IMG/VR virus record: IMGVR_UViG_3300045999_010033
Coordinates: 1 to 64,000 of that record
Length of the DNA: 64,000 bases
Source of the DNA: a virus
Reading direction: 5' to 3' (one strand)
This document shows, piece by piece, positions 1 through 64,000 of this stretch. The position numbers and the translations under genes were made by a program. Every line of letters begins with the position of its first letter. Positions within the stretch are counted from its first letter, which is position 1. Under the pieces are notes generated by a model. The model saw only the letters and a list, made by a program, of their open reading frames with translations, did no database searches and was not told the origin of the DNA.

Positions 1-48
1 TATTGTTAACCATAAATTTATGGTTAACAATAAACCAATAAAACTTTA

Positions 49-513
49 CTATTGTTTTCTAAACAAACCCTCTAAAGATGAAACCTTATTTCCGTTATTA
101 TCATTTAACTGCCTTTCGTAATACAATTGTTTGAGAGTTTGTAAATCTCGCGAGTTTTGATTAACAAGCCTATTATTTTGATAAGTTGCGTTTTGTAAAA
201 TATCAATTTTCTGATTTAATAGTCTTATAGAATCAAGTGTAGAGCCCGTAAAATTATATTGATTTTCTATAATGACATCAACCTTTTCATGCAAAAGGTT
301 TTGTCCAGTTTTTACACTATCTATTTTTTGGTCAATCGTAGAAACATTTGTTCTTATTGTACTTACATCAGTAAGCCCTTTTACGAAATTAGGAAATAGC
401 AGGTAAACCATTCCCAAAGTGATAAGTAATGTTGTAGTATATAGGATAATGGTATCCATAAACTCCTTCTTACTCATTTTAATAAAATCAAAATTAAAAG
501 ATTTCCAATTCAT
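49..513 (-). CDS. hypothetical membrane-anchored coiled-coil protein
   Basis: ORF track; N-terminal hydrophobic segment then Q/N/L-rich region; part of the minus-strand gene tiling. Confidence 0.5.
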   Translation of the reverse strand: MNWKSFNFDFIKMSKKEFMDTIILYTTTLLITLGMVYLLFPNFVKGLTDVSTIRTNVSTIDQKIDSVKTGQNLLHEKVDVIIENQYNFTGSTLDSIRLLNQKIDILQNATYQNNRLVNQNSRDLQTLKQLYYERQLNDNNGNKVSSLEGLFRKQ

Positions 514-546
514 AGAAGTGTGCGTTTTATATAAGTATTTAATTCT

Positions 547-1194
547 TTAAGAATTTTTCCATTGAGAATTTTCTTGTCTGCAAGACATGTGATCGGCCCA
601 ATGAATAATGTATGGCAATTCGGTTTTCAATCTAAAATCTTCGTTGTATACTATAAAATATTTTTCATTTGCTTTATTATAAAGTCCATCTGCCAAAAAG
701 ATTCCGAGCATTTCTTTTTCTGTGTAAGAGATACCATACTTGTTTAGTAACCAAACTGCGCGATGGGTAACATCAAGATAATGCAGTTCTGGATTGTGTA
801 TAAAATATTCATTTTTCTTTCTTTGTGCCCATTCATCAGTTTGAGGCAAATAATTTGGGTTAACACCATCTCCCAACTTTCCTAAATCGTGATGTAGTGC
901 GGCAAAAAATAATTCTTCATCTGTAAAATCCACAAATCCACCACCATCTTCAAATAATTTTTTCATCTTAAAGGCGTTTTTCGCAACATTCATCACATGG
1001 TCTACATATCCACCGATATATGCATTGTGAAAGTGTAATTTACCACTCGCAGGTGCAACCGCCAACTCTTTTCCCAATTCGGATTCACTGTACATGAACA
1101 GCAATCGTTCCAATCTCTCACCTTTAAATACTTTTTTTACGAATCCTATAAATCCTTCGTATGCCTCTAATAACTCTTTTTCTGTTTTTTTCAT
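547..1194 (-). CDS. HD-domain phosphohydrolase
   Basis: H..H and 'ALHHDLGK' HD motif followed by conserved D; 215 aa. Confidence 0.55.
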   Translation of the reverse strand: MKKTEKELLEAYEGFIGFVKKVFKGERLERLLFMYSESELGKELAVAPASGKLHFHNAYIGGYVDHVMNVAKNAFKMKKLFEDGGGFVDFTDEELFFAALHHDLGKLGDGVNPNYLPQTDEWAQRKKNEYFIHNPELHYLDVTHRAVWLLNKYGISYTEKEMLGIFLADGLYNKANEKYFIVYNEDFRLKTELPYIIHWADHMSCRQENSQWKNS

Positions 1195-1244
1195 TTTATA
1201 ACTTTTTATAGTACAATATACAAAAAATTTTTGAAAAAACCAAA

Positions 1245-1568
1245 TTATTGATATAGCTCTTTTTTGGTAAGTATTTGGTAAATAATCTCCACTTCTTCTT
1301 CGGTAGTTAATGCTGGAAGATCATCATCAAACATAAAAATAGAATATACGTGATTTCCATCATCATCTATAAATTCACCATTTTCGGAAGACCACATATG
1401 TGGATAGTAATCATCTACCTTTAGAAAGTCCTCTTCGCTGGCATCGACTAATGGTATAATCCAATACCAATAGTTTTCGCCTGATTCATCATCCTTTACA
1501 TCTATTTTGAAGCACTTCCATTTTCTAAAACTTGCATCAGTTATTGGAGTTTGTGGGACGGTTATCAT
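1245..1568 (-). CDS. hypothetical protein
   Basis: ORF track; tiles with neighbours. Confidence 0.45.
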   Translation of the reverse strand: MITVPQTPITDASFRKWKCFKIDVKDDESGENYWYWIIPLVDASEEDFLKVDDYYPHMWSSENGEFIDDDGNHVYSIFMFDDDLPALTTEEEVEIIYQILTKKELYQ

Positions 1569-1571
1569 ACA

Positions 1572-1790
1572 TTACCATTTACCTAATGGACACCCCTTTT
1601 CTGCGGGAGTGAAAACTTTTGATTTTAAAACGCAGCCACATTCGGAACACACATACACGCCAACCGAATTTTTCTTTTTCTTTTCGCATTTATTACAAAT
1701 TTCTAAACGTTTGGCCGCCAATTCGTTTTGCTCATCATTTGGGCTTAATTGGATTGCCCATGATTTTAGTATTTCTTCTACTTTGTTCAT
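1572..1790 (-). CDS. zinc-ribbon protein
   Basis: CNKC...CSECGC cysteine pairs. Confidence 0.5.
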   Translation of the reverse strand: MNKVEEILKSWAIQLSPNDEQNELAAKRLEICNKCEKKKKNSVGVYVCSECGCVLKSKVFTPAEKGCPLGKW

Positions 1791-2092
1791 ACAACTTTTT
1801 GTTTAATTGATTGAATACGTGCACATATTTCAAACATTTCTAATTCTATAAATTTTTCTTGCAACCAGCTCAATAGTTCTTTGTAATCATTGCGATGTAC
1901 AACTATGTAAGCCGGCAATCCATGTATTTTCATTAAAACTAATTCCTTTGCCGATTTATTTTTATAAAACCTTTCTATGATATCAACTATGGAAACCAAT
2001 ACACCGAATGGAATAGTTTGACGCTCTTTCAAGAAATCCCAATTATACTTTATCCACGCTCCTTCAATTTTTTCTAAGGCTTTTATATTCAT
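1787..2092 (-). CDS. hypothetical protein
   Basis: ORF track; 4-nt overlap with downstream gene. Confidence 0.45.
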   Translation of the reverse strand: MNIKALEKIEGAWIKYNWDFLKERQTIPFGVLVSIVDIIERFYKNKSAKELVLMKIHGLPAYIVVHRNDYKELLSWLQEKFIELEMFEICARIQSIKQKVV

Positions 2093-2216
2093 AAATGACT
2101 TTTATACAATTCCAATATGGATTCGGACTAGACCAATTTGAATACCCTGTACTTGTTACATACCAATTCATAGTAACCTATTTTATATTAAATATTTGAA
2201 ATTAAAAATTATTTGT

Positions 2217-3044
2217 TTATCTTCTTATTCTACCCTTCATCACAAATACTCTGATATCGGAATCATCTTCGGCAATTGTAACTTTGCCGGACACCATTGA
2301 CTTTAATTTAGATTTTACGTTCTTAACGATATTTTTATCAATTATATTATTTCTATCCCGTTCCGCACCCCATATAACATCTATCAATTTTATATCATTT
2401 AATAATAGTTCATCCCAAGAATCAGGATTATCATCAAACCCAAAATTAAATGCATCTGCCAATTCACTTTTATTTTGTTCAGCAAACTTTTCAGCAAGCT
2501 GTATATACCTTTCTACATATTTTCTTAAAATTTCACCACGATTTTTAACATTCTTTTTAGATTTATCTGATGTGTAGTATTTAAATAGTTTAGCTCCGTT
2601 TATATCATCTAAAATAGATTTTAATTTACTATCCTGCTCAAGAAACTCCCACCAATCCAAAAAAACATTACCAATCAATGATGCCCAACGTCTACCCTGT
2701 TCATCTGGTTCGGACATTATATCATCATCGCCTTTAATTAATAAAGTACCCTCCAAATAAAACATAACGCCAGAGTTCCAAATACCGGGTATATCTACTC
2801 GCATAGATGCATTTGGTACGCGGGTCATACAACTTATAGACTTTTTAGTACCCTGAAGTGAGTCCAATTGGTCTAACTTTTTTATACTTGTAATGTGAAA
2901 CGCCCGAACACGTTTACCTTCATTCAATATTTTTGCAATCTTTGGTGTAAATGGAAATTTACGTGAATACGCAAATGTATATGCTTTCGATACCCACTTC
3001 ACATCGGTTACTGTCTCACTCAATAAATCTTTCAGTCTTATCAT
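2217..3044 (-). CDS. hypothetical protein
   Basis: 275-aa ORF on coding strand. Confidence 0.5.
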   Translation of the reverse strand: MIRLKDLLSETVTDVKWVSKAYTFAYSRKFPFTPKIAKILNEGKRVRAFHITSIKKLDQLDSLQGTKKSISCMTRVPNASMRVDIPGIWNSGVMFYLEGTLLIKGDDDIMSEPDEQGRRWASLIGNVFLDWWEFLEQDSKLKSILDDINGAKLFKYYTSDKSKKNVKNRGEILRKYVERYIQLAEKFAEQNKSELADAFNFGFDDNPDSWDELLLNDIKLIDVIWGAERDRNNIIDKNIVKNVKSKLKSMVSGKVTIAEDDSDIRVFVMKGRIRR

Positions 3045-3200
3045 ACAAATAAATATAAGGGGGTTGGGGGAATTAATTCGTCGTTAGGATTACAACATTT
3101 TTTCAAACCGATATATATCGTCTAAACCAATCCATCGGCACAATCACTATCCATCCTCGCCAAAGCAACCATGCCAACACAAGGATACAAATTAAGGCTC

Positions 3201-4235
3201 TCATCGGCGAAACAATTTACGCAATCCGCGGAATATAAGCCCAACCGGAGTAGTGAGGCCCAGAAAACGAATTGCAGTATTTGCAACACCAACCGCACGG
3301 TCCACAATAGTACGACGACCTCCCTCATCAACCGGAGAGGCAGGAGCAGTATCTTCGGCAGCCGGTGGGGTCGTATCCGAAGTAGAATCGGCAGCCCCAA
3401 TGGCGGTCACCACATCGGCACCGGCATTGCCACGTTCGGTTGGTCCACTATCCACTCCCGCAAGACGAGTTTCCTTGCGTACCCTTTGGCGATTCGGGTC
3501 GGGGCCTTGCGCCGGCGGTACTTCCGTAATGGCGGAAACAATCAGGTCGGATTCCCCAACACCTTCGGGTAGTACACCATCAAAGTAGATATCGCCAATA
3601 CGATTAAAATCTACACGTAGGTCGGCAAGACGTTCCGACACACGCTTAACTATTTCGGCAATTCCATTGTAATCAATCCTGCCACCCTCGGCCGGTGGAG
3701 CAATCTTTAATGTGGCGTAGGAGTAATCCGCACCCAATCCCAAATCCGATAACCTCCACCTGTCAGCGGGCCTTTCGGCAGATGGGCTAATAGTCCAATT
3801 TATTTGCTCCAGAATCCCCTTTGGCACCGGACCAGGGTCATCATACGACCAATCCACTTCCGTCACCCCAGCGGTACGGAGAACGAATTCCTGTTGGGCC
3901 GCAAGCCCTTGTAGACCTGAAACATCTACCTTTATGATTGGTACGGCATCACCCATAGGGGCAGCCAGTCCGGATACTGTCTTTACTTCGCCATTGCGGG
4001 TGTACCAATAGTGTGGGTCACCGCCCTCTCGCGCAGCAGAAAGACTCGCGAGTGTTTTCGGGCTAACAAGCAGCCGCCCCGCGCACTCCACAATAATTCC
4101 ATCTGCCTCCAATAGGGGTAGGAGTTCACGTTCCGGCGAAAGACCGATGGCAAGTGGGGTTACTGCCGGAGGATTGGCAGCCACGAGCACTTCATCACCT
4201 ACCCGGCTATACCTTTGTGGATTTTGCCTTATCAT
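3201..4235 (-). CDS. hypothetical protein encoded in GC-rich island
   Basis: 344-aa ORF; local GC visibly far above genome background; Ala/Gly/Pro-rich. Confidence 0.5.
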   Translation of the reverse strand: MIRQNPQRYSRVGDEVLVAANPPAVTPLAIGLSPERELLPLLEADGIIVECAGRLLVSPKTLASLSAAREGGDPHYWYTRNGEVKTVSGLAAPMGDAVPIIKVDVSGLQGLAAQQEFVLRTAGVTEVDWSYDDPGPVPKGILEQINWTISPSAERPADRWRLSDLGLGADYSYATLKIAPPAEGGRIDYNGIAEIVKRVSERLADLRVDFNRIGDIYFDGVLPEGVGESDLIVSAITEVPPAQGPDPNRQRVRKETRLAGVDSGPTERGNAGADVVTAIGAADSTSDTTPPAAEDTAPASPVDEGGRRTIVDRAVGVANTAIRFLGLTTPVGLIFRGLRKLFRR

Positions 4236-4461
4236 TTCTTAACCATTTTAATGTTTCTCGGTAGCGTGCAGTTTCGCCCTTCCGCCCCCACTCACCTGTC
4301 AATACCCTCCTTTGCATGGCTGGATACACACCCATATCAATGGCTTGTAGTATGTATCGGGTTGGGTCTTCTTTTATACGTAATCCGGACGGAATGAACG
4401 TCGCGAGGCCGACCGTGCACCCAAAGCCGTTTGCTATCTTCTTATATTCTTCTTCTCTCAT
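4207..4461 (-). CDS. hypothetical protein (GC-rich island)
   Basis: ORF track; overlaps neighbours by a few codons. Confidence 0.35.
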   Translation of the reverse strand: MREEEYKKIANGFGCTVGLATFIPSGLRIKEDPTRYILQAIDMGVYPAMQRRVLTGEWGRKGETARYRETLKWLRNDKAKSTKV

Positions 4462-4931
4462 CCTTTTAATTTCATTACCACTTCGTTACCACTAATCTTT
4501 GTTACGGCTTTGGGAAACGCCCTTTTGATATACTGTCCATATAGCCGGGTACGGCGGTCATCGGCAATCCACCGTATAGTATCCGGCGCCCCGTCCTTTC
4601 GAATTTCGTCACGTAGTATCGCAACTATCGTAGCCATTACCCGGTATAGTTCACCACGGTTTGTATCTCCATACCTACTCATCTTCGGGTCCCCTGCAGA
4701 AACCGTATCTATTCTGAAATCCACATACCACTCAACCGTATTCTTCACCTTCGATACGGTTTTACGTTTCAAGCTAATCGTCATCGTATATTGCACACCC
4801 GAATCGGTGGTAAACTCCCAATCCTTCATAGTGCCTCCCGAATACACCATATCGTACTCGTATGGTTTGGCCGAACCCTCTCCGGTCTCCCATAGTATTC
4901 TAATTGGTATCAATCCTTTAAGCCGTATCAT
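4458..4931 (-). CDS. hypothetical protein (GC-rich island)
   Basis: 157-aa ORF; moderately GC-rich. Confidence 0.5.
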   Translation of the reverse strand: MIRLKGLIPIRILWETGEGSAKPYEYDMVYSGGTMKDWEFTTDSGVQYTMTISLKRKTVSKVKNTVEWYVDFRIDTVSAGDPKMSRYGDTNRGELYRVMATIVAILRDEIRKDGAPDTIRWIADDRRTRLYGQYIKRAFPKAVTKISGNEVVMKLKG

Positions 4932-5139
4932 CCCTTGCGTTTTCTATAAATATCTTCCTTATAGGTTTTTTACTCCCCAAAAAAATTTTAGCCCGGATGG
5001 GGTGTGAGCCGAAAGGGAATAGAAGCCAAAAACCTTTTGTTTCAAAAAGTGTTTCCATATGGGAAAAAATTACCCGAAATATTTTCACCGATTAGGCCCG
5101 GTTTATATTTATATTTATTTTTCCAGTTACATGAAATTC

Positions 5140-5290
5140 GGTTCAAGTAAATATAAGGGGTGCAAATGAATATAAGTGTTAGATTTATATAAATTAAATA
5201 TAAGGGGTGCAAATGAATATAAGCGGTGCAAATGAATATAAGGGGTGAAAATAAATATAAAAATCGCAAGTGAAAATCGTGGGCATAAGA
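5140..5290. repeat. iteron-like direct repeat array (unit AAATATAAGGGGTGCAAATGAATATAAG, 3 copies plus degenerate copies)
   Basis: 28-nt unit perfectly repeated at about 5148 and 5196, third partial copy at 5224, further GGTGAAAAT/GTGAAAATCG degenerate copies. Confidence 0.7.
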
Positions 5291-5355
5291 ATACCGCCAG
5301 CGTATTATGCCGGCGGTTCATCCCTATATGGGAGCATGTTATATGTAGTAGGATA

Positions 5356-5574
5356 TCACATATCCTTAATCATGTCCAGATACATTTGGTTAAGCTCTCC
5401 AGTATCGGTATAACTATATTGTCGCATCATATCCCTTGCCGTATCCAATGCTTCGGGTTTGGGTGCCGTCTTACCTATGTTATACTCCTTCATCCATTCT
5501 GCTTCGGAAAGGGTGATATCTGGCTCTATCGTTCGCATTATATTTAATTTCGCTTTATTTGTATCCGATTTCAA
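5356..5574 (-). CDS. hypothetical protein
   Basis: ORF track. Confidence 0.4.
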   Translation of the reverse strand: MKSDTNKAKLNIMRTIEPDITLSEAEWMKEYNIGKTAPKPEALDTARDMMRQYSYTDTGELNQMYLDMIKDM

Positions 5575-6214
5575 TTGATTCGAAATTTATTTTGTTTATT
5601 AATATATTACTTCTGATTGCCTGCCTTTTGCATCTATTCCATTCGAAGAGAGAATATGAATAGCCTCTCTTACTTCGTCCAGTTCTTTTGAGGCCGTCCA
5701 TTTTGGCTTTCCGTCCTGCAATCTTTTTATCTTTCTCATTAGAACTACTTCTGCTTCCTTTAGCTTTTTTAGTGCGTAAGTCTCTGTTACCATCTGGCTT
5801 GCCATTTAGTTTATTCTTAATATAGTCCCAGCAAGCTGGTCCGTGCAATGATTCGTTTTGTCGTGCTTCTAATTCATAGGGATTACTTTCATAGTCCGCA
5901 TCAGGGTCGTATTTGGTCAATAGTGGTTGTAATTGGTGTGTCCATTCGTGAATACAAGTGCTTATTAGGTCTGCCACAGTATCGAATGTGTCCCAATAGA
6001 TGTAAATTTCATTATCTACTGGGTCATATTCACCGTGATAATGATAGTCCGAGTCCAAGTCTATGGACTTTTGTATGTACCATTTTGGTAAGTGTTTCTT
6101 TCTTTTGTTTGTTCCGAGTGTACGTCTGCACCAACGCAGGGCCATATTGGCAATACTTACTGCCTTTCGGCGGCCTATTTTATCTATTTTTGTGTTAAGA
6201 TAAATTTTAGGCAT
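5555..6214 (-). CDS. putative zinc metallopeptidase (HExxH, SprT-like)
   Basis: 'CIHEWTHQL' HExxH motif; basic C-terminal tail. Confidence 0.5.
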   Translation of the reverse strand: MPKIYLNTKIDKIGRRKAVSIANMALRWCRRTLGTNKRKKHLPKWYIQKSIDLDSDYHYHGEYDPVDNEIYIYWDTFDTVADLISTCIHEWTHQLQPLLTKYDPDADYESNPYELEARQNESLHGPACWDYIKNKLNGKPDGNRDLRTKKAKGSRSSSNEKDKKIAGRKAKMDGLKRTGRSKRGYSYSLFEWNRCKRQAIRSNILINKINFESIEIGYK

Positions 6215-6337
6215 AACAAATATAAATTAAAAAGCGGCCGAACTAATAATATAGTCCGACCGCTTGTAGTAAATTGGACTGCCGTTATCGGAAGTAACAG
6301 CGTGTCCGTTGCCGGTCGATTAACGAGCGGGCTTTCA

Positions 6338-6498
6338 TCATTGTGCAATAGCGCCGGCAGGTAGAATGGTGTCAACTACAACTGAGTCTGTACCAGTGGT
6401 GTCCATTACTACTACTGCCGTGTCGGTTGCGGTTACGGCTTCACTTGATTGACCACATGATACGAAGGTCATAGATGCTACTGCGAAGATTGCGAAGA
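6338..6498 (-). CDS. small secreted lipoprotein (about 58 aa, below ORF-track cutoff)
   Basis: Manual translation MKTIFAIFAVASMTFVSCGQ...; signal peptide with lipobox-like FVSC. Confidence 0.4.
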
Positions 6499-6574
6499 TT
6501 GTTTTCATTTTCTTTCTTTTTTTTTTGTTTGTTAAATGTTTATAAATATACTAAAATTATTCCGATATTCCAAA

Positions 6575-6769
6575 TTAATGTTCTGCCCTATTATAGAATA
6601 GCCGTGGCTCATCGGGCGTAAGGGCCATTGCTTTGTTTCGTTGCATTTTATCGAGGAATGCTACCGCTTCATCCAGATCCATATCTACTGTCACCGGCTG
6701 ATTTGTATCTACTGCGGTGATTGTACAGCGTCCTTTTGAGTCTTGCTTAATATAAAATAGTGTATCCAT
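6575..6769 (-). CDS. hypothetical protein
   Basis: ORF track. Confidence 0.45.
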   Translation of the reverse strand: MDTLFYIKQDSKGRCTITAVDTNQPVTVDMDLDEAVAFLDKMQRNKAMALTPDEPRLFYNRAEH

Positions 6770-6772
6770 AGT

Positions 6773-7159
6773 TTAGGCTTTTGCGGGGTTTGCATTGTTA
6801 TCAATCCAATCTTCAACGTCAGCTCTTACTTGGTCAATAACATCATCAAACGAATAGTCGATACTATCTATTTCGATTTGCCTATCGTACCCCATACTCA
6901 ACTCAACTTCTGCCTCTCTTCTAAGGTCTATACGATTAAATTCATCATGCATAACACCAACCAATACATTCAAGAACGCTCCGCGTTTAAACGTTATCAG
7001 CCGATTGTCCTCATCATCTGGTGTTTCTTCTACTACATCTGCGATTTCATCTACCGCCGGCAGATCATCAATACCGTTGATAATCTTCACTACATCTTCC
7101 CGCGTAAAGATAGATGCGGGGCTTACATTTACTAATTCAATTGCGTTTTGCTTTGTCAT
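6773..7159 (-). CDS. hypothetical acidic protein
   Basis: D/E-rich 128-aa ORF. Confidence 0.5.
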   Translation of the reverse strand: MTKQNAIELVNVSPASIFTREDVVKIINGIDDLPAVDEIADVVEETPDDEDNRLITFKRGAFLNVLVGVMHDEFNRIDLRREAEVELSMGYDRQIEIDSIDYSFDDVIDQVRADVEDWIDNNANPAKA

Positions 7160-7237
7160 TGTTATATTTGTTTTATTTATTAAATTGGTTGCTCATTATA
7201 CCAATAATCATATTCATCATTCCACATTTATTCTAAT

Positions 7238-7483
7238 TTAGTCAGATTCGAACTGCATAGCAACGCCCGCCCAATACTGATGCCCTTCCGGTGTTTTGGC
7301 CCATGTGAACGATTCATTGATAAACGAATAGAACGAATTAAAATCACGATTTAAGTATTCCGATATGATATGGGGTTGGCCATAATCATCCGGCTTTGAC
7401 GATTCCGTTTCACTCAATCGTTTCAGAAACAATACTTGCAGTTTATATGGTATCATCTTCAACCATTCTAGTCCTTTCTTCAT
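7238..7483 (-). CDS. TPEGHxYW-family small protein (paralog 1 of 7)
   Basis: Shares WL..LPYKLQVLFLK...GF.W..TPEGH.YW with six tandem neighbours. Confidence 0.55.
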   Translation of the reverse strand: MKKGLEWLKMIPYKLQVLFLKRLSETESSKPDDYGQPHIISEYLNRDFNSFYSFINESFTWAKTPEGHQYWAGVAMQFESD

Positions 7484-7492
7484 ATCTTATAT

Positions 7493-7720
7493 TTATTTAT
7501 ATCTTTCATTCGCGATAAGACTCCAATAATCATGCCCTTCAGCTGTATCTGACCATGTAAACCCTCCACATATAAAATCATGAAACTCTGTAAATTCATA
7601 ATTTAAATATCCAGCGATGCTTTCCAGTCCGATGTACTTCCCGCATTCGGACAATCGTTTCAGAAACAATACTTGCAGTTTATATGGCATTGTTGCCAAC
7701 CATTCTACTCCGGTTTTCAT
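7493..7720 (-). CDS. TPEGHxYW-family small protein (paralog 2)
   Basis: Paralogy. Confidence 0.55.
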   Translation of the reverse strand: MKTGVEWLATMPYKLQVLFLKRLSECGKYIGLESIAGYLNYEFTEFHDFICGGFTWSDTAEGHDYWSLIANERYK

Positions 7721-7941
7721 ATCAATTGCGCATTATATATCTTATTCCAATATTCGTGTCCTTCCGGTGTATCACGCCATACAAACCCGGCATCTATAAA
7801 AGATTCAAACGTGTCAAAATCATAAGATAGAAAGGTAGCTATAGTCCCTTTATCTTTTGGTCGTTTGTGATTAACCCGATTCTTACAAAATAGGATTTGG
7901 TCCTCTTTACTTAATTTACCCAGCCATTCTACCGCTTTCAT
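7717..7941 (-). CDS. TPEGHxYW-family small protein (paralog 3)
   Basis: Paralogy. Confidence 0.55.
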   Translation of the reverse strand: MKAVEWLGKLSKEDQILFCKNRVNHKRPKDKGTIATFLSYDFDTFESFIDAGFVWRDTPEGHEYWNKIYNAQLI

Positions 7942-7950
7942 ATCTTATAT

Positions 7951-8190
7951 TTATTTATCTTTATGTGCAATCGTATCCCAATAATCGTGCCCTTCGGGGG
8001 TATCTTCCCACATAAATGCATGGTCAATAAACTGACTAAACGAATCATATTCAAGAATCAGATATTGCGCGATTGTCAATCCGCGCTTTGTAACCTCTCC
8101 ACGATTTCTGTGGTTTACTCTATTCTTACAAAATAGGATTTGGTCTTCTTTACTTAATTTACTCAGCCATTCTACTCCTAGCTTTCTCAT
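7951..8190 (-). CDS. TPEGHxYW-family small protein (paralog 4)
   Basis: Paralogy. Confidence 0.55.
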   Translation of the reverse strand: MRKLGVEWLSKLSKEDQILFCKNRVNHRNRGEVTKRGLTIAQYLILEYDSFSQFIDHAFMWEDTPEGHDYWDTIAHKDK

Positions 8191-8409
8191 AATATATGTT
8201 TTTATACTTTAATTAATATCCACATTGTATTGTCAAAGTCCATTGCCGATTGAACCAACCGTAAGATAATATAATCGCTTTAGTATAAACACCAGTTTCC
8301 AAAAAATGGTCTGAATGATATACAAGCTGAATATACGGAAGGATGTGCCATTCATCTCGCTTCCACACCGGCCGGCGGTAACGGCTGAAGCTTATTATAA
8401 TACCATTTT

Positions 8410-8622
8410 TCATATTCTAAAGATTTCGGCAATATCAAACCAATAATCGCCTCCTTCCGGCGTTGACTCCCAAATGAAATTTCCACTAACAAATTCGCTT
8501 ACATTATCAAATTCGGATGAAAGAATATCGGATATAGTTTTTCCTTGTGAAGCACAGTTCTTCAAAAATTGAACTTGGACTTTATACGATAGCATCTTTA
8601 AACAATCTATACCTTTTATCAT
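8410..8622 (-). CDS. TPEGHxYW-family small protein (paralog 5)
   Basis: Paralogy. Confidence 0.55.
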   Translation of the reverse strand: MIKGIDCLKMLSYKVQVQFLKNCASQGKTISDILSSEFDNVSEFVSGNFIWESTPEGGDYWFDIAEIFRI

Positions 8623-8626
8623 TTTA

Positions 8627-8848
8627 TTAACTATTTAATTTTTGATATTTGCTATGCATTCTAACCCAATATAGATGTCCTTCCGGTGTATCATTCCATC
8701 CGAATCCAGCAATTATAAAATGCGCCACATCATCAAACCCATATAGCAATTTATCCGATATATTGATATCTTGATTGGCCATATTTTTTAATATCTGAAC
8801 TTGCATCTTATATGGTAACTGCAGCAAACAATCTATTCCCTTCATCAT
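8627..8848 (-). CDS. TPEGHxYW-family small protein (paralog 6)
   Basis: Paralogy. Confidence 0.55.
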   Translation of the reverse strand: MMKGIDCLLQLPYKMQVQILKNMANQDINISDKLLYGFDDVAHFIIAGFGWNDTPEGHLYWVRMHSKYQKLNS

Positions 8849-9099
8849 TATATTCGGTATTTTGATAGTATATCACTCCAATATTGTCGGCCTTCGGGTG
8901 TGCTATTCCAAACGAATCCACGCTTCATAAAGACTTCAAAACTTCGACATTTACTTTGCAAAAAGAAAGAAATGGATCCGACATTATCAAGATTTTTTAA
9001 ATACTTAACCTGTACCGCATATGGTAATTTATTCAGATAATATAATCCGTTTTTCATTTTATATTCATTTTGCAGTCGGAGCGGGACTCGAACCCGCAA
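8848..9099 (-). CDS. TPEGHxYW-family small protein (paralog 7)
   Basis: Paralogy; N-terminus may overlap the tRNA-like element. Confidence 0.45.
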   Translation of the reverse strand: MRVRVPLRLQNEYKMKNGLYYLNKLPYAVQVKYLKNLDNVGSISFFLQSKCRSFEVFMKRGFVWNSTPEGRQYWSDILSKYRI

Positions 9100-9160
9100 C
9101 GCTAAACCGTATAGGATGAGATGACCGTTTCCTCATTATAAGCTATCCGACCGACCAGCC
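9072..9160 (-). tRNA. tRNA-like gene (T-arm GCGGG-TTCGAGT-CCCGC and acceptor GGTCGGA/TCCGACT clear; anticodon arm not resolved)
   Basis: Canonical T-loop and 7-bp acceptor pairing on minus strand; about 80 nt; anticodon undetermined. Confidence 0.45.
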
Positions 9161-9162
9161 GA

Positions 9163-9606
9163 TTACTTCAGTAATCCGGCGATTGCTTTCACTTTATCCA
9201 ACTTACTCATTGAGCCGTTTTCGATTGTAGTGAGAGCCTGCCATACCTTAAATTCATTTTCATCGTATTCCGTTACACCGGCTTCATCCATCCAAGCGAT
9301 TACGGCGTTGGCCTCGTCGATTTGGGCTTGATGTTCGGCAATCTCCTTTTGGTAATCTTCCCTAGTGATACCTACTACTTTAGCGTCATATTCTTGGAGC
9401 CAATTACCCTGCCATAATCCATCAAGCGTCTCGGCCGTTAGTACCTTACCTTTAATGGTTTTAACACGATATTTTTCTCCGATGGTATAATTTGCAGATC
9501 CCTCATTTCCAGTTACTACGATAATATCTCCTACTTTTGGCTTCTTACTCATTTTTAATTTGATTTTTAAGTTGTATATAAATTGTTTAATCCGATTTCG
9601 TTTCAT
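9163..9606 (-). CDS. paralogous protein family B, member 1 (conserved C-terminus IAWMDE.GV.EYDENEFKVWQALTTIEN.SMSKLDKVKAIAGLLK)
   Basis: Three tandem paralogs share the C-terminal 60 aa. Confidence 0.55.
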   Translation of the reverse strand: MKRNRIKQFIYNLKIKLKMSKKPKVGDIIVVTGNEGSANYTIGEKYRVKTIKGKVLTAETLDGLWQGNWLQEYDAKVVGITREDYQKEIAEHQAQIDEANAVIAWMDEAGVTEYDENEFKVWQALTTIENGSMSKLDKVKAIAGLLK

Positions 9607-9613
9607 AATTCGA

Positions 9614-10036
9614 TTATTTCAAGAGAGCGGCGATGGCCCTTACCTTGTCCATCTTACTCATTGATTCATTTTCAATTGTAGTAAGTGTCTGCCAAACCTT
9701 ATGTTCGTTTTCATCATACACATCCGTACCGGTCTCGTCCATCCAAGCAATAATGGATTGATTGTGCTCAATATCAGTTTTGAGTTTGCTAATCCTTCCG
9801 GTCAGCGTTTGGATTTCGGATTCGATTGCGGCTTTATCTACGGTGCCTGGATCACAATCTTTGTACTTCAGATTATTACCTTTCCATACTCCATCCAAGT
9901 CTCCGGCCATAAATGTGGTGGCGCCGGTATGGGCTAGGACTCGATACCTTTTACCAATAGTATAACTGTGTGAGTTTGAATTAGCCTTTACAAGTACAAT
10001 GTCTCCGACCTGAGGAAGTGCTTTTAACCTTGCCAT
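9614..10036 (-). CDS. paralogous protein family B, member 2
   Basis: Paralogy. Confidence 0.55.
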   Translation of the reverse strand: MARLKALPQVGDIVLVKANSNSHSYTIGKRYRVLAHTGATTFMAGDLDGVWKGNNLKYKDCDPGTVDKAAIESEIQTLTGRISKLKTDIEHNQSIIAWMDETGTDVYDENEHKVWQTLTTIENESMSKMDKVRAIAALLK

Positions 10037-10088
10037 ATTTGTTTTGTTTTATTTATTTAAGTTTTTGTTTTTAATTATAAGAATAGAA

Positions 10089-10487
10089 TTAACCCTTAAT
10101 CATTTGAGCAATTCGTTTCACTTTGTCAATCTTGCTGATATTCTCATCTTCCATAGCCGTCAGCACCTGCCATACCTTAAATTCATCTTCATTGAACACA
10201 TCGGAGCCGGTCATCGACATCCACGCAAGCATACTATGCCTATCTTCAATGAGTGCCTGTGCTTCGGAAATATCCTTCAAAAGTTCATCTTTGGTCATCT
10301 CCCAAATCTCTACCTGCGAAAACTTCAACCATCCACTCTCTGTTCCCGGTACAGCTGCCAATTCAGCTTTCAGAGTATTATCCGACCTATCTATACGTGT
10401 AATACTATATTTTATATCTTTACGATATCCATCCACGGTTGCGATAACTCTAATACATGCTCCGATTTTAACTTGGTCTGCTTTCAT
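10089..10487 (-). CDS. paralogous protein family B, member 3
   Basis: Paralogy. Confidence 0.55.
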   Translation of the reverse strand: MKADQVKIGACIRVIATVDGYRKDIKYSITRIDRSDNTLKAELAAVPGTESGWLKFSQVEIWEMTKDELLKDISEAQALIEDRHSMLAWMSMTGSDVFNEDEFKVWQVLTAMEDENISKIDKVKRIAQMIKG

Positions 10488-10622
10488 TTTATTTGTTTTT
10501 TGTTTGTTTTTATTTATTAGTTTTGCTCCTTATTCTCTTACCCTTTTATTTCGGAGCTGGCCTGCTTATCCTCGCCCTTTCGGACTGATACGAGTTTCTC
10601 AAGGGCACAGGTAGTTTTATAT

Positions 10623-11210
10623 TTACTCACTATCCGAGTACATAACTTTAGATTCCTTACGGTCGGACTTCGGGCCCAATTCAACATCGGCCAATTCAGC
10701 GGATGCCATTATATCGGCAGTTCCCCGCACTACATCACGCATACCAACGGGAGCGTGTCCTTTGCCGGCGATTGCTTTCACTTCACTAACCAGCTTATCT
10801 GCTTTACGAATGAAGTCACGGGCGGTTTCATCTGAAATAAACATACGCGGTTTATCAACACCCGGTCCAGTCACTTCATACAATTCATAGAAGTCCTTAC
10901 CACCAATATCCGCCGGCAAGTTCAATTCACGAACTACCTTTGTGATTTTGTAACCACGCGGAAGGCGAGAACTTACTGCTTTGGCCGTCGGCTTCTTAAC
11001 CGCCGGCTTTTTAGTGGCCGGCTTTTTAGTAGCAGCCTTTTTAGTTGCCGGTTTCTTAGCCGTAGCATTTTTAGTGGCCGCCTTCTTAGCCGCCGGCTTG
11101 ACCGCCTTCTTCGTAGCAGCCTTTTTAGTGGCCGTCTTTTTGGCCGCAGGTTTGGTAGCCTTCTTTGTAGCGGGCTTTTTAGTAGTCGTTTTTTTCACTG
11201 CTTTACTCAT
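10623..11210 (-). CDS. histone H1-like Lys/Ala-rich DNA-binding protein
   Basis: N-terminal 80 aa of (K)KPA(A/T)KKA repeats; encoded by tandem 15-nt DNA repeats at 10980-11200. Confidence 0.6.
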   Translation of the reverse strand: MSKAVKKTTTKKPATKKATKPAAKKTATKKAATKKAVKPAAKKAATKNATAKKPATKKAATKKPATKKPAVKKPTAKAVSSRLPRGYKITKVVRELNLPADIGGKDFYELYEVTGPGVDKPRMFISDETARDFIRKADKLVSEVKAIAGKGHAPVGMRDVVRGTADIMASAELADVELGPKSDRKESKVMYSDSE

Positions 11211-11227
11211 AGTAACTTTTTTATTTA

Positions 11228-11542
11228 TTAATCCATAGGAGATACCTTCGCTTCACCATCTAATGCTGCTTCATATCCTTCACGCCAAGAGATATCTTTT
11301 TCTTCCCAAATAGCATCAACCAATTCAATCATTTTCTCATCTTCAAGCTCCAATGAATAAAGCAAATCGGAAGTTTCTTTACTTACGTGCAGTATTCCAC
11401 CATCATCATCGGATTCGCCGGCACCATCGTTATATGCCTCATCCAATAGGGAATCAACGAGAATCATTACTTGTTCGGTTTCCTCACCAGTGAAACGTTG
11501 TCCAATAACCGTCTGCAATACATCGTACTTTTTACTATCCAT
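11228..11542 (-). CDS. hypothetical acidic protein
   Basis: ORF track. Confidence 0.5.
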   Translation of the reverse strand: MDSKKYDVLQTVIGQRFTGEETEQVMILVDSLLDEAYNDGAGESDDDGGILHVSKETSDLLYSLELEDEKMIELVDAIWEEKDISWREGYEAALDGEAKVSPMD

Positions 11543-12069
11543 TTTATTTGTTTTTATTTGTTTTCGTTTTTTCTGAAATCACCATACATTCCGACGAGTA
11601 TGATTGTCGGAATTATTATCACCCACCATTTCCAATTCATTACGGTGATGTTAGCAATGCTCATAGATGAGCCGAGCCATATGGACCATCCATACCTTTT
11701 AAGAAACTCTATCATTTATTTATTTTTTATTTCGTTATCAATATCTTCGAATGTAATGTCTTCATCCGCCGGCCGGAAGGTAGCAATCCATAACAGCCCC
11801 ATAAACACCGCTGGTAAAATTAGTTCACTCATTATTTTCTATTAATTCGGTTAGAGATAGCAATCAGTAAGAGGACGATTAGAAACAGAAGAAAGTTAGT
11901 CATATAGATTTATATTTGTTTTTATTAATCGGCCCAACCATCGTATTTGATGTGGGGAATTTCGGTAGCTTTCACTCTGCGAATCTTGCGGTTACGCATC
12001 TTTTTATACCACTTACCACTACGTTTAGTATTACCGTGTTTAGAAATTTGTTCAGCTTTTATTGCCATA

Positions 12070-12264
12070 TTATATTACGATTATTGTATCTTCAGCTTCA
12101 CTTTGTCCAAGCAGATAACCTGCTTTGAATCCTTTAACGAATGCCTCATAGGATATGATGCCATCATCTATTCGTTTGAATATCTCAAGCGCTTTCAGCT
12201 CTATGATATCATCACGCTTTGTGTTTCGTATGTACGTTTGTTTTTTTGATTTATCTTCACTCAT
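12070..12264 (-). CDS. hypothetical protein
   Basis: ORF track. Confidence 0.4.
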   Translation of the reverse strand: MSEDKSKKQTYIRNTKRDDIIELKALEIFKRIDDGIISYEAFVKGFKAGYLLGQSEAEDTIIVI

Positions 12265-12283
12265 ATGTTTTTATTTTTATTTG

Positions 12284-12376
12284 TAGTCAGGACAGGATTC
12301 GAACCTGTACAAAGTTATTTACTATTACCTTTGCCAGCTCGGATGCTGGTGTGTCTACCTATTTCACCACCTGACC
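12284..12376 (-). tRNA. class-II tRNA-like element (acceptor GGTCAGG/CCTGACT, D-arm, long V-arm, T-arm ACAGG-TTCGAAT-CCTGT; anticodon loop non-canonical 6 or 8 nt)
   Basis: Manual fold; one of three related copies (also 51344 and 52019). Confidence 0.5.
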
Positions 12377-12387
12377 GAACCATCCGA

Positions 12388-12765
12388 TTAGTTATCGGAG
12401 AAATCAATTCCACCGAGGATGCTATCCCCGTCGTTCATACGTGCAATCTTCTCTTTGGCATTCACACGCATTTGTTTCATAACTTCACGAAGTGACCCGC
12501 CATCTGTCATTTCATTAACACGTTCCCACGCGGCATCAATCTTCATTTGAAGAAACTCGCGAAGCGGTTTGTTTTGTGGTTCATCGTTGAGCTCCTCAAT
12601 GAAGTCCTCAAGTGATGCAACCGTTGCCATCCGAAGAGCGAGCGATTCCGTGCTATCCGGCGAATCGGCTGTAATAACGTTAGCGAGTACCATCGCCAGC
12701 TTTACACGTTGCTCATCCATTTCATTAATCAATCCCAGAATTCCACCAATGTTTTCGATATTCAT
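12388..12765 (-). CDS. hypothetical protein
   Basis: ORF track. Confidence 0.5.
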   Translation of the reverse strand: MNIENIGGILGLINEMDEQRVKLAMVLANVITADSPDSTESLALRMATVASLEDFIEELNDEPQNKPLREFLQMKIDAAWERVNEMTDGGSLREVMKQMRVNAKEKIARMNDGDSILGGIDFSDN

Positions 12766-12767
12766 AA

Positions 12768-13094
12768 TTAACCGTTTAATTTAGGTTTAAGTGTATTTAT
12801 TAATTCAGTTTCGATTCGGTGTGCTTCGGCTTTACCACGTACCACCTGAAGTACGTTCACTTCATATACTACATTCTCCTCGCCATCCCAACGTCTCATA
12901 TCACGATACAACGGCCAGTCCTTTTCCCATTCGATGCGGGCCCGGCTCACATGCTTATGGAAACGATTGATGGCTGACCATTTGAATGCCCTACCTTTAG
13001 CGACTGTAATACCAATGTATTGTTTGTTATTAATCGTATTGGTGATAAGGTATATCACGTGGTTTCTATCACTTCGTTTCTTCCTCATGCTCAT
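12768..13094 (-). CDS. GIY-YIG nuclease family protein
   Basis: 'VIYLITN...KQYIGIT' GIY-YIG signature near N-terminus; 108 aa. Confidence 0.6.
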   Translation of the reverse strand: MSMRKKRSDRNHVIYLITNTINNKQYIGITVAKGRAFKWSAINRFHKHVSRARIEWEKDWPLYRDMRRWDGEENVVYEVNVLQVVRGKAEAHRIETELINTLKPKLNG

Positions 13095-13279
13095 CCTAAT
13101 TTGATTTGTTTAGCTATCCACATCTTCCGATGAATCTTTCCGAACTTTGAACGTTCCGGCATATGTTTCAATCGACGGAAGTAGTAGTGTTTTCTTTCGC
13201 CCGTGTCGTATCGGGCACCGTTCCAATATTTACTCATAGTTACCTCGCATAGAACGCTACCCATTCTGCTTGTTTCCAA
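13091..13279 (-). CDS. hypothetical protein
   Basis: ORF track. Confidence 0.35.
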   Translation of the reverse strand: METSRMGSVLCEVTMSKYWNGARYDTGERKHYYFRRLKHMPERSKFGKIHRKMWIAKQIKLG

Positions 13280-13482
13280 GGGATATCATTTTGAGTACCT
13301 GCTCTCCATCCTGCACCTAATACCGATTTACGATTGGAGTGCCTCCCACGGATTTGGACGGCGGTTACACCATGCTCACGCTTCAACATTTCGCGGAACT
13401 CATTGATACCCTTCACATCATACATCGGAAAGGAACACAAATACTTTGAGGAACGATTCGGAATGTTTTTTGGAATATTCAT
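13240..13482 (-). CDS. hypothetical protein
   Basis: ORF track; overlaps previous ORF. Confidence 0.35.
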   Translation of the reverse strand: MNIPKNIPNRSSKYLCSFPMYDVKGINEFREMLKREHGVTAVQIRGRHSNRKSVLGAGWRAGTQNDIPWKQAEWVAFYAR

Positions 13483-13499
13483 ATATTATTTTTATATTG

Positions 13500-13736
13500 T
13501 TATTGATTACCACCTAACCACACCATAACACCAGCGTACATCTCAGCCCTCTGAAGTTCTTTCAAAACAAGGCGAGGAAGCCGTTTACGTTTCCACTTCC
13601 ATCTGAATCGGAACGCTTTAGTCCTTCGGAGTGCTTCAGCGGGTTGTTCATTCTCCACACATTCCCATACGGCCATAAGCTCTAACCACATTTGTTCGTT
13701 GGTATTCATATTTACTTTTTTAAAGGTTATCTTCAC
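13500..13736 (-). CDS. hypothetical protein
   Basis: ORF track. Confidence 0.4.
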   Translation of the reverse strand: MKITFKKVNMNTNEQMWLELMAVWECVENEQPAEALRRTKAFRFRWKWKRKRLPRLVLKELQRAEMYAGVMVWLGGNQ

Positions 13737-13951
13737 GCAGTAGCGGCGAGTGCCCTTTTAGCGGCGAGGAACGTTTTGGCCAGAGCCGTTTGATTCTTTA
13801 CGAATGTTTTGGCATCTTTCATAGATACGAAACGTTTAACAACTCCCTTAGCCACTTTCACTTCGTACACCCAATAACGATCGGGTACAAAGTTATTATC
13901 TGCGAGGCGGAGAGTGCGGATGGCTTTCTTAATATTCATTTTCGTGCTCAT
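13733..13951 (-). CDS. hypothetical basic protein
   Basis: ORF track. Confidence 0.4.
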   Translation of the reverse strand: MSTKMNIKKAIRTLRLADNNFVPDRYWVYEVKVAKGVVKRFVSMKDAKTFVKNQTALAKTFLAAKRALAATA

Positions 13952-14010
13952 AATCAGGAATTAATAATGTTATATAATAGTAATAGTAATAGAGAAAGAA
14001 AGGGAGTGGA

Positions 14011-14421
14011 TTAGATGTTAGCGATAATCCAATCGGCCTGAGCCTTATTCCGAACGTTGAAAAGTTCCTTCAAACCTTTACGAATTTCGGAATGGAATTT
14101 TTTCGGAATCACACCCATTTTAGTCGGGAACTCACGAATGAAGTCACGCATACCCAGTTCCTCATCACGGAACATATCAAAGAATTTGCGAGCCTTCACA
14201 ATCTCGCTCTTAGATTTACATTCGATTGTGGTTACACGGCCATTCCAATGTTTGAACGTAACCGTGGCGGATATCTTACCGCCCTTACGCTGCGGAATTT
14301 TTGAACCCGCGAAGTTTTTAACCGGATTAGCAGCGGCCCTCTCAAGGATAGAAGGCGAAGAAGTGGATAAGCGGAAATCTTGGAATTGTAACGTACCTTT
14401 CATATTAGAGTTTTTTATCAT
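14011..14421 (-). CDS. hypothetical protein (downstream of conserved promoter repeat copy A)
   Basis: ORF track; conserved upstream repeat at 14430-14570. Confidence 0.5.
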   Translation of the reverse strand: MIKNSNMKGTLQFQDFRLSTSSPSILERAAANPVKNFAGSKIPQRKGGKISATVTFKHWNGRVTTIECKSKSEIVKARKFFDMFRDEELGMRDFIREFPTKMGVIPKKFHSEIRKGLKELFNVRNKAQADWIIANI

Positions 14422-14429
14422 ATCACCAC

Positions 14430-14570
14430 CTCATTTGGGGATACTCCCCAAAGTTAAGGCTTATTTTTCATACTACAATGGGCTTTTTGATAAAAGTTTT
14501 CGAAATTTTTCGGGGTTTTGTTAGAAATTATCTAATGCCCCTTGATAATCAACGGCTTATGCTTCCCTGA
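14430..14570 (-). promoter_or_regulatory. conserved upstream repeat copy A (TAACTTTG -7-like element, GTTAGAAATTATCTAA and TTGATAATCAACG palindromes)
   Basis: About 130 nt conserved with 32505-32662 and 48945-49100, each immediately upstream of a minus-strand gene start. Confidence 0.6.
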
Positions 14571-14988
14571 ATATCAATGACTTACAAGGTTTTTTATAAC
14601 CAATTGATCCTCAATCTCTTATGTATGGTATCCATATAGTATAGATAAAGTATTCAATATCAACGCTTTGCGATTTTTGTTAGATATTTTCTAACTCAAC
14701 ACGATGTTTCATTGAATATTTTCTAACATTATATCCAAATCATTAAATATTTTCTAAACGGCCCATCCATTCACTTCGGCCGGTATGTATTCCTTTATAT
14801 TCATTTTGTGGCATGGCCTTATATTCATTTTTCATGTGAGGCAATCCCTTATATTTATTTTTTTTCAGCGATGGCGACGTGGGTGGGATTTTGGCTACAT
14901 ATCCCCTATCCTTTGATACCATAATTGTTTTATCTACGATTATGGAATATCACATTCGTTTTGATAGAGATGATTCGTTTTAACATGG

Positions 14989-15282
14989 TTATAGGAGTCT
15001 ATCCAATATCCCCTTAATACCTTCAGGTGTTATTTCGGATAGTTTCAATATAAATGTACGCGAAGGTATCACGTATCCATCTTTACTTGCCACTTCCATT
15101 TCGTACATAGAACCCCCATCCGCGGAGATTCTGCTCATCGCTATGTTCAACCAAACCCCGCTACTACCATGATATGCTGATATCCATTGGTATCGGTTAG
15201 GAGTTATTGTAAGTGTGGGTAGGGGAATGCCGATGGTATCATGTAGTATTAACTTATGTGGGTTATTTATAGTTAGTCTCAT
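14989..15282 (-). CDS. LTI-N-family paralog (family C, 1 of 11)
   Basis: N-terminal M..LTINN.HKL motif shared by 11 tandem genes. Confidence 0.5.
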   Translation of the reverse strand: MRLTINNPHKLILHDTIGIPLPTLTITPNRYQWISAYHGSSGVWLNIAMSRISADGGSMYEMEVASKDGYVIPSRTFILKLSEITPEGIKGILDRLL

Positions 15283-15392
15283 ATAATTGGGGGAGTATCT
15301 TGTATGTGTATTATATTATATGGGAGAGTATTCTTTTCTTATTACTACTACTATTACTATATAGATTGGAGGGGTTATTAATAGAATTATTA

Positions 15393-15950
15393 TTAGTGTA
15401 TTCCGAATCGCTGCTGCCAATAAGGTCGTAACACATTCAGCCCTATCGTATGTTCTAATGTATGCGTTGAGAATGCCGTCATTATATGCGATTTGAATGG
15501 AAGGGGTAGGGCATAGTTAGATGTTGGGTCCAGTTTCGGAATGTATCCATCATCGCTCATCAGTAGATACAGTTCCGATATCAGGGGTAACGGAGTGTCC
15601 AAATGGTGTAGCGGCATATTCCATTCCTTATAAACAGAAGTATGTGGTTGAGCCGCACCGTTGTGTATTCGGTGATGGGAAATGGATAGTCCTGCATAAC
15701 GTGTTCCATCGGAGTAGTAGAATGGTTCTCTGTTCATGTAAAGTTTATACATTACAACAGTTCCAGCTGCGGTTGGTTCGGATTCGAATATTATTATGTA
15801 ATATTGAGCGGCATCGGATTCGTATATCTTTAGATTGACTACCGGTCCTAATATTACATTTATTATGTGTCCTAGTTTATCTATATTATGTATTGTCAAT
15901 CTATTACTCATAAGTTTTTTTATTAGTGTATTCCGAATTGATTTTACCAA
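15393..15950 (-). CDS. family C paralog 2
   Basis: Paralogy (..LTIHNIDKL). Confidence 0.5.
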   Translation of the reverse strand: MVKSIRNTLIKKLMSNRLTIHNIDKLGHIINVILGPVVNLKIYESDAAQYYIIIFESEPTAAGTVVMYKLYMNREPFYYSDGTRYAGLSISHHRIHNGAAQPHTSVYKEWNMPLHHLDTPLPLISELYLLMSDDGYIPKLDPTSNYALPLPFKSHIMTAFSTHTLEHTIGLNVLRPYWQQRFGIH

Positions 15951-16351
15951 TAAGATGATAACATTTGTTTACTTATTCTATTTGGTAGGTAATCATCGTG
16001 CTTAACCAGTCTTGCAATCACTTCTGCTAATGGATTGGGTTTGGTTAAAGTAGTTAAGTACATTTTAAATTCTCTTATTTTAGGTAAGGGATTCAATTGG
16101 CCATCCTCAACATTATGTGTAGTGAATCGCATTCTAATATAAGGTTTGCCACTTGGGGATACCAATATGGTCCTTTCTATGTTTAAACTATGTTGCTTTG
16201 CGTATTTACCTTCTGCCGTATATTCGTTAAATGCTATCCAATATCTATCTTGGTCACTTCCGAAAAAAGGTGGTGATATCATGTCACCCATTTTAAAATA
16301 AATGGCACTTACCAATTTATCCATATTATATATGGTCAGCTTTTTACTCAT
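15944..16351 (-). CDS. family C paralog 3
   Basis: MSKKLTIYNMDKL. Confidence 0.5.
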   Translation of the reverse strand: MSKKLTIYNMDKLVSAIYFKMGDMISPPFFGSDQDRYWIAFNEYTAEGKYAKQHSLNIERTILVSPSGKPYIRMRFTTHNVEDGQLNPLPKIREFKMYLTTLTKPNPLAEVIARLVKHDDYLPNRISKQMLSSYW

Positions 16352-16353
16352 AC

Positions 16354-16785
16354 TTATTTAATTACATTTATTAATATGGGATGTTTACGCAAAAAGGATT
16401 TCTTATCGTATTCGATTGATGTTTTGCATTGTGGATAGTAATCATCGTCTATTATCATACTCCATATATCATCAATCAAATCGTATGGATATTTTAGTTT
16501 CAATAAAGCCATAGGCCATCGGTAGTTCAGAATGGGGTTTTGTTCTTTGAATATAGATAAAGTAATATACACACATGGTATCCCATCTATATCGGTCGGT
16601 TCTCTATCAATAGAAAATATATAAACCCGTCCATTTACCTTTTCCATAATAAATGCGTATTCCAACTCAGTCGTTTTTGAACGAATATCTAAAAGTTTGT
16701 CATCATCTTCGAAATAATAGTGCGACATTCCACCTAATATGTTAATCAAATACATTTTATTGTATATGGTTATTTTCTTACTCAT
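16354..16785 (-). CDS. family C paralog 4
   Basis: MSKKITIYNKMYL. Confidence 0.5.
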   Translation of the reverse strand: MSKKITIYNKMYLINILGGMSHYYFEDDDKLLDIRSKTTELEYAFIMEKVNGRVYIFSIDREPTDIDGIPCVYITLSIFKEQNPILNYRWPMALLKLKYPYDLIDDIWSMIIDDDYYPQCKTSIEYDKKSFLRKHPILINVIK

Positions 16786-16789
16786 ATCT

Positions 16790-17227
16790 TTATATTGAAA
16801 AACTATGACTGATATTATTCATTATTGGATTAGTATTGCCCAAATTTACTCTCATCTTCGGAATGTGGTCCTCACGACGCACCATAGTTAGTAAGTTAGC
16901 CGTAATGGGCCAATGGTCTTTTAATGATGGTAAGGCTATAGGGTATGTTCTCCTATTACGAAGTTTTGATAATACATCGGTTGTAGCTAGCTTGATATTG
17001 ATATACTTTATCGGGTGGGATGCCGATGCTGTATCTATTTGTATATTCCGAAATATAAAAAGTTCGTGTTTTTTGATTACAGTTCCCATATCATCTGCCT
17101 CTTCAAAGTATAACCAATAATACGTATCGCATTCGAGGGTACAGGTGTTATTAAACGTTAAAGGAAGTAGTGTCTTACCTTCGTCAAGTATTTTACTTAC
17201 ATTTAATATCGTCAACTTTTTACTCAT
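16790..17227 (-). CDS. family C paralog 5
   Basis: MSKKLTILNVSKIL. Confidence 0.5.
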   Translation of the reverse strand: MSKKLTILNVSKILDEGKTLLPLTFNNTCTLECDTYYWLYFEEADDMGTVIKKHELFIFRNIQIDTASASHPIKYINIKLATTDVLSKLRNRRTYPIALPSLKDHWPITANLLTMVRREDHIPKMRVNLGNTNPIMNNISHSFSI

Positions 17228-17769
17228 ATATTTTGTGTCAATGAACTATTGGGGTGTATATTTACACTACTCGTAACATTCATACTACCACTTATATTAC
17301 CATAATACGCGGGATTAACTATTTTTTTTGAATACCGCGAGGATACACTCTGTCTTGGTGTAAACGGTCCATTTAGTATTGTTGATATACTAGCAGATGT
17401 ACTCCCACTAAACATGGGTATGAAATTCTCATCATCAATCATTCCCTTTATTACATGTCCCAACACATCGGGGGCATACAATGATTCGATTGGCATTAAC
17501 CAAGTGCGTGGATTTTTAACGGTAAACGCCCGGTCTCTATATTCTAATCGAATTAGACAATTATCAGTATGATCAAATGGGTCTACACGAATTATCCTAT
17601 CTATTATAAGCCACCACTGTCCTAATACTTTATCATCATACGCACTCCAAAACAATTTATACTCATCCGGATAAACAATCACATTACGATTACGTCCATC
17701 TTCGACTGGAATAGTAGGGAATACTTTTTCTAGATTATTTATATTTAGTAACTTATTCATTGGTTTCAA
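17224..17769 (-). CDS. family C paralog 6
   Basis: MNKLLNINNLEKV. Confidence 0.5.
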   Translation of the reverse strand: MKPMNKLLNINNLEKVFPTIPVEDGRNRNVIVYPDEYKLFWSAYDDKVLGQWWLIIDRIIRVDPFDHTDNCLIRLEYRDRAFTVKNPRTWLMPIESLYAPDVLGHVIKGMIDDENFIPMFSGSTSASISTILNGPFTPRQSVSSRYSKKIVNPAYYGNISGSMNVTSSVNIHPNSSLTQNI

Positions 17770-17771
17770 AA

Positions 17772-18155
17772 TTAAACTCCACGTGGAATGTAGTCCTCTA
17801 CTCCTGCCATATTTAAAATTTCAGATACCAATCGGACGTAATTCTTTAATTTGGATATGGGTATATTAAATCGACGTGTATGAGCAATCGGATTTGTACT
17901 TCCATCTACGATTTCATTTGTATTGAAACCTATCGTAACACATCGTATCGAATCTGGACTTATATGCTGTATATACCTGCTTATGTTTACTCTACACTCT
18001 TTTATTTTAATCCCATCATTTGTTCGACATTCAAAGTATATCCAATAGAAATCTCTATCTTCTCCGCAATGGAAATTGTAAAAGTTGTCATGTGCATATG
18101 TTCGACAGGCGTGACATGCCTTCTCTATATTATTTATAGTCAATATATTGCTCAT
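17772..18155 (-). CDS. family C paralog 7
   Basis: MSNILTINNIEKA. Confidence 0.5.
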   Translation of the reverse strand: MSNILTINNIEKACHACRTYAHDNFYNFHCGEDRDFYWIYFECRTNDGIKIKECRVNISRYIQHISPDSIRCVTIGFNTNEIVDGSTNPIAHTRRFNIPISKLKNYVRLVSEILNMAGVEDYIPRGV

Positions 18156-18160
18156 ATCCT

Positions 18161-18595
18161 TTAAAGTCTTTTTAATGTTTTTAAGGCTACCTTACGAGAG
18201 AGATTGAGGTGGTCGTATTCCGTTTTCACTTTGGATTTGGGATTGATATCGTATGACGTATCCATTTTAATTAAATCCATTACTAATTCAAATGGGTCAT
18301 TCAATAGGTGCAATCCTAGTTTCCATTCTCTCACAAATTGAGGTTGCATCTGCGGTTTAGTAAGTAACCGTAACCATATACATGGGTGGCCGGTATCAAC
18401 ATCCATTTCTATGAATCTATATATGCGCAATACATAATCAATGGTCTCCCTATTGTTATTAGACATGAATATCATTCTGTATGAATCGTGTTCATCAATG
18501 ATTGGCCCAACCGTTATACCGCCTCTCATGCTGTTCATCAGTGCCAACAGTTTATGTGGATTGTTTATAGTTATTAACTTTTTCATTGGTGTCAA
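18161..18595 (-). CDS. family C paralog 8
   Basis: MKKLITINNPHKLL. Confidence 0.5.
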   Translation of the reverse strand: MTPMKKLITINNPHKLLALMNSMRGGITVGPIIDEHDSYRMIFMSNNNRETIDYVLRIYRFIEMDVDTGHPCIWLRLLTKPQMQPQFVREWKLGLHLLNDPFELVMDLIKMDTSYDINPKSKVKTEYDHLNLSRKVALKTLKRL

Positions 18596-18597
18596 AA

Positions 18598-18954
18598 TTA
18601 AAATGGCAGATCAACATTCCATTCCAAATATTCTTTTATAGCGATAACAAATGCATATGGGTTTAATATGTTTTTTGTTTGGATATCAAGTGCTGCTAAC
18701 TTTTTGGCATCATTTGCATTGTATCCATTGAATCTTATTTTTGCGGGCATTGTTGGTTCGAAGGTATGGGGCTCGATACACCATGGTCCTAACTTTGTTG
18801 AAAAGCGATTCATTCGTATAATGTAATGCTCATTTTTATACTCCACTTTAAACACATAATCTTTATCTTCTTCTATTAAGAATTGCACTATTACATTATC
18901 CGTCCAATATTGTCCTATCTTTCCTACACCATCTATAATCACTCGCGTTTTCAT
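18598..18954 (-). CDS. family C paralog 9 (divergent)
   Basis: Position in array; weak N-terminal similarity. Confidence 0.4.
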   Translation of the reverse strand: MKTRVIIDGVGKIGQYWTDNVIVQFLIEEDKDYVFKVEYKNEHYIIRMNRFSTKLGPWCIEPHTFEPTMPAKIRFNGYNANDAKKLAALDIQTKNILNPYAFVIAIKEYLEWNVDLPF

Positions 18955-18970
18955 AAACTTTTGAATATTA

Positions 18971-19291
18971 CTATTTACTACAATCTTCCATAAACTTTTC
19001 CAAGCAAGTGATAAAACCTTCCGGCCGGTGCATTAATATCATATAATTTAGAACTATGGTCTTTCCTGCTATAAATGTACCCAATTTTATTTTGTATGGG
19101 TGACGGTGCAGAAAGAGAGCTGGTGCTATTTCTACATCACGCATTAACGATACATTGTATAGTGTGCCTTTCCATTTCAGAAAGATGTCATAGGAACGTT
19201 CCATTTCTACTACCTCAATTACAGATAAGTTTTCTGTCCAAAGTTCGGAATATTTAAGTTTACGTATTCCATTTATTGTTAGCTTCCCCAT
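18971..19291 (-). CDS. family C paralog 10
   Basis: MGKLTINGIRKLK. Confidence 0.5.
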   Translation of the reverse strand: MGKLTINGIRKLKYSELWTENLSVIEVVEMERSYDIFLKWKGTLYNVSLMRDVEIAPALFLHRHPYKIKLGTFIAGKTIVLNYMILMHRPEGFITCLEKFMEDCSK

Positions 19292-19294
19292 ATC

Positions 19295-19588
19295 TTATAT
19301 ATTCGGCATCATTTCAGCAATTGTGTTTACAACCCCTGCTAATTTATCCGGTGATAATAATTCTGATTTAGAAATTTTATCCTGCCATAGACCACAAGAT
19401 ACATTATACGTTTCATCTATGTTTGGCGCTCTACTCAATTTCAATTCATACCACTTATTCCTATGCCCTTTTAGATAAAAAAGAATAATATAACAATCAT
19501 CCTTTATTTGAACTGCGGAAGTTACTACATTACTATGATTAATCCTGTCGGTAATACTCCCGATGTTTTCTATTGTAAGCATAATCAA
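19295..19588 (-). CDS. family C paralog 11
   Basis: MIMLTIENIGSI. Confidence 0.5.
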   Translation of the reverse strand: MIMLTIENIGSITDRINHSNVVTSAVQIKDDCYIILFYLKGHRNKWYELKLSRAPNIDETYNVSCGLWQDKISKSELLSPDKLAGVVNTIAEMMPNI

Positions 19589-20910
19589 TATTTGAATCCA
19601 ATTCGTGTAGGTTCTTCACTCTTATACTCTGCTTCGTTTATATTATAAATTTCGGTAAGGGTCATTGGTGTAGTAGTCGTATGACTGATACCCAAATGAT
19701 TTATCAAATTTTGTGCATCATCAGCAGGAAGTGCATCAAATTTGTGTTCAGCAATCAAACGACCTTTACGAAGTAGTGCCGTATCAATTTTTCGTTTATC
19801 CATATTGAATGTTGCTACAATCTGAATGTTAAGAATGTCAGAAAGAATACCATCGGTTAGGTTTAGGATATTAGATACACCCGTCGAACCATTTGTGTTC
19901 CTATCGGTAATAACACGTTCCGCATCTTCGATAAACAGAACGGAGTCCGAGTTCTGAATAAGAAACGGAGTCATTTCCGGCGATGTAATGAAGTCCGCAA
20001 GGTATGGTGGAATAAATAGGACACGCTTACCTTCTATCTTAGAAGCAAGATATTTAAGGTAGTGAGTCTTTCCAGTGCCAGGTACACCATGCAGTAGAAC
20101 CAGCCCTTTACCTTTTGTTTTGTTTAACTGTGTAATAATCTTTGTATGGATTGGAACGAAGTCCTTCCCATAGTTCAATTGAATATCCAATGTAGTTTGG
20201 GGTAGTTCAAATGGTGCAGTAGTATAACCACGTTGGGTTGACATAACCAAATGTACATTGTTAATTTTAACCTTTAGCTTTCTGAAGGCTGATTTCATAA
20301 TATCAACTGCCTTTTGATATTCGGCAACATCTCCATTAGAATGTACATAACAATATCCATTATCTCTATCAACTCGATTAGTGTTTTTGTATTCAATTGG
20401 ACTGAGTGATATTACAATATAACCCGATTTTGTTTTCTTTTCTAAAATATACTCAGTTGTCCAGTGCTTTTTATCAATAGCACAATCCTTTGAAAATATA
20501 ACATTGTAACCATTAGCTATTAATCCATCGTATGCTTTTGCACTATCGAAGCCGGTATCCATATCCGATTCGGCTTCAAAGAAGTGTGTTATAACATTGC
20601 CGGTTTCAGTATAAATGTAATTGCTTATTGGGAACGACCCGGCCTCTACTGGTTTATAAAATGTACTATTAGTAACGGGCAATGTTGTCATTGAATGTAG
20701 TTTTTCTTCCAACCTAAATAATTTGCTTGACTCTTCTCCACTTTCTATCATTGATTCCATTTTACTCAAATTTTTTATAAACTCACGCGTATCGGTTCTA
20801 TCGAGATGTGGCTCGGTATGTATTTTCTCAGCTAAATTCATCGTATCCATAATGATTGATTTACTCAAAGATACGAAAATTTCCGTAAAAAACAAAATCC
20901 CTTTATTCAA
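19585..20910 (-). CDS. classic AAA-family ATPase
   Basis: Walker A 'GVPGTGKT', Walker B 'LFIED', second region of homology 'ALLRKGRL'. Confidence 0.6.
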   Translation of the reverse strand: MNKGILFFTEIFVSLSKSIIMDTMNLAEKIHTEPHLDRTDTREFIKNLSKMESMIESGEESSKLFRLEEKLHSMTTLPVTNSTFYKPVEAGSFPISNYIYTETGNVITHFFEAESDMDTGFDSAKAYDGLIANGYNVIFSKDCAIDKKHWTTEYILEKKTKSGYIVISLSPIEYKNTNRVDRDNGYCYVHSNGDVAEYQKAVDIMKSAFRKLKVKINNVHLVMSTQRGYTTAPFELPQTTLDIQLNYGKDFVPIHTKIITQLNKTKGKGLVLLHGVPGTGKTHYLKYLASKIEGKRVLFIPPYLADFITSPEMTPFLIQNSDSVLFIEDAERVITDRNTNGSTGVSNILNLTDGILSDILNIQIVATFNMDKRKIDTALLRKGRLIAEHKFDALPADDAQNLINHLGISHTTTTPMTLTEIYNINEAEYKSEEPTRIGFKY

Positions 20911-21004
20911 AGGGATTCATTTTACTTTTTTCTATTTATACGTTTGGATATTTTTGCCATACGTTTTCTACTTTTAGCCTTTCGTTGGCGATGGGTAAGC
21001 GTTT

Positions 21005-21343
21005 TCATATCATGTATGGTTTAGCGTGTTTATTAACTATCATTTGCTCATTAACGTTTAACCCATCTTTGTATATAGTTGCTATCGGACGTTTATATTT
21101 ATCTAAATTTCTTGAGGATATTTTCACTTTATCGCCGGGTTTCAATATAGTTTCAAGATAAGCCTTAGCCTTTTGGGCCGATTCTTTTAAAATAGGGTCT
21201 TCCGACTTAAGTTCATCAGAATTTATACCATAGAAACGTATATTCGTTTCCCATGTCATATAAAATCCCAAATCAATTTTAGCTTTAATCGTATCGCCAT
21301 CTATTACTTTAATGATTTCTGCGTTGTAATTGTATAATTCCAT
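21005..21343 (-). CDS. staphylococcal-nuclease-like (thermonuclease) protein
   Basis: 'VIDGDTIK' SNase signature; 112 aa. Confidence 0.5.
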   Translation of the reverse strand: MELYNYNAEIIKVIDGDTIKAKIDLGFYMTWETNIRFYGINSDELKSEDPILKESAQKAKAYLETILKPGDKVKISSRNLDKYKRPIATIYKDGLNVNEQMIVNKHAKPYMI

Positions 21344-21364
21344 TTACGTTTTAGTATAAATATC

Positions 21365-21550
21365 TTATTCAACTACTTTTTGATATAGTTTTTGAATTAA
21401 TACCGTCGGAAGCATCATGGGCCATAAGAGCACCCATCCCAAAGGAAGAAGCCAATCGCCATCGGTATCAATCTTTCTGATTGCTCCATTTACAAAGGCG
21501 TATACAATACCACCTATAAACCAAATCATTGCTAATGTTTCTGTTGACAT
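21365..21550 (-). CDS. small membrane protein
   Basis: Two hydrophobic helices. Confidence 0.4.
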   Translation of the reverse strand: MSTETLAMIWFIGGIVYAFVNGAIRKIDTDGDWLLPLGWVLLWPMMLPTVLIQKLYQKVVE

Positions 21551-21560
21551 AATTTTTATT

Positions 21561-21800
21561 TTAATCGTTTATCGTTTCTAATTCTTCTATCTTGTTTACA
21601 AATATATATTCGTTTGTTTGTGTATTCTTAAATATGTGTTCTGCATTGTAGCACTTTTTTAATAGTTCTATCCCATCACTATCTAATTCTTTTTTTAGTT
21701 TTTCTGCTTTCAATACGTGGACCACTTCGTAAAGTATATCGTTTATCTTTGTAAGATTTGGTTTTCTCATTTCCAAAATATTTGTATAAGAATAATACAC
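21561..21800 (-). CDS. hypothetical protein
   Basis: ORF track. Confidence 0.4.
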   Translation of the reverse strand: MYYSYTNILEMRKPNLTKINDILYEVVHVLKAEKLKKELDSDGIELLKKCYNAEHIFKNTQTNEYIFVNKIEELETIND

Positions 21801-22108
21801 ACTGCTAAAAACAAAGTAAGTAATGTTTTTATAGTGAACGGCTCTTTAAAAAATATCTCTGTCAGAATTGTAAAGACAAATATACCAATAGCGAAACCTA
21901 TAAGACGAGATGGCCACACCTGTCCATCAAATGATAGGACAAAGCATTCAACTGATTTGATGTATAAGAATGTAAGTGGCAGAGATAGTAAGTATACTGC
22001 TATCGGATAGCGTTCATACCAATTCCATTTGATATTCCCTTGTAATTGGAAATATGTTAGTATTTGGGCAAGTATTGCGTAGCAAATGCCCACTCCTAAT
22101 TTACTCAT
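21767..22108 (-). CDS. integral membrane protein
   Basis: Multiple hydrophobic segments. Confidence 0.45.
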   Translation of the reverse strand: MSKLGVGICYAILAQILTYFQLQGNIKWNWYERYPIAVYLLSLPLTFLYIKSVECFVLSFDGQVWPSRLIGFAIGIFVFTILTEIFFKEPFTIKTLLTLFLAVCIILIQIFWK

Positions 22109-22124
22109 AACCTTTTTTATTTTA

Positions 22125-22310
22125 TTATTCGAAGTCTTCCTCTTCTTCTATGCCGTATCCACTATTAATGTCATCATTGTAAATGATATCTTCAATTTGT
22201 TCCGCATCTTCAAAAACACTATCTAACAATTTGTGATAAATGCCATCATCGTCAATGGACTTTAGATTTTCTTTTATTTTGCCCACTATCTTTAGTATTT
22301 CTTTTTTCAT
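22125..22310 (-). CDS. hypothetical acidic protein
   Basis: ORF track. Confidence 0.35.
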   Translation of the reverse strand: MKKEILKIVGKIKENLKSIDDDGIYHKLLDSVFEDAEQIEDIIYNDDINSGYGIEEEEDFE

Positions 22311-22635
22311 CCGTTTTAGATTTTTCTATAAGTATTTGCAAATCACGAATTTTCGCGCATAGTTCATATTCCTCTATCGAAAGAAAATAATTCATAGCTT
22401 TATCAAGTGTGATATCGGCGTTTTCTTTCCGAACAATAAGAACAATGTTTTCTACAAAATTTGTGATTAGAATAGCTTGTGTAAAATCTAAATTTTTGTT
22501 TATTAGTATTTCTATGTAACGAACTAACTCGGAATGTATAATATACCTATTGGCCTTCAACCAACTTGATATTGGTTGATTACCCAAATCAATGTGCAAC
22601 ACGGCCGGGTCATTTACTTCATCCGATTTTTTCAC
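22252..22635 (-). CDS. hypothetical protein
   Basis: ORF track; overlaps previous ORF, one of the two may be mis-called. Confidence 0.4.
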   Translation of the reverse strand: MKKSDEVNDPAVLHIDLGNQPISSWLKANRYIIHSELVRYIEILINKNLDFTQAILITNFVENIVLIVRKENADITLDKAMNYFLSIEEYELCAKIRDLQILIEKSKTDEKRNTKDSGQNKRKSKVH

Positions 22636-22855
22636 TACGTTTACTTTTTGAATTTAAGTATAAATAAGATAAAAAGAATAGAATTGAAATGGAATAAAAA
22701 ATTATATCGGTTTTCCAATATGACCCTGTCCAATCCAAAACAATTTTGAATAGTATATCGAACCCGAATGGATTGAAAAACATTGCTAACATCAGAAACG
22801 ATGTCTTTAACAATTCCATGTAATTTGTTTTTATTTGTTTTATTTTTACTCTCAC
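22619..22855 (-). CDS. small membrane protein
   Basis: Hydrophobic. Confidence 0.4.
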   Translation of the reverse strand: MRVKIKQIKTNYMELLKTSFLMLAMFFNPFGFDILFKIVLDWTGSYWKTDIIFYSISILFFLSYLYLNSKSKRSEKIG

Positions 22856-22930
22856 CCTCGTCCATTTGATTTGCGTTTCGTGAATAATACTATAACTTTA
22901 GTATAAGTATAATACATTATACAATACTAT

Positions 22931-23167
22931 CTATATTCCATCGGACGAATCATCTTCTCGCATTTCTTCTTCGTAAAGATTTGCCATTTGTATAACACCA
23001 TCTCTCCAAGTTTCTTCGGAAAACTGACATCCAATTGCCAATCTACGAAATACCTCCAGCAATTCATTTATATCCATATCTGAATATGCTTTTGTAATTT
23101 TAATTTCTTCGCCATATACATTTGCTGAAAATTCAGCTGGTGGATTCGGAAATCTATTTAAAATCAT
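22931..23167 (-). CDS. hypothetical protein
   Basis: ORF track. Confidence 0.45.
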   Translation of the reverse strand: MILNRFPNPPAEFSANVYGEEIKITKAYSDMDINELLEVFRRLAIGCQFSEETWRDGVIQMANLYEEEMREDDSSDGI

Positions 23168-23218
23168 AGTTTTGTTTTTTGTGGGGTCGGCGATATTACC
23201 GACCCCATTGTTATTGTA

Positions 23219-24169
23219 TTACTTATTCAAGTTCAAAATAAACCCACCACCATTATCCGATGTTACAACGCTTGGTACATTACTACCGCCTGCCCTCCAA
23301 GCTTCAATCCATTGTTGTTGGATAAGCATCGGTGTAAGAGTTTGCTGCTTCAATCGGTTTGATTCCGCTTCGGCCTTTGCTCGGGTCAGCATAGATTGTG
23401 CTTCACCTTCTGCTTGCGCCACTTTAATTTTGGCTTCAGCCTCAGCGGTTTTCACATCGTTCTCTGCTTTGAGAGCGGCTTGTACTGCATTGTTTTTAGC
23501 ATTGATTGCGTTTTTGAAAGTTTCAGGATAAATAAGGTTAGATGTAAACTGATTAACAATAAATCCTTCATTCAATAATTGTGTTTCCAAAATACGTCTT
23601 ACTTCAACTTCATAGTTTTGACGGTTTCCAATAAGCTCATCCGCCGTATATTTGTTAGTAGCCAGTCGGAACGCATCAAATACTGCGGTTTTCAAAAAGC
23701 CTTCTTCGATTTGATCCAAGCTTCTACGATACTTTGAAAAGATTTGAGGAACTTTCTCACGTTTTACCGAATAGTTAATAATAGGTGATACGTGGAACTC
23801 CGAACCATCCTTTGAGTTTACGATAAATGAATTATCACCGGTATATTCTTTGTGTTGAATAAATGTAGGGAACTCATAGATATTATGCGTAATCGGATTA
23901 TAGAATACCATACCGGTTACTTCGGTGACATCACTTACGCCTTTGTTATCACCATACAAATTCACTTTAACACCAACATGCCCTGCATCAATTCGTTCAC
24001 ACGATGCAAAAAGCAAAATAGAAATCAAAATACCAAGTACTGCTGCGAAAATAACCTTTACCATTTTTTTAATTTTTAATTGTTGTTTTAATTTTTCTTG
24101 TTTTATTTCTTCTTCTTGCTCTTTTTGTCGGCGAGCATACCTTTGTTCGAAACTTTCATAATTAGCCAT
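23219..24169 (-). CDS. SPFH/band-7 (prohibitin/HflK-like) membrane protein
   Basis: N-terminal TM helix, band-7 core, C-terminal coiled coil 'KVAQAEGEAQS...AKAEAESNRLKQQ'. Confidence 0.65.
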   Translation of the reverse strand: MANYESFEQRYARRQKEQEEEIKQEKLKQQLKIKKMVKVIFAAVLGILISILLFASCERIDAGHVGVKVNLYGDNKGVSDVTEVTGMVFYNPITHNIYEFPTFIQHKEYTGDNSFIVNSKDGSEFHVSPIINYSVKREKVPQIFSKYRRSLDQIEEGFLKTAVFDAFRLATNKYTADELIGNRQNYEVEVRRILETQLLNEGFIVNQFTSNLIYPETFKNAINAKNNAVQAALKAENDVKTAEAEAKIKVAQAEGEAQSMLTRAKAEAESNRLKQQTLTPMLIQQQWIEAWRAGGSNVPSVVTSDNGGGFILNLNK

Positions 24170-24171
24170 AA

Positions 24172-24453
24172 TTAACTTTCTTTAACGTTTTCTTCTTTTT
24201 TGTTTTTTATTTGGTTTAATTCTGCTTCAACTGTACTATGGATTCCATCCGAACTCCATATATCATATGCAAATAAGTAGACGGTATAGAATATCAGTAT
24301 AATGCCCAAAAAGGCACTGATGCTATTAAGTGCAGTATCACTTGCAGTTAGGCCGGGGAAAATCACAAACTCAAACATAATGAGTATTGCGAATATTTTC
24401 AATACCGTGCTAATAACTTTCTGCACTGCTTTTCTTTTTAAGAATTCTTTCAT
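24172..24453 (-). CDS. small membrane protein
   Basis: Two TM helices. Confidence 0.45.
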   Translation of the reverse strand: MKEFLKRKAVQKVISTVLKIFAILIMFEFVIFPGLTASDTALNSISAFLGIILIFYTVYLFAYDIWSSDGIHSTVEAELNQIKNKKEENVKES

Positions 24454-24459
24454 TGTTTT

Positions 24460-24660
24460 TTATTTTCTTTTACGATTATCAATACTCATAGGAAAATATG
24501 GAATACCATCCAATACGATAGAGTGTACCACGTGACCAGTTTCTTCATTTTTGAATACGTTTGCCTTTTCAGGGTATGCTGTCCATATCAATCCATCCAA
24601 AGCCACTTTATCTTCGGACAATCTTTTGAATGTTTTTAGTTCAATAGTTTCTTGCGCCAT
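24460..24660 (-). CDS. hypothetical protein
   Basis: ORF track. Confidence 0.4.
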   Translation of the reverse strand: MAQETIELKTFKRLSEDKVALDGLIWTAYPEKANVFKNEETGHVVHSIVLDGIPYFPMSIDNRKRK

Positions 24661-24673
24661 TTTTTTTGTTTTG

Positions 24674-24883
24674 TTATATAAAAAGTTTAATTAATAAAAT
24701 AAAGTATATAAAGTTCGTTGGGCCAATAAACCAAAAGAACACATCCCTTCGGTTTTGGCGTTGTTCGGGTGTTTTAGAATCCAACATCCATTCTGCTATT
24801 TCACCAAAGTAAAATACTGAAATTATTGGAATCCACCAAATCCATTTTGTATTGTATAGTTCTTCATACATTTGATTTACCAT
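24674..24883 (-). CDS. WWIP-motif small membrane protein (paralog of 26464..26661)
   Basis: 'KWIWWIPIISVFYFGE' vs 'KWYWWIPIIGLYFIEE'. Confidence 0.5.
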   Translation of the reverse strand: MVNQMYEELYNTKWIWWIPIISVFYFGEIAEWMLDSKTPEQRQNRRDVFFWFIGPTNFIYFILLIKLFI

Positions 24884-25449
24884 TTAATTCGTGTCTTCAC
24901 TTCGGTAATATGTTTACAAGTCTTCGGAGTTTGTTTTGAGAACATATACCCCGGACAACTACATTCCCAATATTCGTCCGCAGTAAGTGTTACCGTATAA
25001 TAGTCCGTGCCATTTGAAGATTTGACTATATATGGTCTATTTTCCGAAACGACGAGTGGTATATTACTCAAATCCATCGTAGATTTATTTAGCTTTACAT
25101 AGTTTGGATAGTCGGTATTTCCTTTTAAGAAATTGATAAACATATTGTATAATCCACAAACTTCAGAATAAAACAGTCCTACCGACTGGACATTACTTTT
25201 ATAAAAGGGTAGATAAGTATCGTGCCATATACCGGAGTGCCCCGCCCCTCTAAGGCACACTCTAATATGAAGTTTTTCATTTTTCCAATCCATTGCACAT
25301 AAAAGCGCATCCACACGTTCATCTTCAGGAAAAATCCAAAATGAATCAGGAGCCGCATTCCGGTCTGCGATTACAATACGAAACCCATTTTGTGTCTTTT
25401 TTGGTTCGGCGTAATCTGCCAACTTTTGAAATCCTATCGGTTTGTTCAT
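24877..25449 (-). CDS. SWIM zinc-finger protein
   Basis: 'CSCPGYMFSKQTPKTCKHITEV' CxC...CxH SWIM signature at C-terminus. Confidence 0.55.
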   Translation of the reverse strand: MNKPIGFQKLADYAEPKKTQNGFRIVIADRNAAPDSFWIFPEDERVDALLCAMDWKNEKLHIRVCLRGAGHSGIWHDTYLPFYKSNVQSVGLFYSEVCGLYNMFINFLKGNTDYPNYVKLNKSTMDLSNIPLVVSENRPYIVKSSNGTDYYTVTLTADEYWECSCPGYMFSKQTPKTCKHITEVKTRIKW

Positions 25450-25691
25450 ACATTGTTATTTTTTACCGAGTTCATAAAACGTGCTTTCGGGTCGTCAAAC
25501 ATATTGGAAAATTCACTATCTAACTTTCCAGCTTCATATGCCGCATCGGCCAATTCCATACGTTGGTCTTCCTCCATTTGTTTGGCGTGTTCAAAGATGT
25601 TAGGCCTTTCTCCTTGTGGAGTACCGTACTCTACTTTGTAAAGATGTTCGAATAACCATTCAACTGCCGTTTGCTTTTTAATTTCTGACAT
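25446..25691 (-). CDS. hypothetical protein
   Basis: ORF track. Confidence 0.4.
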   Translation of the reverse strand: MSEIKKQTAVEWLFEHLYKVEYGTPQGERPNIFEHAKQMEEDQRMELADAAYEAGKLDSEFSNMFDDPKARFMNSVKNNNV

Positions 25692-25705
25692 AAAAAATAT
25701 TTTAA

Positions 25706-26035
25706 TTATAAAAGTTTATTCCATACCAATCTTTCTGCTATGAATTTAAGGAAAGCGATAAATGTATCCGATGTCTTTATACTATCGAGATCAATAGATG
25801 CATCCTGAACAACATACGTTCCAACATTTCCGCTGCCTCTCTCACATTTTTTTACATTAAAAGAATTTACCTTCCAGTTAAACTCAAACCATAAAGCGTG
25901 TCCGTTAAATATATCATGCACATCTTCATATACCCATACATTATTATTCCATGTCTCTGCTTCAATACGGCATTCTACATTATCAATTCGGAATCTAGCA
26001 TCATGTATCTTGTTAAAGTTGTTAATAGTCACCAT
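25706..26035 (-). CDS. hypothetical protein
   Basis: ORF track. Confidence 0.45.
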   Translation of the reverse strand: MVTINNFNKIHDARFRIDNVECRIEAETWNNNVWVYEDVHDIFNGHALWFEFNWKVNSFNVKKCERGSGNVGTYVVQDASIDLDSIKTSDTFIAFLKFIAERLVWNKLL

Positions 26036-26119
26036 AGTGTTAATTTTTTAATATTAAATACGTTAACATAGTCACCAATGCAATTAATCCCCAAAACGAT
26101 TGGTCTTTTAGATATCGTT

Positions 26120-26464
26120 TCATTTACGTTTCTTTTTAGATTTTGCTTCTATAATATGTTTACAATCTCTGCCTCGTCCGAAAGCATGGGCGGGACAGTT
26201 ACAAGTCCAAAAATCATCATCGGATTTCACTTCATAGATTTCACCTTTACTACCAACATAATGCCATTCGCCATTTGGTTTACGTTTCGGTGTTTCTGGT
26301 TTCGGTTGGATAGTTTCTTTAATCCACAATTTTTCCAATTCATTCCAACTATACTGCCGACTAACCTCAATCCACTTTCCATTTGCGATGATGTACCATC
26401 TCCCACTTACGGGGCCCTGAACACAAGTGGGAGGATAAAAACTTTTGAACTTTTCCATAAACAC
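26120..26464 (-). CDS. SWIM zinc-finger protein (second copy)
   Basis: 'CNCPAHAFGRGRDCKHIIEA'. Confidence 0.55.
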   Translation of the reverse strand: MFMEKFKSFYPPTCVQGPVSGRWYIIANGKWIEVSRQYSWNELEKLWIKETIQPKPETPKRKPNGEWHYVGSKGEIYEVKSDDDFWTCNCPAHAFGRGRDCKHIIEAKSKKKRK

Positions 26465-26661
26465 TATTTAGATACTAAAAGAATTATTAGAACCAATCCC
26501 AATACGTGATATGCCATATTGAAATAAGCGATTAACATTCGTTTTACATAAACAGATGTTTCGATGGAATCAAATACCCATCCGGACATTTCCTCAATGA
26601 AGTATAGCCCGATTATGGGAATCCACCAATACCATTTAGTATTTAGTATTTCCGTTTTCAT
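26464..26661 (-). CDS. WWIP-motif small membrane protein
   Basis: Paralog of 24674..24883. Confidence 0.5.
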   Translation of the reverse strand: MKTEILNTKWYWWIPIIGLYFIEEMSGWVFDSIETSVYVKRMLIAYFNMAYHVLGLVLIILLVSK

Positions 26662-26824
26662 ATAATTTATTATTTAATCCTTTTAAGATATTCCTTTTTA
26701 ATATGGATTTGTTTGATTGATTCGGTTTGATTTGCTAATTGTGCCACCTTTGAAAAGGAGATACCCTTCAGTTGAAAGGTATCTCCGTTCATAGTGGTTA
26801 CTACGATATCAAATAGTGTTTTCA

Positions 26825-27073
26825 TTAGTTATGCTTCATTCCCTTCATAACTCCATACCCTTGCCGAGCGGCCAATCTATTGATATTGTCAGCAATGTCT
26901 TTTGGTACGACTTGAATTGTGTTACCGGTTTTGTGATTGGTGACCGGAATACCACCAACTTGTTCAACGGTAGAACAATTAACGCAGGATTTGTAGCCAT
27001 ACTTAACGAGTCGAAGTTTGGGCATCTTACCACCACATTTGATGCACGTAGTCATTTCAAGTTTTACTTTCAT
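26825..27073 (-). CDS. C4 zinc-finger protein (DksA/TraR-like)
   Basis: CIKCGG...17 aa...CVNC. Confidence 0.45.
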   Translation of the reverse strand: MKVKLEMTTCIKCGGKMPKLRLVKYGYKSCVNCSTVEQVGGIPVTNHKTGNTIQVVPKDIADNINRLAARQGYGVMKGMKHN

Positions 27074-27104
27074 ACAAAAAGATTTATAAGTTTTATAAAA
27101 TAAT

Positions 27105-28598
27105 TCACTTCAATTTAGAACGAATCTCATCGAAGGTAATCCGATTGTGGAATGTACCATCTTTGTAGATAGTATTCAACGCACCATGTCGTTCTTCTTC
27201 CCAAGATACTTTATCCTTCAGTTCATAGTTTTTATGATGAAGTTTACCCAATGAATCGGATTCCATTACTTCAACTACCTGCAACAAACCAGTAGCAGAT
27301 TTCTTTGTACCATCATCGGTGATAGGGTCTTTGAAGATTTCTCTACCTTCTTCGTTCACTTCAACATAAGTAGCCTTCATAGCGAAACCGAATGTATCGC
27401 GTGTGTTGTACTGATATGTGAATGAACCCACACCGAACACAATGTTAGTCGAAGCGAATCCCTTACTAGCGAGCCTTTGGCAAATTTCCTCAGCCCTCTC
27501 AAGCGTAATAGAGTCACCATAGATTGCTCCAATGTGAGGGTCTAATACTTTGTAACCCTGCTCATTGATTGTACCGCCAAACACATCCCAAAGCAATTCA
27601 ATCACACCTTTATATGAAGGATGTGTTGCTTGTTCCGCCGAGTACATATCAGGCTTTGTGTTTAAACCACACACAATATCGGTAGGATTACCACTATCAG
27701 GTCTGATTACCAATTTACCATCACGTGCCATAATCTTATCTTTCAGTACAACAACGTGCTCCGTACATACTTTCCACAAGTCCCAAGTATCGGATACAAC
27801 CGAAAGGATACCGGTGGGATATGTGTCCAACAATCTACTGAACGTTCCGATTTCATCATCTTTACTACCTGCACACATTACACTATGTTCGGTTGCATTT
27901 ACACTACCAACAACCATACCTTTTGCTCCATAGAATTTGCGAGCACCGTGAATTACTGGAAGACTATCCGACCCCAAGAACGATGTGGCATGTCCAAGAC
28001 CAGAACTGATTGTTACATCAATACTATCAAGACCACGCATTGAGAAGTCATGTGCCTGCCAATCAACAAACCACGCACGTTCCTTGTCCGTTTTATCCTG
28101 CCACTTCGTCAATACTTTACGATATTGATGTGCTATGGTAGCGGATGTCATAGGCTTCCAAAGCAAGTTAGAAATAATAGTTTCCAAATAGTTCGTAATC
28201 CAATAGAAATCGGGGTGAGTATTACGAATGGTCAGAACCGGCACCTTAATAGGAACGGTAGTACCTTCGGTGATTGCTTTCACTTCAATCGGAAGATAAC
28301 CCAAATCGTGCAACCTTTCAAAGTGCGAAACATCATAGTCAGTACCAAGGTAAAGACTCAGTTCCTCTTTGATTTCAGCGATAACTACATCCTTTGGCTG
28401 ACTGAAAAATTCCTTTTCAAAAGCCTCGTGGATTTCCATCATAACCATTTGCTGTCCAAACGATACGACTTCATCACATCCTTTAGGAGCGTGTTTGTTA
28501 CTACGCGGTGTGAAGTTTGAATATACCATAGTCGTACCTTTGGGATATTGTTGATGGTGTCCTGTCTTGTAACCGTCAGTAAGAAGAAGCGGATTCAT
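27105..28598 (-). CDS. nicotinamide phosphoribosyltransferase family protein (NAMPT/NadV-like; candidate Namat of NARP1)
   Basis: 497 aa; N-terminal 'LLTDGYKTGHHQQYP' matches the NAMPT 'DSYK.THYKQYP' signature. Confidence 0.8.
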   Translation of the reverse strand: MNPLLLTDGYKTGHHQQYPKGTTMVYSNFTPRSNKHAPKGCDEVVSFGQQMVMMEIHEAFEKEFFSQPKDVVIAEIKEELSLYLGTDYDVSHFERLHDLGYLPIEVKAITEGTTVPIKVPVLTIRNTHPDFYWITNYLETIISNLLWKPMTSATIAHQYRKVLTKWQDKTDKERAWFVDWQAHDFSMRGLDSIDVTISSGLGHATSFLGSDSLPVIHGARKFYGAKGMVVGSVNATEHSVMCAGSKDDEIGTFSRLLDTYPTGILSVVSDTWDLWKVCTEHVVVLKDKIMARDGKLVIRPDSGNPTDIVCGLNTKPDMYSAEQATHPSYKGVIELLWDVFGGTINEQGYKVLDPHIGAIYGDSITLERAEEICQRLASKGFASTNIVFGVGSFTYQYNTRDTFGFAMKATYVEVNEEGREIFKDPITDDGTKKSATGLLQVVEVMESDSLGKLHHKNYELKDKVSWEEERHGALNTIYKDGTFHNRITFDEIRSKLK

Positions 28599-28621
28599 AA
28601 TATATGTGTTTATTGTTTGAA

Positions 28622-29524
28622 TTAAATTAAGAAATTGGTAAATACATTGAACTGGTGTGTTATGATTTCATCAGCTTCAATATCTTTGTAAGAGTTTGTT
28701 GTTATAATTTTATTAAAATGTGGAGTAAGTACGTCCAAACCGGCGGAGAAGATACCGTGAGTAACTACCAAATAGATTTGAGCCGTAGGTAATTGTTCAC
28801 GTATTGCTTTAGCCAATTCAATAAAGGTACGTCCTCCATCACAAATATCATCAATGATAACATACTTTAATGGTACATCTGTCTTACTAATCGGTAGATT
28901 CGGTACTTCCGTTTTTATGATTTGCCCCGTCTTTATATCACGGATTTTATTCGCCGTAGCAATTGATTGAACTCCCAATGCTTTAGCTACATCAAATGTT
29001 TTTTTGTATGCGCCGGAATCGGGGCTTATCAAACATAATTCGTCTGGATTAAAGGTTGAGCCTGATATTTTGGATACAGCGAAGTTGATAAATTGATAGT
29101 ATGTATTGGTTGCTTTTTTAAGTCCATTCACACACGCTTCAATTACATCCGAATGTGGATCTAATACCTTAACCCTATCAAAGTCCAAAGAGTTGATAAC
29201 TGGAGAAATAACATCTTTTACATAATTGATTCCACCCTCAACAAATTTTCTATCGGAACGAGCTCCTATAAAGTAAGGAACTGATAAATCAATCTTCATT
29301 GTTTTGTTCAATCCTCTAATTGCTTTCACTCCACAAATAATCAATTCCAAATCGGAAAAGTTATTTAGACGAGATACTATCGTTACATTAGATGTACCAT
29401 GTCGGATTTTATCATGTTCGGAATTGGGAATTTCTAAACTTTGCTGCCCATCGGGGAATTTTGATACCTTATATAAAAGGTTTTCTATTCTATTTGCTGT
29501 GGGATTTGTAAGGTCTAATTTCAT
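28622..29524 (-). CDS. ribose-phosphate pyrophosphokinase family protein (Prs-like; candidate ADP-ribose pyrophosphokinase Adps)
   Basis: 300 aa; 'VIIDDICDGGRTF' PRPP-binding motif; immediately upstream of the NAMPT-like gene. Confidence 0.6.
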   Translation of the reverse strand: MKLDLTNPTANRIENLLYKVSKFPDGQQSLEIPNSEHDKIRHGTSNVTIVSRLNNFSDLELIICGVKAIRGLNKTMKIDLSVPYFIGARSDRKFVEGGINYVKDVISPVINSLDFDRVKVLDPHSDVIEACVNGLKKATNTYYQFINFAVSKISGSTFNPDELCLISPDSGAYKKTFDVAKALGVQSIATANKIRDIKTGQIIKTEVPNLPISKTDVPLKYVIIDDICDGGRTFIELAKAIREQLPTAQIYLVVTHGIFSAGLDVLTPHFNKIITTNSYKDIEADEIITHQFNVFTNFLI

Positions 29525-29529
29525 AACTT

Positions 29530-29733
29530 TTATTTTTGTTTGTTTTTACCAAGTAATCGAACTCCTGTCACTTCATCGGTCCCAACACACGAAACCGGCA
29601 TGCCATCATCGTAGACAGTGCCTATATTGAACTGGACATTATCTATATCGTATTTGTCCGAAAAATGGTCTTTCAATATTTTTCTAACTTCGGTCGCTGT
29701 TAGTTCGATTGTTATATCTTCTCTGATTTTCAT
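29530..29733 (-). CDS. hypothetical protein
   Basis: ORF track. Confidence 0.4.
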   Translation of the reverse strand: MKIREDITIELTATEVRKILKDHFSDKYDIDNVQFNIGTVYDDGMPVSCVGTDEVTGVRLLGKNKQK

Positions 29734-29912
29734 AAACTATCTTTAATTGTATTTATAAGGAATGTAATTAATAACCATATTAAAAGAATAAGGAGTACAC
29801 CAAGAACTGCTATTATAACCATACCTAATACTCTCGGACTAGTTAATCCAAGTATTAAGAGTATTACCATTATAATTGCTGCTAATACGCCGGAGTTTTT
29901 GAGTAGTTTCAT
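29730..29912 (-). CDS. small membrane protein
   Basis: Two TM helices. Confidence 0.4.
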   Translation of the reverse strand: MKLLKNSGVLAAIIMVILLILGLTSPRVLGMVIIAVLGVLLILLIWLLITFLINTIKDSL

Positions 29913-29918
29913 AATTGT

Positions 29919-31145
29919 TTATTTTTCGTGTTTCAATAAAAAAGTATTTGATATTACTTTGAATGAGATAGTTCTATCTAAACTACGAATCACTACACCC
30001 TCCCTATCAAAGTTTGGATTAAGTACCGATTTAGCATCAGCGTAACTCAACAATTCACTCACATCATTCGGTAAGATAAAGTTTGTATCTAAAACCGGCA
30101 CAGTCTCCAACCCAAAGGTATGTTCCATCGTAGCCATAAACATCGGAAGGCCATAATAGGTTTGGTTATCAATATCAAAGATGTTAAAGAACCTTACGGT
30201 CTGACCTTTTATCTTATATGGATTACCCTGAATACCCTCACCGATTAACTCACCCTGAATGGAAAGGTTCTTACCATAACTCCTAAGTTTGTTTTCCAAG
30301 TCAAGCTCTCTAGCCACCTTCCAAAATGTGTTTTCCGTTTTAGGTCGTTCAATGCCATCATCACACATAACCATACCGGGTACGAATGGTTCAGGTTCAC
30401 TCAATTCCAAATTACGGCTACACACTCCAAACACACCATCTTTGTAATAGAACGTTGCTGAACTACCATCAAGCTTTTCCGTTACATAGAACTGATGCTT
30501 TGATTGTAATCTCCAGCCTTCATATTCTTTTGTTAAGTTTTGTACACGCTCTTCATCGGTCTTTCTAATGAATGATGGGAACAACCCTTTCACTTTGCCG
30601 GATAGTTCGGCCGGTATTGGTGGCTCATATTTAGTGATACCCAACCTTTCAGTTACATCTTCACCGTCTACTATGGTGATAAGTCCTTTATATAATGTAC
30701 TATCTAACATAGTAAGTGGTAACAACAAACCTTGTGAAACCTGTCCACGCAATCGAATCGTTTTCAATCTGAATCCCTCACTACCATCTTTCATTTTCTT
30801 ATATGAAGATTTACGAAGAAACTCAAACTCATCACAAATCGGTAAGAACGAATCAACTTCACAATAAACACAAAGGTCACCCGGCTTATACTCGCCCTTT
30901 TTAGTTACTACCTTCCATCCGCCAACAACGGCAACTTCGATAGCATCCGCACCATCAATCGGTTGGATATCGGTAATCGTTCTTATACTTGCTAACTTCC
31001 TATCGGTCATAATTACGGAATTTTGTTCGTTTACAAATCTATCATTTTCGGTGAATCCGGCTGAATCGTATTCCGGCACATCATCTTCACTCATTGCTTG
31101 TAAGGCCATATCTTGCCATTCTTTCATTTCATCTTTCATATCCAT
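29919..31145 (-). CDS. ATP-dependent RNA ligase family protein (KxDG nucleotidyltransferase)
   Basis: Motif I 'TEKLDGSSATFY'; 408 aa. Confidence 0.55.
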   Translation of the reverse strand: MDMKDEMKEWQDMALQAMSEDDVPEYDSAGFTENDRFVNEQNSVIMTDRKLASIRTITDIQPIDGADAIEVAVVGGWKVVTKKGEYKPGDLCVYCEVDSFLPICDEFEFLRKSSYKKMKDGSEGFRLKTIRLRGQVSQGLLLPLTMLDSTLYKGLITIVDGEDVTERLGITKYEPPIPAELSGKVKGLFPSFIRKTDEERVQNLTKEYEGWRLQSKHQFYVTEKLDGSSATFYYKDGVFGVCSRNLELSEPEPFVPGMVMCDDGIERPKTENTFWKVARELDLENKLRSYGKNLSIQGELIGEGIQGNPYKIKGQTVRFFNIFDIDNQTYYGLPMFMATMEHTFGLETVPVLDTNFILPNDVSELLSYADAKSVLNPNFDREGVVIRSLDRTISFKVISNTFLLKHEK

Positions 31146-31330
31146 TATTTTATTTTTGAAGCGTTGTTATCTAATGGATGTATTGTGTTGCAATTTTGAC
31201 AACCTATATAAACAATCTGATATTTTTCATTGGTATCATCATCTACTTCGGTTGAAATTTTGTAATCAAACATATCGTTTTGACCACAATTACCACATAT
31301 GATGTGTAATTTAGAATGTGCCATAATAAT

Positions 31331-31681
31331 TTATTTTCCATAACCAACAAAACCAATTTCAAGTTCTTTTACATAACCTTTTTTCACTAGGTGCGGATAT
31401 ACATCATTCAACCAAAAGTTTTGAACTCTATCCAATTCCTTACTTATTTGGGCATGCATTTCATCCATTCCGAATCCAAATCCGAATCCATATCCAGATA
31501 CCGATTTACCGATTTCTTTCAGAGCCGTTTCATCATCATCGTTATACGCTTTATTGATAGCCTGAAATATATTCTCTTTCATTTCACTTGCTACCTTATC
31601 GTTATGTTCATACATTTTATCATTCCACGGCCTCGTAATCTCAATACCATACTGATTACCCAATACTTTTACCTTACTCAT
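31331..31681 (-). CDS. hypothetical protein
   Basis: ORF track. Confidence 0.45.
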   Translation of the reverse strand: MSKVKVLGNQYGIEITRPWNDKMYEHNDKVASEMKENIFQAINKAYNDDDETALKEIGKSVSGYGFGFGFGMDEMHAQISKELDRVQNFWLNDVYPHLVKKGYVKELEIGFVGYGK

Positions 31682-31692
31682 ATTTTTATATT

Positions 31693-32520
31693 TTATTTTT
31701 CGTAAACACTAAATGTACTATTCATAGGAATGATGAACGGATTGTTAGCCGTATCAATTTTGTTGCGAACCTTTTTGAATTTCAGTCCAACAATAACACC
31801 CGGCTCATCAATGTATCTCATATCGTATTCATCGCCATCAATTACTTTGTAACCCATAAATGTGGAAGGGAGTCGTTTACCTTCAAACACCATAGCTACA
31901 CGCCCTTTCCTTTCACTCAACAATCTTTCACAATCAATCATATTGTATCCGCTGAACGAATATGTGAGGTCATAGTTCGAATATTGATTTAACAAACGAA
32001 AACGTTTAGCCACCTTTGTATAATCATAAAAGGTAACGTTAGAAAACCACTCCAATATATTCTTACCATCCAATTTGAAAGATTGAGGGTCAATATCAGA
32101 TGTACCATTTATCCTTACCGAAAAACGATACCCAAGTGTATTGGCTTCCAAATGTGCTTTGGTGATTTCGGTAACCAACCATTTCATAAAAAACTCACGA
32201 TGTTCAAAGAACAATTTTGTTTTAGCGATACGAGATTTATTGATACGATTTTCTTTCACATCAATACGATTGTGACCAGATTCGGCCAAACACGCATCAC
32301 GACATTCTTTCGTACTCATTGGACACACATTGTATCCACTCACAGACGCGGGAGCAAGATACAGAATATAGGTACGTTCATTGTACTTTAATCCTTTAGC
32401 GATTTTAGATGAAGATGCTACTGAACCAAGATAGGAAAGGGCAGTCAGTTTTTTAGCTTGAGAAATGTTTGTAAATACCATATTCATAATGTGTGATTTT
32501 TTAGACATAGTGGGTCTCAT
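31693..32520 (-). CDS. hypothetical protein (likely true start at second Met, MSKKS)
   Basis: First 4 codons lie inside the conserved promoter repeat; 275 aa. Confidence 0.5.
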   Translation of the reverse strand: MRPTMSKKSHIMNMVFTNISQAKKLTALSYLGSVASSSKIAKGLKYNERTYILYLAPASVSGYNVCPMSTKECRDACLAESGHNRIDVKENRINKSRIAKTKLFFEHREFFMKWLVTEITKAHLEANTLGYRFSVRINGTSDIDPQSFKLDGKNILEWFSNVTFYDYTKVAKRFRLLNQYSNYDLTYSFSGYNMIDCERLLSERKGRVAMVFEGKRLPSTFMGYKVIDGDEYDMRYIDEPGVIVGLKFKKVRNKIDTANNPFIIPMNSTFSVYEK

Positions 32521-32662
32521 TGTGTGTTACCACACAAAGTTAGGGCATTTTGGGGACATTTCAATGGGCGTTTTGTTAAAAGTTTTCGAAATTTTTGGGG
32601 ATTTTGTTAGAAATTATCAAATAGCCATTGATAATCAACGTGTTATAACTGGTTGATTTTGG
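32505..32662 (-). promoter_or_regulatory. conserved upstream repeat copy B
   Basis: See copy A. Confidence 0.6.
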
Positions 32663-32756
32663 GGAAAATAGGATTTTTATTGAGAATCAATTGATTACAT
32701 ATGTAAAAATACTATAATAAAAAACGGATGAGCATTTACGCCCATCCGTCACATAG

Positions 32757-32990
32757 TTAGTTTTCGATCTGTTCATCTTTTGAGAATAATTCCTCATGGT
32801 ATTTTTTAAATGAATCTCTTTTATTCAAAGGATGATCATCGTGCCATTCACCAATTTCTCTATGTTCCATCTTTACAACATGGGGTGATATACAATAATT
32901 CGGATAACGTTGATTTTCTATCACTACGGGAATATCATCGCCCACTTCATCGAAATCCACAATCATAAGTTCAACCTTGTAAACTCTCAT
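32757..32990 (-). CDS. hypothetical protein
   Basis: ORF track. Confidence 0.4.
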   Translation of the reverse strand: MRVYKVELMIVDFDEVGDDIPVVIENQRYPNYCISPHVVKMEHREIGEWHDDHPLNKRDSFKKYHEELFSKDEQIEN

Positions 32991-33005
32991 AATTTATATT
33001 TTTAA

Positions 33006-33503
33006 TTAAACGTTTTGTTCTAGCTCATCAATGTAATTATCCCAACGTTTCAATTCAGCCACTTTTTTTATTCTACAATTTTTCAAATAATTGTTTATGT
33101 ATCCGATAATGTTACCAGCTCCAATCGGATTGGCGGAATGAACATAAATATCTGGGATGGGAATACCAGTATCCATACTATATTTAACCAACCACTTTGC
33201 GCAATCGTATCCGGTCTTTTCAATTATGTTATCGTAATCAATTTTGTAATTATCTTTCACGTTTCTATAATATTCCAAAATAGCGGATTCACCCAAATCG
33301 TGGTCAAAAGAAATCCTTTCAATATTTTCCAAACCATACTGATGTACTGCCATACAAAATTCATCATAACTACGAACAACAATCCAATTTTGATCCATTG
33401 GTGTTCTCATATCATCAAGATATAACCAAAATGTTTTTTTCATATAACTGTTTTTATTTTTACATATGAAACTCCAACTCCGCAGTATCAAAGTTGTAGT
33501 CAA
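33006..33503 (-). CDS. hypothetical protein
   Basis: ORF track; 3' end overlaps next gene. Confidence 0.45.
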   Translation of the reverse strand: MTTTLILRSWSFICKNKNSYMKKTFWLYLDDMRTPMDQNWIVVRSYDEFCMAVHQYGLENIERISFDHDLGESAILEYYRNVKDNYKIDYDNIIEKTGYDCAKWLVKYSMDTGIPIPDIYVHSANPIGAGNIIGYINNYLKNCRIKKVAELKRWDNYIDELEQNV

Positions 33504-34245
33504 AATTTATCGGAGGATTAACACATTCGTATCTGATATTAAGATTACTTGAATTGAACGTTTGGCAATCGTACCAATCTTTCAGTCCGATTACTTTGTG
33601 CCCCATGCCCTCATGAATATGTCCACAAAAATGTAAATGGGGTTTCACTTCACGCACTCTATGATAAAGATCGGCGCATCCAACATTTTCATTCGTGTTC
33701 AATGTTCGGTCGTTGTATCCATACATCGGAGTATGTGTTATGAGTATGTGAGTATCCATAGGAATCAAATTCCAATGTTCATTCATATCATATCCTCTAT
33801 CCGAATTAAATCCCCATCCACTTCCGAAGCTTGGTGAGTATGGAGAGCCCCATATGTTTATTCCTTCAATACAAACTGAACTATTTTCTAAATAGTGTAC
33901 ACCATTTTTCAGATTACCGAGTAATGTTTTTAACCAATGCGGCTTATCATGTTGAGCAAGTTTAACCCATTCAGTATTGTATCCATTGAATATGTGTCTA
34001 TCAATCCATTCCGACTTAACACGAAACTTTCTTTCACTATCGAACACAATGTCGTGATTACCGGCTATGAATACTTTGTATTTGTATGGTTGGTCGGATA
34101 ACCAACCGATGAAATCTTCTACTTCATCTTTTCTACCGATACTAGTGAAGTCGCCGGAATGAATAAGTATATCGCCACCGGGCAACGTCAACTCACGATG
34201 ATATGTGTGAGTATCGGATATTGCTGTTATGCGAAACTTTTTCAT
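33460..34245 (-). CDS. calcineurin-like metallophosphoesterase
   Basis: 'ISDTHTYH', 'GDFTS', 'GNHD' motifs. Confidence 0.6.
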   Translation of the reverse strand: MKKFRITAISDTHTYHRELTLPGGDILIHSGDFTSIGRKDEVEDFIGWLSDQPYKYKVFIAGNHDIVFDSERKFRVKSEWIDRHIFNGYNTEWVKLAQHDKPHWLKTLLGNLKNGVHYLENSSVCIEGINIWGSPYSPSFGSGWGFNSDRGYDMNEHWNLIPMDTHILITHTPMYGYNDRTLNTNENVGCADLYHRVREVKPHLHFCGHIHEGMGHKVIGLKDWYDCQTFNSSNLNIRYECVNPPINFDYNFDTAELEFHM

Positions 34246-34371
34246 AATTTATAATTTCATTAAATGATTTCACTCATAAATATACATTTAATTTATAGTG
34301 TTACCAAACTTGTCTAAATAAAAAAAGCAGGGAAGCCGAAGCCTCCCTGCGTATATGAATCACCAAACCTA

Positions 34372-35667
34372 TTACCAAGTAATAACCGTATCATCGGCCT
34401 GCTCTTCGGTAAAGAGAGCCTCTTCTTTTTGTTCAGCCTCTTCCGTCTTGATGTACTTCTGAATGAGCTGTTTCATAAACACACGCTCACTATCGAGTCC
34501 ACCATCGTTACTGAAGTATGGAAGGATTGCGATTTCAGCCGCCTCCATAAGAGAGAAGCCATCGTAAATCAAACCAGCTGCCTCCACATTCACACGCGAA
34601 GAAACGATAGTCGATACTTTACTCATATCGGTCTTAATCATTTCACGAGTGGTGCTAGCGATTTCAGCGAGAGCGTTCAGAGAATACTCATCGGCTTCAG
34701 GGAATTTGAACTTCAAAAGAGCAAGTTCGTTTTCCTTATCCAACAGGTCCATCTCAATCGTAACGAAACGGTCCATAATGGCACGGTCCATAATACGAGT
34801 CGAGGTGTATTCGTTACCGATGTTAGCGGTAGCGATGAAGGTAACACCATTAGCAACTTTGATAACCGGTGAACCTTCTGCCTCATCAAGACGAAGATAA
34901 CGCTGACCGGAATCAAGAACCGTCATAAGGATGTTCCACGCTTCGGGGTGAGCACGGCTAATCTCGTCAAGCAGGATGATTGCGTTCGGAGTGCTGATAG
35001 CCTTCACAAAGGCGGATTCGCTGAAGAACGTTCCATTCTCTTTGTTGAAGTGCGTATTACCTACAAGTGTTGCGCGTGGGTCCTGCGTAGCACCAAGGTT
35101 GAAATAAAAATCGGGACGTTTCAGAGAACGAACCAATGATTGAGCTGCAAGTGTCTTACCACAACCGGTAGGTCCGACCATCATAATGTTCTTACCACGA
35201 ACGGCAGAACGAATAAGATACTTCCATTTCAATTCGGTAATGAAAAGACCGGCGGGTTTAAGTTCCTTACCGGCTTCATGGATGAACTGCTTCAACTGCT
35301 CATGCGTTTCAAACGCCTCACTCACGGAGTTAACTTCGTTTTCCTGAATAGAAACTGCGGCACGTTTGAACTCATCCATATCAACAAGTTTGTAAGCAAT
35401 CTTGCCACTCGCTGTAACGTACCCACGAAGTGCCTTGCCTTCATCATGTGCTTGCTTCATTTTGGCTTTGGAAATACCGGGCACTTTAGCGGCAGGTTTA
35501 CCATTGGTATTCATCAACGCAAACGATTCTCCGAACTCAACGACCTGATAGAAATCATTCGTGTACTCAATCGATTTTTTAGCAGTTACACGCTTAGTGG
35601 TTGAACGCTTAACACTCTTTGCTGCAGTTTTACGAGATGCAGTGCTACGATTTTTTCTGATTGCCAT
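34372..35667 (-). CDS. CobS-like AAA+ ATPase (MoxR family) with basic N-terminal tail
   Basis: Walker A 'GPTGCGKT', Walker B 'ILLDEISRA'; adjacent to vWA protein. Confidence 0.6.
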   Translation of the reverse strand: MAIRKNRSTASRKTAAKSVKRSTTKRVTAKKSIEYTNDFYQVVEFGESFALMNTNGKPAAKVPGISKAKMKQAHDEGKALRGYVTASGKIAYKLVDMDEFKRAAVSIQENEVNSVSEAFETHEQLKQFIHEAGKELKPAGLFITELKWKYLIRSAVRGKNIMMVGPTGCGKTLAAQSLVRSLKRPDFYFNLGATQDPRATLVGNTHFNKENGTFFSESAFVKAISTPNAIILLDEISRAHPEAWNILMTVLDSGQRYLRLDEAEGSPVIKVANGVTFIATANIGNEYTSTRIMDRAIMDRFVTIEMDLLDKENELALLKFKFPEADEYSLNALAEIASTTREMIKTDMSKVSTIVSSRVNVEAAGLIYDGFSLMEAAEIAILPYFSNDGGLDSERVFMKQLIQKYIKTEEAEQKEEALFTEEQADDTVITW

Positions 35668-35709
35668 AAAATAACTGTTTATTGGTTGGTGATTATAATT
35701 TTATTTATA

Positions 35710-37863
35710 TTATTTTTTAAGAAACATTTCATTCATTGTCTTTGCTACTTCAAACATATTTTCAACGTTCACAAATTTAGCACCATCGCTGTAGGAACGT
35801 TTGAATATATCCCAATCTTCACTTGATTCAAATCGAGATGAGCGAATATCAGTGATGAAGTAGGATAGTACTTGAATACCCATTTCCCCCATACGCTTTA
35901 CTTGCTCGCGAGTGTGTACTGCCGCAGTATTACCTCCATAGTTCAGTTGGTTTTCACCATTGGAAATACTAAAGCAAGGTTGTCCATCGGAGAAATTCAG
36001 AAAATAACTATCCATATCATTCGATTGTGGAATAAGATACTTTTGAATCGCCTCAAAACAAAGTCCTTCCGGCGTAGTTCCATGTGGACGAAGAATTGAC
36101 ATGTACTTACAAAGCTTTTTCAAGCTATCGTAACGGCTATTGTATACCATACATACCCACGGCAATTCGGGGCTACCCGATGTAGTACGAATGGATATTT
36201 GTACATCAATGTTTCTAGCCATAATACATGCTTTGGCAATGGCGACAACTGCGGTGACGGTACGACGCATTTTTTCTCCCTGCATTGAGCCGGAGTAGTC
36301 AATTGATATGTGTAAGTTCACTTTTTTGTATTGGTCAATATGATGATTGAAAAATACACTCTCATTATCATACCCCAATGATGCAATCATACGTTTATCA
36401 ATCCTACCACTTTTAAGGCGACTGAATATAGTCTCACGGCTTTCGGCACGAACTTGTAGTTTCTTACCGAGTAATGTACCGAGTTGAATACCACGTTGAA
36501 CTTCTGCTTCATACTTTTTGTGAATCGCACCATCATACCCACGTGTTGAACATGGGAAATCTGAAGATTCAATCATATTATCGGTAAGACGTTTCACTAC
36601 GATACAATCTACACCTTTACCAACAATACGACCATCTTCGGTCAACTTCATACCAACTTTGGTCAGTTCGGTATCCGATTCTTCGATGTTCTCAAGACTT
36701 TTCAGTTCGGTCTTGCTTACATATTTTTTCTTAATTTTCCCATTCAGAAATTCTTTTTGTTTTTGAATCTTCTTTTTGAGTTGTTCAAGTGCTTTGGGGC
36801 TCAGACGAACTTGCTTACCTTTGGTATCACCATCGGATTCAACTACATCATATCCATCCAAATCATCAATAGTTTCACCATCACCACCTTCACCATCACC
36901 TTCACCATCTTCATCTTCTCCTTTTACTTTTTGACCATCTGCTGGTTTTGTATATTTCAACATTTCTGCAGTAACATCAATGGCCAAGCTCAAAGAATCG
37001 GCGGATGATTTGAGTCTACTGATGTTTTTAAGGTCAAGCAGTTGTGCAATCGTGCGAAGACCTTTCAGTTTACTCAAACTCGTTTTCTCATTGAGAAGGT
37101 TTACGATGCGGAACAAATACGAATCAATCGTTTCGTCGGTGAACTCATCGGAATCGATGCCTTTCGTAACAATTTTATCGTTGAAATAATGTTCATACAT
37201 AGATACATAGTAATCACGATACCCCGGCGCAGTTTTGTAAATCCAACTATCAATACGTCGGTCTTCAATCCAATTACTAAGATTCATAATGAATTGATAC
37301 AATTCCTCCGTCAGTTTAGCACGGGTACGAATCTTACCATTCGGATGGAACATCGCGTATTTTTGTTTGGAATACGCTCCACCGTCAAATCTAGGATTTG
37401 ATTGAAACTTGGTCACATTATCTGCCTCACCTTTGTGATCGAGTACCGAATACGCCATTTTGCTATCCGAAAATTCTCTCAACATTTTGAAATCAGAAAG
37501 AACGATATGTGAACCTTCGTGCAGTGCCAAACCCACCGATACATCGAAGTTATCATCAACATCGGCAGAAAGAATAACCTGCTGGCCATCGGTTTTGCTA
37601 TCCGATTTGGTAGCGAACGTTACTGGGATTTTCTTTCCGGTTACAATCTGAACAAAGTTTGCGATTGCTCTACGAACCGAAGCGAGTTTGTAAAGGTTAG
37701 CAGATTTTTTCATAATCTGAACTTCATCCTTTTTGTACCCCCAATCGGTGTACCGGTCATAATAGTCAAATGACCTTTCATAATCATCATACCAATAAGA
37801 TGAAGCATAAGATTTACTCCACTTATCGGTTGCCTTTTGTTTCAGGCGCGTGTAATATCCCAT
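35710..37863 (-). CDS. CobT-like von Willebrand factor A domain protein
   Basis: 717 aa; MIDAS motif 'DYSGSM' in C-terminal third; acidic linker. Confidence 0.6.
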   Translation of the reverse strand: MGYYTRLKQKATDKWSKSYASSYWYDDYERSFDYYDRYTDWGYKKDEVQIMKKSANLYKLASVRRAIANFVQIVTGKKIPVTFATKSDSKTDGQQVILSADVDDNFDVSVGLALHEGSHIVLSDFKMLREFSDSKMAYSVLDHKGEADNVTKFQSNPRFDGGAYSKQKYAMFHPNGKIRTRAKLTEELYQFIMNLSNWIEDRRIDSWIYKTAPGYRDYYVSMYEHYFNDKIVTKGIDSDEFTDETIDSYLFRIVNLLNEKTSLSKLKGLRTIAQLLDLKNISRLKSSADSLSLAIDVTAEMLKYTKPADGQKVKGEDEDGEGDGEGGDGETIDDLDGYDVVESDGDTKGKQVRLSPKALEQLKKKIQKQKEFLNGKIKKKYVSKTELKSLENIEESDTELTKVGMKLTEDGRIVGKGVDCIVVKRLTDNMIESSDFPCSTRGYDGAIHKKYEAEVQRGIQLGTLLGKKLQVRAESRETIFSRLKSGRIDKRMIASLGYDNESVFFNHHIDQYKKVNLHISIDYSGSMQGEKMRRTVTAVVAIAKACIMARNIDVQISIRTTSGSPELPWVCMVYNSRYDSLKKLCKYMSILRPHGTTPEGLCFEAIQKYLIPQSNDMDSYFLNFSDGQPCFSISNGENQLNYGGNTAAVHTREQVKRMGEMGIQVLSYFITDIRSSRFESSEDWDIFKRSYSDGAKFVNVENMFEVAKTMNEMFLKK

Positions 37864-38025
37864 AATTTAATAGATTTTTTTGGTTTGTGTGTCGATACAC
37901 AAATTTACGACAATTTTTTCAAATAACAATGGCTTTTTAAAAATATTTTTTAAGGCACTGAGAATCAATGAGTTATGTATATAACCCTGATGTAATGTAT
38001 AACTCGTTGATTTCCAATAAGCGGG

Positions 38026-38214
38026 TTATAGTGTGAAGTCCTCGTCGGAATCCACACCTTTTACCTTCATAGTTTTTTGAGGACGATTTCCAATCACTGT
38101 AATTTTTGTTGTTGGTGTAGAATTTGTTTTGTTACGCGTGTTGATGATATCTTTCAATTCAAGAATTTCTTTTTTGATTTCATCTAACAATTCTAAAACT
38201 CTTTGTTCGTTCAT
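38026..38214 (-). CDS. hypothetical protein
   Basis: ORF track. Confidence 0.4.
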   Translation of the reverse strand: MNEQRVLELLDEIKKEILELKDIINTRNKTNSTPTTKITVIGNRPQKTMKVKGVDSDEDFTL

Positions 38215-38729
38215 TTTGTATCGTTTAATTCGTTTAAGATGGAAATGATAAATTCGTAACCTTTGTTCACTTCATCTGCCCAATCATCTTTAATATCATT
38301 CCGAATGATTTTAGCCAAATGTCTTACATTACTACTATCTCCAAAATCGTACATACGTCCAGATCCGATTACTTTGCTCTTCATCATCTGCCCTCCCATC
38401 AATATCGCCATATAGTTTAAGTATATGTGTGGTTGCGCAGATTTGTAGTCCAAGCCACGTAGATAATCACAATACAATCTTGCGTTCGGCCCCAGTGTAG
38501 TGATATCAATAACACCAAGTTCTGTCAAATCATCCAATATCAAATCCGCTCTGAATAAATCAGTACGTGGTAGTCCGAATTTAGACTCGATTGTATCAAA
38601 TATATTGTATTGTACCGTCAGATATCGACCATACTCTTCGTGAGTCAATTCACCTCGCATTAACCTTTGATTGAATGGAACGGATTCTGCCTCTTTATGT
38701 TTGGCCGTAGTTGCTTCTCTTAAATTCAT
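38211..38729 (-). CDS. heme-oxygenase-like protein
   Basis: 'LREATTAKHKEAESVPF' N-terminal region and 'YLNYMAILMGGQMMKSK' resemble HO-1 proximal helix and GG distal-helix motifs. Confidence 0.5.
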   Translation of the reverse strand: MNLREATTAKHKEAESVPFNQRLMRGELTHEEYGRYLTVQYNIFDTIESKFGLPRTDLFRADLILDDLTELGVIDITTLGPNARLYCDYLRGLDYKSAQPHIYLNYMAILMGGQMMKSKVIGSGRMYDFGDSSNVRHLAKIIRNDIKDDWADEVNKGYEFIISILNELNDTK

Positions 38730-38730
38730 A

Positions 38731-39147
38731 TTATGTTGTCTGTTTTTTGTGATTAGTAACTAACTCTATTCTCACCGTTCCATCGGGATTAAACCATCCA
38801 CGTATTTGATACCGATGTTTATCTGCGTCAGATGCAGATTGTAGGTATCCTTTCAAATGTGGTGCTTCGTTTACGTCTACACTATGACCAGAATTGAATG
38901 TAAGAACATTGGTTATACGCTTGAATGGAGGAAATACGGCGATTCCATTAGGGTGTTCTTCTTCTTTGGTTTCCAAACCTTCGAATCCAATAACCCGCAT
39001 ATGGCCCGCTGCTTTGAGGTCACCCAATGCGAATTGTAAATATTCAGGCGTAACTCCTTCACGTTTAGGTTTAATCTTCTTTAAACGTTCTCTCATACCT
39101 TTAACGTGCTCTCGTGTGTAGTAGTTTCTTTTTGCTGCAAATTTCAT
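38731..39147 (-). CDS. hypothetical protein
   Basis: ORF track. Confidence 0.45.
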   Translation of the reverse strand: MKFAAKRNYYTREHVKGMRERLKKIKPKREGVTPEYLQFALGDLKAAGHMRVIGFEGLETKEEEHPNGIAVFPPFKRITNVLTFNSGHSVDVNEAPHLKGYLQSASDADKHRYQIRGWFNPDGTVRIELVTNHKKQTT

Positions 39148-39327
39148 ATTTAATTATTTAGTCCATTCTTCAATACCAAATGTAATTGCATCTTCAACGG
39201 ATAGACTCGGAGTGTCTTTCATATACTTCAATGCGTATAAAACTACTTCCGCTTGGACGCCCCATTCTTTTGCTTGCGATAGAACTTCATTTACATACTC
39301 TAATTGCTCATCCATTTTATTTATGTT

Positions 39328-39633
39328 TTAATATGATTTTTTACCAAATATATTATCGAGTCGCGTTTTAAATAACTTATACGCGTTATCAATATTGAAC
39401 CACTCCGCGGATACATAGCTGCTATCTTCATACTTATACATGAATTTTCCCAAATCATCATCCCAGTGGTGTGGAGTTCGTTCTAAATGTAATTTCAGTA
39501 CGGAATCACAAGTTTGCATGGAAATGAAATCAAACGTATAGACATCGGGTGTAGTTGTAATCCGACACATACACGCACCAAAGTCTTTTGTAGTAAAGGC
39601 TTCGATATTTTTGATTGTAAGTCTATGTTTCAT
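39328..39633 (-). CDS. hypothetical protein
   Basis: ORF track. Confidence 0.45.
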   Translation of the reverse strand: MKHRLTIKNIEAFTTKDFGACMCRITTTPDVYTFDFISMQTCDSVLKLHLERTPHHWDDDLGKFMYKYEDSSYVSAEWFNIDNAYKLFKTRLDNIFGKKSY

Positions 39634-39815
39634 CGGCTATATATTGTAAATTCTATGAATAATACCCCAATCATCCATTTGTTTCTAAATTTTTCTATAC
39701 GAAGCAGTGCTCTGACATTCAAAGGCGTTTCAATGGAAAAGATGGAAAGTCCACCCCATTCACCTAACATAATTTCGAATAAGCTGAATCTCATATTAAT
39801 CTTACCATTTATTGT

Positions 39816-40160
39816 TTATATTTTTATTAAATCAAAAACTCTATCAATGACATCTTTTGATTCTTTCAATCCTAATCCGGTCGCATCTTTCAATTCTTTA
39901 ACCGCTTGTAGCTTATGGCCAGATTTAGCATACGACATAATGGTGGTTATGGTAGAACGACTGATAACATCGTACCCCACAAACGAATGAAAATCAAATG
40001 CGGATTTCAATATAGCATCATCACTATTCGGTAGATTATCTTTTGTATCTATCAAAGTTTTCAAAATCCAAATGATTGCCGAATTATGCCCAATCTCCTT
40101 ATCGTTTGTAGGATGGGTGTATAGTGCATTAATCAAAGTTTCTTTTGTTATTTGCGCCAT
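39816..40160 (-). CDS. hypothetical protein
   Basis: ORF track. Confidence 0.45.
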   Translation of the reverse strand: MAQITKETLINALYTHPTNDKEIGHNSAIIWILKTLIDTKDNLPNSDDAILKSAFDFHSFVGYDVISRSTITTIMSYAKSGHKLQAVKELKDATGLGLKESKDVIDRVFDLIKI

Positions 40161-40161
40161 A

Positions 40162-40530
40162 TTATATTGTTTTTACTATTTCAATGAGTTTTTTGAGACA
40201 CGCTAACTCTGCTTCTTCGTATGTGTAAAAATCATACTCTCCACCTTCGTTGGGAATGTGATACCTCCAAGCGTTTCCAAGTTCGGAGTAACAAGTAATG
40301 ATTGGACTTGCTTTATACTTCTCACGAAAGAATCTGAATGCTTGTTGGTATAGCGGTGCTTCGATGTAATCGATAGAATCCCCATGGATTCTTGAATCCA
40401 ATTTCCACTCACCGCTATATTCAAACAAGTTCCAAAACCCAAAATAATCATCTGCATCAAACCCAAGTTGTTTGAGTTCATATGCTAATTCGTAAGGAAC
40501 AAAGTCTTTCATTACTTTATAATTTTTCAA
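40162..40530 (-). CDS. hypothetical protein (paralog of 46883..47278)
   Basis: Shared MKDF.P...ELKQLGFD...EAELACL.KLIEIVK. Confidence 0.5.
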   Translation of the reverse strand: MKNYKVMKDFVPYELAYELKQLGFDADDYFGFWNLFEYSGEWKLDSRIHGDSIDYIEAPLYQQAFRFFREKYKASPIITCYSELGNAWRYHIPNEGGEYDFYTYEEAELACLKKLIEIVKTI

Positions 40531-40765
40531 TTTCTTGTTTTACTTCTTGCCAATACTCTATATCAATAACATACGATTTGTCGGCAACATAAGGAACGGC
40601 AATACGTTTATATTCTTTGAGAATTGTATTAACTACAACCAATCCTTTTCTTTTCAATTCGAACTTCATCCATGCTGGCGCGCCATCCCACTCCGATAAT
40701 GTTATAGTCGCAGATGCATTGTTCATCTGTGAAATGATATCAATAGCTTGTTCTTTTGGTGTCAT
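40517..40765 (-). CDS. hypothetical protein
   Basis: ORF track. Confidence 0.4.
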   Translation of the reverse strand: MTPKEQAIDIISQMNNASATITLSEWDGAPAWMKFELKRKGLVVVNTILKEYKRIAVPYVADKSYVIDIEYWQEVKQEIEKL

Positions 40766-41064
40766 TGTTTTTCTATTTCAATTTTTACTTTTTGCCAAGC
40801 TAATAAAGATCCTGCAATAAGACCTTTAGCATGGGGGTGAAAATCTCCTGCTATTTCAAGTGATTCCTTCAAATCGTTTAATATCTCATCCACCGCTATT
40901 AATGCACACTCCTTAGCGTATTTGTTCTTTGGTACAGAATATAATTCCATAAGTTCAAGACTACCATTGAACTCCTCTCCCATTGACATTTTTTCAACCA
41001 GCTCTTTCGCTTTTTCTTTTGGTGTCATAATTTGTTTATTTTTACTCGTATGAATTTCTATCAA
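40762..41064 (-). CDS. hypothetical protein
   Basis: ORF track. Confidence 0.4.
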   Translation of the reverse strand: MIEIHTSKNKQIMTPKEKAKELVEKMSMGEEFNGSLELMELYSVPKNKYAKECALIAVDEILNDLKESLEIAGDFHPHAKGLIAGSLLAWQKVKIEIEKQ

Positions 41065-42154
41065 TGTTTACAACAAACGGAAAACGAGGTATGCCGTCCG
41101 GCGTTAAATTGAAATACTTTACAGTTGCCTGCTTACCTATGAGCTGTTTTCGGTTCTTCAACATTTCGGCAGTTTCTTCCCACGTTCCCTTTACATTTGA
41201 TTTGAAGCGTTTACCATCTTCCGTTTGGAATACAAAGTACCCAGCAGTTCCTGCTCTATTACCTTCACCCTCACAAATATCAATGATTTGGTATTCTTCA
41301 TCAATAAATGATTTGTGCTTCAATAGGTTCTTACTACGTTTGTTTTCATACTTACCATCCAAACGTAGCATCTGTCCTTCATATCCGGCTTCCACATATT
41401 GACCATACATAGCCATCAGCACTTCTTCGGTTAAGCATACGGTAGTTTCAACTCTAACACAATGCTTTTCAAAGGCATTTTTGAAATCATCAAACAAATC
41501 AACCAAAGTAATAGAACGATTCACAAACACGTCATTTACACTTGGTACATCGTAAATCCAATACTGAATGTTCTTCTCACTTTCTTCTAAATCTTCTTCG
41601 GTTGGTTTGGTTTTCTTCACTAACGAAACAATCTTATTGAAATCGTTGGCGAACTTATCGGCATACAACTCACCATCCAATATCAAATCGGGTTTGTTCT
41701 GAAATAGTTTATCCAATGATTGGCGGATATGTGGTGCGGATATAATCTCTTTACCATTACGGCTGAACATTCCATCCTTTGTAACTATACAGCGAATACC
41801 GTCCAGCTTCGGTTGAGAGTAGATAGGGTATTCGACCTTATCTTTGTAGTCCTCCCATTTTGCGGCCAACATCGGTTCAAAGTATTGCTTCTTATTTATA
41901 TGTTTGATGTTCTCAAAGTAACCACGTTCCAATTTCAATTTACGTTTAGCTTCAGCTTCTTTGAGTGCCTGCTCGTTATCCGTAGTGGCGTTTGCTCGCC
42001 CTTCATTCTTACCATACACTTCTGTCCACTCACTAATTACTTTTTTACCATCGGTTTGGCCTGATATGGTACGATACCGATTCTTTACTACTTCAATAGT
42101 CCACTCCTGCACCTTACCGCCCTTCGTGGATTTGTAAATTGTTTCTAACTTCAT
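41042..42154 (-). CDS. ATP-dependent DNA ligase (small T7-type)
   Basis: Motif I 'PKLDGIRCIV' (KxDGxR); 370 aa. Confidence 0.7.
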   Translation of the reverse strand: MKLETIYKSTKGGKVQEWTIEVVKNRYRTISGQTDGKKVISEWTEVYGKNEGRANATTDNEQALKEAEAKRKLKLERGYFENIKHINKKQYFEPMLAAKWEDYKDKVEYPIYSQPKLDGIRCIVTKDGMFSRNGKEIISAPHIRQSLDKLFQNKPDLILDGELYADKFANDFNKIVSLVKKTKPTEEDLEESEKNIQYWIYDVPSVNDVFVNRSITLVDLFDDFKNAFEKHCVRVETTVCLTEEVLMAMYGQYVEAGYEGQMLRLDGKYENKRSKNLLKHKSFIDEEYQIIDICEGEGNRAGTAGYFVFQTEDGKRFKSNVKGTWEETAEMLKNRKQLIGKQATVKYFNLTPDGIPRFPFVVNIDRNSYE

Positions 42155-42313
42155 ATGTGTCTGTATTATTATAGGCAGAATTATCCCAAACTTTGTTACA
42201 CAAAGATACGTAAAGTTGCCGATATAACCAAATAATTTTGTAACCCATTGAAAATCAATGAGTTACACTAAAAAGTAAAGTTATACCTTGACTTTTTGGG
42301 TATAAAAGTAAAG

Positions 42314-42769
42314 TTATACCTTTACCAAATGATCTGCTGCGTATGTGGCTATCGGACCAAGAGACTTGAATCTGCAGCGATATCCCATACCTTCCACAAG
42401 TCCAACGGCTTGACGGAATACTTCATTGGATTTGAATTTGGGATCTGGGTTGATGTCAATATCAATGAATTTCACTTTGGGCAAACCGGCCACTTTCAAT
42501 TCTTCGGCAGCTTCAATCGCATACCAAACTTCATTCAACAATCGAATGGAACGTGTAGGTTCTTTATCAGCTTTCCATCTACGAAAAATGACATGAGCAC
42601 CTTTACCTGGCGTATGCATCGCAACTACGATAGCATAGATTGTTCGGTCGGTAAAGTTTTGTGAGTCGCATCCAATTAGAATATCCACATCGGTATGTTC
42701 TTTAAGGTATTCTTTCATATATGGAACTAACTCGAATTCGTCTTTCTGATAAAGTTTTTTGAATTTCAT
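42314..42769 (-). CDS. hypothetical protein
   Basis: ORF track. Confidence 0.5.
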   Translation of the reverse strand: MKFKKLYQKDEFELVPYMKEYLKEHTDVDILIGCDSQNFTDRTIYAIVVAMHTPGKGAHVIFRRWKADKEPTRSIRLLNEVWYAIEAAEELKVAGLPKVKFIDIDINPDPKFKSNEVFRQAVGLVEGMGYRCRFKSLGPIATYAADHLVKV

Positions 42770-42828
42770 ACAACACGTTTTTACATTGTTACAAAGTTTT
42801 AAATTTTACATAATACAAATACTAATAG

Positions 42829-42910
42829 TACCCCGAATCGGACTCGAACCGATACGCCTTTCGGCACCGCATCCTAAGTGCGGCGTGACTGCCAATTCCA
42901 CCACCAGGGC
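42829..42910 (-). tRNA. tRNA-Leu(TAG)
   Basis: Manual fold: AC stem CCGCA/TGCGG, loop CTTAGGA, long V-arm, T-arm ATCGG-TTCGAGT-CCGAT. Confidence 0.7.
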
Positions 42911-43006
42911 AATTAAGCGGAGAGTGATGGTAACGATCCATCTTGAGTTTTACCCCAGCCTCGGTTTAGCAAACCGGCCCCTTACCTTTCGGGCAACTCT
43001 CCATTG

Positions 43007-43087
43007 TACCTCGAATCGGACTCGAACCGATACGTCTTTCGACACTTGATTTTGAGTCAAGCATGTCTACCATTCCATCACCAAGGC
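43007..43087 (-). tRNA. tRNA-Leu(CAA)
   Basis: AC stem CTTGA/TCAAG, loop CTCAAAA, long V-arm. Confidence 0.7.
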
Positions 43088-43198
43088 GAATCCTGCTCTT
43101 TTATCTACAACTTAATGTAGTCGAACATCCAACACTATAACATACGTTTTATAGTTGCTACCATTGGAGGCAGGCAGAATTGAATCTATGTTCACTGC

Positions 43199-43357
43199 TG
43201 ACAGGGTTGGATTCGAACCAACAAACCGAGATTCAGTAACGAGCACATAGTGCTGCAGCATTGTGGTCAACCCATACTCATTACCTATTTCTATATCGGC
43301 GACTGCGAGACGAGCAGCTGTGTTTGCCAAGATATTACATCGTTTCACCACCTGTCA
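43199..43357 (-). ncRNA. 159-nt tRNA-like gene with large internal insertion (acceptor TGACAGG/CCTGTCA, T-arm GTTGG-TTCGAAT-CCAAC)
   Basis: 3' half canonical; only complementary 5' acceptor strand lies 159 nt upstream, exactly 7 nt after tRNA-Ser 3' end. Confidence 0.4.
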
Positions 43358-43364
43358 ATCTATG

Positions 43365-43447
43365 CGGAGAGGAAGGGAATCGAACCCCCAAGGCTTTTAC
43401 ACCCGACTGTTTTCAAGACAGCGTCCTCGTCCATTCGGACCCTCTCC
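43365..43447 (-). tRNA. tRNA-Ser(TGA)
   Basis: Acceptor GGAGAGG/CCTCTCC, AC loop CTTGAAA, long V-arm. Confidence 0.7.
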
Positions 43448-43455
43448 ATTATAAG

Positions 43456-43528
43456 AGCGGAAGGCCGGGTACGATCCGGCAACCTCAGCCTTGGCAAGGC
43501 TGCGCTCTACCAATTGAGCTACTTCCGC
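43456..43528 (-). tRNA. tRNA-Gly(GCC)
   Basis: Acceptor GCGGAAG/CTTCCGC, D-arm AGCTCAATTGGTAGAGC, AC loop TTGCCAA. Confidence 0.75.
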
Positions 43529-43742
43529 AGTTTCCCCACCTTGAGATTACAGATGAGTAGTTATTTCGGTTTTCTATTTCTTAAAACCCGCGAGGCATCC
43601 CTCATTAAAACAGCCAACACTACTGGGAGAGATTGTGTCAGTCTCTTTATCCCACGATGTCTCACTCTAGCCGCAGACATTCTGCTAACCTATTGTTAAA
43701 TGAGTCTTAGGTCAAAGACTACTGAGTATCTCTTACTCATTG

Positions 43743-43814
43743 AGCGAGAAGTCGGAATCGAACCGACATATCCAGCTTGGAAGGCTGGAGTAATAACCGT
43801 TATACTATTCTCGC
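43743..43814 (-). tRNA. tRNA-Gly(TCC)
   Basis: Acceptor GCGAGAA/TTCTCGC, AC loop CTTCCAA. Confidence 0.75.
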
Positions 43815-43820
43815 AGTTAG

Positions 43821-43894
43821 TGGAGATGGAGGGATTCGAACCCCCGACTTTTAGAATGCAAATCTAACGCTCTAGCCAACTGAGCTACATCCCC
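43821..43894 (-). tRNA. tRNA-Ala(TGC)
   Basis: Acceptor GGGGATG/CATCTCC, AC loop TTTGCAT. Confidence 0.75.
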
Positions 43895-43933
43895 ATTGAT
43901 TATCGTTCTATGGACGTTTTTAATTTTTAATTA

Positions 43934-44323
43934 TTATAATACTTTTTCTGATTTTAGTTTTGTTTCAAATTTGTCAAATCGGGAATCAATATAAGAACGA
44001 TTTTCATCAATTCTTTTATGAATTTCCGGCTCAACCTGATCATGAACATTTTTCTGAAATTCATCAATACGTTTATGGATTTCACCCGAAACTGAATCAA
44101 TATCGCGATGTACATCAGGTAGTATGTGTTCATACACATCCCTTTTAAATTCATTGAGTTCTCTATTTGTATTTTCAAACATTGAATGCGTGTTTGAATA
44201 CACATCATCGAATCTCTTAACGTGCTTACTTACCATTATATTTGCCCTCACGATGCCGATAACCATACCAATTAGTATGACTGTAGCTATCCCAAGAACA
44301 TAGGCAATATACATTTGTTCCAT
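43934..44323 (-). CDS. membrane-anchored protein with internal repeats (start trimmed to MEQMYIAY)
   Basis: Listed ORF extends N-terminally over a tRNA-like gene; TM helix then repeated 'IHKRIDE/HRDIDS' units. Confidence 0.5.
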   Translation of the reverse strand: MEQMYIAYVLGIATVILIGMVIGIVRANIMVSKHVKRFDDVYSNTHSMFENTNRELNEFKRDVYEHILPDVHRDIDSVSGEIHKRIDEFQKNVHDQVEPEIHKRIDENRSYIDSRFDKFETKLKSEKVL

Positions 44324-44360
44324 AGTTTGTTTTCTCCTATATGTCAAAGAACGATAATCG

Positions 44361-44471
44361 TGCCCCAGGCGGGGGTCGAACCCGCACTCGCTTTCAGCGA
44401 ACAAGATTAACGCCGCGACGTGTTGAAGCTTGCGTTAAGTCTTGCATGTCTACCTATTCCATCACCAGGGC
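44361..44471 (-). tRNA. tRNA-Leu(TAA)-like gene with 26-nt insertion in the anticodon loop
   Basis: Acceptor, D-arm, AC stem CAAGA/TCTTG, V-arm TCGC-TGAAA-GCGA and T-arm all fold; loop is 33 nt CTTAA[..]AA with internal 7-bp hairpin TTAACGC/GCGTTAA. Confidence 0.5.
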
Positions 44472-44526
44472 CCATACCTACCTTAATAGGTATGTTTGTC
44501 TATAATGTAAATATAGTAAAAGTTTT

Positions 44527-45594
44527 TTAATTATCCAAATCTTTCCGAAAAGGTTTTGCGTATTTAGGGCGAATACATTTCCATATAATAGAATCGTAAT
44601 CCCTCCCATCTAACATAGAAAATAATATTGATGCATGATTATAACGGATTGCTTTGATTGCAAACTCTTTTCTGCTCAAATTTTCACTACGAATGATTGA
44701 GAATATTTCCAAATAATCACGTTTAATATTTTCAAATCTAACTACCAAGTCTTTTACGGTATCCTTTACCCACGTATCAAATTCGTCCGGCACTCTTTCC
44801 AATAACTCATTCAAATCACCACCGGTCCGCAACAATTCCCAGATATCTACATTCGAAACATTGGTGATTATCTTATGAAGTCTTACATACTCTTCACCTT
44901 TGATTTTCATTCTCTTCCCACCTTTGAAACGTATTACATAACCTTCGGCATCATTTGAAATCATATCCTTCAACTTAGTGAAGTCAGTAACACCATTGTA
45001 CTTTCTAACAACTCTTACATCGGTAAAAAGTGCTACTGATTTAGTCAAAGTTTCAAATTCAATTTCGTCCAAAGTATCTCTATCATATGCACCCAACAAT
45101 ACCAAACCCTCAAATGGGTAGCGGCAGACTATCCGATTCTCATCATATATGATTTCAAAAAGGTAAGTCCAATTTTTTCTCAATCCAGTTGTAGGATAGT
45201 TTTTCAATATAGATAATCCCTTCAACATTTCAGTTGCCTTAACGGCTTGCTCTGAAACGAATGAACCTCTCGTTGCTACTATCCAATCTCCGTTATAGTA
45301 AAATGCAATTCCTAAAGAACCGTCCATCTTTTCAAAGACTTCAAATGATTCGTTTGGAATTTCACTATTGGATAATTCTTCCATATTGAAAAATTTTGGA
45401 AATGGTTTGGCTACCACAGTGCCTTCATTATCCAAAACCAATCCACGGCAATCCAATGTAACTGCATCCCACAATCGGTCGTATTGGCACGTTCTGCTGT
45501 AATTGTAGATTGATAAAGGTAACGTTGGATGGTCTTGCTTAACTATCAATCCTCGTCCGATATAATCGTTCAATATGTTTAATGGATATTTCAT
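44527..45594 (-). CDS. RNA ligase family protein (KxDG; Rnl2/DRB0094-like)
   Basis: 'FEKMDGSLGIAFY' motif I; 355 aa; upstream of Pnk-like kinase. Confidence 0.6.
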   Translation of the reverse strand: MKYPLNILNDYIGRGLIVKQDHPTLPLSIYNYSRTCQYDRLWDAVTLDCRGLVLDNEGTVVAKPFPKFFNMEELSNSEIPNESFEVFEKMDGSLGIAFYYNGDWIVATRGSFVSEQAVKATEMLKGLSILKNYPTTGLRKNWTYLFEIIYDENRIVCRYPFEGLVLLGAYDRDTLDEIEFETLTKSVALFTDVRVVRKYNGVTDFTKLKDMISNDAEGYVIRFKGGKRMKIKGEEYVRLHKIITNVSNVDIWELLRTGGDLNELLERVPDEFDTWVKDTVKDLVVRFENIKRDYLEIFSIIRSENLSRKEFAIKAIRYNHASILFSMLDGRDYDSIIWKCIRPKYAKPFRKDLDN

Positions 45595-45995
45595 AATTTT
45601 ACACTAAAACGTTTCCGCATTTTTTCCAAAGTCTCATCCGGTACACCATGTACGGATTTATTACCATGTCTATTTTCTACAATCAATGATACAACGGTGT
45701 ATCCATAGCTCTTTGCTAACTTCAAATATGGTTCAAGTTCCCTTTCGGTAGTTGCCGTATTGGATACTACAATCTCTTGTCCATACTGAGTCGTTTCACT
45801 CATTTGCATCAATTCCTCAACACGCTTTTGACAATCCAAATGGGCTTCATGCAATTTCGAAGCGTCAAAATTGTAGTTACCGTTTGAATCGTAAAAGTAT
45901 TGGTCTGCCTCAAACACATTATTTGAAAACATATATTTAGCAAATGAGCTTTTACCACTACCGGGTAAACCACGTAATATGATTAATGTTTTCAT
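45591..45995 (-). CDS. polynucleotide 5'-kinase (T4 Pnk kinase-domain-like)
   Basis: 'MKTLIILRGLPGSGKSSFA' closely resembles T4 Pnk N-terminus 'MKKIILTIGCPGSGKSTWA'; 134 aa. Confidence 0.65.
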   Translation of the reverse strand: MKTLIILRGLPGSGKSSFAKYMFSNNVFEADQYFYDSNGNYNFDASKLHEAHLDCQKRVEELMQMSETTQYGQEIVVSNTATTERELEPYLKLAKSYGYTVVSLIVENRHGNKSVHGVPDETLEKMRKRFSVKL

Positions 45996-46009
45996 ATGCT
46001 CTTTTTATA

Positions 46010-46348
46010 TTATTGTATAGATAAAAGATAAGTTTTTAATTTTTTCAAAACAACTTCGATGTTAAATGCTATTCGATATGGTCGTTTTAAACGGTGTTCA
46101 TCTATATTAATGTAAGTCACACGATGCCATCCCATAGCAAATAGCTGATATGTTCCATCGGAAAGGGGAGTTTTATATAAGATAACTTCCACAATCGGTC
46201 CGAAGGAGTTATTCTGTGCGTATGGTATATTTCTAAACCTAAATGCATAGCTAGGTCTACCTGCTACAAGCACTTCACCTACACTTTCTATTACGTGCCC
46301 ATCGCACTCCATTCCAACTGCCCTATCAATATTTTTTATGATTAACAT
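46010..46348 (-). CDS. hypothetical protein (paralog pair D, member 1)
   Basis: ML.IKNIDR..GM.C.G...YQLFAMGW..V. Confidence 0.5.
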   Translation of the reverse strand: MLIIKNIDRAVGMECDGHVIESVGEVLVAGRPSYAFRFRNIPYAQNNSFGPIVEVILYKTPLSDGTYQLFAMGWHRVTYINIDEHRLKRPYRIAFNIEVVLKKLKTYLLSIQ

Positions 46349-46357
46349 TTGTGAAAT

Positions 46358-46687
46358 TTATTTGTGTGATTCAATCCAATGTTGTAACTTCTTCAATACA
46401 GTTTTAATTCTACCAGCCAAACAATGGGCATGACGTATGTCGGATTCATCAACGTAAATAAACGTTACTTTCTGCCATCCCATAGCAAATAGTTGATACT
46501 TTCCATCAGAATTAGGAACTCTCTCCAATACAACTTCAACGATTGGACCACGAAGGCTACTCTGAACCCAAGGTATATCAAATTTAAATGTGTATCTAGT
46601 TTTGGATGCGTTTTGTCCAGCATCCATTACATCAATCCCATTACAAAACATTCCGATAATCCTATCAATATTTTTTATAACTAGCAT
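46358..46687 (-). CDS. hypothetical protein (paralog pair D, member 2)
   Basis: Paralogy. Confidence 0.5.
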   Translation of the reverse strand: MLVIKNIDRIIGMFCNGIDVMDAGQNASKTRYTFKFDIPWVQSSLRGPIVEVVLERVPNSDGKYQLFAMGWQKVTFIYVDESDIRHAHCLAGRIKTVLKKLQHWIESHK

Positions 46688-46703
46688 TTTTGCAATTTAT
46701 TTA

Positions 46704-46886
46704 TCAGATGTACTTACTAATATCTTCTTTCTCAATCTCCACTATCGAGTCATCAAGGATTTCTTTGTTATCGTGTCCGACTACAATGGCGGTATAGAAC
46801 TTGCCATCCAGTTCATAGACTTGATAAGCTGAGTCTTTTACCCATTCCCCTTCTCCAATTAAGGTTGCTTTATCTAGGTTTATCAT
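46704..46886 (-). CDS. hypothetical protein
   Basis: ORF track. Confidence 0.4.
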   Translation of the reverse strand: MINLDKATLIGEGEWVKDSAYQVYELDGKFYTAIVVGHDNKEILDDSIVEIEKEDISKYI

Positions 46887-47278
46887 TGTTTTTGTTTTAC
46901 TATTTCAATGAGTTTACGGAGACAAGCAAGTTCTGCTTCTTCTTGTCCATCAAAACTCCCAACCCAAATAGATTCATCTTTATTTTCATCTTGAATCCAT
47001 ATTTCGTACACCTTAGAAAAGGTATCAGGCATTTCAATTACTACTGATTTTCTATACCTAACAAAACTAATAAATAGCCCATAGTTCTTACGAAAGAATC
47101 TGAATGACTGTGAAAATGTTGGACTGAGAGTTATACCATCGCCTTGTCTATCAAAAGACTTTGAATAAAACTTTTTGTTTAGGAAATGTGCAAAACACGG
47201 TTCATCAAACCCAAGTTGCTTCAACTCAAACGCATCTTTGAATGGGATAAAATCTTTCATTGTTTTTGTTTTAGTCAA
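46883..47278 (-). CDS. hypothetical protein (paralog of 40162..40530)
   Basis: Paralogy. Confidence 0.5.
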   Translation of the reverse strand: MTKTKTMKDFIPFKDAFELKQLGFDEPCFAHFLNKKFYSKSFDRQGDGITLSPTFSQSFRFFRKNYGLFISFVRYRKSVVIEMPDTFSKVYEIWIQDENKDESIWVGSFDGQEEAELACLRKLIEIVKQKQ

Positions 47279-47449
47279 TTAAATTTAAAATCGCTACATA
47301 AAGAGCGTAAACGATAACACATAAAACTAAAATCACAATAATCATCATCGTTTCATACGGATATGTTTTTTCACTAATAAGCAATAACCCAAACACTAAT
47401 AATACCAAAAATGTGTAAAATGCTGCTTTAAGTTTCTTTTTCATAACTT

Positions 47450-48112
47450 TTATTTATATTTTTCTACTGATTCATGATGGTCGAAACTCATTAGGCTTTT
47501 GATTGGTTGCCTTCTCATACGGGTAGCAATTTCACTTACCGAAATCGGCCTCAAACCATTACCGTCCACACCAACATCCATCATTTTACCTGGTCCAATT
47601 CTACTAGCCATAGGTAAATGAACGTGTCCATGCAAATGAATTGCACCATTGGCCATTTGGTCCCAACTGGCAATAGGAAAGTGCATCAGTACAAACAATT
47701 CACTACTAACAAGCGGAGTACCCACATTCCGTTTTACAGTTAAATGTAAGTATTTGTTTACGGAACTGAAATGTGATTGACATCCTTCTTTGTTTCTCTC
47801 AATATGATGGTCGTGGTTTCCGGTGATGATGTGAATGTTCTTACATACGATACGATTACGGAAGGCTTCGATTTGCTCAAACCCACCAAAACTCCAATCG
47901 CCCAAATGAAAAAGAATATCATCTTGTCCGACTTCGGCGTTGATGTTATTCACCAATGTATCGTTCATTTCATCCAATGATTTGAAATCTCTACACGTCA
48001 CCGGGTCTTTCCATTGTGTTGTAGTGGAACAGATGTTGGCGTGATTGTAGTGTGTATCAGATGTGAACCACAATTGTTGACCTTTATTTAAACTTATTTT
48101 CATTTGTTTCAT
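47450..48112 (-). CDS. calcineurin-like metallophosphoesterase
   Basis: 'FTSDTHYNH', 'GDWSFGG', 'GNHDHH' motifs. Confidence 0.6.
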   Translation of the reverse strand: MKQMKISLNKGQQLWFTSDTHYNHANICSTTTQWKDPVTCRDFKSLDEMNDTLVNNINAEVGQDDILFHLGDWSFGGFEQIEAFRNRIVCKNIHIITGNHDHHIERNKEGCQSHFSSVNKYLHLTVKRNVGTPLVSSELFVLMHFPIASWDQMANGAIHLHGHVHLPMASRIGPGKMMDVGVDGNGLRPISVSEIATRMRRQPIKSLMSFDHHESVEKYK

Positions 48113-48296
48113 CTTTTAATACAATGATTTCTTTTACTTTCACCGGCCAAATAGGCATCCTATCAATCGTTACCTGCATATGCCCATGTAACGGATTCAC
48201 TCCGCACGATTGGCAGATACCAGTGATTCTTTGACCGGGCCACTTTGGATGGAGTACACTAATACGTTTACCAACCAAATTCAAATCGTTTCTCAT
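48084..48296 (-). CDS. hypothetical protein
   Basis: ORF track. Confidence 0.4.
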   Translation of the reverse strand: MRNDLNLVGKRISVLHPKWPGQRITGICQSCGVNPLHGHMQVTIDRMPIWPVKVKEIIVLKDETNENKFK

Positions 48297-48306
48297 AATA
48301 ATGTGT

Positions 48307-48960
48307 TTATCGCTCTTTAAGTTCTAATGAATCTAAGCTGAAGGGGCAGTACAGCAAAGTTGGATTCTTTTTCTGAATATCAACATTAGGATACTTCTTT
48401 TTGAACTCTATAACATCAAATCTATTAGTAATAAGATGAAATCCATTTTTAGTTGGAATTTCCGCAATACATTTATATCCTTCCGGTCTTAATACGTTGA
48501 TAAATGCCCGGATATCTTCTCTAACAATTTCATCCTTTGTATCAATATCGATAATCCAACGCTTCTCATAAGTTTTCAGTTGCCCAACAACCGAATCAAA
48601 TAAGTTGTTTTGAACGAACTGACCATCTTTGAGTCTTTGTGCCAAAGCCATCATCATATCCAATGAAACATCTTTATGATTTTGTTTCTGAATATGGATG
48701 TAGGCACGTGCTTTAAACATCTCACAAAGTTGGATTATTTCATCATAACGTTTTTCCAAATATTGAATACTGGAAACGCAATATGTTTTTATTGTACGAA
48801 CCGATTGGTGATTATCCCTTTCACCTTCGGGCTGGTCCTTCTTTCTTTTGAAGATATACAACATATAAAAGTCACCCTCGTTATCGAAGTTCAGCAAAGG
48901 TTTGATTAATTCGATATTGTTTATCATACTATACGATTTTTTAGACATAGTGGGTCTCAT
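48307..48960 (-). CDS. hypothetical protein (likely start at MSKKS)
   Basis: N-terminal codons in promoter repeat copy C. Confidence 0.5.
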   Translation of the reverse strand: MRPTMSKKSYSMINNIELIKPLLNFDNEGDFYMLYIFKRKKDQPEGERDNHQSVRTIKTYCVSSIQYLEKRYDEIIQLCEMFKARAYIHIQKQNHKDVSLDMMMALAQRLKDGQFVQNNLFDSVVGQLKTYEKRWIIDIDTKDEIVREDIRAFINVLRPEGYKCIAEIPTKNGFHLITNRFDVIEFKKKYPNVDIQKKNPTLLYCPFSLDSLELKER

Positions 48961-49100
48961 TGTGTATTACTACACAAAGTTAGGGCATTCTGTGCTAATA
49001 AACAAACCTATTTGTTGAATTTTTTCTAAATTTTTGAGGACTTTGTTAGAAAAAATCTAATAGTCATTGATTATCAACGAGTTATAACTCATTGATATTC
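48945..49100 (-). promoter_or_regulatory. conserved upstream repeat copy C
   Basis: See copy A. Confidence 0.6.
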
Positions 49101-49145
49101 TATGAATTATAACGTCTATTGATAATCAATGACTTACGTGGAGAA

Positions 49146-49604
49146 TTATCCCAAATAATCGAATTTTTTGATTATCTTTTTTAAGATTGCCGAATATCCA
49201 CTTGACTGGGAATATATTTTATCTAAATAGGATAGATACTCGGTTCGATTGGATATACTACGTTTTTGTATAAAACGGTCTTGCCACATTTTGTAATCCT
49301 TAACAGAATCTTTCCAACTGAAAAATGTAGCGTATCCACGATTAGATCCAGTGGCCAACGTCTCCCTCACTTTCGGATACTTCATTCCGAATAGATTGTT
49401 ATTTAATTTGAAGACTGTAGATTTAAAATGCCCACTTTCTAAAACAGCTTGTGCAAATACTACTTCGGGATATTTAATCCCATTTGCTATCAATTCACTC
49501 CACAATAATTCATAATTAGGAGGAGTATTCCGCGAGTTGTTCGCAGCGAAGCTCGTAAACAATAAAGGTAAGACGAGCAAACAAACAGTGATGATTTTTT
49601 TCAT
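49146..49604 (-). CDS. mannosyl-glycoprotein endo-beta-N-acetylglucosaminidase-like peptidoglycan hydrolase (candidate endolysin)
   Basis: Signal peptide; 'FAQAVLESGHFKS...NNLFGMK' glucosaminidase (FlgJ-type) signature. Confidence 0.6.
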   Translation of the reverse strand: MKKIITVCLLVLPLLFTSFAANNSRNTPPNYELLWSELIANGIKYPEVVFAQAVLESGHFKSTVFKLNNNLFGMKYPKVRETLATGSNRGYATFFSWKDSVKDYKMWQDRFIQKRSISNRTEYLSYLDKIYSQSSGYSAILKKIIKKFDYLG

Positions 49605-49656
49605 GCGCTTTTTGTTTTGATTAAAAATATGCCATCATTGTGACATTTATATTGAG

Positions 49657-49731
49657 TTGGGTGTGCCAGATTCGAACTGGCGATTTCTTGCTCCCAAAGC
49701 AAGCGCGATAACCGGACTACGCTAACACCCA
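49657..49731 (-). tRNA. tRNA-Pro(TGG)
   Basis: AC stem CTTGC/GCAAG loop TTTGGGA; T-arm GCCAG-TTCGAAT-CTGGC. Confidence 0.7.
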
Positions 49732-49780
49732 GTGTTTAAGTATTAAATATAAGTATTTTTTTGGATTAAACCAAAACTGA

Positions 49781-50515
49781 TTACCATTGTTTTTGAGATG
49801 TAACCAGGAATTGGTGAGCCGGTTGACCCGTGTTGGGGCTAACCCACGATAACCAAGATCCAGTTATTTGTTGAGGAGCCGGGCCTATTACTGATTTATA
49901 TGGAATACGTGCAATCAACGGCCCTTTAATTGTCAAACTACCCGTTGACCAAATGTATAATACAGAATTAGCAGGTAGTATATCTATTGGTGCTTTCCTT
50001 ATTAGGAATACACGCGTATCAGTTCCGGCAGTTGGGAAGCGGTTCATCTGTCCAATTCTTTCACCAACTGCGGTAGAGGCGGTTGCATTAGATGCCGTTG
50101 TATAATATAATGCGTAACTTTGTGTTACTGCACTTCTGGCTACAAGCGAATATCCAATAATATAATTGCCTTGTGGTATTACCGATGCTGTCATAGCAAA
50201 CGCAAATGGTGCACCCCAACTCGTACTACCAGTAGTAGGACCGGTTATTTGTGCATCGGTGTGACCATACTTCACCATACCATTCAATGCCGAAAATACT
50301 GCATTATACGATGCCGAGTTCACTTGAACAAAATCACCAACACTTGCCGAATCATAACTTGCGGTATTTGCCGACGAAAGTGCTGCACGAATTGCATCAG
50401 ATACTACCGATTGTGTTGCAGCCGCCCCTACGTTCATCACCATTCTGCCGATTCCGCTTTGATTATTCATTGATAATCCGCCGCCGGCTCCAGTATTTGA
50501 AAACTTTATGGGCAT
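49781..50515 (-). CDS. Gly/Ala/Ser/Thr-rich protein (possible structural/fibre-like)
   Basis: 244 aa, low complexity. Confidence 0.45.
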   Translation of the reverse strand: MPIKFSNTGAGGGLSMNNQSGIGRMVMNVGAAATQSVVSDAIRAALSSANTASYDSASVGDFVQVNSASYNAVFSALNGMVKYGHTDAQITGPTTGSTSWGAPFAFAMTASVIPQGNYIIGYSLVARSAVTQSYALYYTTASNATASTAVGERIGQMNRFPTAGTDTRVFLIRKAPIDILPANSVLYIWSTGSLTIKGPLIARIPYKSVIGPAPQQITGSWLSWVSPNTGQPAHQFLVTSQKQW

Positions 50516-50560
50516 CTCTTTTCCTTTATAATAGGTATAATGGAATTGAGAAAAAATGGT

Positions 50561-50633
50561 AGTCCCATCGTGATTCGAACACGAAACCTACGCTTTAGAA
50601 GAGCGTCGCTCTAATCCTGTTGAGCTATGGGAC
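50561..50633 (-). tRNA. tRNA-Arg(TCT)
   Basis: AC stem ACGCT/AGCGT loop CTTCTAA. Confidence 0.7.
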
Positions 50634-50653
50634 CATAAAAGATAATTATCTTT

Positions 50654-50727
50654 TGGCGGTTCGTAGGGGTTACGCTCCCCTGCCTTCGCAGTGACAGTGC
50701 GATATTCTACTATTATACTAACGAACC
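50654..50727 (-). tRNA. tRNA-Asp(GTC) with non-canonical T-loop (AGCGTAA) and encoded CCA
   Basis: Acceptor GGTTCGT/ACGAACC perfect, AC stem TCGCA/TGCGA loop CTGTCAC. Confidence 0.6.
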
Positions 50728-50734
50728 AAAACTG

Positions 50735-50817
50735 AGCCGAGAGCCGGATTCGAACCGGCGTGTCCTTGCGGATCCTGATTACAAGTCAGGTGCAATCGGC
50801 CACTATGCGACCTCGGC
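50735..50817 (-). tRNA. class-II (long V-arm, Tyr-like body) tRNA with anticodon TGT
   Basis: Perfect AC stem CCTGA/TCAGG, loop CTTGTAA; D-arm GCA-TAGTGGCCGAT-TGC nearly identical to tRNA-Tyr at 55439. Confidence 0.6.
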
Positions 50818-51027
50818 TTATATTATCTTACAATACTATATACAACCGTCAACATCCAACCATCTCCATTGCTGTTGGTATGTACTGATTCAATCTTTAT
50901 TGTGTTTGGTCCAAATTCTGCAACCCATGCATCAAATTGCCGATTCAATTCATCACCAGCAAAGGTGCCGCGTTTTCCACTTGTAAATACTTTAATCATA
51001 TACTTTTATTTTTATTTTCTGCGTCAG

Positions 51028-51152
51028 GGTGGGGAATCGAACCCCACACTCTCATACCAGGAGCTATGCCTAGAGTTACATCACGTATAGTGTTTTCACA
51101 CATCCCCTATATTATGCGACGGCCTTAACGTTTACCCATTACGTCACCTGAC
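51028..51152 (-). ncRNA. 125-nt tRNA-like gene with internal insertion
   Basis: 5' GTCAGGT-GA-CGT-AATGGGTAA-ACG (acceptor + D-arm) and 3' TGGGG-TTCGATT-CCCCA-CCCTGAC separated by about 50 extra nt. Confidence 0.4.
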
Positions 51153-51343
51153 TACCACTTCTATTTAATTTTGAATAGCCTATCGAAGAATCGTTTTAGA
51201 GTCGGTTTTAGTTTTCGATTTCTTTTTAGCTCTTCTTGATACGCTATTACTTCCAATACCTCATCAAACCTAATTGGAGTTCCTCTACGGACATCATCGG
51301 ATAACTTTTCTAATCTTTCGTTTTTCATTTTTTTATTGTTCAG

Positions 51344-51439
51344 TAGTCAGGACACGAATCGAATCTGTATTTAGGATTGTTTAATCGGGCTTCATACCGT
51401 ACCTACCTTTCGGTGCGTCTACCGTTCCGCCACCTGACT
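51344..51439 (-). pseudogene. degenerate copy of the AGTCAGG class-II tRNA-like element
   Basis: Acceptor AGTCAGG/CCTGACT and D-arm intact, T-stem and AC arm disrupted. Confidence 0.4.
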
Positions 51440-51446
51440 ATTTTAT

Positions 51447-51701
51447 TTATATCCACTTAATACGATTTTCTGTGTCCATCCATTGTTGGAATTGATTTTT
51501 GTTAACCAAACACGTTCTCTTTTCTTCACCAAACATATTATTCATTGTAATTGATGTATCAGGGACAGAAATCAAACACTCAACAATCAAATGATCCCCT
51601 ATCTCACCATGTTCATCATCATAATCTTTTTCTTTCCATCCTAAAATTTCCAAAACGTATTTATTATCTATTCTAATGAATTTTAAAAGACTTTTTTCCA
51701 T
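51447..51701 (-). CDS. hypothetical protein
   Basis: ORF track. Confidence 0.45.
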   Translation of the reverse strand: MEKSLLKFIRIDNKYVLEILGWKEKDYDDEHGEIGDHLIVECLISVPDTSITMNNMFGEEKRTCLVNKNQFQQWMDTENRIKWI

Positions 51702-51702
51702 G

Positions 51703-52011
51703 TTATTTAGTTTTTGCGATTTCTACATTCAAAGCATTATTGAGCAATGAATACAATTTTGATGTAAAATCTCTCGAAAAGATTGACATCCAATTCATCT
51801 CTGTTTCCAACTCCTCAATAGATTCACGAATACTATCTTGATATCCTTTATGGTTAGTCACAATCCACAATGCAAGATTATTAATTCTTACTTTAAGTGA
51901 CTCGGATAAACATCCGTTATTTTGCATCATACAAAAAACTTGGTCTGCCCATTCATTACCACCAGTATCAAACAACTTGTTTTTGTCAGTGTATTTTTTC
52001 ATAATAATCAA
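51703..52011 (-). CDS. hypothetical protein
   Basis: ORF track. Confidence 0.45.
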   Translation of the reverse strand: MIIMKKYTDKNKLFDTGGNEWADQVFCMMQNNGCLSESLKVRINNLALWIVTNHKGYQDSIRESIEELETEMNWMSIFSRDFTSKLYSLLNNALNVEIAKTK

Positions 52012-52018
52012 TTTTTAG

Positions 52019-52096
52019 TAGTCAGGACAGGATTCGAACCTGCATGGTCACTCCTTTGTGTACACCGCGAGCTGCGTTACCATTCGCCACCTGACT
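52019..52096 (-). tRNA. AGTCAGG class-II tRNA-like element (no canonical anticodon stem found)
   Basis: Acceptor AGTCAGG/CCTGACT, D-arm GCG-AATGGTAA-CGC, T-arm GCAGG-TTCGAAT-CCTGT. Confidence 0.45.
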
Positions 52097-52240
52097 AACC
52101 ATAGGAAAGAAGAAGATGGTCGCGTGGACAACTTCTTTTACGATTGGCGTTACTTAGGTGAATACCTCCCAACTCCGATTATATCAGCCGGTATTCACTC
52201 TCGTGCTGTTGATATAATCATTCCCCAATCAACCTATTTG

Positions 52241-52313
52241 TACTCCCGACCGGAATCGAACCGGCATCTTCAGATCGAAAATCTGACGAACTCAACCATT
52301 ATTCGACGGGAGC
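52241..52313 (-). tRNA. tRNA-Glu(TTC)
   Basis: AC stem TCAGA/TCTGA loop TTTTCGA. Confidence 0.65.
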
Positions 52314-52362
52314 AATTGTTATACAATGATAAGGAATTTATTTGTATATTCCAAATCTATGT

Positions 52363-52438
52363 GGGTAACTAATGGGGTACGATCCCATAATCTTCTGCTT
52401 CACAAACAGACGCTTTATTCCATTTAAGCGATAGCTAC
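52363..52438 (-). tRNA. tRNA-His(GTG) with extra 5' G(-1)
   Basis: AC stem TCTGT/GCAGA loop TTGTGAA; T-loop ATCGTAC. Confidence 0.7.
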
Positions 52439-52447
52439 CATATAAAG

Positions 52448-52519
52448 AGGCGGGAGTAGGAATCGAACCTACCTAAGAGGGGTTGCAGTCCTCCACCTGA
52501 GCCACTCGGCCATCCCGCC
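52448..52519 (-). tRNA. tRNA-Cys(GCA)
   Basis: Acceptor GGCGGGA/TCCCGCC; AC loop CTGCAAC. Confidence 0.65.
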
Positions 52520-52525
52520 AGCCTA

Positions 52526-53086
52526 TTACCTATCCATTATGATTTTAGCAAAATTCGTATCAACCTTCACTCTCTCTATCAATTGCTGCGATGTCATATT
52601 TTTAGCTTCTTCCAATATCTTGTCCTTTTGGCTTGCTATACCCAAATCCACCTGTGCTTCCTTTGCCATTGATTTCAATTCAGTAACTACAAAGGTAGAA
52701 AGTTCATGCGGTATTTGTTTAGCCGCCGAATCCGTAGTAAGGAATTGCATCGTACCACCGCCGGCTATGATTAGTAATGTTTCTTTCTTTGTAGGAGTAA
52801 ACATATAACCCGCCCAAGTAATCAAAGATAAAACCAAAGTAACATAAAATATACTTGAGATGTATCGTTTTAACATTTTTGCCGAACGAACCTCAGGATG
52901 TGTTTTTTCTTCTTCTTCGGTTTTACAATTACCATCAGAAATTTGACTCATTAAATGCATCGCCGCACCTATCATCGCAATAAATGCAAAAATAGCCATC
53001 CACGTAAAAATATCACTTGCTACATCGAAGAAAGTCCTAACAGAATCTGCACGAGTTACCCAATAAAAAATAGAATACCAATTCAT
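52526..53086 (-). CDS. integral membrane protein
   Basis: Three predicted TM helices. Confidence 0.5.
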   Translation of the reverse strand: MNWYSIFYWVTRADSVRTFFDVASDIFTWMAIFAFIAMIGAAMHLMSQISDGNCKTEEEEKTHPEVRSAKMLKRYISSIFYVTLVLSLITWAGYMFTPTKKETLLIIAGGGTMQFLTTDSAAKQIPHELSTFVVTELKSMAKEAQVDLGIASQKDKILEEAKNMTSQQLIERVKVDTNFAKIIMDR

Positions 53087-53105
53087 AACATTTGATTTTA
53101 AAAAA

Positions 53106-53348
53106 TTAAACTAATTTATTTGCGATTTTCAAAATTGTTTCCTCATCTTCTTTTGTTAGTTTCCACGCATTTCCAATGAGTTTGCTTACTTGCGCATCAA
53201 ATTCACTAACGGATACATCATCCGGATGAACTCCACCCATTTGCTTTGGAACATATCCATCTTCATACAATGCGTCTGCTAACTCTTGCTTTTCATATCG
53301 GGCTAAACCGAAAATAAGGTCATCAACATCAATTTCAATACTTGCCAT
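53106..53348 (-). CDS. hypothetical protein
   Basis: ORF track. Confidence 0.45.
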   Translation of the reverse strand: MASIEIDVDDLIFGLARYEKQELADALYEDGYVPKQMGGVHPDDVSVSEFDAQVSKLIGNAWKLTKEDEETILKIANKLV

Positions 53349-53358
53349 AACTTTTATT

Positions 53359-53880
53359 TTATTTATTTAGTTTACTAATACACTCATCAACTTTGTCACG
53401 CAACCTACCACCATTTCCGTGGTCACCATTCACCTGAACGTGTCTCCATTGTGGAACACGCATCCATTTGAATTGGCCGGCGAGATTCAAATCATCAATG
53501 GCAATCCAATTTTTCACTCCGTTATCCTTTACCCATTTACGAATTTCTGCCGCACGTTCCCATTCGATTGGTGGACGGCTCATTTTCTTCCATAGGTCTT
53601 GATGTGTGGTGATATCAATCAACAAGTGACCAGGTATTCCAAAGTGTTCAAATACTCGTTTCATTTGGATAAAACTGAAATGCTTTCTCCAATCCGAGCT
53701 CAATACAAGTCGTGCATCAGTCTCACGAAGAACTTTGTGTAGAGCCTGGCAATCTTCCTCTACCCATCTGTATGGGATTTTGAACAATTGTGAACCGGCG
53801 TGCAGTTCAACACGGCCCGTTCCCCATGTTCCCCATGCCAATGGGCCATCAACATCAATGAATATGATTTTATTGTTCAT
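53359..53880 (-). CDS. HAD-family phosphatase (T4 Pnk 3'-phosphatase-domain-like)
   Basis: 'IIFIDVDGPLA' DxDG(T/P) motif I at N-terminus. Confidence 0.55.
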   Translation of the reverse strand: MNNKIIFIDVDGPLAWGTWGTGRVELHAGSQLFKIPYRWVEEDCQALHKVLRETDARLVLSSDWRKHFSFIQMKRVFEHFGIPGHLLIDITTHQDLWKKMSRPPIEWERAAEIRKWVKDNGVKNWIAIDDLNLAGQFKWMRVPQWRHVQVNGDHGNGGRLRDKVDECISKLNK

Positions 53881-54559
53881 CTTTTTTAGTTTTTAATCTC
53901 AAGTCACCAAACTTACTATTGGCGAGCAAGTCATCGTAATCTTTGTATCCTTGCTCTCTCGCCCATTCATCGCTTTTCTTTTGGCGATACTCTTTTACTT
54001 TCTCCGGGTCTTTCATTTGCTCAACACTCTCAAACCCTAAATCACGTGCACATTCCGATTCGCACCATCCATGTGAACCGATTTCTATATTGATTGGAAG
54101 GTCGGTTTCCAATGATTCGATGAAATTTTCAAATTGATTTGCAGCTACAAATGGCATTGAGTAACTACCTTCGGAAACAGCGTATCCGCTTTCATCTTCA
54201 CTATCGAATATCTCAATCCTACCCATACGATACCTTTCACCGAATAATGAAAATACACCATAGCCAACGGTAGAGTAACTGAACCGACCCGGATGACTTA
54301 CCCCTTCGTTATCAATACAACCGGGGTTCACTTCCATCCAATTGGCCAATTCATTAATCAATTCTTCATCGGATAATTCTGGCGATTTACGCCTGATGTT
54401 TTTGAGAAACCATCCTAACTTACTTCTATCCACTTTCATAACAATTCGTTTTAATGTAGCCTCTGAGCGAATCGAACGCCCACCAATTGATCCGTAGTCA
54501 ATCATTCTATCCGTTAAACTAAAAGGCCGGTTAGCACGGGTTGTAAGAATCGAACTCAC
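53870..54559 (-). CDS. hypothetical protein
   Basis: ORF track; N-terminus may overlap tRNA-Arg by a few nt. Confidence 0.45.
   Translation of the reverse strand: MSSILTTRANRPFSLTDRMIDYGSIGGRSIRSEATLKRIVMKVDRSKLGWFLKNIRRKSPELSDEELINELANWMEVNPGCIDNEGVSHPGRFSYSTVGYGVFSLFGERYRMGRIEIFDSEDESGYAVSEGSYSMPFVAANQFENFIESLETDLPINIEIGSHGWCESECARDLGFESVEQMKDPEKVKEYRQKKSDEWAREQGYKDYDDLLANSKFGDLRLKTKKDEQ
54457..54528 (-). tRNA. tRNA-Arg(ACG)
   Basis: AC stem ATTGA/TCAAT loop CTACGGA; G-U-rich acceptor. Confidence 0.65.
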
Positions 54560-54603
54560 TCCTAGGGATTTGGAGTCCCATTGGCTACCATAGCCTAACC
54601 CGT
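54535..54603 (-). tRNA. tRNA-Trp(CCA) (short D-arm)
   Basis: Acceptor ACGGGTT/AACCCGT; AC loop CTCCAAA. Confidence 0.6.
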
Positions 54604-54608
54604 GTATG

Positions 54609-54682
54609 TGTTTGGAGTGAGACTCGAACTCACATCCTCTTCGGTATCAGCGAAGTGCTCCAACCAATTGAGCTATCCAAAC
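54609..54682 (-). tRNA. tRNA-Ile(GAT)
   Basis: Acceptor GTTTGGA/TCCAAAC; AC stem CTTCG/CGAAG loop CTGATAC. Confidence 0.75.
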
Positions 54683-54686
54683 ATTG

Positions 54687-54760
54687 TGACCCCGCTGCGA
54701 CTCGAACGCAGGACTCCTAAATTAAAAGTTTAGTGCTCTAACCAACTGAGCTACGAGGTC
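54687..54760 (-). tRNA. tRNA-Lys(TTT)
   Basis: AC stem CTAAA/TTTAG loop CTTTTAA. Confidence 0.75.
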
Positions 54761-54766
54761 AACTAT

Positions 54767-55291
54767 TCATTCTATATCAGAATTAGAATTGTACTGAAAC
54801 GTTATAAACGTATGTTCCAAGTACATATCATGTTCTATCTTTATATTTTCCGGAGAGATATCATAAGAACACATATCACAATTCCACAATGCTTCCCACA
54901 ATCCGGCTTTGAATTGGGCCTCATCGTTGTATTTGGTCAAACCCAATATACATCCCAACGTCGGCGGTAAATACTTTCTTTCCAATTCTTTACAATGTTC
55001 TCTATACGCTTTCCAATTCTCCGGATTTTCCATATCACTCGTCCATGCATCATGCAGTTTTTTATTCATATCCGTATCCTCTTCGCTTACCTGAATCAGG
55101 TTATTAGAGTGTAGGTATTCGGTGGACAGTGTAGGCAAATTGTTTGTTACAATGTATTCACCTACATACATTCCGAGCATATAATCAACACTAACGGAAT
55201 CAAACCACTTTTGAGTTTGGGCGATTTGCTCTTCCCTATATTCGGGCGTCTTCACTCTACGAAACAATTCATCCAATGATATTTTACGCAT
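54767..55291 (-). CDS. hypothetical protein
   Basis: ORF track. Confidence 0.5.
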   Translation of the reverse strand: MRKISLDELFRRVKTPEYREEQIAQTQKWFDSVSVDYMLGMYVGEYIVTNNLPTLSTEYLHSNNLIQVSEEDTDMNKKLHDAWTSDMENPENWKAYREHCKELERKYLPPTLGCILGLTKYNDEAQFKAGLWEALWNCDMCSYDISPENIKIEHDMYLEHTFITFQYNSNSDIE

Positions 55292-55308
55292 ATTATTATT
55301 TTTTAGTG

Positions 55309-55383
55309 GTGGAGCCTCAGGGAATCGAACCCCATCCTCCCGCTCTTCAGGCGGGCGTACGCACCAGCTATACGAAAGCTCCT
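55309..55383 (-). tRNA. tRNA-Phe(GAA) with encoded CCA
   Basis: AC stem CCCGC/GCGGG loop CTGAAGA. Confidence 0.7.
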
Positions 55384-55438
55384 GGCGGCCGCCTCTTACT
55401 ATTTCATAAGATATTTACTCAGGCATTTGGCCATGTTG

Positions 55439-55520
55439 TTGGGGTAGACGGACTCGAACCGCCGGACTCCGAAGAGAGAGCATTTACAGTGCCCCGCAAT
55501 TGCCGCTATGCGATACCCCA
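55439..55520 (-). tRNA. tRNA-Tyr(GTA)
   Basis: Class II; AC loop CTGTAAA; V-arm CTC-TTCG-GAG. Confidence 0.7.
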
Positions 55521-55526
55521 TTGTAG

Positions 55527-55598
55527 TAGAAGGTGGGAATTACGATATCCCGACCTCTTGGATGTAAACCAAGTGCTCTGCCTCTGAGCTAACCTTCT
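55527..55598 (-). tRNA. tRNA-Val(TAC)
   Basis: AC stem CTTGG/CCAAG loop TTTACAT. Confidence 0.7.
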
Positions 55599-55628
55599 CC
55601 GTTTTCCATATGTCAAAGAACATACCTG

Positions 55629-55700
55629 CGCTGATGGAGAATTACGATATCCCGACCTGAGTCTTAACAGGACCCTGCTCTACCTCTGAGCTACATCAGC
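55629..55700 (-). tRNA. tRNA-Asn(GTT)
   Basis: Acceptor GCTGATG/CATCAGC; AC loop CTGTTAA. Confidence 0.7.
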
Positions 55701-55717
55701 AAATGACAATAACGAAA

Positions 55718-55752
55718 ATACCCCCGAAACAATCAGGGGTATTTTACGCTAT
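55718..55752 (-). terminator. stem-loop (ATACCCC...GGGGTAT, 7 bp) followed by T-run on minus strand
   Basis: Seen in sequence between tRNA at 55915 and tRNA cluster. Confidence 0.35.
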
Positions 55753-55914
55753 CACAGTCTACTTATATGTTCACTATGCCCCTGCTATACATTTGTATCG
55801 AACACGCAGACTCCTTCCCACTTAATGATGGGATACGTGCGATTGATATGTTTATTAAACAGGTTCATAATTGTTTTGTTATAAGTATAAAGTATTTTCA
55901 AAAAAAGTTACCAG

Positions 55915-55985
55915 AGCGAAGCCAGAGAGTCGAACTCCATCCTGCGACCTGGAGGGCCGCCGTGCTACCGTTACACTAACTCCAC
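55915..55985 (-). tRNA. tRNA with anticodon TCC (Gly-like; loop CCTCCAG, C33)
   Basis: D-arm GTG-TAACGGTAG-CAC; G-U-rich acceptor. Confidence 0.5.
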
Positions 55986-55989
55986 TTAT

Positions 55990-57060
55990 AAAGGTGAGAT
56001 TACCCTTTGTTGAGAACAGCCTTTAGAAAGATTATTAGTTCCTCTCTTATCCACCACCTTTTGAGCGGTATCCGTTCAGTGTCGGTTAGTAATGCTAACC
56101 ACTCATTAAGTTACTGACTACTCTCTTATTACTCCCCTTCTTCTACCCTGCCGAGCAGATTCACACTTGCGGTGTTAGAAGCTTTTCGTAAGAATCACAG
56201 ACCTCTTGCGGAGGTATCGTGGCTGGGAACAACTCCCAACTATGTAGACACCTTTCATCCGTAACTGATGGGCACTTATGCTTCATTTTGATTTTATAGT
56301 TTTGCTACCAAATGCAAGTATAAAGTTGGTTTGTAGATTGATTCAGGTAGTGGCCCATCTGCCAGCTCCCTCACCTTTTGAGTGAGGAAATACTAAACTA
56401 CCCGATGTGATATCCCTATCACCATATTTTAAGTCTGCTTCATAACTCATGCTTTGGTAAGCGAAGGTTAAGGGCAACAACGACACCACTCGTACTTTAC
56501 CATACCTTTCGGTTTTAAGTGAACTCTAATATTGGATAACGAAATGATACGAAGGGATTAAGTTCGTACTTCTCACATATACCCTATGGGTTATTCCTAT
56601 TATCCTTCCGGATTCAAATGAACTATCTACTTAGCCCATTCACCCAGACACCTCACCTACAGCCTTGCCGTCAGTTACTAAGTCCGAGTGGTATCCCACT
56701 TGCCTACTCAACCTCTTTTGGGAGGCGCATCGGTGCTTAACCAAACACCAACACTTTATCCTACTTTCGTAGTTTATTTAACGACCATAGGCGGCCGATT
56801 TGTACTATGTAACGCGAGGTTACTATGTACTCATTTCGTAATGTAAAAGAACTTTAATGTGAACCAAACTTACGCCCTATTAAGGATACTCCGTTTATAC
56901 TACTTTCACATCTGAATCGGTAGTGCGATTTTACTAAAGATAAGTAAAGTTTTTCAAATTACCAAATCTTTATTCGTTGAACATTTTCGGTTATGTTTAT
57001 TTACACCATATAATACTTCCTACTTCTGAACAAGTTTATAAAGTTAAGTAAAGTTTTTCA
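55990..57060. ncRNA. about 1.07-kb ORF-free region flanked by tRNAs; candidate large structured ncRNA
   Basis: No ORF of 60 aa or more in any frame of ORF track; internal short repeats (CACCTTTTGAG, AAGTAAAGTTTTTCAA). Confidence 0.35.
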
Positions 57061-57079
57061 ACTTTCCAAATCTTTATAG

Positions 57080-57151
57080 TTGCGGGGGGTGGAATCGAAC
57101 CACCGTAGGCGAGGCTTATGAGACCTGCGGATAACCAACAATCTCCCCACA
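57080..57151 (-). tRNA. tRNA-Met(CAT) (or Ile-lysidine) copy 1
   Basis: AC loop CTCATAA with 4-bp stem; T-arm GGTGG-TTCGATT-CCACC. Confidence 0.55.
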
Positions 57152-57186
57152 ATGTATAAATATATATAAAGAACTATTTTTTTAGA

Positions 57187-57256
57187 TGCCCTTTTAGGAT
57201 TCGAACCTAAACTAACAGAATCAAAATCTGTTGTGCTAACCGTTACACTAAAGAGC
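57187..57256 (-). tRNA. tRNA-Gln(TTG)
   Basis: AC stem ACAGA/TCTGT loop TTTTGAT. Confidence 0.65.
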
Positions 57257-57359
57257 AATTTTCAAATCTCATTTTCGTTTGATAACTCAAAGTTAAGGAA
57301 AATTTTCCAATCTACCAAATTTTTTTGTTATCCATTGAAAATCAACGAATTGATTATAA

Positions 57360-57450
57360 TAACACATCCATCTCTTATTGACTACCATAAACACATTCTG
57401 TATGGTTTACCACATCTATAATCTATGACACATAGGAGATGGATGTGTTA
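57360..57450. repeat. 15-bp perfect inverted repeat TAACACATCCATCTC / GAGATGGATGTGTTA with about 60-nt spacer
   Basis: Seen in sequence. Confidence 0.7.
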
Positions 57451-57583
57451 AAATTTGCTCGTCTATTCCGAGCCGCCAATCAGTATCGAGTAACTAATAC
57501 GTAGCATACCACTACACTATCTGTCGAGGGAGGTGATTCCCCACAGACCTTGTGGCTTCTTTATCACCCATACCACAATAGTG

Positions 57584-57657
57584 TGGACTCTCACGGGCTC
57601 GAACCGTGGACCTAATGATTATGAGTCATTTGCTCTAACCAACTGAGCTAAGAGTCC
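57584..57657 (-). tRNA. tRNA-Met(CAT) copy 2
   Basis: Acceptor GGACTCT/AGAGTCC; D-arm AGCTCAGTTGGTTAGAGC; AC stem AATGA/TCATT loop CTCATAA. Confidence 0.75.
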
Positions 57658-57659
57658 AA

Positions 57660-57810
57660 AGTGGACGTGGTGGGAGTCGAACCCACGTCTTGATAAGAAA
57701 TCCTACCACCAACGTATCACAAGTTTATTCCTACATTCGGGTTGGACACCTATCTAACATTCTCACACCGTGTTAGCCGACGGTGATAGTGGTTCGATTC
57801 GGCCACTATG
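57660..57810 (-). pseudogene. tRNA-like remnants (T-arm GTGGG-TTCGACT-CCCAC at 3' side; class-II D-arm-like GCATAGTGGCCGAAT at 5' side)
   Basis: Fragments resemble the class-II tRNAs elsewhere but no consistent acceptor pairing. Confidence 0.3.
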
Positions 57811-58132
57811 CCACATAGAGAATCACATTCTATTTTAATCCCACGATGTGTGCGGGAGCGGTTACGCAGCTACTGCGTACTCAGCGTTGGCGTATGTGTT
57901 GCCAGTTATTCTTCGATACAATATTAAGGGATAGTATCATTTCCCTACTTGTGATGGTAACACTCACATACCAATCAATTACCAATACACGCCCATATTT
58001 ATAAGAACTATATATCTCCCATTTTTGGTCGATAACCAAAGTTACTACTTTTTTTTGGATTTACCAAACATTTCGGAAAATATTTTTTAAATCGTTGAAA
58101 ATCAACCGATTACGTATTAAAAAAAGAAATAT

Positions 58133-58873
58133 CTATCGGTTTTTCCTCAAAATTAGGGCCGTTTCCATCCACTTTTTTCCTATCGGATTGACCACCGGGG
58201 CATCAACAAATCGGCGAACGACTCGTTTTACATCTGAATCCGGATTAGAAGACTCTGAGTTTTCAACAATATACAATCGGTTTCCAAATATCGTGCGATA
58301 TTCACCCAATGCAGACTGGCATTTATTCCATAACCCTTCAACAAGCTCGTTTGATATGGAACGTTCCCGCTCACTATTACGTTTCAATGCAACTTCTAAT
58401 GTAGTATTAACGAACACCATTGCCGCATCATAACCGGCGGCTTCCATTTCAGATTTACGGCCGGCAATGTAAGCCGGATTGGCACCGGTACTATCCATTA
58501 TCATTCCCAGTCGCCCTTCCATATACATCTTACGTGTCGCAGATACCATACGAAATGCCTTTTGTCGTATACCGGAGCCAGTTTTATCTCGGCCGGTATC
58601 TATTACTGATGAATAAAACTCCGGGTCTTCATCTCGTATCTTACCCAACTCCTTTGGATTGATACCATTTTTTTGTAGAAACGCCTCAAAAGCATGATCC
58701 GAATTTATTACCTTCAATCCCATGCCGGTAAGGCTTGAACGCTTCGGCAATCCAAATATCTGGTCTATGATATACGATTTACCCGAACCGGGTCCACCTG
58801 CAGTAAACACACATTTGAGTACACCACGATTGAATACTCCTTCGTTTAATAAGGGTTTTAATAGGATAGCCAT
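58133..58873 (-). CDS. P-loop nucleoside/nucleotide kinase-like protein
   Basis: 'FTAGGPGSGKSY' Walker A; 246 aa. Confidence 0.5.
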   Translation of the reverse strand: MAILLKPLLNEGVFNRGVLKCVFTAGGPGSGKSYIIDQIFGLPKRSSLTGMGLKVINSDHAFEAFLQKNGINPKELGKIRDEDPEFYSSVIDTGRDKTGSGIRQKAFRMVSATRKMYMEGRLGMIMDSTGANPAYIAGRKSEMEAAGYDAAMVFVNTTLEVALKRNSERERSISNELVEGLWNKCQSALGEYRTIFGNRLYIVENSESSNPDSDVKRVVRRFVDAPVVNPIGKKWMETALILRKNR

Positions 58874-58892
58874 ATCTTTTACATAACTATTC

Positions 58893-59045
58893 TACATCTC
58901 GTCTTTTTTGCTTTCCTTTCGGCTTAGATTTCGGGACATATCCATCATCCCATTCCTTTTTCGGTTTAGCCGGTTTAATCTTCTTTACCTTTACACGAAT
59001 TGGGGTTTCATCATCCATCCAATCCTCATAATTCCTAATTTTCAT
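58893..59045 (-). CDS. small Lys-rich protein (about 50 aa, below ORF-track cutoff)
   Basis: Manual translation MKIRNYEDWMDDETPIRVKVKKIKPAKPKKEW... Confidence 0.3.
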
Positions 59046-59094
59046 TTCTTTTCTTTGTTAAACAAATCTAATAAACTTTAATGGTATTTCAAAC

Positions 59095-59733
59095 CTATTC
59101 ATTCTCTGTAACTTGGTAATTAAAGCGGTCATCATCAGACAGACGCCATTTCGCCGTATCTTCCACAGTCCATACATGGGTGTTTATACTACGTTTGGCG
59201 GCACTTCCATATGGTTTTGTCGTAAAAAATGGAGTGAAAACCCGACAACGATTGTTCGGTTGTATCGCATAGTTACCGGAATCCAATTCAATAATGTGCC
59301 CGCATTTATGTTGGTCGGGCGTTTCGCTAAATCCATAATCGCCCGCATTGGGGTCCGCGGCTGCCCAATCAAGTGTCATTAGGTATCTCCCCCATTCCCA
59401 TTCCCCATCCCTACGACGGTATCCCATACGGCTTCCTGCCAATAGGGTGAACACCGTAACTGCCGGGTGGTATGAGAATGAATCCCAAAGCACCAGCTCA
59501 TGCAATGGGGATTGTGGGGTGTCAGGACGGCTCGCAAACGCGTGTATGGGCATCCTCCACCATAGACCTTCATCTTCCATCATGAAGTGAAATAGTGGGA
59601 CACGACCGGGTATGGATGCCATTCCAAAGACCACACACGGTAGAAGTTCGTGAGGACCATCGGGCCGGTTATCCAAAAACCCACTTCGAATCCAACATTG
59701 AATGGGCGGAATGTTTATATTAAGATATGCCAT
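59095..59733 (-). CDS. hypothetical protein
   Basis: ORF track; slightly GC-richer. Confidence 0.5.
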   Translation of the reverse strand: MAYLNINIPPIQCWIRSGFLDNRPDGPHELLPCVVFGMASIPGRVPLFHFMMEDEGLWWRMPIHAFASRPDTPQSPLHELVLWDSFSYHPAVTVFTLLAGSRMGYRRRDGEWEWGRYLMTLDWAAADPNAGDYGFSETPDQHKCGHIIELDSGNYAIQPNNRCRVFTPFFTTKPYGSAAKRSINTHVWTVEDTAKWRLSDDDRFNYQVTENE

Positions 59734-59753
59734 AATCCGATATAAATATAAGA

Positions 59754-60131
59754 TTAATCGGAATCTTCATCAATAAATGTCTTGGCATATGGGTCTGCTT
59801 TATATGGAAGTGGCTCCATGCGTTGGGGTGCAGGTGTGCCGGTGAATGGGCAGTAATTCACACGTGTTTCATATTCGCCATTGCCAATCCACATCTTTCC
59901 ATCCTCTCCCACTCGTACATATTCTACGGCCGGGCCCCATAGCCCTTTTGGTGCATGGTATGTAATGTTTTGTTGCATAGTTTCGTATTCGTTTATATTT
60001 TCGTTTGATTGTTCCCCTTGTCGAAGCCGCCTTAATTGGCCTTGGCGTTGGCTTTGTTGATTTAGTATATATTGTGTTAATAAAAAATTTTGGTTCGTTA
60101 CGACGTTGAGTATCCCCGGGCCCCTTCCCAA
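59754..60131 (-). CDS. hypothetical protein
   Basis: ORF track. Confidence 0.45.
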   Translation of the reverse strand: MGRGPGILNVVTNQNFLLTQYILNQQSQRQGQLRRLRQGEQSNENINEYETMQQNITYHAPKGLWGPAVEYVRVGEDGKMWIGNGEYETRVNYCPFTGTPAPQRMEPLPYKADPYAKTFIDEDSD

Positions 60132-60146
60132 TTTCTGAAAATCATA

Positions 60147-60404
60147 TTAATGATGTTTTTTAATTTTAAGGAGTGTTGTCAAAATTTCTTGTAATTCTTT
60201 TTCTTCAATCGAATCTAATGCGTTTCCGAGTTTACTTCCTTTTGCTAACCAAGCATATGGTTCATATTGTTCACCATCTAAATCGAAATGATATTGAAGT
60301 ATTAAATGCCATTTATCTACATCATAGTAGAATGCATCGTTATCCCGATTTGCGAACCTTTGCATCCACGCTTGTATTGCGTTTACCAGTTGTTGTTTTT
60401 GCAT
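60147..60404 (-). CDS. hypothetical protein
   Basis: ORF track. Confidence 0.4.
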   Translation of the reverse strand: MQKQQLVNAIQAWMQRFANRDNDAFYYDVDKWHLILQYHFDLDGEQYEPYAWLAKGSKLGNALDSIEEKELQEILTTLLKIKKHH

Positions 60405-60609
60405 CTTTTTTATGTGTTTTTACTCTTACCGATTTTAATGATTTACCTTCTTTCCATTCTTTTATGATATGTGGTTTCCAATTTGTTTCAACTGATATTG
60501 GGCCATTTGGAAATTTTATCAAATCATATTTCCAAATCTGCTGACAATCATCATCTGAATAAATTACTTCCCATTTGGAAGGTTGCTTGATTTGTTTCTC
60601 CGTGCTCAT
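60340..60609 (-). CDS. hypothetical protein
   Basis: ORF track; overlaps neighbour. Confidence 0.35.
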   Translation of the reverse strand: MSTEKQIKQPSKWEVIYSDDDCQQIWKYDLIKFPNGPISVETNWKPHIIKEWKEGKSLKSVRVKTHKKDAKTTTGKRNTSVDAKVRKSG

Positions 60610-61408
60610 GATTAGGTGATGGTAATTCTATTTTATCTAATATACTTAAATTATCTGCCGCAGATTGCCTCCACTTTAACGCTACCCATATCAATATTAT
60701 TATGGTTGCCGAAACTACTCCTGCTACAACTCCCTTTTTAAGGGTATTTTTCCAAGAAAATGATTCTTCAGTATCTGAATTTTCCCAATGTAAAATTGTT
60801 TCTTGTTTTTGCTCTTCGTGGTTAGCCCTTTGCTCAATTTCATCAAGTTTTTTAACAATACGTTCAAGTATTTCAGTACTCTTATCTATCGATTCTTTTG
60901 TGGATTGTCCACTTTGGAATTTCGGCTCTTCTTTTTTTATTTCAGAACGAACATCCATATTTTTTAGGGTATCATTTTCTTGCGTTGCTTTTAGCATTGC
61001 TTTATTCATAAGTGGAGTAAAGTAGACATCATCGCTATAAACTCCACATATGGCTTCGTAGATGGTTTCGGGCATGTCTCCCTTTGTTAGGTATGAATTC
61101 GCTCCCAACGCAAGCATTTTTGAAATCATCGATGCGTTATTGTGCATTGAAACGATTACTATTTTAATATCAGGATACTCTTGTTTTAATTTTGGTAGAG
61201 TTTCTATACCATCCATTATGGGCATGTTAATATCCAATAGGATAACATTGGGTGTCATATGTTTTAGTAAATGCATAAGTTGCACACCATCTCCTGCTTC
61301 TCCTATCACATCTATATTTTGATAGAACGATAATGTTGATTTTATACCCTGTCTAAATAATACATGGTCATCACATATAATAACCTTAATTTTTGATGCC
61401 GATTCCAT
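60551..61408 (-). CDS. response-regulator receiver (CheY-like REC) domain protein with C-terminal coiled coil and transmembrane helix
   Basis: 'KVIICDDHVLFRQGI...ILLDINMPIMDG...IVIVSMHNN' receiver signature (DD, phospho-acceptor D, K); C-terminal 'VVAGVVSATIIILIWVALKW' TM segment; no HTH output. Confidence 0.6.
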   Translation of the reverse strand: MESASKIKVIICDDHVLFRQGIKSTLSFYQNIDVIGEAGDGVQLMHLLKHMTPNVILLDINMPIMDGIETLPKLKQEYPDIKIVIVSMHNNASMISKMLALGANSYLTKGDMPETIYEAICGVYSDDVYFTPLMNKAMLKATQENDTLKNMDVRSEIKKEEPKFQSGQSTKESIDKSTEILERIVKKLDEIEQRANHEEQKQETILHWENSDTEESFSWKNTLKKGVVAGVVSATIIILIWVALKWRQSAADNLSILDKIELPSPNHEHGETNQATFQMGSNLFR

Positions 61409-61440
61409 TTTATAACTTCATTTTAATAAATGTACTCAAA

Positions 61441-61800
61441 TTAATTGGAATTTCCAAATTTTCTTATTGGAGCACGGTTATCTCCGGGAATTTGCTTTGG
61501 ATTAGATTCTTTTGGTTGATATATTTTGCGTGGTCCATCTGAATAATTTGGTCGGTTTGGTTGTACCGGAACTACGATGACGGGTGATCTATTCCAATAC
61601 CAGCTATTATTCCAATTCGGATATGGTTGGTTGTAATAGTAATTCGATAGTGTATTCCATCTACGATTTTTGTATATCGGTGATGAATAATATACATCAT
61701 CGGGAAAAGTATATTGACCACATCCTATGAGTCCGATTAAGATAATAAATAATATAATTTTTTTCATCTTACCTTTACATATAAATATTTCGGAATCCAA
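61441..61800 (-). CDS. predicted lipoprotein
   Basis: 'MKKIILFIILIGLIGC' signal peptide plus lipobox; Tyr/Asn/Pro-rich. Confidence 0.5.
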   Translation of the reverse strand: MDSEIFICKGKMKKIILFIILIGLIGCGQYTFPDDVYYSSPIYKNRRWNTLSNYYYNQPYPNWNNSWYWNRSPVIVVPVQPNRPNYSDGPRKIYQPKESNPKQIPGDNRAPIRKFGNSN

Positions 61801-62033
61801 ATATCAATAATAATATTGCCGTCCACAACCGATACATCATATGTGTTGTAACGATTATCATTTATCCAACCATATTCCTTAAAATAAAATATAATTATTT
61901 GTTGCTGTGTATGTTCATGCACGGCATAAAGAGCATTATCTGCATAATCAATTGTTGGATTCCAAATTAATCCTGCTTTCCAATCATTTATAAATTCCGG
62001 TAATAGTTCTTCCGGATGAATAATGATTTTCAT
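61764..62033 (-). CDS. hypothetical protein
   Basis: ORF track. Confidence 0.4.
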   Translation of the reverse strand: MKIIIHPEELLPEFINDWKAGLIWNPTIDYADNALYAVHEHTQQQIIIFYFKEYGWINDNRYNTYDVSVVDGNIIIDIWIPKYLYVKVR

Positions 62034-62169
62034 ACCAATAGTTATTTTTTACTATCATTCTCGTTTTTAGTATGGATATAATCCATTCCACCATATTTCA
62101 ACCACAATACCGATAGGGCCATTGCGGAGATTAGTATTACAATTCCTAACATAGTTATTAATATTTTAT

Positions 62170-62739
62170 CTATTTTATAATTTCATCAATGATACCAAGT
62201 TTCAAAGCTTCATCTGAACTAATAAACCAGTCCTTTTTATCTTTGTAGTTTTTATCCAACATTTCTCTTGTCATCTTTGTGTATTCCAATGTATGCTCCT
62301 CAATCATTGATTGTAGCCTCTTTGCTTCCTCCACATCTTCTTCTATATCTTTCAACTTTCCCCATACGGCGCTGCTTACTTGATGATACATATGGGTTGC
62401 TTTTTCATATGAATAACGTCTATGTCCAGTTATTGCTATCATAAATCCGCAACTCATAGCTGCACCGGTTACGACCGTATGTACTGGAACTTTTGATTTA
62501 TCCATAACACTTAATAGTCCAAAGCACTGATATACTGCACCGCCATATGAATCTATATAAAGCATAATCGGTTTGGGTTTGTAAGTCATACCATATAATT
62601 CTGCTAACTTAGCCAAGTCAGCATCTTCATCATTAATATCAATAATTGCCTTTGTGATTTCGTTAATCGAATCTTGGTCTACTTGTTTGGCCAAGTATAA
62701 GTTTCTTTCTTTTGGGATTGGTAATTGTGGTAATGCCAT
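62170..62739 (-). CDS. clpP: ClpP-family serine protease
   Basis: 'GAAMSCGFMI' Ser motif and 'MYHQ' His region of ClpP fold; 189 aa. Confidence 0.65.
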   Translation of the reverse strand: MALPQLPIPKERNLYLAKQVDQDSINEITKAIIDINDEDADLAKLAELYGMTYKPKPIMLYIDSYGGAVYQCFGLLSVMDKSKVPVHTVVTGAAMSCGFMIAITGHRRYSYEKATHMYHQVSSAVWGKLKDIEEDVEEAKRLQSMIEEHTLEYTKMTREMLDKNYKDKKDWFISSDEALKLGIIDEIIK

Positions 62740-62764
62740 AACTTTTGTTTTAATTTATTTCGTA

Positions 62765-62908
62765 AGCTTTTGGTGAAGGTAATCCGCTATATTCACAGAA
62801 TAGTTCTTCTCTTTGTTTTTCCAGCTCAGTTTTGATGTGTTCAGGAAAATACACACCATCGCTTTCCATATCTGATAATGCTAGGTTGTTCGTATTTTGA
62901 TTTTTCAT
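62765..62908 (-). CDS. small hypothetical protein (about 48 aa)
   Basis: Manual translation MKNQNTNNLALSDMESDGVYFPEH... Confidence 0.3.
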
Positions 62909-62920
62909 TTTAGTTTTTAT

Positions 62921-63083
62921 TTATTAGCGAATCCGTAAATACCCATCCGAAAAATAAAATTCCGATGGGCAGATTTACCGAATAACCTAATGCTACGGAT
63001 AATCCCAGCCCAATGACAAGTTTACAAGATTTTAATCCATCTTTAATAATTCGTTTGTACCAATACTCGTAATGGTTTTGCAT
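62921..63083 (-). CDS. small membrane protein (about 54 aa)
   Basis: Manual translation MQNHYEYWYKRIIKDGLKSCKLVIGLGLSVALGY... Confidence 0.3.
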
Positions 63084-63095
63084 AACTTTTGTTTT

Positions 63096-63983
63096 TTAAT
63101 TTGAAAGGGGAAGTTTAATTGCCGGATGTGATTGGTAATTTAATATCTTAATATCGTTTGGTTTATAACACTCCCAATTATCTTTCTTGCAAAGGTAATC
63201 AGGTAATTTATCCAATTTAGGCAAATCATACGGCGTTCTTGTCAATTGCTCTTTCAATCCATCTATGTGATTGAGATAGATGTGACAATCTCCCAAATTA
63301 CCAATCACTTCTTCGGGAATCATATTGACTTCTTTGGCGATAATTTCTAATAGAAGTGCGTAGGATGCGATGTTGAATGGGAGCCCCAATCCCACGTCCA
63401 CTGACCTCTGTGACCAAATTAAAGAGATTGCTCTGGTTGGTATATTATGTTCTGATAATTGTTTTTCTGTGTAATAGAACCTGTAATCTTGAGGTAGCTT
63501 ATCTTTATCAATTACTCCTAAATGCTTATCCATCAACTTCACTCTCTCTGTCTCGTCTAACTCTCTCGTATAAAATTGAAACGAGTAGTGACACGGTGGC
63601 AAGACCATCTGGTCGAGTTCTCCAACATTCCAAGCACTCACAAGTATCCTCCTACTATCAGGGTCTGTCTTCAGTAGGTGAATCGCGTTTGCGATTTGGT
63701 CTGTATATTCGCCCGAACCATTATAATAATCTGCCCAGCTTCTCCATTGGTTACCGTAGATTGGTCCTAATTCTCCCCACATCTTTGCAAACTCATCATC
63801 GGTTTTGATTTTGTTGATGAATTGTTCTTTTGTAAAATGGACATAATTAGGATACCCACTATTAAACTCTAATCCATCAACTTTAAAGTGTTTCTCTCTA
63901 TCATAGAAGGTAATTGATGATATTTGAGTATTTTTATACCGTTTATAAGCATCCCCATCCCAAATATGGCATCCATTATCCAC
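63096..63983 (-). CDS. thyA: thymidylate synthase
   Basis: 'LPPCHYSFQFY' active-site Cys motif, 'WNVGELDQM', length 295 aa. Confidence 0.85.
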   Translation of the reverse strand: MDNGCHIWDGDAYKRYKNTQISSITFYDREKHFKVDGLEFNSGYPNYVHFTKEQFINKIKTDDEFAKMWGELGPIYGNQWRSWADYYNGSGEYTDQIANAIHLLKTDPDSRRILVSAWNVGELDQMVLPPCHYSFQFYTRELDETERVKLMDKHLGVIDKDKLPQDYRFYYTEKQLSEHNIPTRAISLIWSQRSVDVGLGLPFNIASYALLLEIIAKEVNMIPEEVIGNLGDCHIYLNHIDGLKEQLTRTPYDLPKLDKLPDYLCKKDNWECYKPNDIKILNYQSHPAIKLPLSN

Positions 63984-64000
63984 AAGATACTTAATGTTTG

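What the first reader, a model, noticed from the sequence alone, without database searches (positions are those of the whole stretch)
3120..4950. 1.8-kb GC-rich island inside an AT-rich genome
Local GC rises to well above 50% against about one-third elsewhere, from visual inspection. The island spans three minus-strand ORFs of 344, 84 and 157 aa with Ala/Gly/Pro/Arg-rich products and no recognisable motifs. The boundaries are sharp on both sides. The island lies immediately upstream of the iteron-like repeat array at 5140-5290. This suggests recent horizontal acquisition from a high-GC donor, or a compositionally distinct functional element.
Basis: seen in the sequence. Interest (0 to 1): 0.6.

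Follow-up and report, generated by a model that had tools for sequence, protein, structure and literature searches.

The report
Old GC-rich gene in AT-rich phage
The GC-rich island is real, but it is not a recent foreign insert: it is a conserved three-gene phage operon whose largest gene has kept an unusually GC-rich, arginine/alanine-rich coding sequence for a long time, in every known relative.

Summary
Window 3120-4950 is 50.7% GC in a 37.5% GC phage genome and is the global maximum (z about 3.8).

The island has two tiers. The 344-aa gene (3201-4235, minus strand) is 54% GC. The 84-aa and 157-aa genes are 46% GC.

Recent transfer from a high-GC donor is rejected:
- The 84-aa/344-aa pair sits in the same syntenic slot in 57 related metagenomic phage loci.
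- Eleven orthologues from AT-rich genomes share the same gene-bounded GC excess, although their synonymous sites are saturated against each other.
- The excess lies mainly at codon positions 1 and 2 (0.67/0.51 against 0.45/0.33). GC3 is only 0.44.
- No donor was found.

The 344-aa protein belongs to an uncharacterised family of at least 122 clusters. It is absent from Pfam, PHROGs and NCBIfam, and a confident AlphaFold model has no PDB match.

The family gene is the local GC maximum in 36 of 46 loci. The window's clade is the extreme. It results from one ancestral shift towards GC-rich-codon amino acids (Lys to Arg, Ile to Val and similar) that now seems to be decaying slowly.

No embedded RNA or overlapping gene explains the composition. 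The cause of the shift and the protein's function remain unknown. Interest is moderate.

The parts
3201..4235 (-). 344-aa gene, the GC peak of the island (54.1% GC; GC1 0.67, GC2 0.51, GC3 0.44). It belongs to an uncharacterised phage protein family. The product has a confident alpha/beta core (residues 1-270), a disordered Ala/Gly/Thr/Pro linker and two C-terminal helices.
   Evidence: ORF. Composition. Homologues. Purifying selection (dN/dS 0.13-0.2). AlphaFold model with pLDDT 82.7. No fold match.
3312..3425 (-). Codons 271-308 of the 344-aa gene. They encode a variable, low-confidence Ala/Gly/Thr/Pro-rich linker and coincide with the highest local GC (0.58-0.61).
   Evidence: Alignment. 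pLDDT below 50 for residues 274-308. 100-nt GC profile.
3207..3308 (-). Codons 310-343, encoding two C-terminal helices. The last one is a cationic amphipathic helix (net charge +5, hydrophobic moment 0.74) that is conserved in the window's subclade only.
   Evidence: Secondary structure. Hydrophobic moment against shuffles. Alignment.
4207..4461 (-). 84-aa partner gene (46% GC). Its last 29 nt overlap the start of the 344-aa gene. It lies immediately upstream of the family gene in 45 of 57 loci.
   Evidence: Raised synonymous conservation over the overlap. No family match.
4458..4931 (-). 157-aa gene (46% GC), a single diverged DUF6934-like domain. Copy number varies among relatives: three fused repeats in L001 and L015, two genes in L010 and L017, none in L007 and L004.
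   Evidence: Weak Pfam hit (E = 0.049). 41% identity to the L001 421-aa protein. L015 438-aa protein matches DUF6934 at E = 1.6e-22 with 3 stretches. Gene tables.
5140..5276 (-). Array of 19-nt-spaced repeats (coding-strand core CCCTTATATTYATTTG, 5-6 copies) at the head of the operon. It is a neighbouring feature, not part of the GC island.
   Evidence: 9 matches in the window against 0.3 expected. Same array at the head of the operon in L010, L017 and L070. Absent from more distant GC-type relatives.
5293..5317 (-). Intrinsic-terminator-like hairpin (9-bp stem, 7 G-C pairs, T-rich tail). It ends the upstream 72-aa gene and so marks the 5' limit of the transcription unit that contains the island.
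   Evidence: Sequence.
3046..3061 (-). Single exact copy of the repeat motif, 2 nt before the ATG (3044) of the next, AT-rich 275-aa gene. Together with the 3045-3200 spacer it marks the 3' limit of the island.
   Evidence: Same arrangement in L010, L012, L017 and L070.

Best explanation
SHOWN
- The island is the coding sequence of a three-gene minus-strand operon: a DUF6934-like 157-aa gene, an 84-aa gene and a 344-aa gene. The operon starts after an intrinsic terminator and a 19-nt repeat array.
- The GC peak is the 344-aa gene. With its overlapping 84-aa partner it forms a two-gene module conserved in one syntenic slot across a large group of AT-rich phages. These are uncultured, mostly freshwater and probably infect Bacteroidia.
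- The gene is under purifying selection.
- Its GC excess is bounded by the gene and sits mainly at codon positions 1 and 2. It reflects a Gly/Ala/Arg/Pro-rich, Lys-poor protein.
- The same excess is inherited by all eleven sequenced members of one monophyletic clade, whose synonymous sites are saturated against each other. The excess is therefore old and vertically transmitted.
- Across the wider family the gene is usually the most GC-rich large ORF in its neighbourhood, at both nonsynonymous and synonymous positions.

INFERRED
- A persistent, gene-specific GC-favouring bias acts on this family. It could be expression or mRNA-level selection, or a recombination-associated fixation bias.
- In the ancestor of the window's clade this bias intensified in place. 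It drove about 90 directional amino-acid replacements (Lys to Arg/Glu/Ala, Ile to Val, Asn to Asp/Gly).
- That amino-acid-level excess is now slowly relaxing towards AT. Synonymous GC stays at its own raised equilibrium of about 0.45-0.5.

FUNCTION (low confidence)
The 344-aa protein probably works as a complex with its translationally coupled 84-aa partner. In the window's subclade it may be tethered to a membrane or a polyanionic surface by a cationic amphipathic C-terminal helix.
For: Composition and codon positions.

Conserved synteny and the two-gene module.

The same gene-bounded GC pattern in L001, L007, L009, L010, L012, L015, L016, L017, L014 and L070.

Selection and age: dN/dS is 0.13-0.2 and dS exceeds 1 among GC-type orthologues.

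Family size and composition:
- 122 clusters, of which only 13 are Gly/Ala/Arg/Pro-rich.
- Those 13 form one clade on a long stem.

Directional replacements: 88 raise GC at positions 1-2 and 23 lower it. Lys falls from 7.1% to 1.8% and Arg rises from 3.5% to 8.7%.

Family-wide GC excess:
- The gene is GC-richer than its flanks in 52 of 52 IMG/VR loci.
- It is the top ORF of at least 150 aa in 36 of 46 loci, with median z of 2.9 for GC, 2.5 for GC1+2 and 1.95 for GC3.

Synonymous sites: GC at fourfold sites is 0.47 against 0.33 +/- 0.08.

Recent flux:
- Positions 1+2: 30 towards AT against 16 towards GC, and 15 against 5 in the L012/L070 pair.
- Position 3: 8 against 11, implying an equilibrium GC3 near 0.59 against the current 0.51.

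Nearest AT-type relatives: P0015 and P0012 are the positional orthologues.

No donor found.

Operon limits.
Against: - The in-place origin of the shift is not demonstrated. The pattern of GC1/GC2 being much higher than expected while GC3 is nearly normal, with AT-ward flux at nonsynonymous sites, is also what an ancient import from a very GC-rich genome would leave behind.
- The tree is neighbour-joining on a compositionally heterogeneous alignment. It does not place the AT-type positional orthologues as sister to the GC-type clade.
- The polarised counts are small and rest on parsimony. Parsimony can inflate apparent GC-to-AT changes in GC-rich sequence.
- No mechanism for a gene-targeted GC bias is established in phages.
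- Expression level is unknown.
- The functional statement rests only on gene overlap and a sequence-derived amphipathic helix. That helix is absent in some clade members.
Confidence: 0.45

Rival explanations
1. Ancient allele replacement. In the ancestor of the clade, the resident 84-aa/344-aa module (perhaps with the DUF6934 gene) was replaced by a homologous copy that had evolved in a phage with a very GC-rich genome. Synonymous sites have since ameliorated almost fully. The constrained positions 1 and 2 retain the donor's amino-acid composition and are decaying slowly.
For: - GC1 of 0.67 and GC2 of 0.51 match or exceed what genomes of at least 65% GC show, while GC3 is only 0.44.
- The replacements are the classic set produced by genome-wide GC pressure.
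- There is net AT-ward flux at positions 1+2.
- The clade sits on a long stem branch and does not group with the positional AT-type orthologues in the neighbour-joining tree.
- The upstream small ORF is shifted as well.
Against: - No family member from a GC-rich genome was found. All eleven GC-type copies with sequenced context lie in 34-43% GC DNA.
- The only other Gly/Ala/Arg/Pro-rich subfamily is equally remote from the GC-type and AT-type members.
- The genome scan found only a Bacteroidia-binned phage contig.
- The wider family shows a graded, near-continuous GC excess of +2 to +13 points. That suggests an intrinsic tendency, not a single foreign episode.
- Position 3 shows no remaining decay.
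Confidence: 0.3
2. Ongoing selection on the protein or its expression. The Gly/Ala/Arg/Pro-rich, Lys-poor composition is itself adaptive, for example for a disordered linker, for avoiding lysine-targeting host modification, or for cheap residues in an abundant protein. Alternatively, high GC is selected for mRNA stability or translation of a very highly expressed gene.
For: - The gene is the local GC maximum family-wide, at synonymous sites as well.
- GC3 is stationary at a raised level.
- Lys is depleted about four-fold.
- A multi-copy regulatory array heads the operon in the window's subclade.
- Codon adaptation of abundant phage proteins is a known phenomenon (PMC2266997, seen in the listing; not read in full).
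Against: - Enrichment includes Arg, Trp and Pro, not only cheap GNN-codon residues, and runs through the folded core.
- Nonsynonymous flux is AT-ward, so the composition is not being held at steady state.
- AT-type orthologues keep the same fold-defining residues with ordinary composition.
- The 84-aa partner is not Lys-poor.
- The repeat array is missing in other GC-type relatives.
- No expression data are available.
Confidence: 0.15
3. Recent horizontal acquisition of a 1.8-kb cassette from a high-GC donor.
For: The region has atypical GC with a sharp 3' boundary.
Against: - The module is present in the same slot in all relatives.
- Orthologues with saturated synonymous divergence share the anomaly.
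- GC3 and fourfold-site GC are only 0.44 and 0.47.
- No integrase, tRNA target or flanking direct repeats are present.
- No donor was found.
Confidence: 0.02
4. The GC-richness reflects an embedded non-protein element, such as a structured RNA, a DNA site or a second overlapping or antisense gene.
For: Long antisense ORFs of 133, 111 and 165 aa exist.
Against: - There is no Rfam match at E <= 1.
- The longest alternative-frame ORF (128 aa) equals the codon-shuffled expectation of 127 +/- 32 and is not conserved in L001, L009 or L014.
- Synonymous-site conservation is flat. The exceptions are the 29-nt overlap with the 84-aa gene and a short bump at codons 126-137.
Confidence: 0.03

Closest known systems
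Ameliorating horizontally transferred genes (Lawrence and Ochman model; cited from my own knowledge)
   Same: A gene-bounded compositional anomaly. The third codon position is closest to the resident genome's composition, and the constrained positions 1 and 2 are still deviant and drift towards AT.
   Different: There is no donor, no patchy distribution and no mobility signature. The event, if it happened, predates a clade whose members are saturated at synonymous sites. GC3 appears stationary above background, not still decaying. The whole protein family tends to be the local GC maximum.
Locally GC-driven genes at recombination hot spots (GC-biased gene conversion, for example mouse Fxy in the pseudoautosomal region; bacterial gBGC proposals; cited from my own knowledge; related discussion in PMC6867656, listed and not read in full)
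   Same: A single gene is driven GC-ward at all codon positions, including many conservative amino-acid replacements, while its neighbours stay AT-rich.
   Different: No recombination or double-strand-break hot spot has been shown here. Biased gene conversion has not been demonstrated in phages. Present-day nonsynonymous flux is AT-ward.
Codon or GC adaptation of highly expressed phage genes (Lucks et al. 2008, PMC2266997, listed and not read in full)
   Same: The gene stands out from the genome in synonymous GC, and it does so consistently across relatives.
   Different: The main excess is nonsynonymous. The protein is not a recognisable structural protein, since it has no fold match. Its expression level is unknown.
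Pfam DUF6934 (for the 157-aa ORF only)
   Same: The ORF is homologous to proteins in relatives that pass the Pfam threshold: L015 at 80.5 bits and L001 at 29.3 bits, against a cut-off of 27.
   Different: The window's copy scores only 14.1 bits on its own. It is a single domain, whereas relatives carry two or three. The family has no known function, and no paper in the searched library mentions it.

Membership tests
Recently acquired genomic island from a high-GC donor | Composition deviates from the host genome | tested here: met
   50.7% GC against 37.5%. It is the global maximum among 1.8-kb windows.
Recently acquired genomic island from a high-GC donor | Synonymous (third-position) composition carries the donor signature and is the most deviant position | tested here: not met
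   GC3 is 0.44 and fourfold-site GC is 0.47. Eight of 44 nearby genes have equal or higher GC3. The excess is at positions 1 and 2.
Recently acquired genomic island from a high-GC donor | Present or absent patchily among close relatives | tested here: not met
   The 84-aa/344-aa module is in the same slot in all relatives examined. The small ORF is adjacent in 45 of 57 loci. Only the 157-aa DUF6934 gene is variable.
Recently acquired genomic island from a high-GC donor | Identifiable donor-lineage homologues, or mobility genes or target-site repeats at the borders | tested here: not met
   There are no GC-genome homologues. There is no integrase, tRNA or flanking direct repeat at the island's edges.
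Anciently transferred, ameliorating gene | GC3 near the recipient's level while GC1 and GC2 remain deviant, with net decay towards recipient composition | tested here: inconclusive
   The pattern of codon positions fits. AT-ward flux at positions 1+2 is 30 against 16 and 15 against 5. Position 3 is balanced, and the counts are small.
Anciently transferred, ameliorating gene | Gene tree incongruent with the genome tree, or a donor clade identified | tested here: inconclusive
   The neighbour-joining tree does not pair the clade with its positional AT-type orthologues, but it is vulnerable to compositional bias. No donor was found.
Known protein family for the 344-aa product (Pfam, PHROGs, NCBIfam, PDB) | Significant profile or fold match | tested here: not met
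Pfam DUF6934 (157-aa ORF) | Score at or above the gathering threshold (27 bits) | tested here: inconclusive
   The window ORF scores 14.1 bits. Its homologues in L001 (41% identity) and L015 score 29.3 and 80.5 bits.
Structured RNA or overlapping gene hidden in the island | Rfam match, conserved alternative-frame ORF, or a local drop in synonymous variation | tested here: not met
Highly expressed phage gene with adapted codon usage | Direct evidence of high expression, or codon usage matching known abundant genes | not testable with these tools
   No transcriptome or proteome is available and no recognisable capsid or tail genes are in the held sequence. The only indirect evidence is raised synonymous GC.

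The most novel reading that the evidence does not exclude
A long-lived GC-favouring force acts specifically on this one gene family in large AT-rich phages. It could be biased gene conversion at a recombination or double-strand-break hot spot, or selection on the mRNA. It makes the gene the local GC maximum across the whole lineage. In one clade it rewrote about a third of the protein's residues towards GC-rich codons without changing the fold. This would be a first documented case of a gene-targeted GC drive in a virus of bacteria, acting on a protein with a previously unseen fold.
Probability: 0.2. Interest if true: 0.7.

Novelty: new variant of a known kind. Interest (0 to 1): 0.4.

Why it matters
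Atypical GC is routinely read as evidence of recent horizontal transfer. This case shows a sharp, gene-bounded GC island that is old, vertically inherited and mostly encoded at the amino-acid level. It is a caution for island-calling in phage genomes.

It also marks out an abundant, uncharacterised two-gene module. The module spans at least 122 protein clusters, has no match among solved structures, and is conserved across many large uncultured phages. Its consistent status as the local GC maximum hints at unusual expression, recombination or selection.

If a gene-specific GC drive were demonstrated, it would bear on the long-standing debate over what sets base composition in microbial and viral genomes.

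Tried and rejected
Searches that found nothing:
- GenBank phages gave no hit for the 9-kb region (megablast), for the 344-aa protein, or for two AT-type family members (tblastn).
- Pfam, PHROGs and NCBIfam gave nothing for the three island proteins, for 72 family members or for the conserved neighbours.
- PDB sequence-profile searches found nothing.
- The AFDB50 library was not available.
- The first structure prediction, from 12 sequences, was too poor to use (pLDDT 46). It was rerun with 72 sequences.

Hypotheses rejected:
- Embedded RNA.
- Conserved antisense or alternative-frame gene.
- Synonymous-site constraint.
- The repeat array as an obligatory partner of the GC-rich gene. It is absent from L001, L007, L009, L015 and L004.
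- A distant Gly/Ala/Arg/Pro-rich subfamily as the donor.
- A cellular or prophage donor in species genomes.
- A shared functional class for the other GC-high genes in the window. One is ferredoxin-like and the rest are unknown.

Dead ends:
- The flanking modules of distant family loci gave no functional clue. They include an intein-bearing unknown protein, a halogenase-like protein, a GDSL lipase and one weak tail-fibre-chaperone hit.
- The literature held nothing on DUF6934.
- A pattern scan with the 72-sequence alignment failed for lack of conserved stretches. It was redone with a 12-sequence alignment.
Full report
**1. Observation**

The window is a 37.5% GC phage genome segment. Almost all its genes are on the minus strand. 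It carries 24 tRNA genes, a tmRNA, NAMPT, PRPP synthetase, RNA and DNA ligases and CobS/CobT-like genes.

The flagged region 3120-4950 is 50.7% GC. Among all 1,831-nt windows it is the maximum, at 0.506. The mean is 0.376, the sd is 0.034, and the next non-overlapping peak is 0.439.

The three minus-strand ORFs of 344, 84 and 157 aa exist as described.

The island is two-tiered. The 344-aa gene (3201-4235) is 54.1% GC, with 100-nt peaks of 0.58-0.61. The 84-aa and 157-aa genes are about 46% GC.

The 3' edge coincides with the stop codon of the 344-aa gene. Only the 344-aa product is truly Gly/Ala/Arg/Pro-rich (0.378, the highest of 113 ORFs, z = 3.6).

**2. Anatomy**

On the coding strand the order is:
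- an intrinsic-terminator hairpin (5317-5293) after the upstream 72-aa gene;
- an array of 5-6 copies of a 19-nt-spaced motif, CCCTTATATTYATTTG (5276-5140);
- the 157-aa gene;
- the 84-aa gene;
- the 344-aa gene, whose start overlaps the 84-aa gene by 29 nt;
- a 156-nt spacer;
- one more copy of the motif, 2 nt before the ATG of the next, AT-rich 275-aa gene.

The island is therefore one operon-like unit.

**3. Not recent, and not patchy**

The 344-aa protein has metagenomic homologues from 100% down to 32% identity. Contexts were fetched for L001, L004, L007, L009, L010, L011, L012, L014, L015, L016, L017 and L070. Where flanks are held, they show collinear synteny: small ORF, family gene, a roughly 280-aa gene, then HSP20, UvdE and peptide deformylase.

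The window and ten further orthologues all sit in 34-43% GC DNA. They all show the same anomaly: gene GC 0.51-0.58, GC1 0.60-0.70, GC2 0.48-0.55 and GC3 0.42-0.52.

The excess is bounded by the genes. Spacers and the next gene fall to 0.28-0.40.

These orthologues are under purifying selection in the annotated frame (dN/dS 0.13-0.2). They are saturated at synonymous sites, with NG86 dS above 1 or undefined. So the anomaly predates their divergence.

The 157-aa gene is the only variable part. It is a single diverged DUF6934 domain. Relatives have none, two separate copies, or two to three fused copies.

**4. Where the GC sits**

Other window genes average GC1/GC2/GC3 of 0.45/0.33/0.34. The 344-aa gene has 0.67/0.51/0.44.

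GC at fourfold-degenerate sites is 0.47, against 0.33 +/- 0.08. That is high, but several other genes match it.

A fresh import from a genome of at least 60% GC would have GC3 near 0.8 or above (general knowledge of codon-position regressions). That is not seen here.

**5. The protein family**

An exhaustive profile search found 122 clusters at 50% identity, 71 of them at E < 1e-30. None of 72 members matches Pfam or PHROGs beyond isolated accessory domains. NCBIfam and PDB profile searches were also empty.

With a 72-sequence alignment, AlphaFold gives a confident model. Mean pLDDT is 82.7 and the core (residues 1-260) is mostly above 90. The model shows:
- an alpha/beta core;
- a disordered Ala/Gly/Thr/Pro linker (about residues 271-308);
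- two C-terminal helices, the last of which is cationic and amphipathic in the window's subclade.

The small ORF lies directly upstream of the family gene in 45 of 57 loci. The overlap region shows raised synonymous conservation. This supports a coupled two-gene module.

**6. The shift is clade-specific but sits on a family-wide trend**

Only 13 representatives are Gly/Ala/Arg/Pro-rich (0.33-0.42). The others are 0.13-0.29. That group includes P0012 and P0015, which occupy the same syntenic slot in L004 and L011. The 13 form one clade on a long stem in a neighbour-joining tree.

Comparing majority residues of AT-type and GC-type members over 260 core columns:
- 88 replacements raise GC at positions 1-2, 23 lower it and 42 are neutral;
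- reciprocal pairs are one-sided, for example Lys to Arg 3:0, Ile to Val 5:1, Lys to Glu 4:0 and Lys to Ala 4:0;
- Lys falls from 7.1% to 1.8%, Arg rises from 3.5% to 8.7%, and Ala rises from 5.3% to 10.4%.

This is the signature of nucleotide-level GC pressure, not of selection for one protein property.

In 52 of 52 wider-family loci from IMG/VR the gene is GC-richer than its flanks, by 7.4 points on average. It is the most GC-rich ORF of at least 150 aa within +/-10 kb in 36 of 46 loci. Median z is 2.9 overall, 2.5 for positions 1+2 and 1.95 for position 3. The window's clade, at +17 to +20 points, is the extreme of a graded distribution.

**7. Maintained or decaying?**

Lineage-specific singleton changes at positions 1+2 within the clade run 30 towards AT and 16 towards GC. 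The deep-branching lineages were excluded from this count.

In the close pair L012/L070 (94.6% nt identity), polarised with the window:
- positions 1+2 give 15 towards AT against 5 towards GC;
- position 3 gives 8 against 11;
- the implied equilibrium GC3 is about 0.59, against a current 0.51.

The numbers are small and parsimony-based. They suggest that the amino-acid-level excess is a slowly relaxing relic, while the moderately raised synonymous GC is stationary.

**8. Alternatives tested**

- No Rfam family matches at E <= 1 in 2800-5600.
- The long antisense ORFs equal the codon-shuffled expectation (128 aa against 127 +/- 32) and are not conserved.
- Synonymous conservation is flat apart from the 29-nt gene overlap and a short bump at codons 126-137.
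- No donor was found. The only other Gly/Ala/Arg/Pro-rich subfamily (P0112, P0113, P0116, P0126, P0127) is equally remote from GC-type and AT-type members.
- A scan of 185,579 species genomes returned only a phage-like contig binned with a Bacteroidia MAG. It is 78% identical and has the same GC pattern.
- The repeat array heads the operon only in the window's subclade (L010, L017, L070) and is missing in other GC-type relatives. It is therefore not tied to the GC-rich gene.

**9. Interpretation**

Shown:
- The island is an old, vertically inherited, gene-bounded compositional anomaly of a conserved operon.
- The anomaly lies mainly at amino-acid-determining positions.
- It is not a recent insert, and it is not a hidden RNA or overlapping gene.

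Inferred, in order of preference:
- (a) An in-place intensification, in one clade's ancestor, of a family-wide gene-specific GC-favouring bias, now relaxing (about 0.45).
- (b) An ancient replacement by an allele that had evolved in a very GC-rich phage, now ameliorated at synonymous sites (about 0.30).
- (c) Ongoing selection on protein composition or expression (about 0.15).

The AT-ward nonsynonymous flux argues against (c). The graded family-wide excess, the stationary GC3 and the absence of any donor favour (a) over (b). The codon-position pattern and the long stem keep (b) alive.

**10. Host and taxonomic context**

The closest cultured relatives are distant:
- Flavobacterium myophage 'immuto' (42% identity on the HD phosphohydrolase);
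- an uncultured 484-kb phage and a Microcystis phage, for the CobT-like gene.

Three lines point to a low-GC Bacteroidia host: the Bacteroidia MAG hit, the immuto hit, and the DUF6934/DUF6169 matches (both families occur in Bacteroidota as far as I recall).

**11. Verdict**

'Recent HGT' is rejected. The island is ordinary in kind (a compositionally atypical gene) but unusual in detail: it is family-wide and ancient, it lies at the amino-acid level, and the protein matches no known fold. Interest is moderate.

Noticed in passing
window 5140-5276 (minus), 3046-3061 (minus), 14792-14861 (plus): A 16-nt motif, CCCTTATATTYATTTG, occurs 9 times against 0.3 expected. There are 5-6 tandem copies at 19-nt spacing at the head of the island's operon, one copy 2 nt before the ATG of the 275-aa gene, and three copies in the opposite orientation inside a roughly 570-nt noncoding gap (14422-14988). 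That gap also holds ATATTTTCTAA repeats. Occurrence in both orientations and the regular spacing suggest binding sites for a phage DNA-binding protein (operator or iteron), not simple promoters. The array is conserved in L010, L017 and L070 only.
   Followed up: partly
window 7238-9099 (minus): Seven tandem paralogous ORFs of about 70-83 aa share the motif GF.W..TPEG..YW. Relatives carry fewer copies (L001 4675-5162). This is a locally expanding small-gene family of unknown function.
   Followed up: no
window 42828-57994 (minus): A dense set of 23 tRNA genes covers nearly all amino acids. A one-piece tmRNA (57661-57994) has the tag peptide GNTYANAEYAVAA. There is also an odd tRNA-like call at 12283-12376 with a two-base anticodon.
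   Followed up: no
window 10623-11210 (minus): A 195-aa protein with 20.5% lysine and a weak histone H1-like (HC2) match. It is 48% GC, one of the other GC-high genes, and is conserved in L001 and L007. It may be a DNA-condensing protein.
   Followed up: partly
window 59095-59733 (minus): The second most GC-rich gene in the window (48.5% GC). It matches PHROG 3704, annotated as ferredoxin and classed as an auxiliary metabolic gene.
   Followed up: partly
L011 3178-5094; L047 12105-14369; L042 13957-16284: A conserved 510-775-aa neighbour of the module carries one or two Hint/intein domains in some relatives and none in others (L004 12180-13712). This indicates intein gain and loss in this phage group. 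The gene appears to be absent from the window.
   Followed up: no
L001 10957-13476; L012 1530-3951: The AT-rich 275-aa gene downstream of the island is present as two or three tandem paralogues in some relatives and once in the window. It has no family match.
   Followed up: no
L007 9422-9780: In the relative that lacks the DUF6934 gene, the 359-nt spacer upstream of the small ORF is 44% GC in a 35% GC genome. It contains 10-nt-spaced GCYTTCCGTAGC repeats. It may be a decayed gene remnant or a different regulatory array.
   Followed up: no

Follow-up and report, generated by a model that had tools for sequence, protein, structure and literature searches.

Two arrays of a short repeat in the genome of a large tailed phage, array A with six copies and array B with three, together with a single inverted copy beside array A, are interpreted here, at a probability of roughly 45%, as clusters of binding sites for one putative lineage-specific protein that would recognize double-stranded DNA and would probably be regulatory. 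The observations behind this interpretation are the repeats themselves, the contrast between their cores and their spacers, their restriction to one lineage, their two orientations, and their genomic context, all of which can be read directly from the sequences compared.

The window (the whole stretch of DNA analysed, 64,000 nt) derives from a large tailed phage with a genome of approximately 221 kb; a protein (P0103) identical (100%) to the 136-aa protein encoded in the window was found on a contig of 221,095 nt. It contains 24 tRNA genes, a tmRNA gene, and a GOLLD RNA, and it encodes NAMPT, PRPP synthetase, two RNA ligases, and one DNA ligase, a set whose closest cultured relatives are in T4-like phages; a nucleotide search against cultured phages returned no match. 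All genes of the window lie on the minus strand. Canonical Bacteroidota promoters (TTG-N17-21-TAnnTTTG) occur ten times on this coding strand, and the contig of one relative was binned within a Bacteroidia MAG, which makes a host from the Bacteroidota very probable. The GOLLD RNA is full-length (RF02032, 296.6 bits against a cut-off of 150; 55991-56405, minus strand) and lies inside the tRNA cluster (tRNAs at 42828-57657), adjoined by the tmRNA gene (57659-57994, minus strand), which encodes the tag peptide GNTYANAEYAVAA. Directly 5' of the tmRNA gene is a copy of the T4 late-promoter consensus TATAAATA (57996-58003, minus strand), a motif mildly enriched in the window (19 occurrences versus 11 expected; 12 on the coding strand).

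Array A is located in a 424-nt gap (4932-5355) between two minus-strand genes, a 72-aa gene on the upstream side (5356-5574) and the first gene of a GC-rich cassette on the other (4458-4931), and an earlier note on this DNA was thus right to call the repeats non-coding. The 28-mer that it had singled out, AAATATAAGGGGTGCAAATGAATATAAG, is a real repeat with two exact copies (5149-5176 and 5196-5223), although these start 47 nt apart rather than the 48 nt given there. The 18-mer GGTGCAAATGAATATAAG has three exact copies (5159, 5206, and 5225); allowing up to three mismatches, it has five matches in 5140-5261 and one elsewhere in the 64 kb, with 0.16 expected, an enrichment that none of 100 shuffles reached. 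TRF reports a period of 19 nt at 5197-5260 (3.4 copies, 91% matches, score 107), and the presence of a repeat array far beyond chance is confirmed.

The predicted functional unit is not the 28-mer but a 13-nt core, YTTATATYYAYTT, on the coding (minus) strand. The six direct cores of array A (Table 1) start 19, 19, 19, 28, and 19 nt apart and are separated by five spacers of 6, 6, 6, 15, and 6 nt, those of 6 nt being G+C-rich; the distances between units show no helical phasing and are not multiples of 3. The motifs GGTGAAAAT and GTGAAAATCG, described previously as degenerate units, proved to be of two kinds: 5244-5252 is indeed a degenerate sixth unit, but 5270-5279 falls in a separate block, CGATTTTCACTTGC on the minus strand, which is kept in the closer relatives (the window group, L002, and L025). 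Read along the coding strand, the upstream gene stops at 5356 and is followed by two hairpins, a U-rich tail, a short block that is conserved, the six units, a near-palindrome designated Box A, an AT-rich run that includes the inverted core, a second conserved box (Box B), a less conserved stretch, GATATTTATAG, and the ATG. The inverted core and the direct array are thus on opposite sides of Box A.

Table 1. Repeats and associated elements of the control regions (window coordinates unless a contig is named)
Feature	Position	Strand	Remarks
Two hairpins	5293..5333	-	TCCC/GGGA, 5333-5321; ACCGCCGGC/GCTGGCGGT, 5317-5293; just after the stop codon of the upstream gene
Array A, six direct cores YTTATATYYAYTT	5145..5261	-	5261-5249, 5242-5230, 5223-5211, 5204-5192, 5176-5164, 5157-5145
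Box A, ATTTCATGTAAC	5126..5137	-	Family consensus GTTwCATGwAAC, near-palindrome
Inverted core, single (TTTATATTTATTT on the plus strand)	5108..5120	+	Inside the AT-rich run 5100-5125
Box B, CCGGGCCTAATCGGTGAAAATATTTCGGGTAATTTTTTCCC	5061..5101	-	Family consensus CGGGTCGGATACGTGCGAATACCGGGGTC..TTTTTTCCC
ATATTTATA element	4945..4953	-	13 nt upstream of the ATG at 4931
Single core CTTATATTTATTT	3047..3059	-	Ends 2 nt before the ATG (3044) of the 275-aa gene
Array B, three cores	14794..14860	+	Opposite to array A; starts 14794, 14818, 14848; spacing 24 and 30 nt
ATATTTATA sites, window	4945-4953, 6541-6549, 21355-21363, 57155-57163, 59741-59749, 61780-61788	-	
ATATTTATA sites, flanks	L119 3629; L121 3246, 10471		

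Six related versions of array A were found, each with four to seven cores and with spacers of 0-34 nt that differ in both sequence and length. Three sequences with 97.5% DNA identity to the window (L001, L004, and L005) lack exactly one 19-nt unit relative to it. L002, in which the neighbouring protein is 61% identical, has seven units at spacings of 19, 28, 21, 17, 17, and 17 nt, and L025 has at least four, adjoining an assembly gap. L022 and L024, retrieved via the conserved terminator sequence, have six and five units, respectively (spacers 0, 3, 6, 0, and 8 nt). By lineage, the spacing is 19 or 28 nt in the window, 17-28 nt in L002, and 13-21 nt in L022 and L024. Core positions 2-7, 10, and 12 are invariant across the 19 array-A units of the scoring matrix, and position 1 is either C or T. 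Because the spacers share neither sequence nor length while the core is kept, the apparent 19-nt iteron represents a recent local duplication of the 13-mer with its spacer, and selection acts on the 13-mer, which is clearly under purifying selection. The inverted core is present in L002, L004, and L024 and absent from L022. The public metagenome contig of L024 (OGVX01000221.1) terminates in Illumina adapter (6016-6062; AGATCGGAAGAGCGTCGTGTAGGGAAAGAGTGT), and the last bases there are therefore an artefact.

The array is spanned by an open reading frame of 75 aa in the window and of 85 aa in L024, which we considered as a small protein and rejected. The frame is interrupted by a stop in L002, and the repeat spacings of 13-28 nt place successive units in different reading frames, indicating that conservation is at the level of nucleotides and not of protein.

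The 13-mer is confined to this lineage: more distant relatives lack it, though they keep the skeleton of the surrounding control region. IMG/VR was searched with the exact 18-mer and with the paired core, and the matches belonged to the same phage lineage only, 15 other paired-core matches being unrelated (AT-rich or coding). A paired-core scan of GTDB gave 16 matches, one of which was a true relative (a Bacteroidia MAG contig), the others being unrelated or, for L110, unresolved.

The control region that contains array A is about 200-350 nt long and is common to dozens of phage contigs of 220-250 kb (4932-5340 in the window; L027, L031, and L035-L096). The family of the upstream protein, which carries an HExxH motif, has about 100 members; 63 further loci were retrieved, some on contigs of up to 251 kb, and a homologous non-coding skeleton is present in at least 31 of them, in addition to L027 and L031. 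In order, this skeleton consists of a covarying terminator and, after it, UUCUUUGUGCUC; a variable position that we call slot X; Box A and Box B, with a spacer between them that also varies; and Box C and ATATTTATA, close to the ATG of the next gene, which usually begins M(I)(K/R)LK(E/D)LL. Only in the sub-lineage of the window is slot X filled by the 13-mer array and the spacer between the first two boxes by the inverted copy; in other lineages both places hold unrelated sequence or other repeats.

The second hairpin of the gap and the U-rich tail that follows it (ATTCTTATGCCC, 5292-5281) look like an intrinsic terminator, and the terminator stem covaries, with 28 cells changed on both sides versus 14.4 in shuffles (none of 500 as high). 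Box A occurs once in the window, is a perfect palindrome (GTTACATGTAAC) in L070, and is a candidate operator for a dimeric protein. Box B, which reads CCGGGCC...GGTGAAAATATTTCGGGTAATTTTTTCCC on the coding strand of the window, is conserved in sequence, with no RNA pairing supported. Box C combines TTTTGAYAT with a small covarying hairpin whose loop is TTGAC. A structured RNA was also considered for the region and rejected. Rfam gave no match in the window region or in nine relatives, control region included, and RNAalifold recovered only the terminator and two small hairpins (4 and 5 bp), which indicates that the boxes are conserved as sequence and points to DNA recognition by proteins. Single-sequence folds have z-scores of -2.8 and -3.2, arising largely from the terminator and from pairing between direct and inverted cores.

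The last element of the skeleton, ATATTTATA, lies just 5' of the ATG in most aligned family members, and its copy in the control region is a candidate phage-specific promoter element for the downstream genes. Nine coding-strand sites were found in the window and its flanks (Table 1), eight of them 7-32 nt upstream of an ATG; within the window the motif occurs six times on the coding strand versus twice on the other. It may be a phage-specific promoter element in general, possibly a late one. One copy precedes the baseplate (gp25) module.

The cassette downstream of array A (3050-4930) comprises three genes (157, 84, and 344 aa) with 48-52% GC, compared with about 35% for the genome; none of their products matched a database entry. 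L002 and L025 carry this cassette as well, while in L022 only a homologue of the 84-aa gene follows the array, and distant relatives carry other genes at this place. The 157-aa gene (first codons at 4915-4931) and the 275-aa gene that follows the cassette (3028-3044), both on the minus strand, share their first codons, MIRLK(G/D)L, and in L002 the corresponding 5' ends (3129-3150 and 5516-5540) match at about 17 of 18 nt. Such similarity suggests that recombination at the 5' ends of genes may have exchanged the cassette.

On the other side of the gap, a 219-aa open reading frame (5555-6214, minus strand) appears to be an HExxH (zincin-like) protein of about 140 aa whose frame runs on; judging by weak PDB matches to selecase and SPRTN (E >= 0.17), the protein has the fold of a small metalloprotease (zincin-like). 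Overlapping it in another frame is a 68-aa open reading frame (5599-5805, minus strand) that relatives keep as a separate gene of 64-69 aa (MEVAIAKLKDAEVVLMNKIKR...). Searches of Pfam, PHROG, and PDB sequences gave no significant match for the neighbouring proteins, and no recognizable DNA-binding domain was found among the neighbouring genes. Further upstream are seven tandem paralogous genes of 70-83 aa with the signature '...W..TPEGH.YW' (7238-9099, minus strand), and a coding region with tandem repeats of 15, 27, 30, and 54 nt (10989-11195). The homologue of the latter gene in L024 (1280-1807) encodes a Lys/Ala-rich, histone-H1-like repeat protein (TATKKAVKK...) that could be a DNA-binding protein.

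Across the window, the core has 12 sites at up to one mismatch, against 0.73 expected, and a position-weight scan finds 19 sites, against about 2 in shuffles. No further core site was found in 20 kb scanned past the ends of the window, and the 13-mer is limited to three loci within 84 kb of genome. The single core at the far side of the GC-rich cassette is kept in L002, L004, and L025, and another single copy lies 7 nt before the ATG at 59733. Three core-like matches on the plus strand (7486, 7944, and 9058) were set aside as probably unrelated; they lie at gene junctions and resemble the A-rich motif AATATAA, which is frequent ahead of start codons (upstream regions, 16 versus 3).

Array B lies approximately 320-380 nt upstream of an early promoter of host type (14478-14449), adjoining three TTAGAAAATATnTAA repeats. 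Among relatives of the gene downstream of array B, L098 and L099 (77% protein identity) have four to five copies of the core at this locus, with spacings of 24, 35, and 36 nt; on the ground of these spacings we rejected a coding 'NEYK' repeat, a reading that the 24- and 30-nt spacing of the window had allowed. L100 has one scoring copy and one or two weaker ones seen by eye. In the distant L101 (51% identity) a different repeat, CCTAACCGAA, is present in four to five copies at the position of array B. The TTAGAAAATATnTAA repeats (14675-14757, between array B and the early promoter) have a palindromic core and a spacing of about 32 nt; a fourth, related copy lies near the promoter, and the repeats, which are operator-like, are kept in L098, L100, and L101.

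From these data we infer both the binding of a protein and an effect on transcription. The putative binding protein would be encoded by either phage or host and would occupy sites within two large intergenic control regions: array A, which follows the terminator of the gene group formed by the HExxH, 68-aa, and 72-aa genes, flanks the operator-like Box A, and lies upstream of ATATTTATA; and array B, upstream of an early host-type promoter that bears other operator-like repeats. Several bound molecules would then, most plausibly, tune transcription of the adjacent units, whether by repression, by activation, or by forming a boundary. The idea of protein-binding repeats is upheld by cores that persist in every unit, even beside a neighbouring protein of only 61% identity, among spacers that change freely. 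An RNA element or a one-way promoter would account less well than recognition of double-stranded DNA for cores that point both with and against transcription, and the limitation of the core to one lineage, with replacement by CCTAACCGAA in L101, is the pattern expected of sites that co-evolve with their protein. The terminator, Box A, Boxes B and C, and ATATTTATA together make the context a regulatory one. Two features fit less well: array A is about 210-330 nt from the next start codon and array B about as far from its promoter as given above, which is far for classical operators, and sites without helical phasing speak against proteins that bind cooperatively along one face of the helix. The data on core and spacer, orientation, and context also fit origin iterons or other assemblies of DNA and protein.

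An origin is what the earlier note had in mind when it read the array as binding sites for replication initiators or regulators and as a candidate origin or partition site. Putative protein-binding repeats in AT-rich non-coding DNA are what we find, while an origin or a partition site gains no support. In such a scheme arrays A and B would be iterons bound by a phage initiator, the AT-rich run 5100-5125 would unwind, and the 9.6 kb between the arrays might be likened to the separation of P4 ori and crr or of accessory iteron clusters in plasmids. Several points speak for it: the direct repeats keep their core and lie in AT-rich DNA that is non-coding, the motif forms another cluster at a second locus, and its copy number varies and it is replaced in another lineage, as is seen with plasmid iterons. 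Cumulative GC skew, however, is monotonic over the window, with no switch of polarity; its sole deviation is a blip of 500 nt (5000-5499) that coincides with the array-bearing stretch, where the plus strand is G-rich. The genes on both sides are co-directional, all on the minus strand, and no neighbour resembling a Rep protein, a helicase loader, or DnaA was found, the matches to DnaD_N (E = 0.085) and to the RADX OB-fold (21 bits, cut-off 33) being below threshold. The RADX match, to the 136-aa protein, for which no relative was found in IMG/VR, was not upheld by structure either: the AlphaFold model of this protein (pLDDT 69, low confidence) is a beta-hairpin with helices and not an OB fold. 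By inspection, the core agrees with the DnaA-box consensus TTATCCACA at 6 of 9 positions, two central ones differing; the AT content of the region is unexceptional and not among the highest of the window; and the spacing of 13-28 nt is unphased, as against the 21-22 bp or so of two helical turns. As for partition, no ParA/ParB, ParM/ParR, or TubZ/TubR was found among the ten proteins encoded in 547-7159 and the five beside array B (13733-15950). The origins of T4 (oriE) and P4 (ori/crr) carry short iterons, and origins of the T4/P4 type leave no skew signature; we therefore retain an origin as an unlikely but live interpretation. The repeats could instead be tandem promoter elements, each with a -10-like TATATT read by a phage-modified RNA polymerase, array A driving sense transcription of the downstream cassette and array B antisense transcription. 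The core and ATATTTATA do have ATATTTAT in common, ATATTTATA lies 7-32 nt before eight start codons, the ATGs at 3044 and 59733 are preceded by single cores at distances of 2 and 7 nt, and array A starts directly after a terminator in a region (4932-5355) in which no TTG-N17-21-TAnnTTTG promoter was found, as against ten elsewhere on the minus strand. We nevertheless judge such promoters decidedly unlikely: array B and the copy at 5108-5120 are oriented against every gene of the region; positions 2-3 (TT) and 12 (T) do not vary among the 19 array units, whereas ATATTTATA varies at the equivalent of the former and has A at that of the latter; units that adjoin directly, as some do, could not each have an initiation region of their own; and 84 kb of genome hold no further copies. 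Promoters of the host sigma-A type were rejected. In the Bacteroidota these consist of a -33 TTTG and, 17-21 nt downstream of it, a -7 TAnnTTTG in which T-12 and A-11 are invariant (PMC6847099), an A-11 that the core lacks; the units read TTCATTTG, with T in place of A-11, and the 19-nt period sets the preceding TTTG only 11 nt upstream.

Recombination without any binding function deserves consideration because cores of one orientation stand on either side of the 50%-GC cassette (5145-5261 and 3047-3059), the gene that opens the cassette and the one that follows it begin alike (MIRLK...), the gene content downstream of the array differs among relatives, and shuffling mediated by PeSLs is documented in T4-type phages (PMC2839356, PMC4122927). 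The motif and the shared 5' gene ends would then simply mark joints of cassette swaps, those of the GC-rich island included. One or two copies would suffice for that, leaving five to seven conserved cores with free spacers unexplained; no cassette variation was seen at array B; and a PeSL is defined by an early host-type promoter, of which the region has none, all of which makes the explanation very unlikely. Replication slippage of an AT-rich unit into a functionless minisatellite would account for strains of 97.5% identity that differ by exactly one unit and for the perfect 19-nt units, which suggest recent duplication. It is hard to reconcile with cores kept across lineages whose flanking proteins are at most 61% identical and whose spacers have wholly turned over, or with independent arrays at two loci that are both kept in relatives, and we regard neutrality as highly improbable. 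A last interpretation, which we hold to be rather improbable, is that the two inverted arrays, Box A, and Boxes B and C constitute an undescribed cis-acting system of phages of 220-250 kb; this could be, for example, a two-part origin (P4 ori plus a crr-like element) or a boundary or looping pair to which a new phage protein would bind and which would delimit the 9.6-kb early gene block. If so, the motif would co-evolve with its binding protein, as the replacement by CCTAACCGAA suggests.

The preferred interpretation, clusters of sites for one regulatory protein, bears on a group of phages in which regulation and the control of replication are essentially undescribed, namely the uncultured jumbo phages, here probably of Bacteroidota. 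The 13-mer (probe unit CTTATATTCATTT) could be used as bait for its putative binding protein and would be a natural target for the engineering of such phages. As operators, the arrays would define a new regulator together with its set of target sites; as origins, they would be the first to be mapped for this group of phages.

The array is a fresh example of a familiar type of element, and its 13-bp core refines the repeat first reported. Like the iterons of plasmids and phages (lambda ori, P1 incC/incA, P4 ori/crr, and T4 oriE), it consists of several short direct motifs in AT-rich non-coding DNA, with a second cluster elsewhere in the opposite orientation, a variable copy number, and a lineage-specific motif; it differs in that its core is only 13 bp, its units are irregularly spaced (13-28 nt) where iterons repeat at about two helical turns, and no adjacent initiator gene, DnaA box, or change of skew was found. 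The bacterial transposon Tn7 (TnsB sites) and phage Mu (L1-3/R1-3) have mutually inverted arrays, one tight and one loose, much as arrays A and B bracket a 9.6-kb segment. No transposase is encoded between arrays A and B, where only small open reading frames (up to 219 aa) were found in 5262-14793, and both the bracketed genes and the two intergenic regions are syntenic in relatives without the motif, which shows that the segment is not an insertion.

The PeSLs of T4-type phages (PMC2839356, PMC4122927) resemble the region around array A: in both, regulatory sequence comes after a conserved stem-loop terminator at the edge of a block of variable genes, the phage being a large one that has T4-like accessory genes, and here too repeats flank a variable cassette. 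PeSLs lack tandem 13-mers, however, whereas the array region has no host-type early promoter after its stem-loop, and the skeleton of the control region occurs once in the window instead of being dispersed (Box A once, the 13-mer at three loci in 84 kb). PeSL-like cassettes with early promoters do occur elsewhere in the window (49145-48961, 42313-42155, 38025-37864, 32756-32521, and 14742-14422, minus strand); each has CATTGATnATCAATG-type palindromes, a TTAGATAATTTCTAACAAAA..CCCCAAAAATTTCGAAAAC block, and a Bacteroidota promoter, TTG-N19-TAACTTTG. The operator arrays of phage repressors and regulators differ from the arrays described here, whose core is not palindromic, is present in up to seven copies, and lies 200-380 nt from the nearest start codon or promoter; what the two share is a clustered motif in both orientations, placed in intergenic regions that contain promoters and adjoined by a palindromic box.

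Follow-up and report, generated by a model that had tools for sequence, protein, structure and literature searches.

Proteins of the TPR, ankyrin, and HEAT types are tandem-repeat helical scaffolds and adaptors. Phage anti-defence proteins, on their part, include the Acr proteins, DNA mimics of the Ocr/ArdA type, and nucleotide sponges such as Acb2 and Tad. A precedent for the amplification of one small domain in a large phage has been described in Bacillus phage G, which carries a lineage-specific expansion of about 35 zinc-ribbon copies (Iyer et al. 2021, PMC7824862), and these zinc ribbons have been proposed to be either transcription factors or structural DNA binders (PMC7824862). In the current study, we analysed a tandem array of seven small genes in a stretch of viral DNA of 64,000 nucleotides (positions 1 to 64,000 of IMG/VR record IMGVR_UViG_3300045999_010033), the whole of which is called the window here.

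Like the zinc ribbons of phage G, the domain encoded by these genes, here named the TPEG-YW domain, is a small and apparently non-enzymatic domain amplified within one large phage genome. Unlike the zinc ribbons, it is predicted to be all-alpha, is rich in aromatic residues, and does not have a metal-binding Cys/His pattern. Compared with phage G, the copies also lie close together in a single tandem array that comprises three conserved subtypes, and elsewhere the domain is found fused in repeats. The TPEG-YW domain resembles the TPR, ankyrin, and HEAT-type units in being a short helical unit with a predicted conserved core and variable surface, which occurs singly or as two to seven repeats within one chain. 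However, the unit is longer than in those proteins (about 70 aa, five helices) and looks autonomous, as it usually makes up a protein by itself, and with neither a sequence nor a fold match to them it is not a member of these groups. With the Acr proteins, the Ocr/ArdA-type mimics, and the Acb2 and Tad sponges it shares its small size, its accessory and apparently non-enzymatic character, and a presence and copy number that vary between related phages. Helix-hairpin-helix domains (i.e., the 8-kDa domain of family X polymerases and the N-terminal domain of RAD51) are one further comparator.

The source of the window is a jumbo phage. All long ORFs lie on the minus strand, and the window encodes 24 tRNA genes, a tmRNA, and a full-length GOLLD RNA, besides NAMPT, a PRPP-synthetase-like protein, two RNA ligases, a DNA ligase, MoxR-type and other AAA ATPases, an SPFH protein, and a response regulator. 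Contigs with an identical copy of one of the array proteins are up to 221 kb long, and among GenBank phage records the nearest is that of an uncultured phage of 484 kb, at 34% amino-acid identity. A Bacteroidota host is probable, because a Shine-Dalgarno-like 4-mer was found for only 4 of 69 genes (with A-rich upstream regions), one related contig has been binned with a Bacteroidia MAG, and about 20 of the 29 motif matches in a genome collection fell in Bacteroidota MAGs (Tidjanibacter, Alistipes, and others).

The seven genes form a genuine array of protein-coding paralogs (69-81 aa), all in one orientation, over positions 7238-9057 (Table 1). A preliminary description of the window had reported seven tandem ORFs with a common motif between 7238 and 9099, and all of them were found there on the minus strand. 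The paralogs align over their full length with a pairwise amino-acid identity of 36-59%. In a six-frame translation of the 64 kb window, the pattern W..T.EG..YW matched seven times, once in every array ORF and nowhere else. Across the seven copies, no variation is seen in the columns M1, L, Q, K, I, L, F, F, W, T, E, G, Y, and W. The motifs 'WL' and 'GF.W..TPEGH.YW' had been ascribed to all copies; the C-terminal core of this claim stands, but only four of the seven copies have the N-terminal W, and the G of GF as well as the P and H of TPEGH are replaced in one to three copies each. The head-to-tail packing was likewise seen, with junctions of -4 nt (ATGA overlaps) to +9 nt instead of the spacers of 0-10 nt given before.

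Table 1. Features of the array locus in the window. Array genes are numbered in transcription order.
Feature	Coordinates	Strand	Remarks
Array gene 1	8848..9057	-	subtype A, 69 aa from ATG 9057 (most likely start); HMM match E 4.6e-26
Array gene 2	8627..8848	-	subtype A, 73 aa; its ATG and the stop of gene 1 have one base in common
Array gene 3	8410..8622	-	subtype A, 70 aa
Array gene 4	7951..8190	-	subtype B, 79 aa; copy modelled with AlphaFold2
Array gene 5	7717..7941	-	subtype B, 74 aa
Array gene 6	7493..7720	-	subtype C, 75 aa; start overlaps the gene 5 stop (ATGA)
Array gene 7	7238..7483	-	subtype C, 81 aa; identical to metagenomic protein P0006 (15 contigs)
Embedded 66-aa gene	8213..8413	-	unrelated to the array family; ATG overlaps the gene 3 stop (ATGA)
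tRNA-like element, conserved	9073..9152	-	directly upstream of array gene 1; context

The lengths of 70-83 aa in the preliminary description agree with the ORFs of six copies as listed, but the copy of 83 aa is probably shorter. The longest ORF of array gene 1 (8848-9099) starts at a TTG and has 83 aa, while the first in-frame ATG, at 9057, gives 69 aa. This ATG is most likely the true start and not TTG 9099, because the extension from the TTG would overlap the conserved tRNA-like element and the orthologs of array gene 1 in two related lineages (L008 and L010) begin at the equivalent ATG. The tRNA-like element itself reached 25.9 bits with the Rfam tRNA model, under the gathering score of 29, and was called by ARAGORN in pseudogene mode only; compared with L008, L010, and L001 it has only 1-2 differences over about 95 nt. 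A gap of 220 nt within the array had also been noted. An interval of 219 nt (8191-8409) is present between array genes 3 and 4, but it is not empty, being filled by a gene of 66 aa. We regard this ORF as a real embedded gene because an ortholog with 61% identity occupies the equivalent place in another lineage (related phage contig L013). The gene is also called in L001 and L005 and is absent from L008 and L010, and searches of Pfam and PHROG gave no match for it.

One could argue that the motif arises artefactually from a DNA element present in repeats and that the ORFs are not real genes, given that the region contains direct repeats of 24-72 nt with 60-91% identity and a period of about 230 nt. 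These repeats are simply the diverged genes. The nucleotide identity between copies is only 48-66%, the invariant L, G, T, K, and I columns each use 2-4 different codons, and in columns with identical amino acids the codons are identical in only 33-74%. Because synonymous codons differ at invariant residues, the constraint acts on the protein and not on a DNA repeat, and the synonymous variation which the preliminary description had named as the check on this point thus came out in favour of protein-level constraint. Besides, none of the seven frames is interrupted in four diverged lineages, most orthologs have a dN below dS, hundreds of unrelated phage contigs encode homologous proteins, and the AlphaFold2 model is confident. 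With the low nucleotide identity, the codon variety, the open frames, and the distant homologs all against it, the DNA-element reading is refuted and has next to no chance of being correct.

Protein-level selection is also seen within the subtypes. Over the N-terminal 26 codons, paralogs of the same subtype have a pN of 0.05-0.22 versus a pS of 0.28-0.94, which indicates that their N-terminal similarity is kept by selection on the protein. Gene conversion as the source of the near-identity between the N-terminal halves of adjacent paralogs was rejected for most pairs on the same values. Between orthologs, dN/dS is mostly 0.24-0.9; array gene 1 has values of 1.2-2.0 versus two relatives, with few substitutions. 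The pooled dN/dS of the array is about 0.5, compared with 0.37-0.48 in the flanking genes, while dN and dS are both 1.4-2.5 times higher in the array than in these genes. The array evolves faster than its flanks but is still subject to purifying selection, and a clear arms-race signal is missing. Pervasive positive selection is unsupported, the pooled ratio being similar to that of the flanks.

Four related lineages carry the array at one conserved position, between a three-gene family of paralogs of 132-147 aa and a group of genes encoding 128, 64, and 56 aa. In a neighbour-joining (NJ) tree the copies fall in three clades, i.e., the subtypes A, B, and C, and the orthologs are collinear. While the window and its near-identical strains have seven copies (three A, two B, and two C), L008 has 11 (three A, four B, and four C), L010 has 10 (two A, four B, and four C), and L012 has five (one A, two B, and two C). 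The number of B copies equals that of C copies in all four lineages, two of which (L008 and L010) are close relatives, and the four extra genes in these two are ordered B-C-B-C. Besides, in all six of the closest two-domain fused proteins (in the range P0046-P0052) a B-type domain comes first, by a margin of 18-38 bits, and is followed by an A- or C-type domain. The equal B and C counts and the B-then-A/C order in the fused proteins suggest, by Rosetta-stone logic, that B copies probably function jointly with C or A copies; for B and C this would be as pairs or hetero-oligomers. Copies from the wider loci cluster by genome in an NJ tree, so that the arrays represent independent lineage-specific duplications. 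Tandem duplication is a general habit of the genome studied here.

All seven copies match phrog_16354 (E 5.7e-7 to 2e-3), and the PHROG matches of the window copies (E 3e-7 to 1e-2 overall) cover only their C-terminal 20-45 residues. The PHROGs matched (16354, 25460, 10949, 20568, 38635, and 30073) are all annotated as 'unknown function', with neither a structure nor a description, and hold the same C-terminal module, F-x-W-x-x-T-x-E-G-x-x-Y-W; one domain family is thereby divided among several clusters. Relatives with multiple repeats match PHROGs far more strongly (E to 4e-25). The slightly broader motif F-x-W-x2-[TS]-x-[EQ]-G-x2-[YF]-W, near the C-terminus of a domain of ~70 aa, is present in 7/7 copies and is also the consensus obtained from 98 diverse domains of homologs. 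On the other hand, no Pfam or NCBIfam family came near threshold for the seven copies, 50 relatives, and 20 multi-repeat relatives; none of 50 family members matched PADLOC-DB, which holds defence and not anti-defence proteins, at E <=0.01; and a sequence-profile search of the PDB returned only chance-level matches, e.g., 'KTPKG' of OXA-1. This is in agreement with the earlier designation as an expanded family of unknown function, in which the copy number varies among related phages (5, 7, 10, or 11). The region has no DNA similarity to any of 50,697 GenBank phage records, and tblastn of one copy had Pseudomonas phage TC6_061 as its sole match (E 4e-3). Nothing relevant to the motif strings, or to tandem families of small proteins in jumbo phages, came up in a literature search.

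The search for the family in metagenomes that had been proposed earlier did yield independent homologs, with E values down to 1e-29 for a profile built from the seven copies. HMMER against 1.84 billion representatives gave 1225 homologs at E <=1e-3 and 96 at <=1e-10, and a word-indexed search gave 45 close homologs, all of them metagenomic hypothetical proteins of 68-90 aa. About half of the best 150 representatives have more than one copy of the domain per chain, with a period of 60-90 residues and up to seven copies (examples are P0053, P0063, and P0092, the first two of which reach seven). A second protein search with the broad 98-sequence profile gave only 5 matches and nothing on co-domains. 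At the DNA level, a scan with a degenerate motif pattern recovered 109 IMG/VR contigs and 29 GTDB genome stretches, and 137 of these 138 loci were confirmed by HMM. Among the confirmed loci, 110 are single-copy, 14 have two genes, four have three copies, and one, an unrelated jumbo-phage contig of 266 kb (L026), has twelve tandem genes; in seven IMG/VR loci two domains lie in one ORF without an internal stop. The TPEG-YW domain is used in four ways: singly, in gene arrays, as repeats within a chain, and as an accessory of a ligase.

The AlphaFold2 model of array gene 4, made from a 50-sequence alignment, has a pLDDT of 90.9 and a pTM of 0.82 and contains five short helices. A fold comparison with the PDB, which includes solved anti-defence proteins, gave no match. 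Considering these searches, the TPEG-YW domain appears to be undescribed beyond the PHROGs of unknown function and to have no fold match in the PDB. The consensus of the 98 diverse domains reads G-x3-L-x2-L-x4-Q-x2-F-x2-N ... I-x3-L ... F-x2-F-I-x3-F-x-W-x2-T-P-E-G-x2-Y-W-x2-I; only W71 is invariant among them, and F59 is conserved at >=90%. In the model, the conserved L, Q, and K lie in helix 2, the I, L, and F in the middle of the domain, and TPEG just before the last helix. The conserved residues are mostly hydrophobic or aromatic together with TPEG, and a catalytic-looking set is absent, as would suit a binding protein. From residue type and predicted secondary structure, we infer that they make up the hydrophobic core, along with a turn capping the last helix. 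Model confidence is lowest in the loop between helices 2 and 3, the length of which varies. Within arrays, the net charge ranges from -7 to +7 and the pI from 4.2 to 9.8, array gene 1 being strongly basic (pI 9.8), while the medians of the wider family (pI 5.7, net charge -2) are on the acidic side. A uniform charge signature, as of a DNA mimic or a DNA binder, is absent, since net charge and pI vary so widely.

To describe the surroundings of the family, the nearest neighbours of the 137 loci were clustered with crude ORF rules, by which most neighbours are unclustered singletons. The recurrent ones recognised with Pfam are Lin1244_N (10), C5 DNA methylase and an HTH regulator (5 each), NinB (4, just under the Pfam cut-off), a Toprim-DnaB primase-helicase (4), and a DnaA_C-type HTH (3); a further cluster of three members resembles DnaB helicase by eye. 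Most recurrent neighbours belong to a replication, recombination, and modification module. Two of the best 150 representatives (P0138 and P0144) have TPEG domains fused to a glutamine synthetase (GS)-like carboxylate-amine ligase. As judged from the AlphaFold2 model of a homolog of this partner (P0198; pLDDT 91.5), the partner domain is predicted to have the GS / GCL / YbdK / PafA fold, with the acidic, His, and Arg residues in place. Its invariant residues include two acidic clusters (E184/E186/D189, and D214-S216-L217 with E224 and P228), C259-G260-G261-H262, R293, and E325/R327. Pfam and PDB sequence searches with the ligase partner gave no match. R2K ATP-grasp enzymes, for which a role in the modification of host proteins by jumbo phages has been proposed (PMC7824862), are neighbours in 3 of the 137 loci. 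The associations with the ligase and with R2K come from few cases and serve as leads only.

We tentatively propose, at somewhat under an even chance of being right, that the TPEG-YW domain is an autonomous helical module which serves in recognition or as an adaptor, without enzymatic activity, and that the array is a repertoire of three old subtypes with paired B and C copies. In this scheme, the core residues would be kept while the remaining surface and the loop between helices 2 and 3 would be free to diverge, and the array would supply a repertoire of the subtypes A, B, and C, with B and C copies working as pairs or hetero-oligomers. The repeats within one chain and the ligase fusion fit a role in bringing partners together, and in smaller phages the single-copy homologs are often located among replication, recombination, and DNA-modification genes. 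The preliminary description had suggested small inhibitor or decoy proteins; the fusions and the equal B and C counts favour a modular adaptor or hetero-oligomer role at least as strongly as an inhibitor.

The inhibitor reading supposes that the copies are anti-defence or host-takeover inhibitors, each binding and neutralising a different host protein (for example, variants of a defence system), with the size of the array set by an arms race. Small non-enzymatic proteins with divergent surfaces suit this role, as do the 5 to 11 copies across related phages, the independent expansions in different genomes, the raised dN and dS relative to the flanking genes, the dN/dS above 1 of array gene 1 versus its orthologs, and the many small accessory genes and further families of tandem paralogs in the region. 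We nevertheless consider it unlikely, because the pooled dN/dS is not above that of the flanks and the orthologs of each copy stay collinear across lineages, and because the occurrence of the domain in multi-repeat proteins and in the ligase fusion suits a general adaptor better; in its DNA-mimic form the idea also conflicts with a charge that is not uniformly acidic. Homology to anti-defence proteins did not emerge from the profile and PDB searches either. By another reading, the copies are small nucleic-acid-binding or replisome-associated proteins, such as accessory factors of origins, replication, or transcription, whose paralogs recognise different sites or partners on a large genome. Its attraction lies in the neighbours of the single-copy homologs (the replication-initiator-like Lin1244_N, primase-helicases, DnaB, DnaA_C-HTH, NinB, and methylases), in the strongly basic array gene 1, and in the precedent of the phage G zinc ribbons. 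However, charge is not conserved among the copies and the wider family is acidic, the sequences have no HTH or HhH motif and match no Pfam DNA-binding family, and the conserved positions are aromatic or hydrophobic and not basic, which makes this reading doubtful as well. A more specific version of the adaptor proposal can also be formulated, in which the TPEG-YW domain would be a new fold of recognition domain that forms B-C (or B-A) hetero-pairs and recruits specific target proteins to peptide or amide ligases encoded by the phage (the GS-like amidoligase or R2K ATP-grasp enzymes), so that it would be the specificity layer of a phage protein-tagging or protein-modification system, and the arrays its target repertoire. 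This version is speculative and, in our view, very improbable.

The domain is found in at least 1225 representative clusters and in hundreds of phage contigs, yet no Pfam entry, solved structure, or literature was found for it. The repeated independent expansion of arrays, the repeats within proteins, and the occasional ligase fusion make it tractable for structural and interaction studies. If the TPEG-YW domain is an adaptor or an inhibitor, this would annotate part of the 'dark matter' of the genomes of Bacteroidota phages and other phages, and it would shed light on the growth of jumbo phages by tandem duplication; as just one more accessory family, it would be of value for annotation only.

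With regard to the immediate surroundings of the array, sigma-70 promoter-like and intrinsic-terminator-like sites showed no enrichment in the array region. This region is rich in small accessory genes. Other tandem paralog families are also present in the window, among them the three-gene family immediately upstream of the array, at 9163-10487.

Besides the array of seven paralogs, the minus strand of the window carries further small-gene paralog families, mostly in tandem (see table), and the genome of this phage appears to grow in general by duplicating genes in tandem. The three-gene family lies immediately upstream of the array, an adjacency retained in all four related lineages, and searches of Pfam and PHROG returned no match for it. 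An expansion within the array's own domain family, independent of that in the window, is found in L026, a contig unrelated to this phage. Within the array, an exact 22-nt repeat, reading ATAAATAAATATAAGATATGAA on the minus strand, covers the stop-start junctions between genes 4 and 5 and between genes 6 and 7. This repeat may be a scar of duplication or, alternatively, a translation-initiation region that the junctions have in common.

Paralog families, RNA elements and other features in the window, and the related expansion in contig L026
Feature	Location	Strand	Remarks
Exact 22-nt repeat	7479-7500 and 7937-7958		
Conserved 66-aa gene, function unknown	8213-8413	-	Between array subtypes A (genes 1-3) and B (genes 4-5)
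tRNA-like element	9073-9152	-	Directly upstream of first array gene
Tandem three-gene paralog family	9163-10487	-	147, 140 and 132 aa; 39-49% identity
Unusual 94-nt tRNA call	12283-12376	-	Rfam tRNA 44 bits
Small-gene paralogs, 4+2 copies	15393-18586	-	25-31% identity
Two two-copy paralog families, interleaved	24674-26661	-	
Dispersed paralog pair	40162-40512 and 46883-47260	-	
Adjacent paralog pair	46010-46687	-	47% identity
GOLLD RNA, full-length	55991-56405	-	Rfam RF02032, 296.6 bits vs gathering score 150
tmRNA	57659-57994		Tag GNTYANAEYAVAA; adjoins GOLLD RNA
Twelve tandem genes of the array's domain family	L026, 2953-6616		IMGVR_UViG_3300002092_001784, 266-kb viral contig

The tRNA-like element next to the array is probably a functional RNA. 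Its acceptor stem and T arm are intact and its D and anticodon region is aberrant; the Rfam tRNA model gives it 25.9 bits, short of the 29-bit threshold, and ARAGORN reports it, in pseudogene mode only, as tRNA-Arg(cct). Compared with its counterparts in three related contigs (L008, L010 and L001), the element shows only 1-2 differences over ~95 nt, even though genes nearby have dS values of 0.06-0.36. No counterpart was recovered in the aligned stretch of a further related contig, L012, the coordinates of that stretch being a guess, and the predicted folding energy is no better than that of shuffled sequences (z -0.98).

The 66-aa gene embedded in the array has an ortholog at the equivalent position (3529-3723) of the related phage contig L013, with 61% identity, and no copy of it is present in L008 or L010. 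The GOLLD RNA sits inside a block of ~24 tRNA genes. The 94-nt candidate tRNA, which ARAGORN gives as 'tRNA-???' with a 2-base anticodon, may contain an intron or an aberrant anticodon loop. Of the window's 69 minus-strand genes that encode 100 aa or more, only 4 are preceded by a Shine-Dalgarno-like 4-mer; the sequences ahead of these 69 genes are rich in A, most strongly at positions -13 to -10, and this is the pattern expected for a Bacteroidota host.

Follow-up and report, generated by a model that had tools for sequence, protein, structure and literature searches.

In plant mitochondria, cuts by RNase P and RNase Z at t-elements define mRNA ends, non-templated C, CC or CCA is gained, and the excised t-element is stable (PMC1920247). 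The t-elements conserve a T-arm and an acceptor stem within a non-canonical cloverleaf, are dispersed beside protein genes (PMC1920247), and are organellar, heterogeneous and few per genome. RNase P and the CCA-adding enzyme measure their substrates by the acceptor/T-arm stack and elbow, not by the anticodon arm (PMC4919913), and E. coli tRNA-Leu from which the anticodon and variable arms have been removed is still charged (PMC9976931). The minimalist tRNA-Leu substrates described for E. coli LeuRS by Larkin et al. (2002) keep, according to the summary in PMC9976931, the acceptor, D- and T-arms with A73, A15-U48, G18G19 and the D/T tertiary pairs. An acceptor/T-arm domain without an anticodon arm is also joined to a non-tRNA module in tmRNA, which is processed by RNase P, is chargeable, and carries the G3-U70 alanine identity, pseudoknots and a tag reading frame. 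YrlA and related bacterial Y RNA-like RNAs, which are associated with Ro60 and RNA-repair operons and occur in some phages, consist of a T-arm/D-arm module fused to another module. Engineered tRNA scaffolds, mascRNA and the tRNA-miRNA units of gammaherpesviruses use a tRNA frame that gives processing by RNase P/Z and stability to an unrelated payload, and the stable RNAs C and D of phage T4 (species 1 and 2) are non-tRNAs that lie in a tRNA cluster and are co-processed with tRNAs.

The 64,000-nt stretch of viral DNA analysed here (positions 1 to 64,000 of IMG/VR record IMGVR_UViG_3300045999_010033, hereafter the window) carries tRNA-like elements that can be set against these systems. As in t-elements, the T-arm and acceptor stem are conserved, the cloverleaf is non-canonical and the copies are dispersed beside protein genes; their tight wedging between ORFs and their tRNA-type flanks match t-element logic. 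The phage family differs in being viral, in numbering hundreds of copies and in combining a near-invariant scaffold with conserved, copy-specific inserts. Conserved and free parts are divided as in the minimalist tRNA-Leu, to the extent that the summary describes it; the latter molecules are laboratory constructs with deletions, whereas the phage elements are natural and have an A1-U72 pair, a fixed acceptor stem and inserts. In contrast with tmRNA, pair 3-70 of the phage elements is U-A and their inserts are short and mutually unrelated; the Rfam tmRNA clan gave no match besides tRNA at the three loci described below. A tmRNA is also encoded by this phage window. The likeness to YrlA extends to the RNA-repair context, which the window shares through its RNA-repair genes, whereas YrlA ends in a Ro-binding stem and its acceptor-like stem is closed by a loop; in the phage elements the two ends form the acceptor stem. 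The tRNA-scaffold systems are engineered or eukaryotic, whereas the phage elements are natural; a natural phage family that pairs a fixed frame with hundreds of different payloads did not turn up in our literature search. T4 RNAs C and D, which we liken to the elements by description only, are two conserved RNAs per genome, in contrast to a multi-copy phage family with an invariant frame.

The window resembles a large phage: 24 tRNAs called by ARAGORN, the tmRNA and a GOLLD RNA all lie on its minus strand. It has no close relative among 50,697 deposited phage genomes. The 3' motif TTCGAWTCNTGTCCTGACT, common to the loci at 12284, 51344 and 52019 (Table 1), occurs exactly three times in the window against 0.07 expected occurrences, and the 5' motif RGTCAGGTGGYG has three exact sites and one site with a single mismatch against 0.28 expected. 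A covariance model built from 30 copies, all in phage contigs other than this window, gave its top window scores to copies 12284 (70.3 bits, E = 1e-15), 52019 (61.1 bits) and 51344 (52.5 bits, E = 4e-11), followed by the canonical tRNA-Leu(CAA) and tRNA-Leu(TAG) at about 31 bits; all canonical tRNAs scored at most 31.8. The three loci are confirmed as genuine members of a large phage RNA family with a leucine-tRNA-like frame. The fourth, divergent copy reached just 19.2 bits with the same model, over positions 51055–51153, and its membership in the family is probable, not certain. Rfam, which the earlier note had proposed as a check in relaxed mode, placed two of the three loci above the gathering score of the tRNA model (RF00005; 29 bits), copy 12284 at 44 bits and copy 52019, under relaxed filters only, at 39.8 bits; copy 51344 had no Rfam match, relaxed filters included. 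At the three loci, Rfam 15 returned the generic tRNA model and no other family. ARAGORN reports only 12284 of the three, as tRNA-??? with a 2-base anticodon that corresponds to its 6-nt loop.

Table 1. Positions of the tRNA-like elements and adjoining ORFs in the window.
Feature	Positions	Strand	Length	Remarks
Copy 12284	12284–12376	minus	93 nt	tRNA-like family member
Copy 51344	51344–51439	minus	96 nt	tRNA-like family member
Copy 52019	52019–52096	minus	78 nt	tRNA-like family member
Fourth copy, divergent	51021–51153	minus	133 nt	probable tRNA-like family member
Upstream ORF of copy 12284	12388–12765	minus	125 aa	11 nt separate its stop codon from the element
Downstream ORF of copy 12284	12070–12264	minus	64 aa	ATG 19 nt past A73
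Run of four small co-oriented ORFs	50823–52011	minus	102, 84, 55 and 58 aa	

The minimum-energy fold of copy 12284 is a clean class II cloverleaf (z = -2.06). It is composed of an acceptor stem GGUCAGG/CCUGACU with a G1-U72 pair, a D-stem GUG/CAC, an anticodon-arm analogue CCAGC-AUCCGA-GCUGG, a long variable-arm analogue (CAAAG-14 nt-CUUUG) and a T-arm ACAGG-UUCGAAU-CCUGU, followed by A73 and C74. The fold reproduces the CCAGC/GCTGG stem and 6-nt loop read in the earlier note; an alternative pairing gives a 4-bp stem and 8-nt loop in place of the 5-bp stem and 6-nt loop. Copy 52019 features an acceptor stem AGUCAGG/CCUGACU, a D-arm GCG-AAUGGUAA-CGC, a T-arm GCAGG-UUCGAAU-CCUGU, A73, C74 and T(-1). 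This copy had been called stemless, which its fold contradicts: a single 6-bp bulged hairpin with an 8-nt loop, located off the canonical anticodon-arm position, replaces the anticodon and variable arms. In copy 51344 the acceptor stem and D-arm are intact and the 47-nt middle contains no anticodon stem-loop. Its T-arm, ACAGA-UUCGAUU-CGUGU, is weakened, with two of the five pairs broken, 53:61 among them, and is missing from the minimum-energy fold. Copy 51344 is possibly a decaying copy, and with its damaged T-stem it may escape processing. The fourth copy opens with AGUCAGG-UG-ACG..CGU, has a middle of about 80 nt and a T-arm (G)UGGGG-UUCGAUU-CCCCA(C) in which both strands are altered relative to ACAGG/CCUGU, and ends in the 3' strand CCUGACG, which leaves an A1.G72 mismatch, and a discriminator C.

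A 7-bp acceptor stem, a D-arm with G18G19 and a 5-bp T-stem with a TTCRANY loop are thus present in copies 12284 and 52019, and the T-stem of 51344 is broken. All three copies have A73, the A15-U48 Levitt pair, G18G19, A20a and the tertiary pairs between D- and T-loop. C74 follows in all three, and the base at -1 is T in 51344 and 52019 and C in 12284. The original description of the loci as class II tRNA-like elements that lack a standard anticodon arm therefore holds for each of them, with a 6-nt loop in 12284, a displaced hairpin in 52019 and no such arm in 51344; none presents a triplet on a 5-bp stem with a 7-nt loop that has U33 and a purine at 37.

To define the extent of the family, we queried IMG/VR with the exact 22-mer GGTTCGAATCCTGTCCTGACTA, which identified at least 120 stretches with up to 6 copies per 5 kb, and with a 5' 17-mer; the two queries together yielded at least 311 copies in 200 loci. 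The earlier note had described a family of three members, which stands as a family and not as a count, given these copies and the fourth one in the window. Among bacterial and archaeal genomes the 22-mer was found in only 18 MAG contigs (10 binned as Bacteroidota); a search of isolate genomes for a host tRNA with this sequence found none, and no cultured phage in INPHARED has both scaffold halves. The carriers are probably uncultivated phages of freshwater Bacteroidota. The copies share a 5' part, AGTCAGG-TG-GCGGAAT(T)GGTAGACGC, and a 3' part, T-ACAGG-TTCGAAT-CCTGT-CCTGACT-A. The middle differs wholly in sequence and length, with insert lengths that vary continuously across about 100 nt and total lengths of about 57–182 nt, and a few copies have an additional hairpin within the D-loop. 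Full-text literature searches, including searches by the sequences themselves, returned no account of this family, and RNAs of this kind are not mentioned in a 224-motif survey or in the paper on GOLLD/ROOL structure; the family built on the AGTCAGG scaffold is apparently undescribed so far. Processing elements and mimics that resemble tRNAs are already known in kind; a frozen tRNA frame with hypervariable modules is an unusual architecture among them.

Positions 5–26 of the scaffold are identical (22/22) to annotated tRNA-Leu genes of all 5,426 E. coli genomes, and the D-arm of the family is the same as that of E. coli tRNA-Leu. Judging from this sequence match, the scaffold is derived from a class II tRNA-Leu. 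The residues A14, A15, G18G19, T48 and A73 are retained in 83–95% of the copies, with A14 in 117, A15 in 119 and T48 in 116 of 139 elements, A73 in about 90% and G18/G19 present; T48 is conserved although it adjoins the hypervariable part. In the family alignment 98.3% of scaffold pair cells are paired. Double-sided changes occur at 14 of the 15 scaffold pairs and amount to 69 cells, against 7.8 ± 2.4 in shuffles and 11–18 in slid controls, in an alignment whose lowest-scoring entries may include canonical tRNAs. Compensatory minority T-stems (such as GTAGG/CCTAC, ACAAG/CTTGT and GCCCG/CGGGT) were also identified in the 5'-anchored sample. These compensatory changes indicate that the RNA fold is under selection.

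The scaffold is, beyond its fold, nearly frozen in sequence, to a degree that shape-reading enzymes alone do not explain. The entropy of the T-stem 5-mer is 1.42 bits in the elements and 5.99 bits in canonical tRNAs of the same loci, and that of the T-loop is 1.79 against 3.08 bits; in the canonical isotypes the commonest acceptor stem accounts for at most 3 of 40 genes. To our knowledge, the stem sequence is not read by RNase P, RNase Z or LeuRS. With canonical tRNAs that covary freely as the background, the invariance of the scaffold suggests a specific interaction, and the frozen stem sequence would fit a sequence-specific binding partner. The conserved part of the elements also coincides with the minimal E. 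coli LeuRS substrate (A73, A15-U48, G18G19, A20a and the D/T contacts), a match that rests on E. coli rules and is read here by analogy, the hosts being probably Bacteroidota.

The anticodon region shows none of this constancy. Family-wide, stems of 3–8 bp and loops of 3–21 nt are seen in the first hairpin past the D-arm. No loop size is preferred, and the loops have neither a U33-like position nor a common motif; a 7-nt loop occurs in just 2 of about 44 simple hairpins, neither of them anticodon-like. As a 7-nt anticodon loop is not enriched, decoding roles such as frameshifting or suppression are not supported. ARAGORN left 126 of 156 copies uncalled and assigned scattered anticodons to the remainder. 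In its intron mode the identities spread across nearly all amino acids, on which ground we rejected intron-containing tRNAs. With a structured insert in place of the anticodon, the RNAs could not read codons, and they most likely act via the machinery that processes or charges tRNAs. A decoy role against anticodon nucleases, which the earlier note had also considered, is unlikely in a family with no conserved anticodon loop.

The inserts are more structured than dinucleotide shuffles of themselves (mean z = -0.73, p = 2e-9) and mostly form one or two hairpins. In 128 of 170 elements the insert has no detectable relative, and the 129 non-redundant inserts share no 5- to 7-mer above shuffle maxima. 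Where the same insert type occurs in two phages, its mean identity is 86%, as against random-level identity in the 300-nt flanks on each side, and insert stems show compensatory substitutions; the inserts of the family are under selection. Within a single genome the inserts differ from copy to copy. For those of the window copies no counterpart turned up elsewhere (a 16-mer of 12284 matches only unrelated coding DNA, and an 18-mer of 52019 nothing), so that the evidence for selection concerns insert types of other phages in the family. An antisense or guide role on the phage's own transcripts was rejected, since the longest complementarity of the inserts to the window is 9–11 nt, no longer than in shuffles.

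The flanks of the elements are those of tRNA genes. At positions -1 and 74, which lay outside the search pattern, T(-1) is found in 114 and C74 in 136 of 139 elements, and an encoded CCA in just 4 of the 139. The signature recurs in the canonical tRNAs of these phages, with C74 in 23 of 23 and 207 of 209 cases, T(-1) in 72% and CCA rarely encoded. U at -1 is favoured by bacterial RNase P. The elements are co-oriented with neighbouring genes and sit closer to them than canonical tRNAs do: 41% of elements and 19% of canonical tRNAs have an upstream stop codon within 30 nt, and for a next ATG within that distance the figures are 34% and 15%. In 12 copies a TAG stop overlaps bases -1 to +2. Elements are also found within a tRNA array (locus L009), some of them back-to-back with tRNAs and with no ORF between.

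In the window, the run of four small ORFs (Table 1) is interleaved with copy 52019, copy 51344 and the fourth copy, at distances of 7 nt from stop to element and 7–21 nt from element to start. From 52096 to 50823 the order is 52019-ORF-ORF-51344-ORF-fourth copy-ORF-tRNA-Thr, followed by tRNA-Arg. The next start codon lies 15 nt beyond copy 51344. Each of the three loci had been described as lying immediately downstream of a protein gene, which applies to 12284 and to 51344 (7 nt past the stop) and fails for 52019, which sits 144 nt after tRNA-Glu. On the minus strand between 52096 and 50823 no promoter- or terminator-like site was found between the units, a weak negative, as the scan used the sigma-70 consensus. 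The ORFs flanking the window copies have no relatives in IMG/VR and hence no orthologous positions there. Across loci, the 214 immediate neighbour proteins fall into 159 clusters and are small and unrelated, and Pfam profiles of 148 larger neighbours showed no dominant family, DUF932 accounting for 7 of 148. With neighbours this diverse and no recurrent family among them, a dedicated partner gene was rejected. The genes of a tRNA-repair toolkit also lie in the window and comprise two ligases (one of Rnl1 type), a kinase, a phosphoesterase and a protein with a HAD_SAK_2 domain, and tRNA-directed attack is therefore to be expected. The toolkit marks the phage as one built around conflict over tRNAs.

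Based on these features, we favour the reading that the elements are genes for non-decoding, tRNA-Leu-derived RNAs that are excised by the tRNA maturation pathway, with a probability of roughly 55%. The elements would be transcribed as parts of long polycistrons on the minus strand, both inside tRNA islands and among small genes of early or accessory type, and their RNAs would fold into an L-shape in which the top half and the elbow (acceptor stem, T-arm, D-arm and A15-U48) are intact. The tRNA-maturation machinery of the host is then expected to cut at +1 by RNase P and to trim the 3' end to C74 or 73, and CCA would be completed. One consequence would be that the mRNAs of the flanking small genes are separated, as with the t-elements of plant mitochondria. 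Another would be the release of a stable tRNA-like RNA with a copy-specific structured module in place of the anticodon and variable region. Because the constant part matches the minimal substrate of E. coli LeuRS, the freed RNA may be leucylated, or it may engage other proteins that read the tRNA body. Of the roles listed in the earlier note, those of processing signal and tRNA mimic best fit the flank signals and gene context. Punctuation of transcripts alone leaves three facts unexplained, namely the conservation of the inserts, the back-to-back copies without an ORF and the frozen scaffold. We also propose, more tentatively, that in phages of freshwater Bacteroidota one frozen tRNA-Leu chassis could serve to express and stabilise many small RNA modules, several per genome, as RNAs that are perhaps CCA-tailed or leucylated; the modules might be binders or decoys in phage-host conflict, and the frozen scaffold might be owed to a sequence-specific partner.

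A related possibility is that the acceptor end itself is the active part, and that the excised RNAs, CCA-tailed and perhaps leucylated, would titrate LeuRS, EF-Tu or acceptor-end toxins. Some toxins of host defence act on the acceptor end of tRNAs by modification or cleavage, and, lacking an anticodon, such RNAs would leave decoding undisturbed. This possibility overlaps with excision by tRNA maturation and differs in the purpose of the product. It draws on the tRNA-repair toolkit of the window, the several copies per genome, a frozen stem sequence that fits a sequence-specific partner and the coincidence of the conserved part with a minimal LeuRS substrate (PMC9976931). However, inserts that are diverse and individually conserved would be superfluous in a pure sponge, and it has no known partner and no dedicated protein encoded nearby; we consider it unlikely. 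More doubtful still is a function at the DNA level, in which the conserved halves would be ends of mobile units, a role that the earlier note had listed, or linkers for recombination by which co-infecting phages exchange small gene cassettes, and the tRNA shape would be ancestral. Identical or near-identical copies do occur in unrelated flanks, with similarity that often stops at the borders (the 93-nt copies of loci L012 and L015 are 100% identical), but canonical tRNAs with at least 90% identity between loci have unrelated flanks in 22 of 33 pairs, so that the pattern is not specific to the elements; we read it as RNA genes that outlive their neighbourhoods and not as proof of mobility. The 8-bp inverted repeat TAGTCAGG..CCTGACTA, which would suit a mobile unit, is the acceptor stem itself, and the excess of direct repeats of at least 6 nt at the ends (11 against 4.5 ± 2.1 in permutations) is weak, with a permutation maximum of 15. 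A scaffold frozen across very different phages and copies dispersed between small ORFs also agree with such an element, whereas the compensatory changes in scaffold and inserts argue for selection on RNA structure, inserts are not shared within a genome as they would be after a transposition burst, and no transposase, integrase or homing endonuclease is consistently found nearby.

That the elements are decaying pseudogenes, duplicated tRNA-Leu genes that drift after loss of the anticodon arm, is very improbable. Individual copies have this appearance, including copy 51344 with its T-stem damage, 19 of about 135 5'-anchored copies in which no 3' half is recognisable, and members in loci L066, L077 and L108 that resemble a near-canonical tRNA-Leu(UAA). 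Yet neutral decay would affect all arms alike, and here the scaffold exceeds functional tRNAs in conservation and only the middle differs; the compensatory changes, the conserved flank signals, the size of the family and inserts structured beyond chance speak against decay as well. We give the least credence to unusual decoding tRNAs of the frameshift, quadruplet or suppressor type, the first and last of which the earlier note had raised, and to intron-containing tRNAs spliced to a normal form. Copy 12284, with its perfect 5-bp stem and 6-nt loop or its alternative 4-bp stem and 8-nt loop, speaks for such roles, and RNA ligases encoded by the phage could in principle seal a cut tRNA. Across the family, however, stem and loop sizes are arbitrary, with neither a U33-like position nor a common loop motif, the anticodons called scatter whether or not intron mode is used, and insert lengths form a continuum.

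If the RNAs are excised and stable as we propose, the tRNA islands of these phages would hold a second abundant class of RNA besides decoding tRNAs, one that standard tRNA finders skip or label as undetermined tRNAs. Bacteria and their viruses would then gain a counterpart of the organellar t-element system, and the family would be a natural case of a tRNA frame that carries other RNA modules. The elements also offer substrates for asking which readers of the tRNA body are exploited by phages, among them RNase P, RNase Z, the CCA-adding enzyme, LeuRS, EF-Tu and tRNA-directed toxins.

The tRNA content of the window extends beyond the genes called by ARAGORN (Table). The tRNA-Leu-like gene at 44361–44471 carries approximately 26 extra nucleotides in its anticodon loop (CTTAA[...]TTAATCTTG), is detected by ARAGORN in intron mode only and has the T4 Rnl1-type RNA ligase gene directly upstream. 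The element at 9073–9152 features an extended D-arm motif, TAATGAG.AAA.GGT.ATCTCATCC, common to a subfamily in four of the fetched loci of uncultivated phages (L002, L035, L059 and L008).

We also identified a second RNA family, distinct from the tRNA-Leu-like scaffold family whose variable inserts replace the anticodon arm. Its members are 157–176 nt long and their tRNA-like ends (TGACAGG..CCTGTCAG, a T-arm and the D-stem GTGGTGAAA..ACCAC) are accompanied by a large, conserved insert; a search of Rfam returned no match for this family.

Features of the window
Feature	Position	Strand	Remarks
tRNA-like element	9073–9152	−	uncalled by ARAGORN
Small ORF	12768–13094	−	weak GIY-YIG nuclease match, 22.4 bits, slightly below cut-off
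NAMPT-type phosphoribosyltransferase and adjoining PRPP-synthetase-like gene	27105–29524	−	
RNA-repair toolkit genes	29919–31145, 44527–45995, 47450–48112, 53359–53880, 58133–58873	−	
MoxR-type AAA+ ATPase, then 717-aa protein	34372–37863	−	
Second RNA family with tRNA-like ends	43198–43357	−	also in L047, L034 and L085
tRNA-Leu-like gene (GCCCTGG..)	44361–44471	−	Rfam tRNA, 38.4 bits, relaxed filters
Two tRNAs	50657–50727 and 55629–55700	−	Rfam 49.7 and 48.8 bits; both missed by ARAGORN
GOLLD RNA, full-length	55991–56405	−	296.6 bits; tRNA-Gly directly downstream
tRNA-like element	57080–57151	−	uncalled by ARAGORN; CAT within loop
Phage tmRNA	57661–57994	−	tag GNTYANAEYAVAA; embedded in tRNA island

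The RNA-repair toolkit, whose genes interleave with the tRNA island, is composed of two RNA ligases (one of them the T4 Rnl1-type enzyme), P-loop kinases, a metallophosphoesterase and a HAD_SAK_2 domain protein. Elsewhere in the window, the NAMPT-type and PRPP-synthetase-like genes look like an NAD+ salvage pair, and Pfam returned no match for the 717-aa protein that follows the MoxR-type ATPase. The small ORF with the GIY-YIG match lies two genes upstream of the scaffold-family copy at 12284–12376.

The canonical tRNAs, that is, the ordinary decoding tRNA genes of these phages, encode C74 in 23 of 23 cases in the window and in 207 of 209 across loci L001–L120. Nearly all carry C74 with no CA encoded after it, and the commonest trailer is CAA. 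This uniform 3′ trailer rule is unusual.

Within the scaffold family, the copies in L063, L022 and L116 contain an additional hairpin in the D-loop, between GCGGAA and GGTAGACGC. The copies in three further loci (L066, L077 and L108) retain the same scaffold, but their loop, CUUAAGU, is near-canonical and their variable arm is short with a GAAA cap; ARAGORN assigns them as tRNA-Leu(UAA). These copies may correspond to the ancestral functional form.
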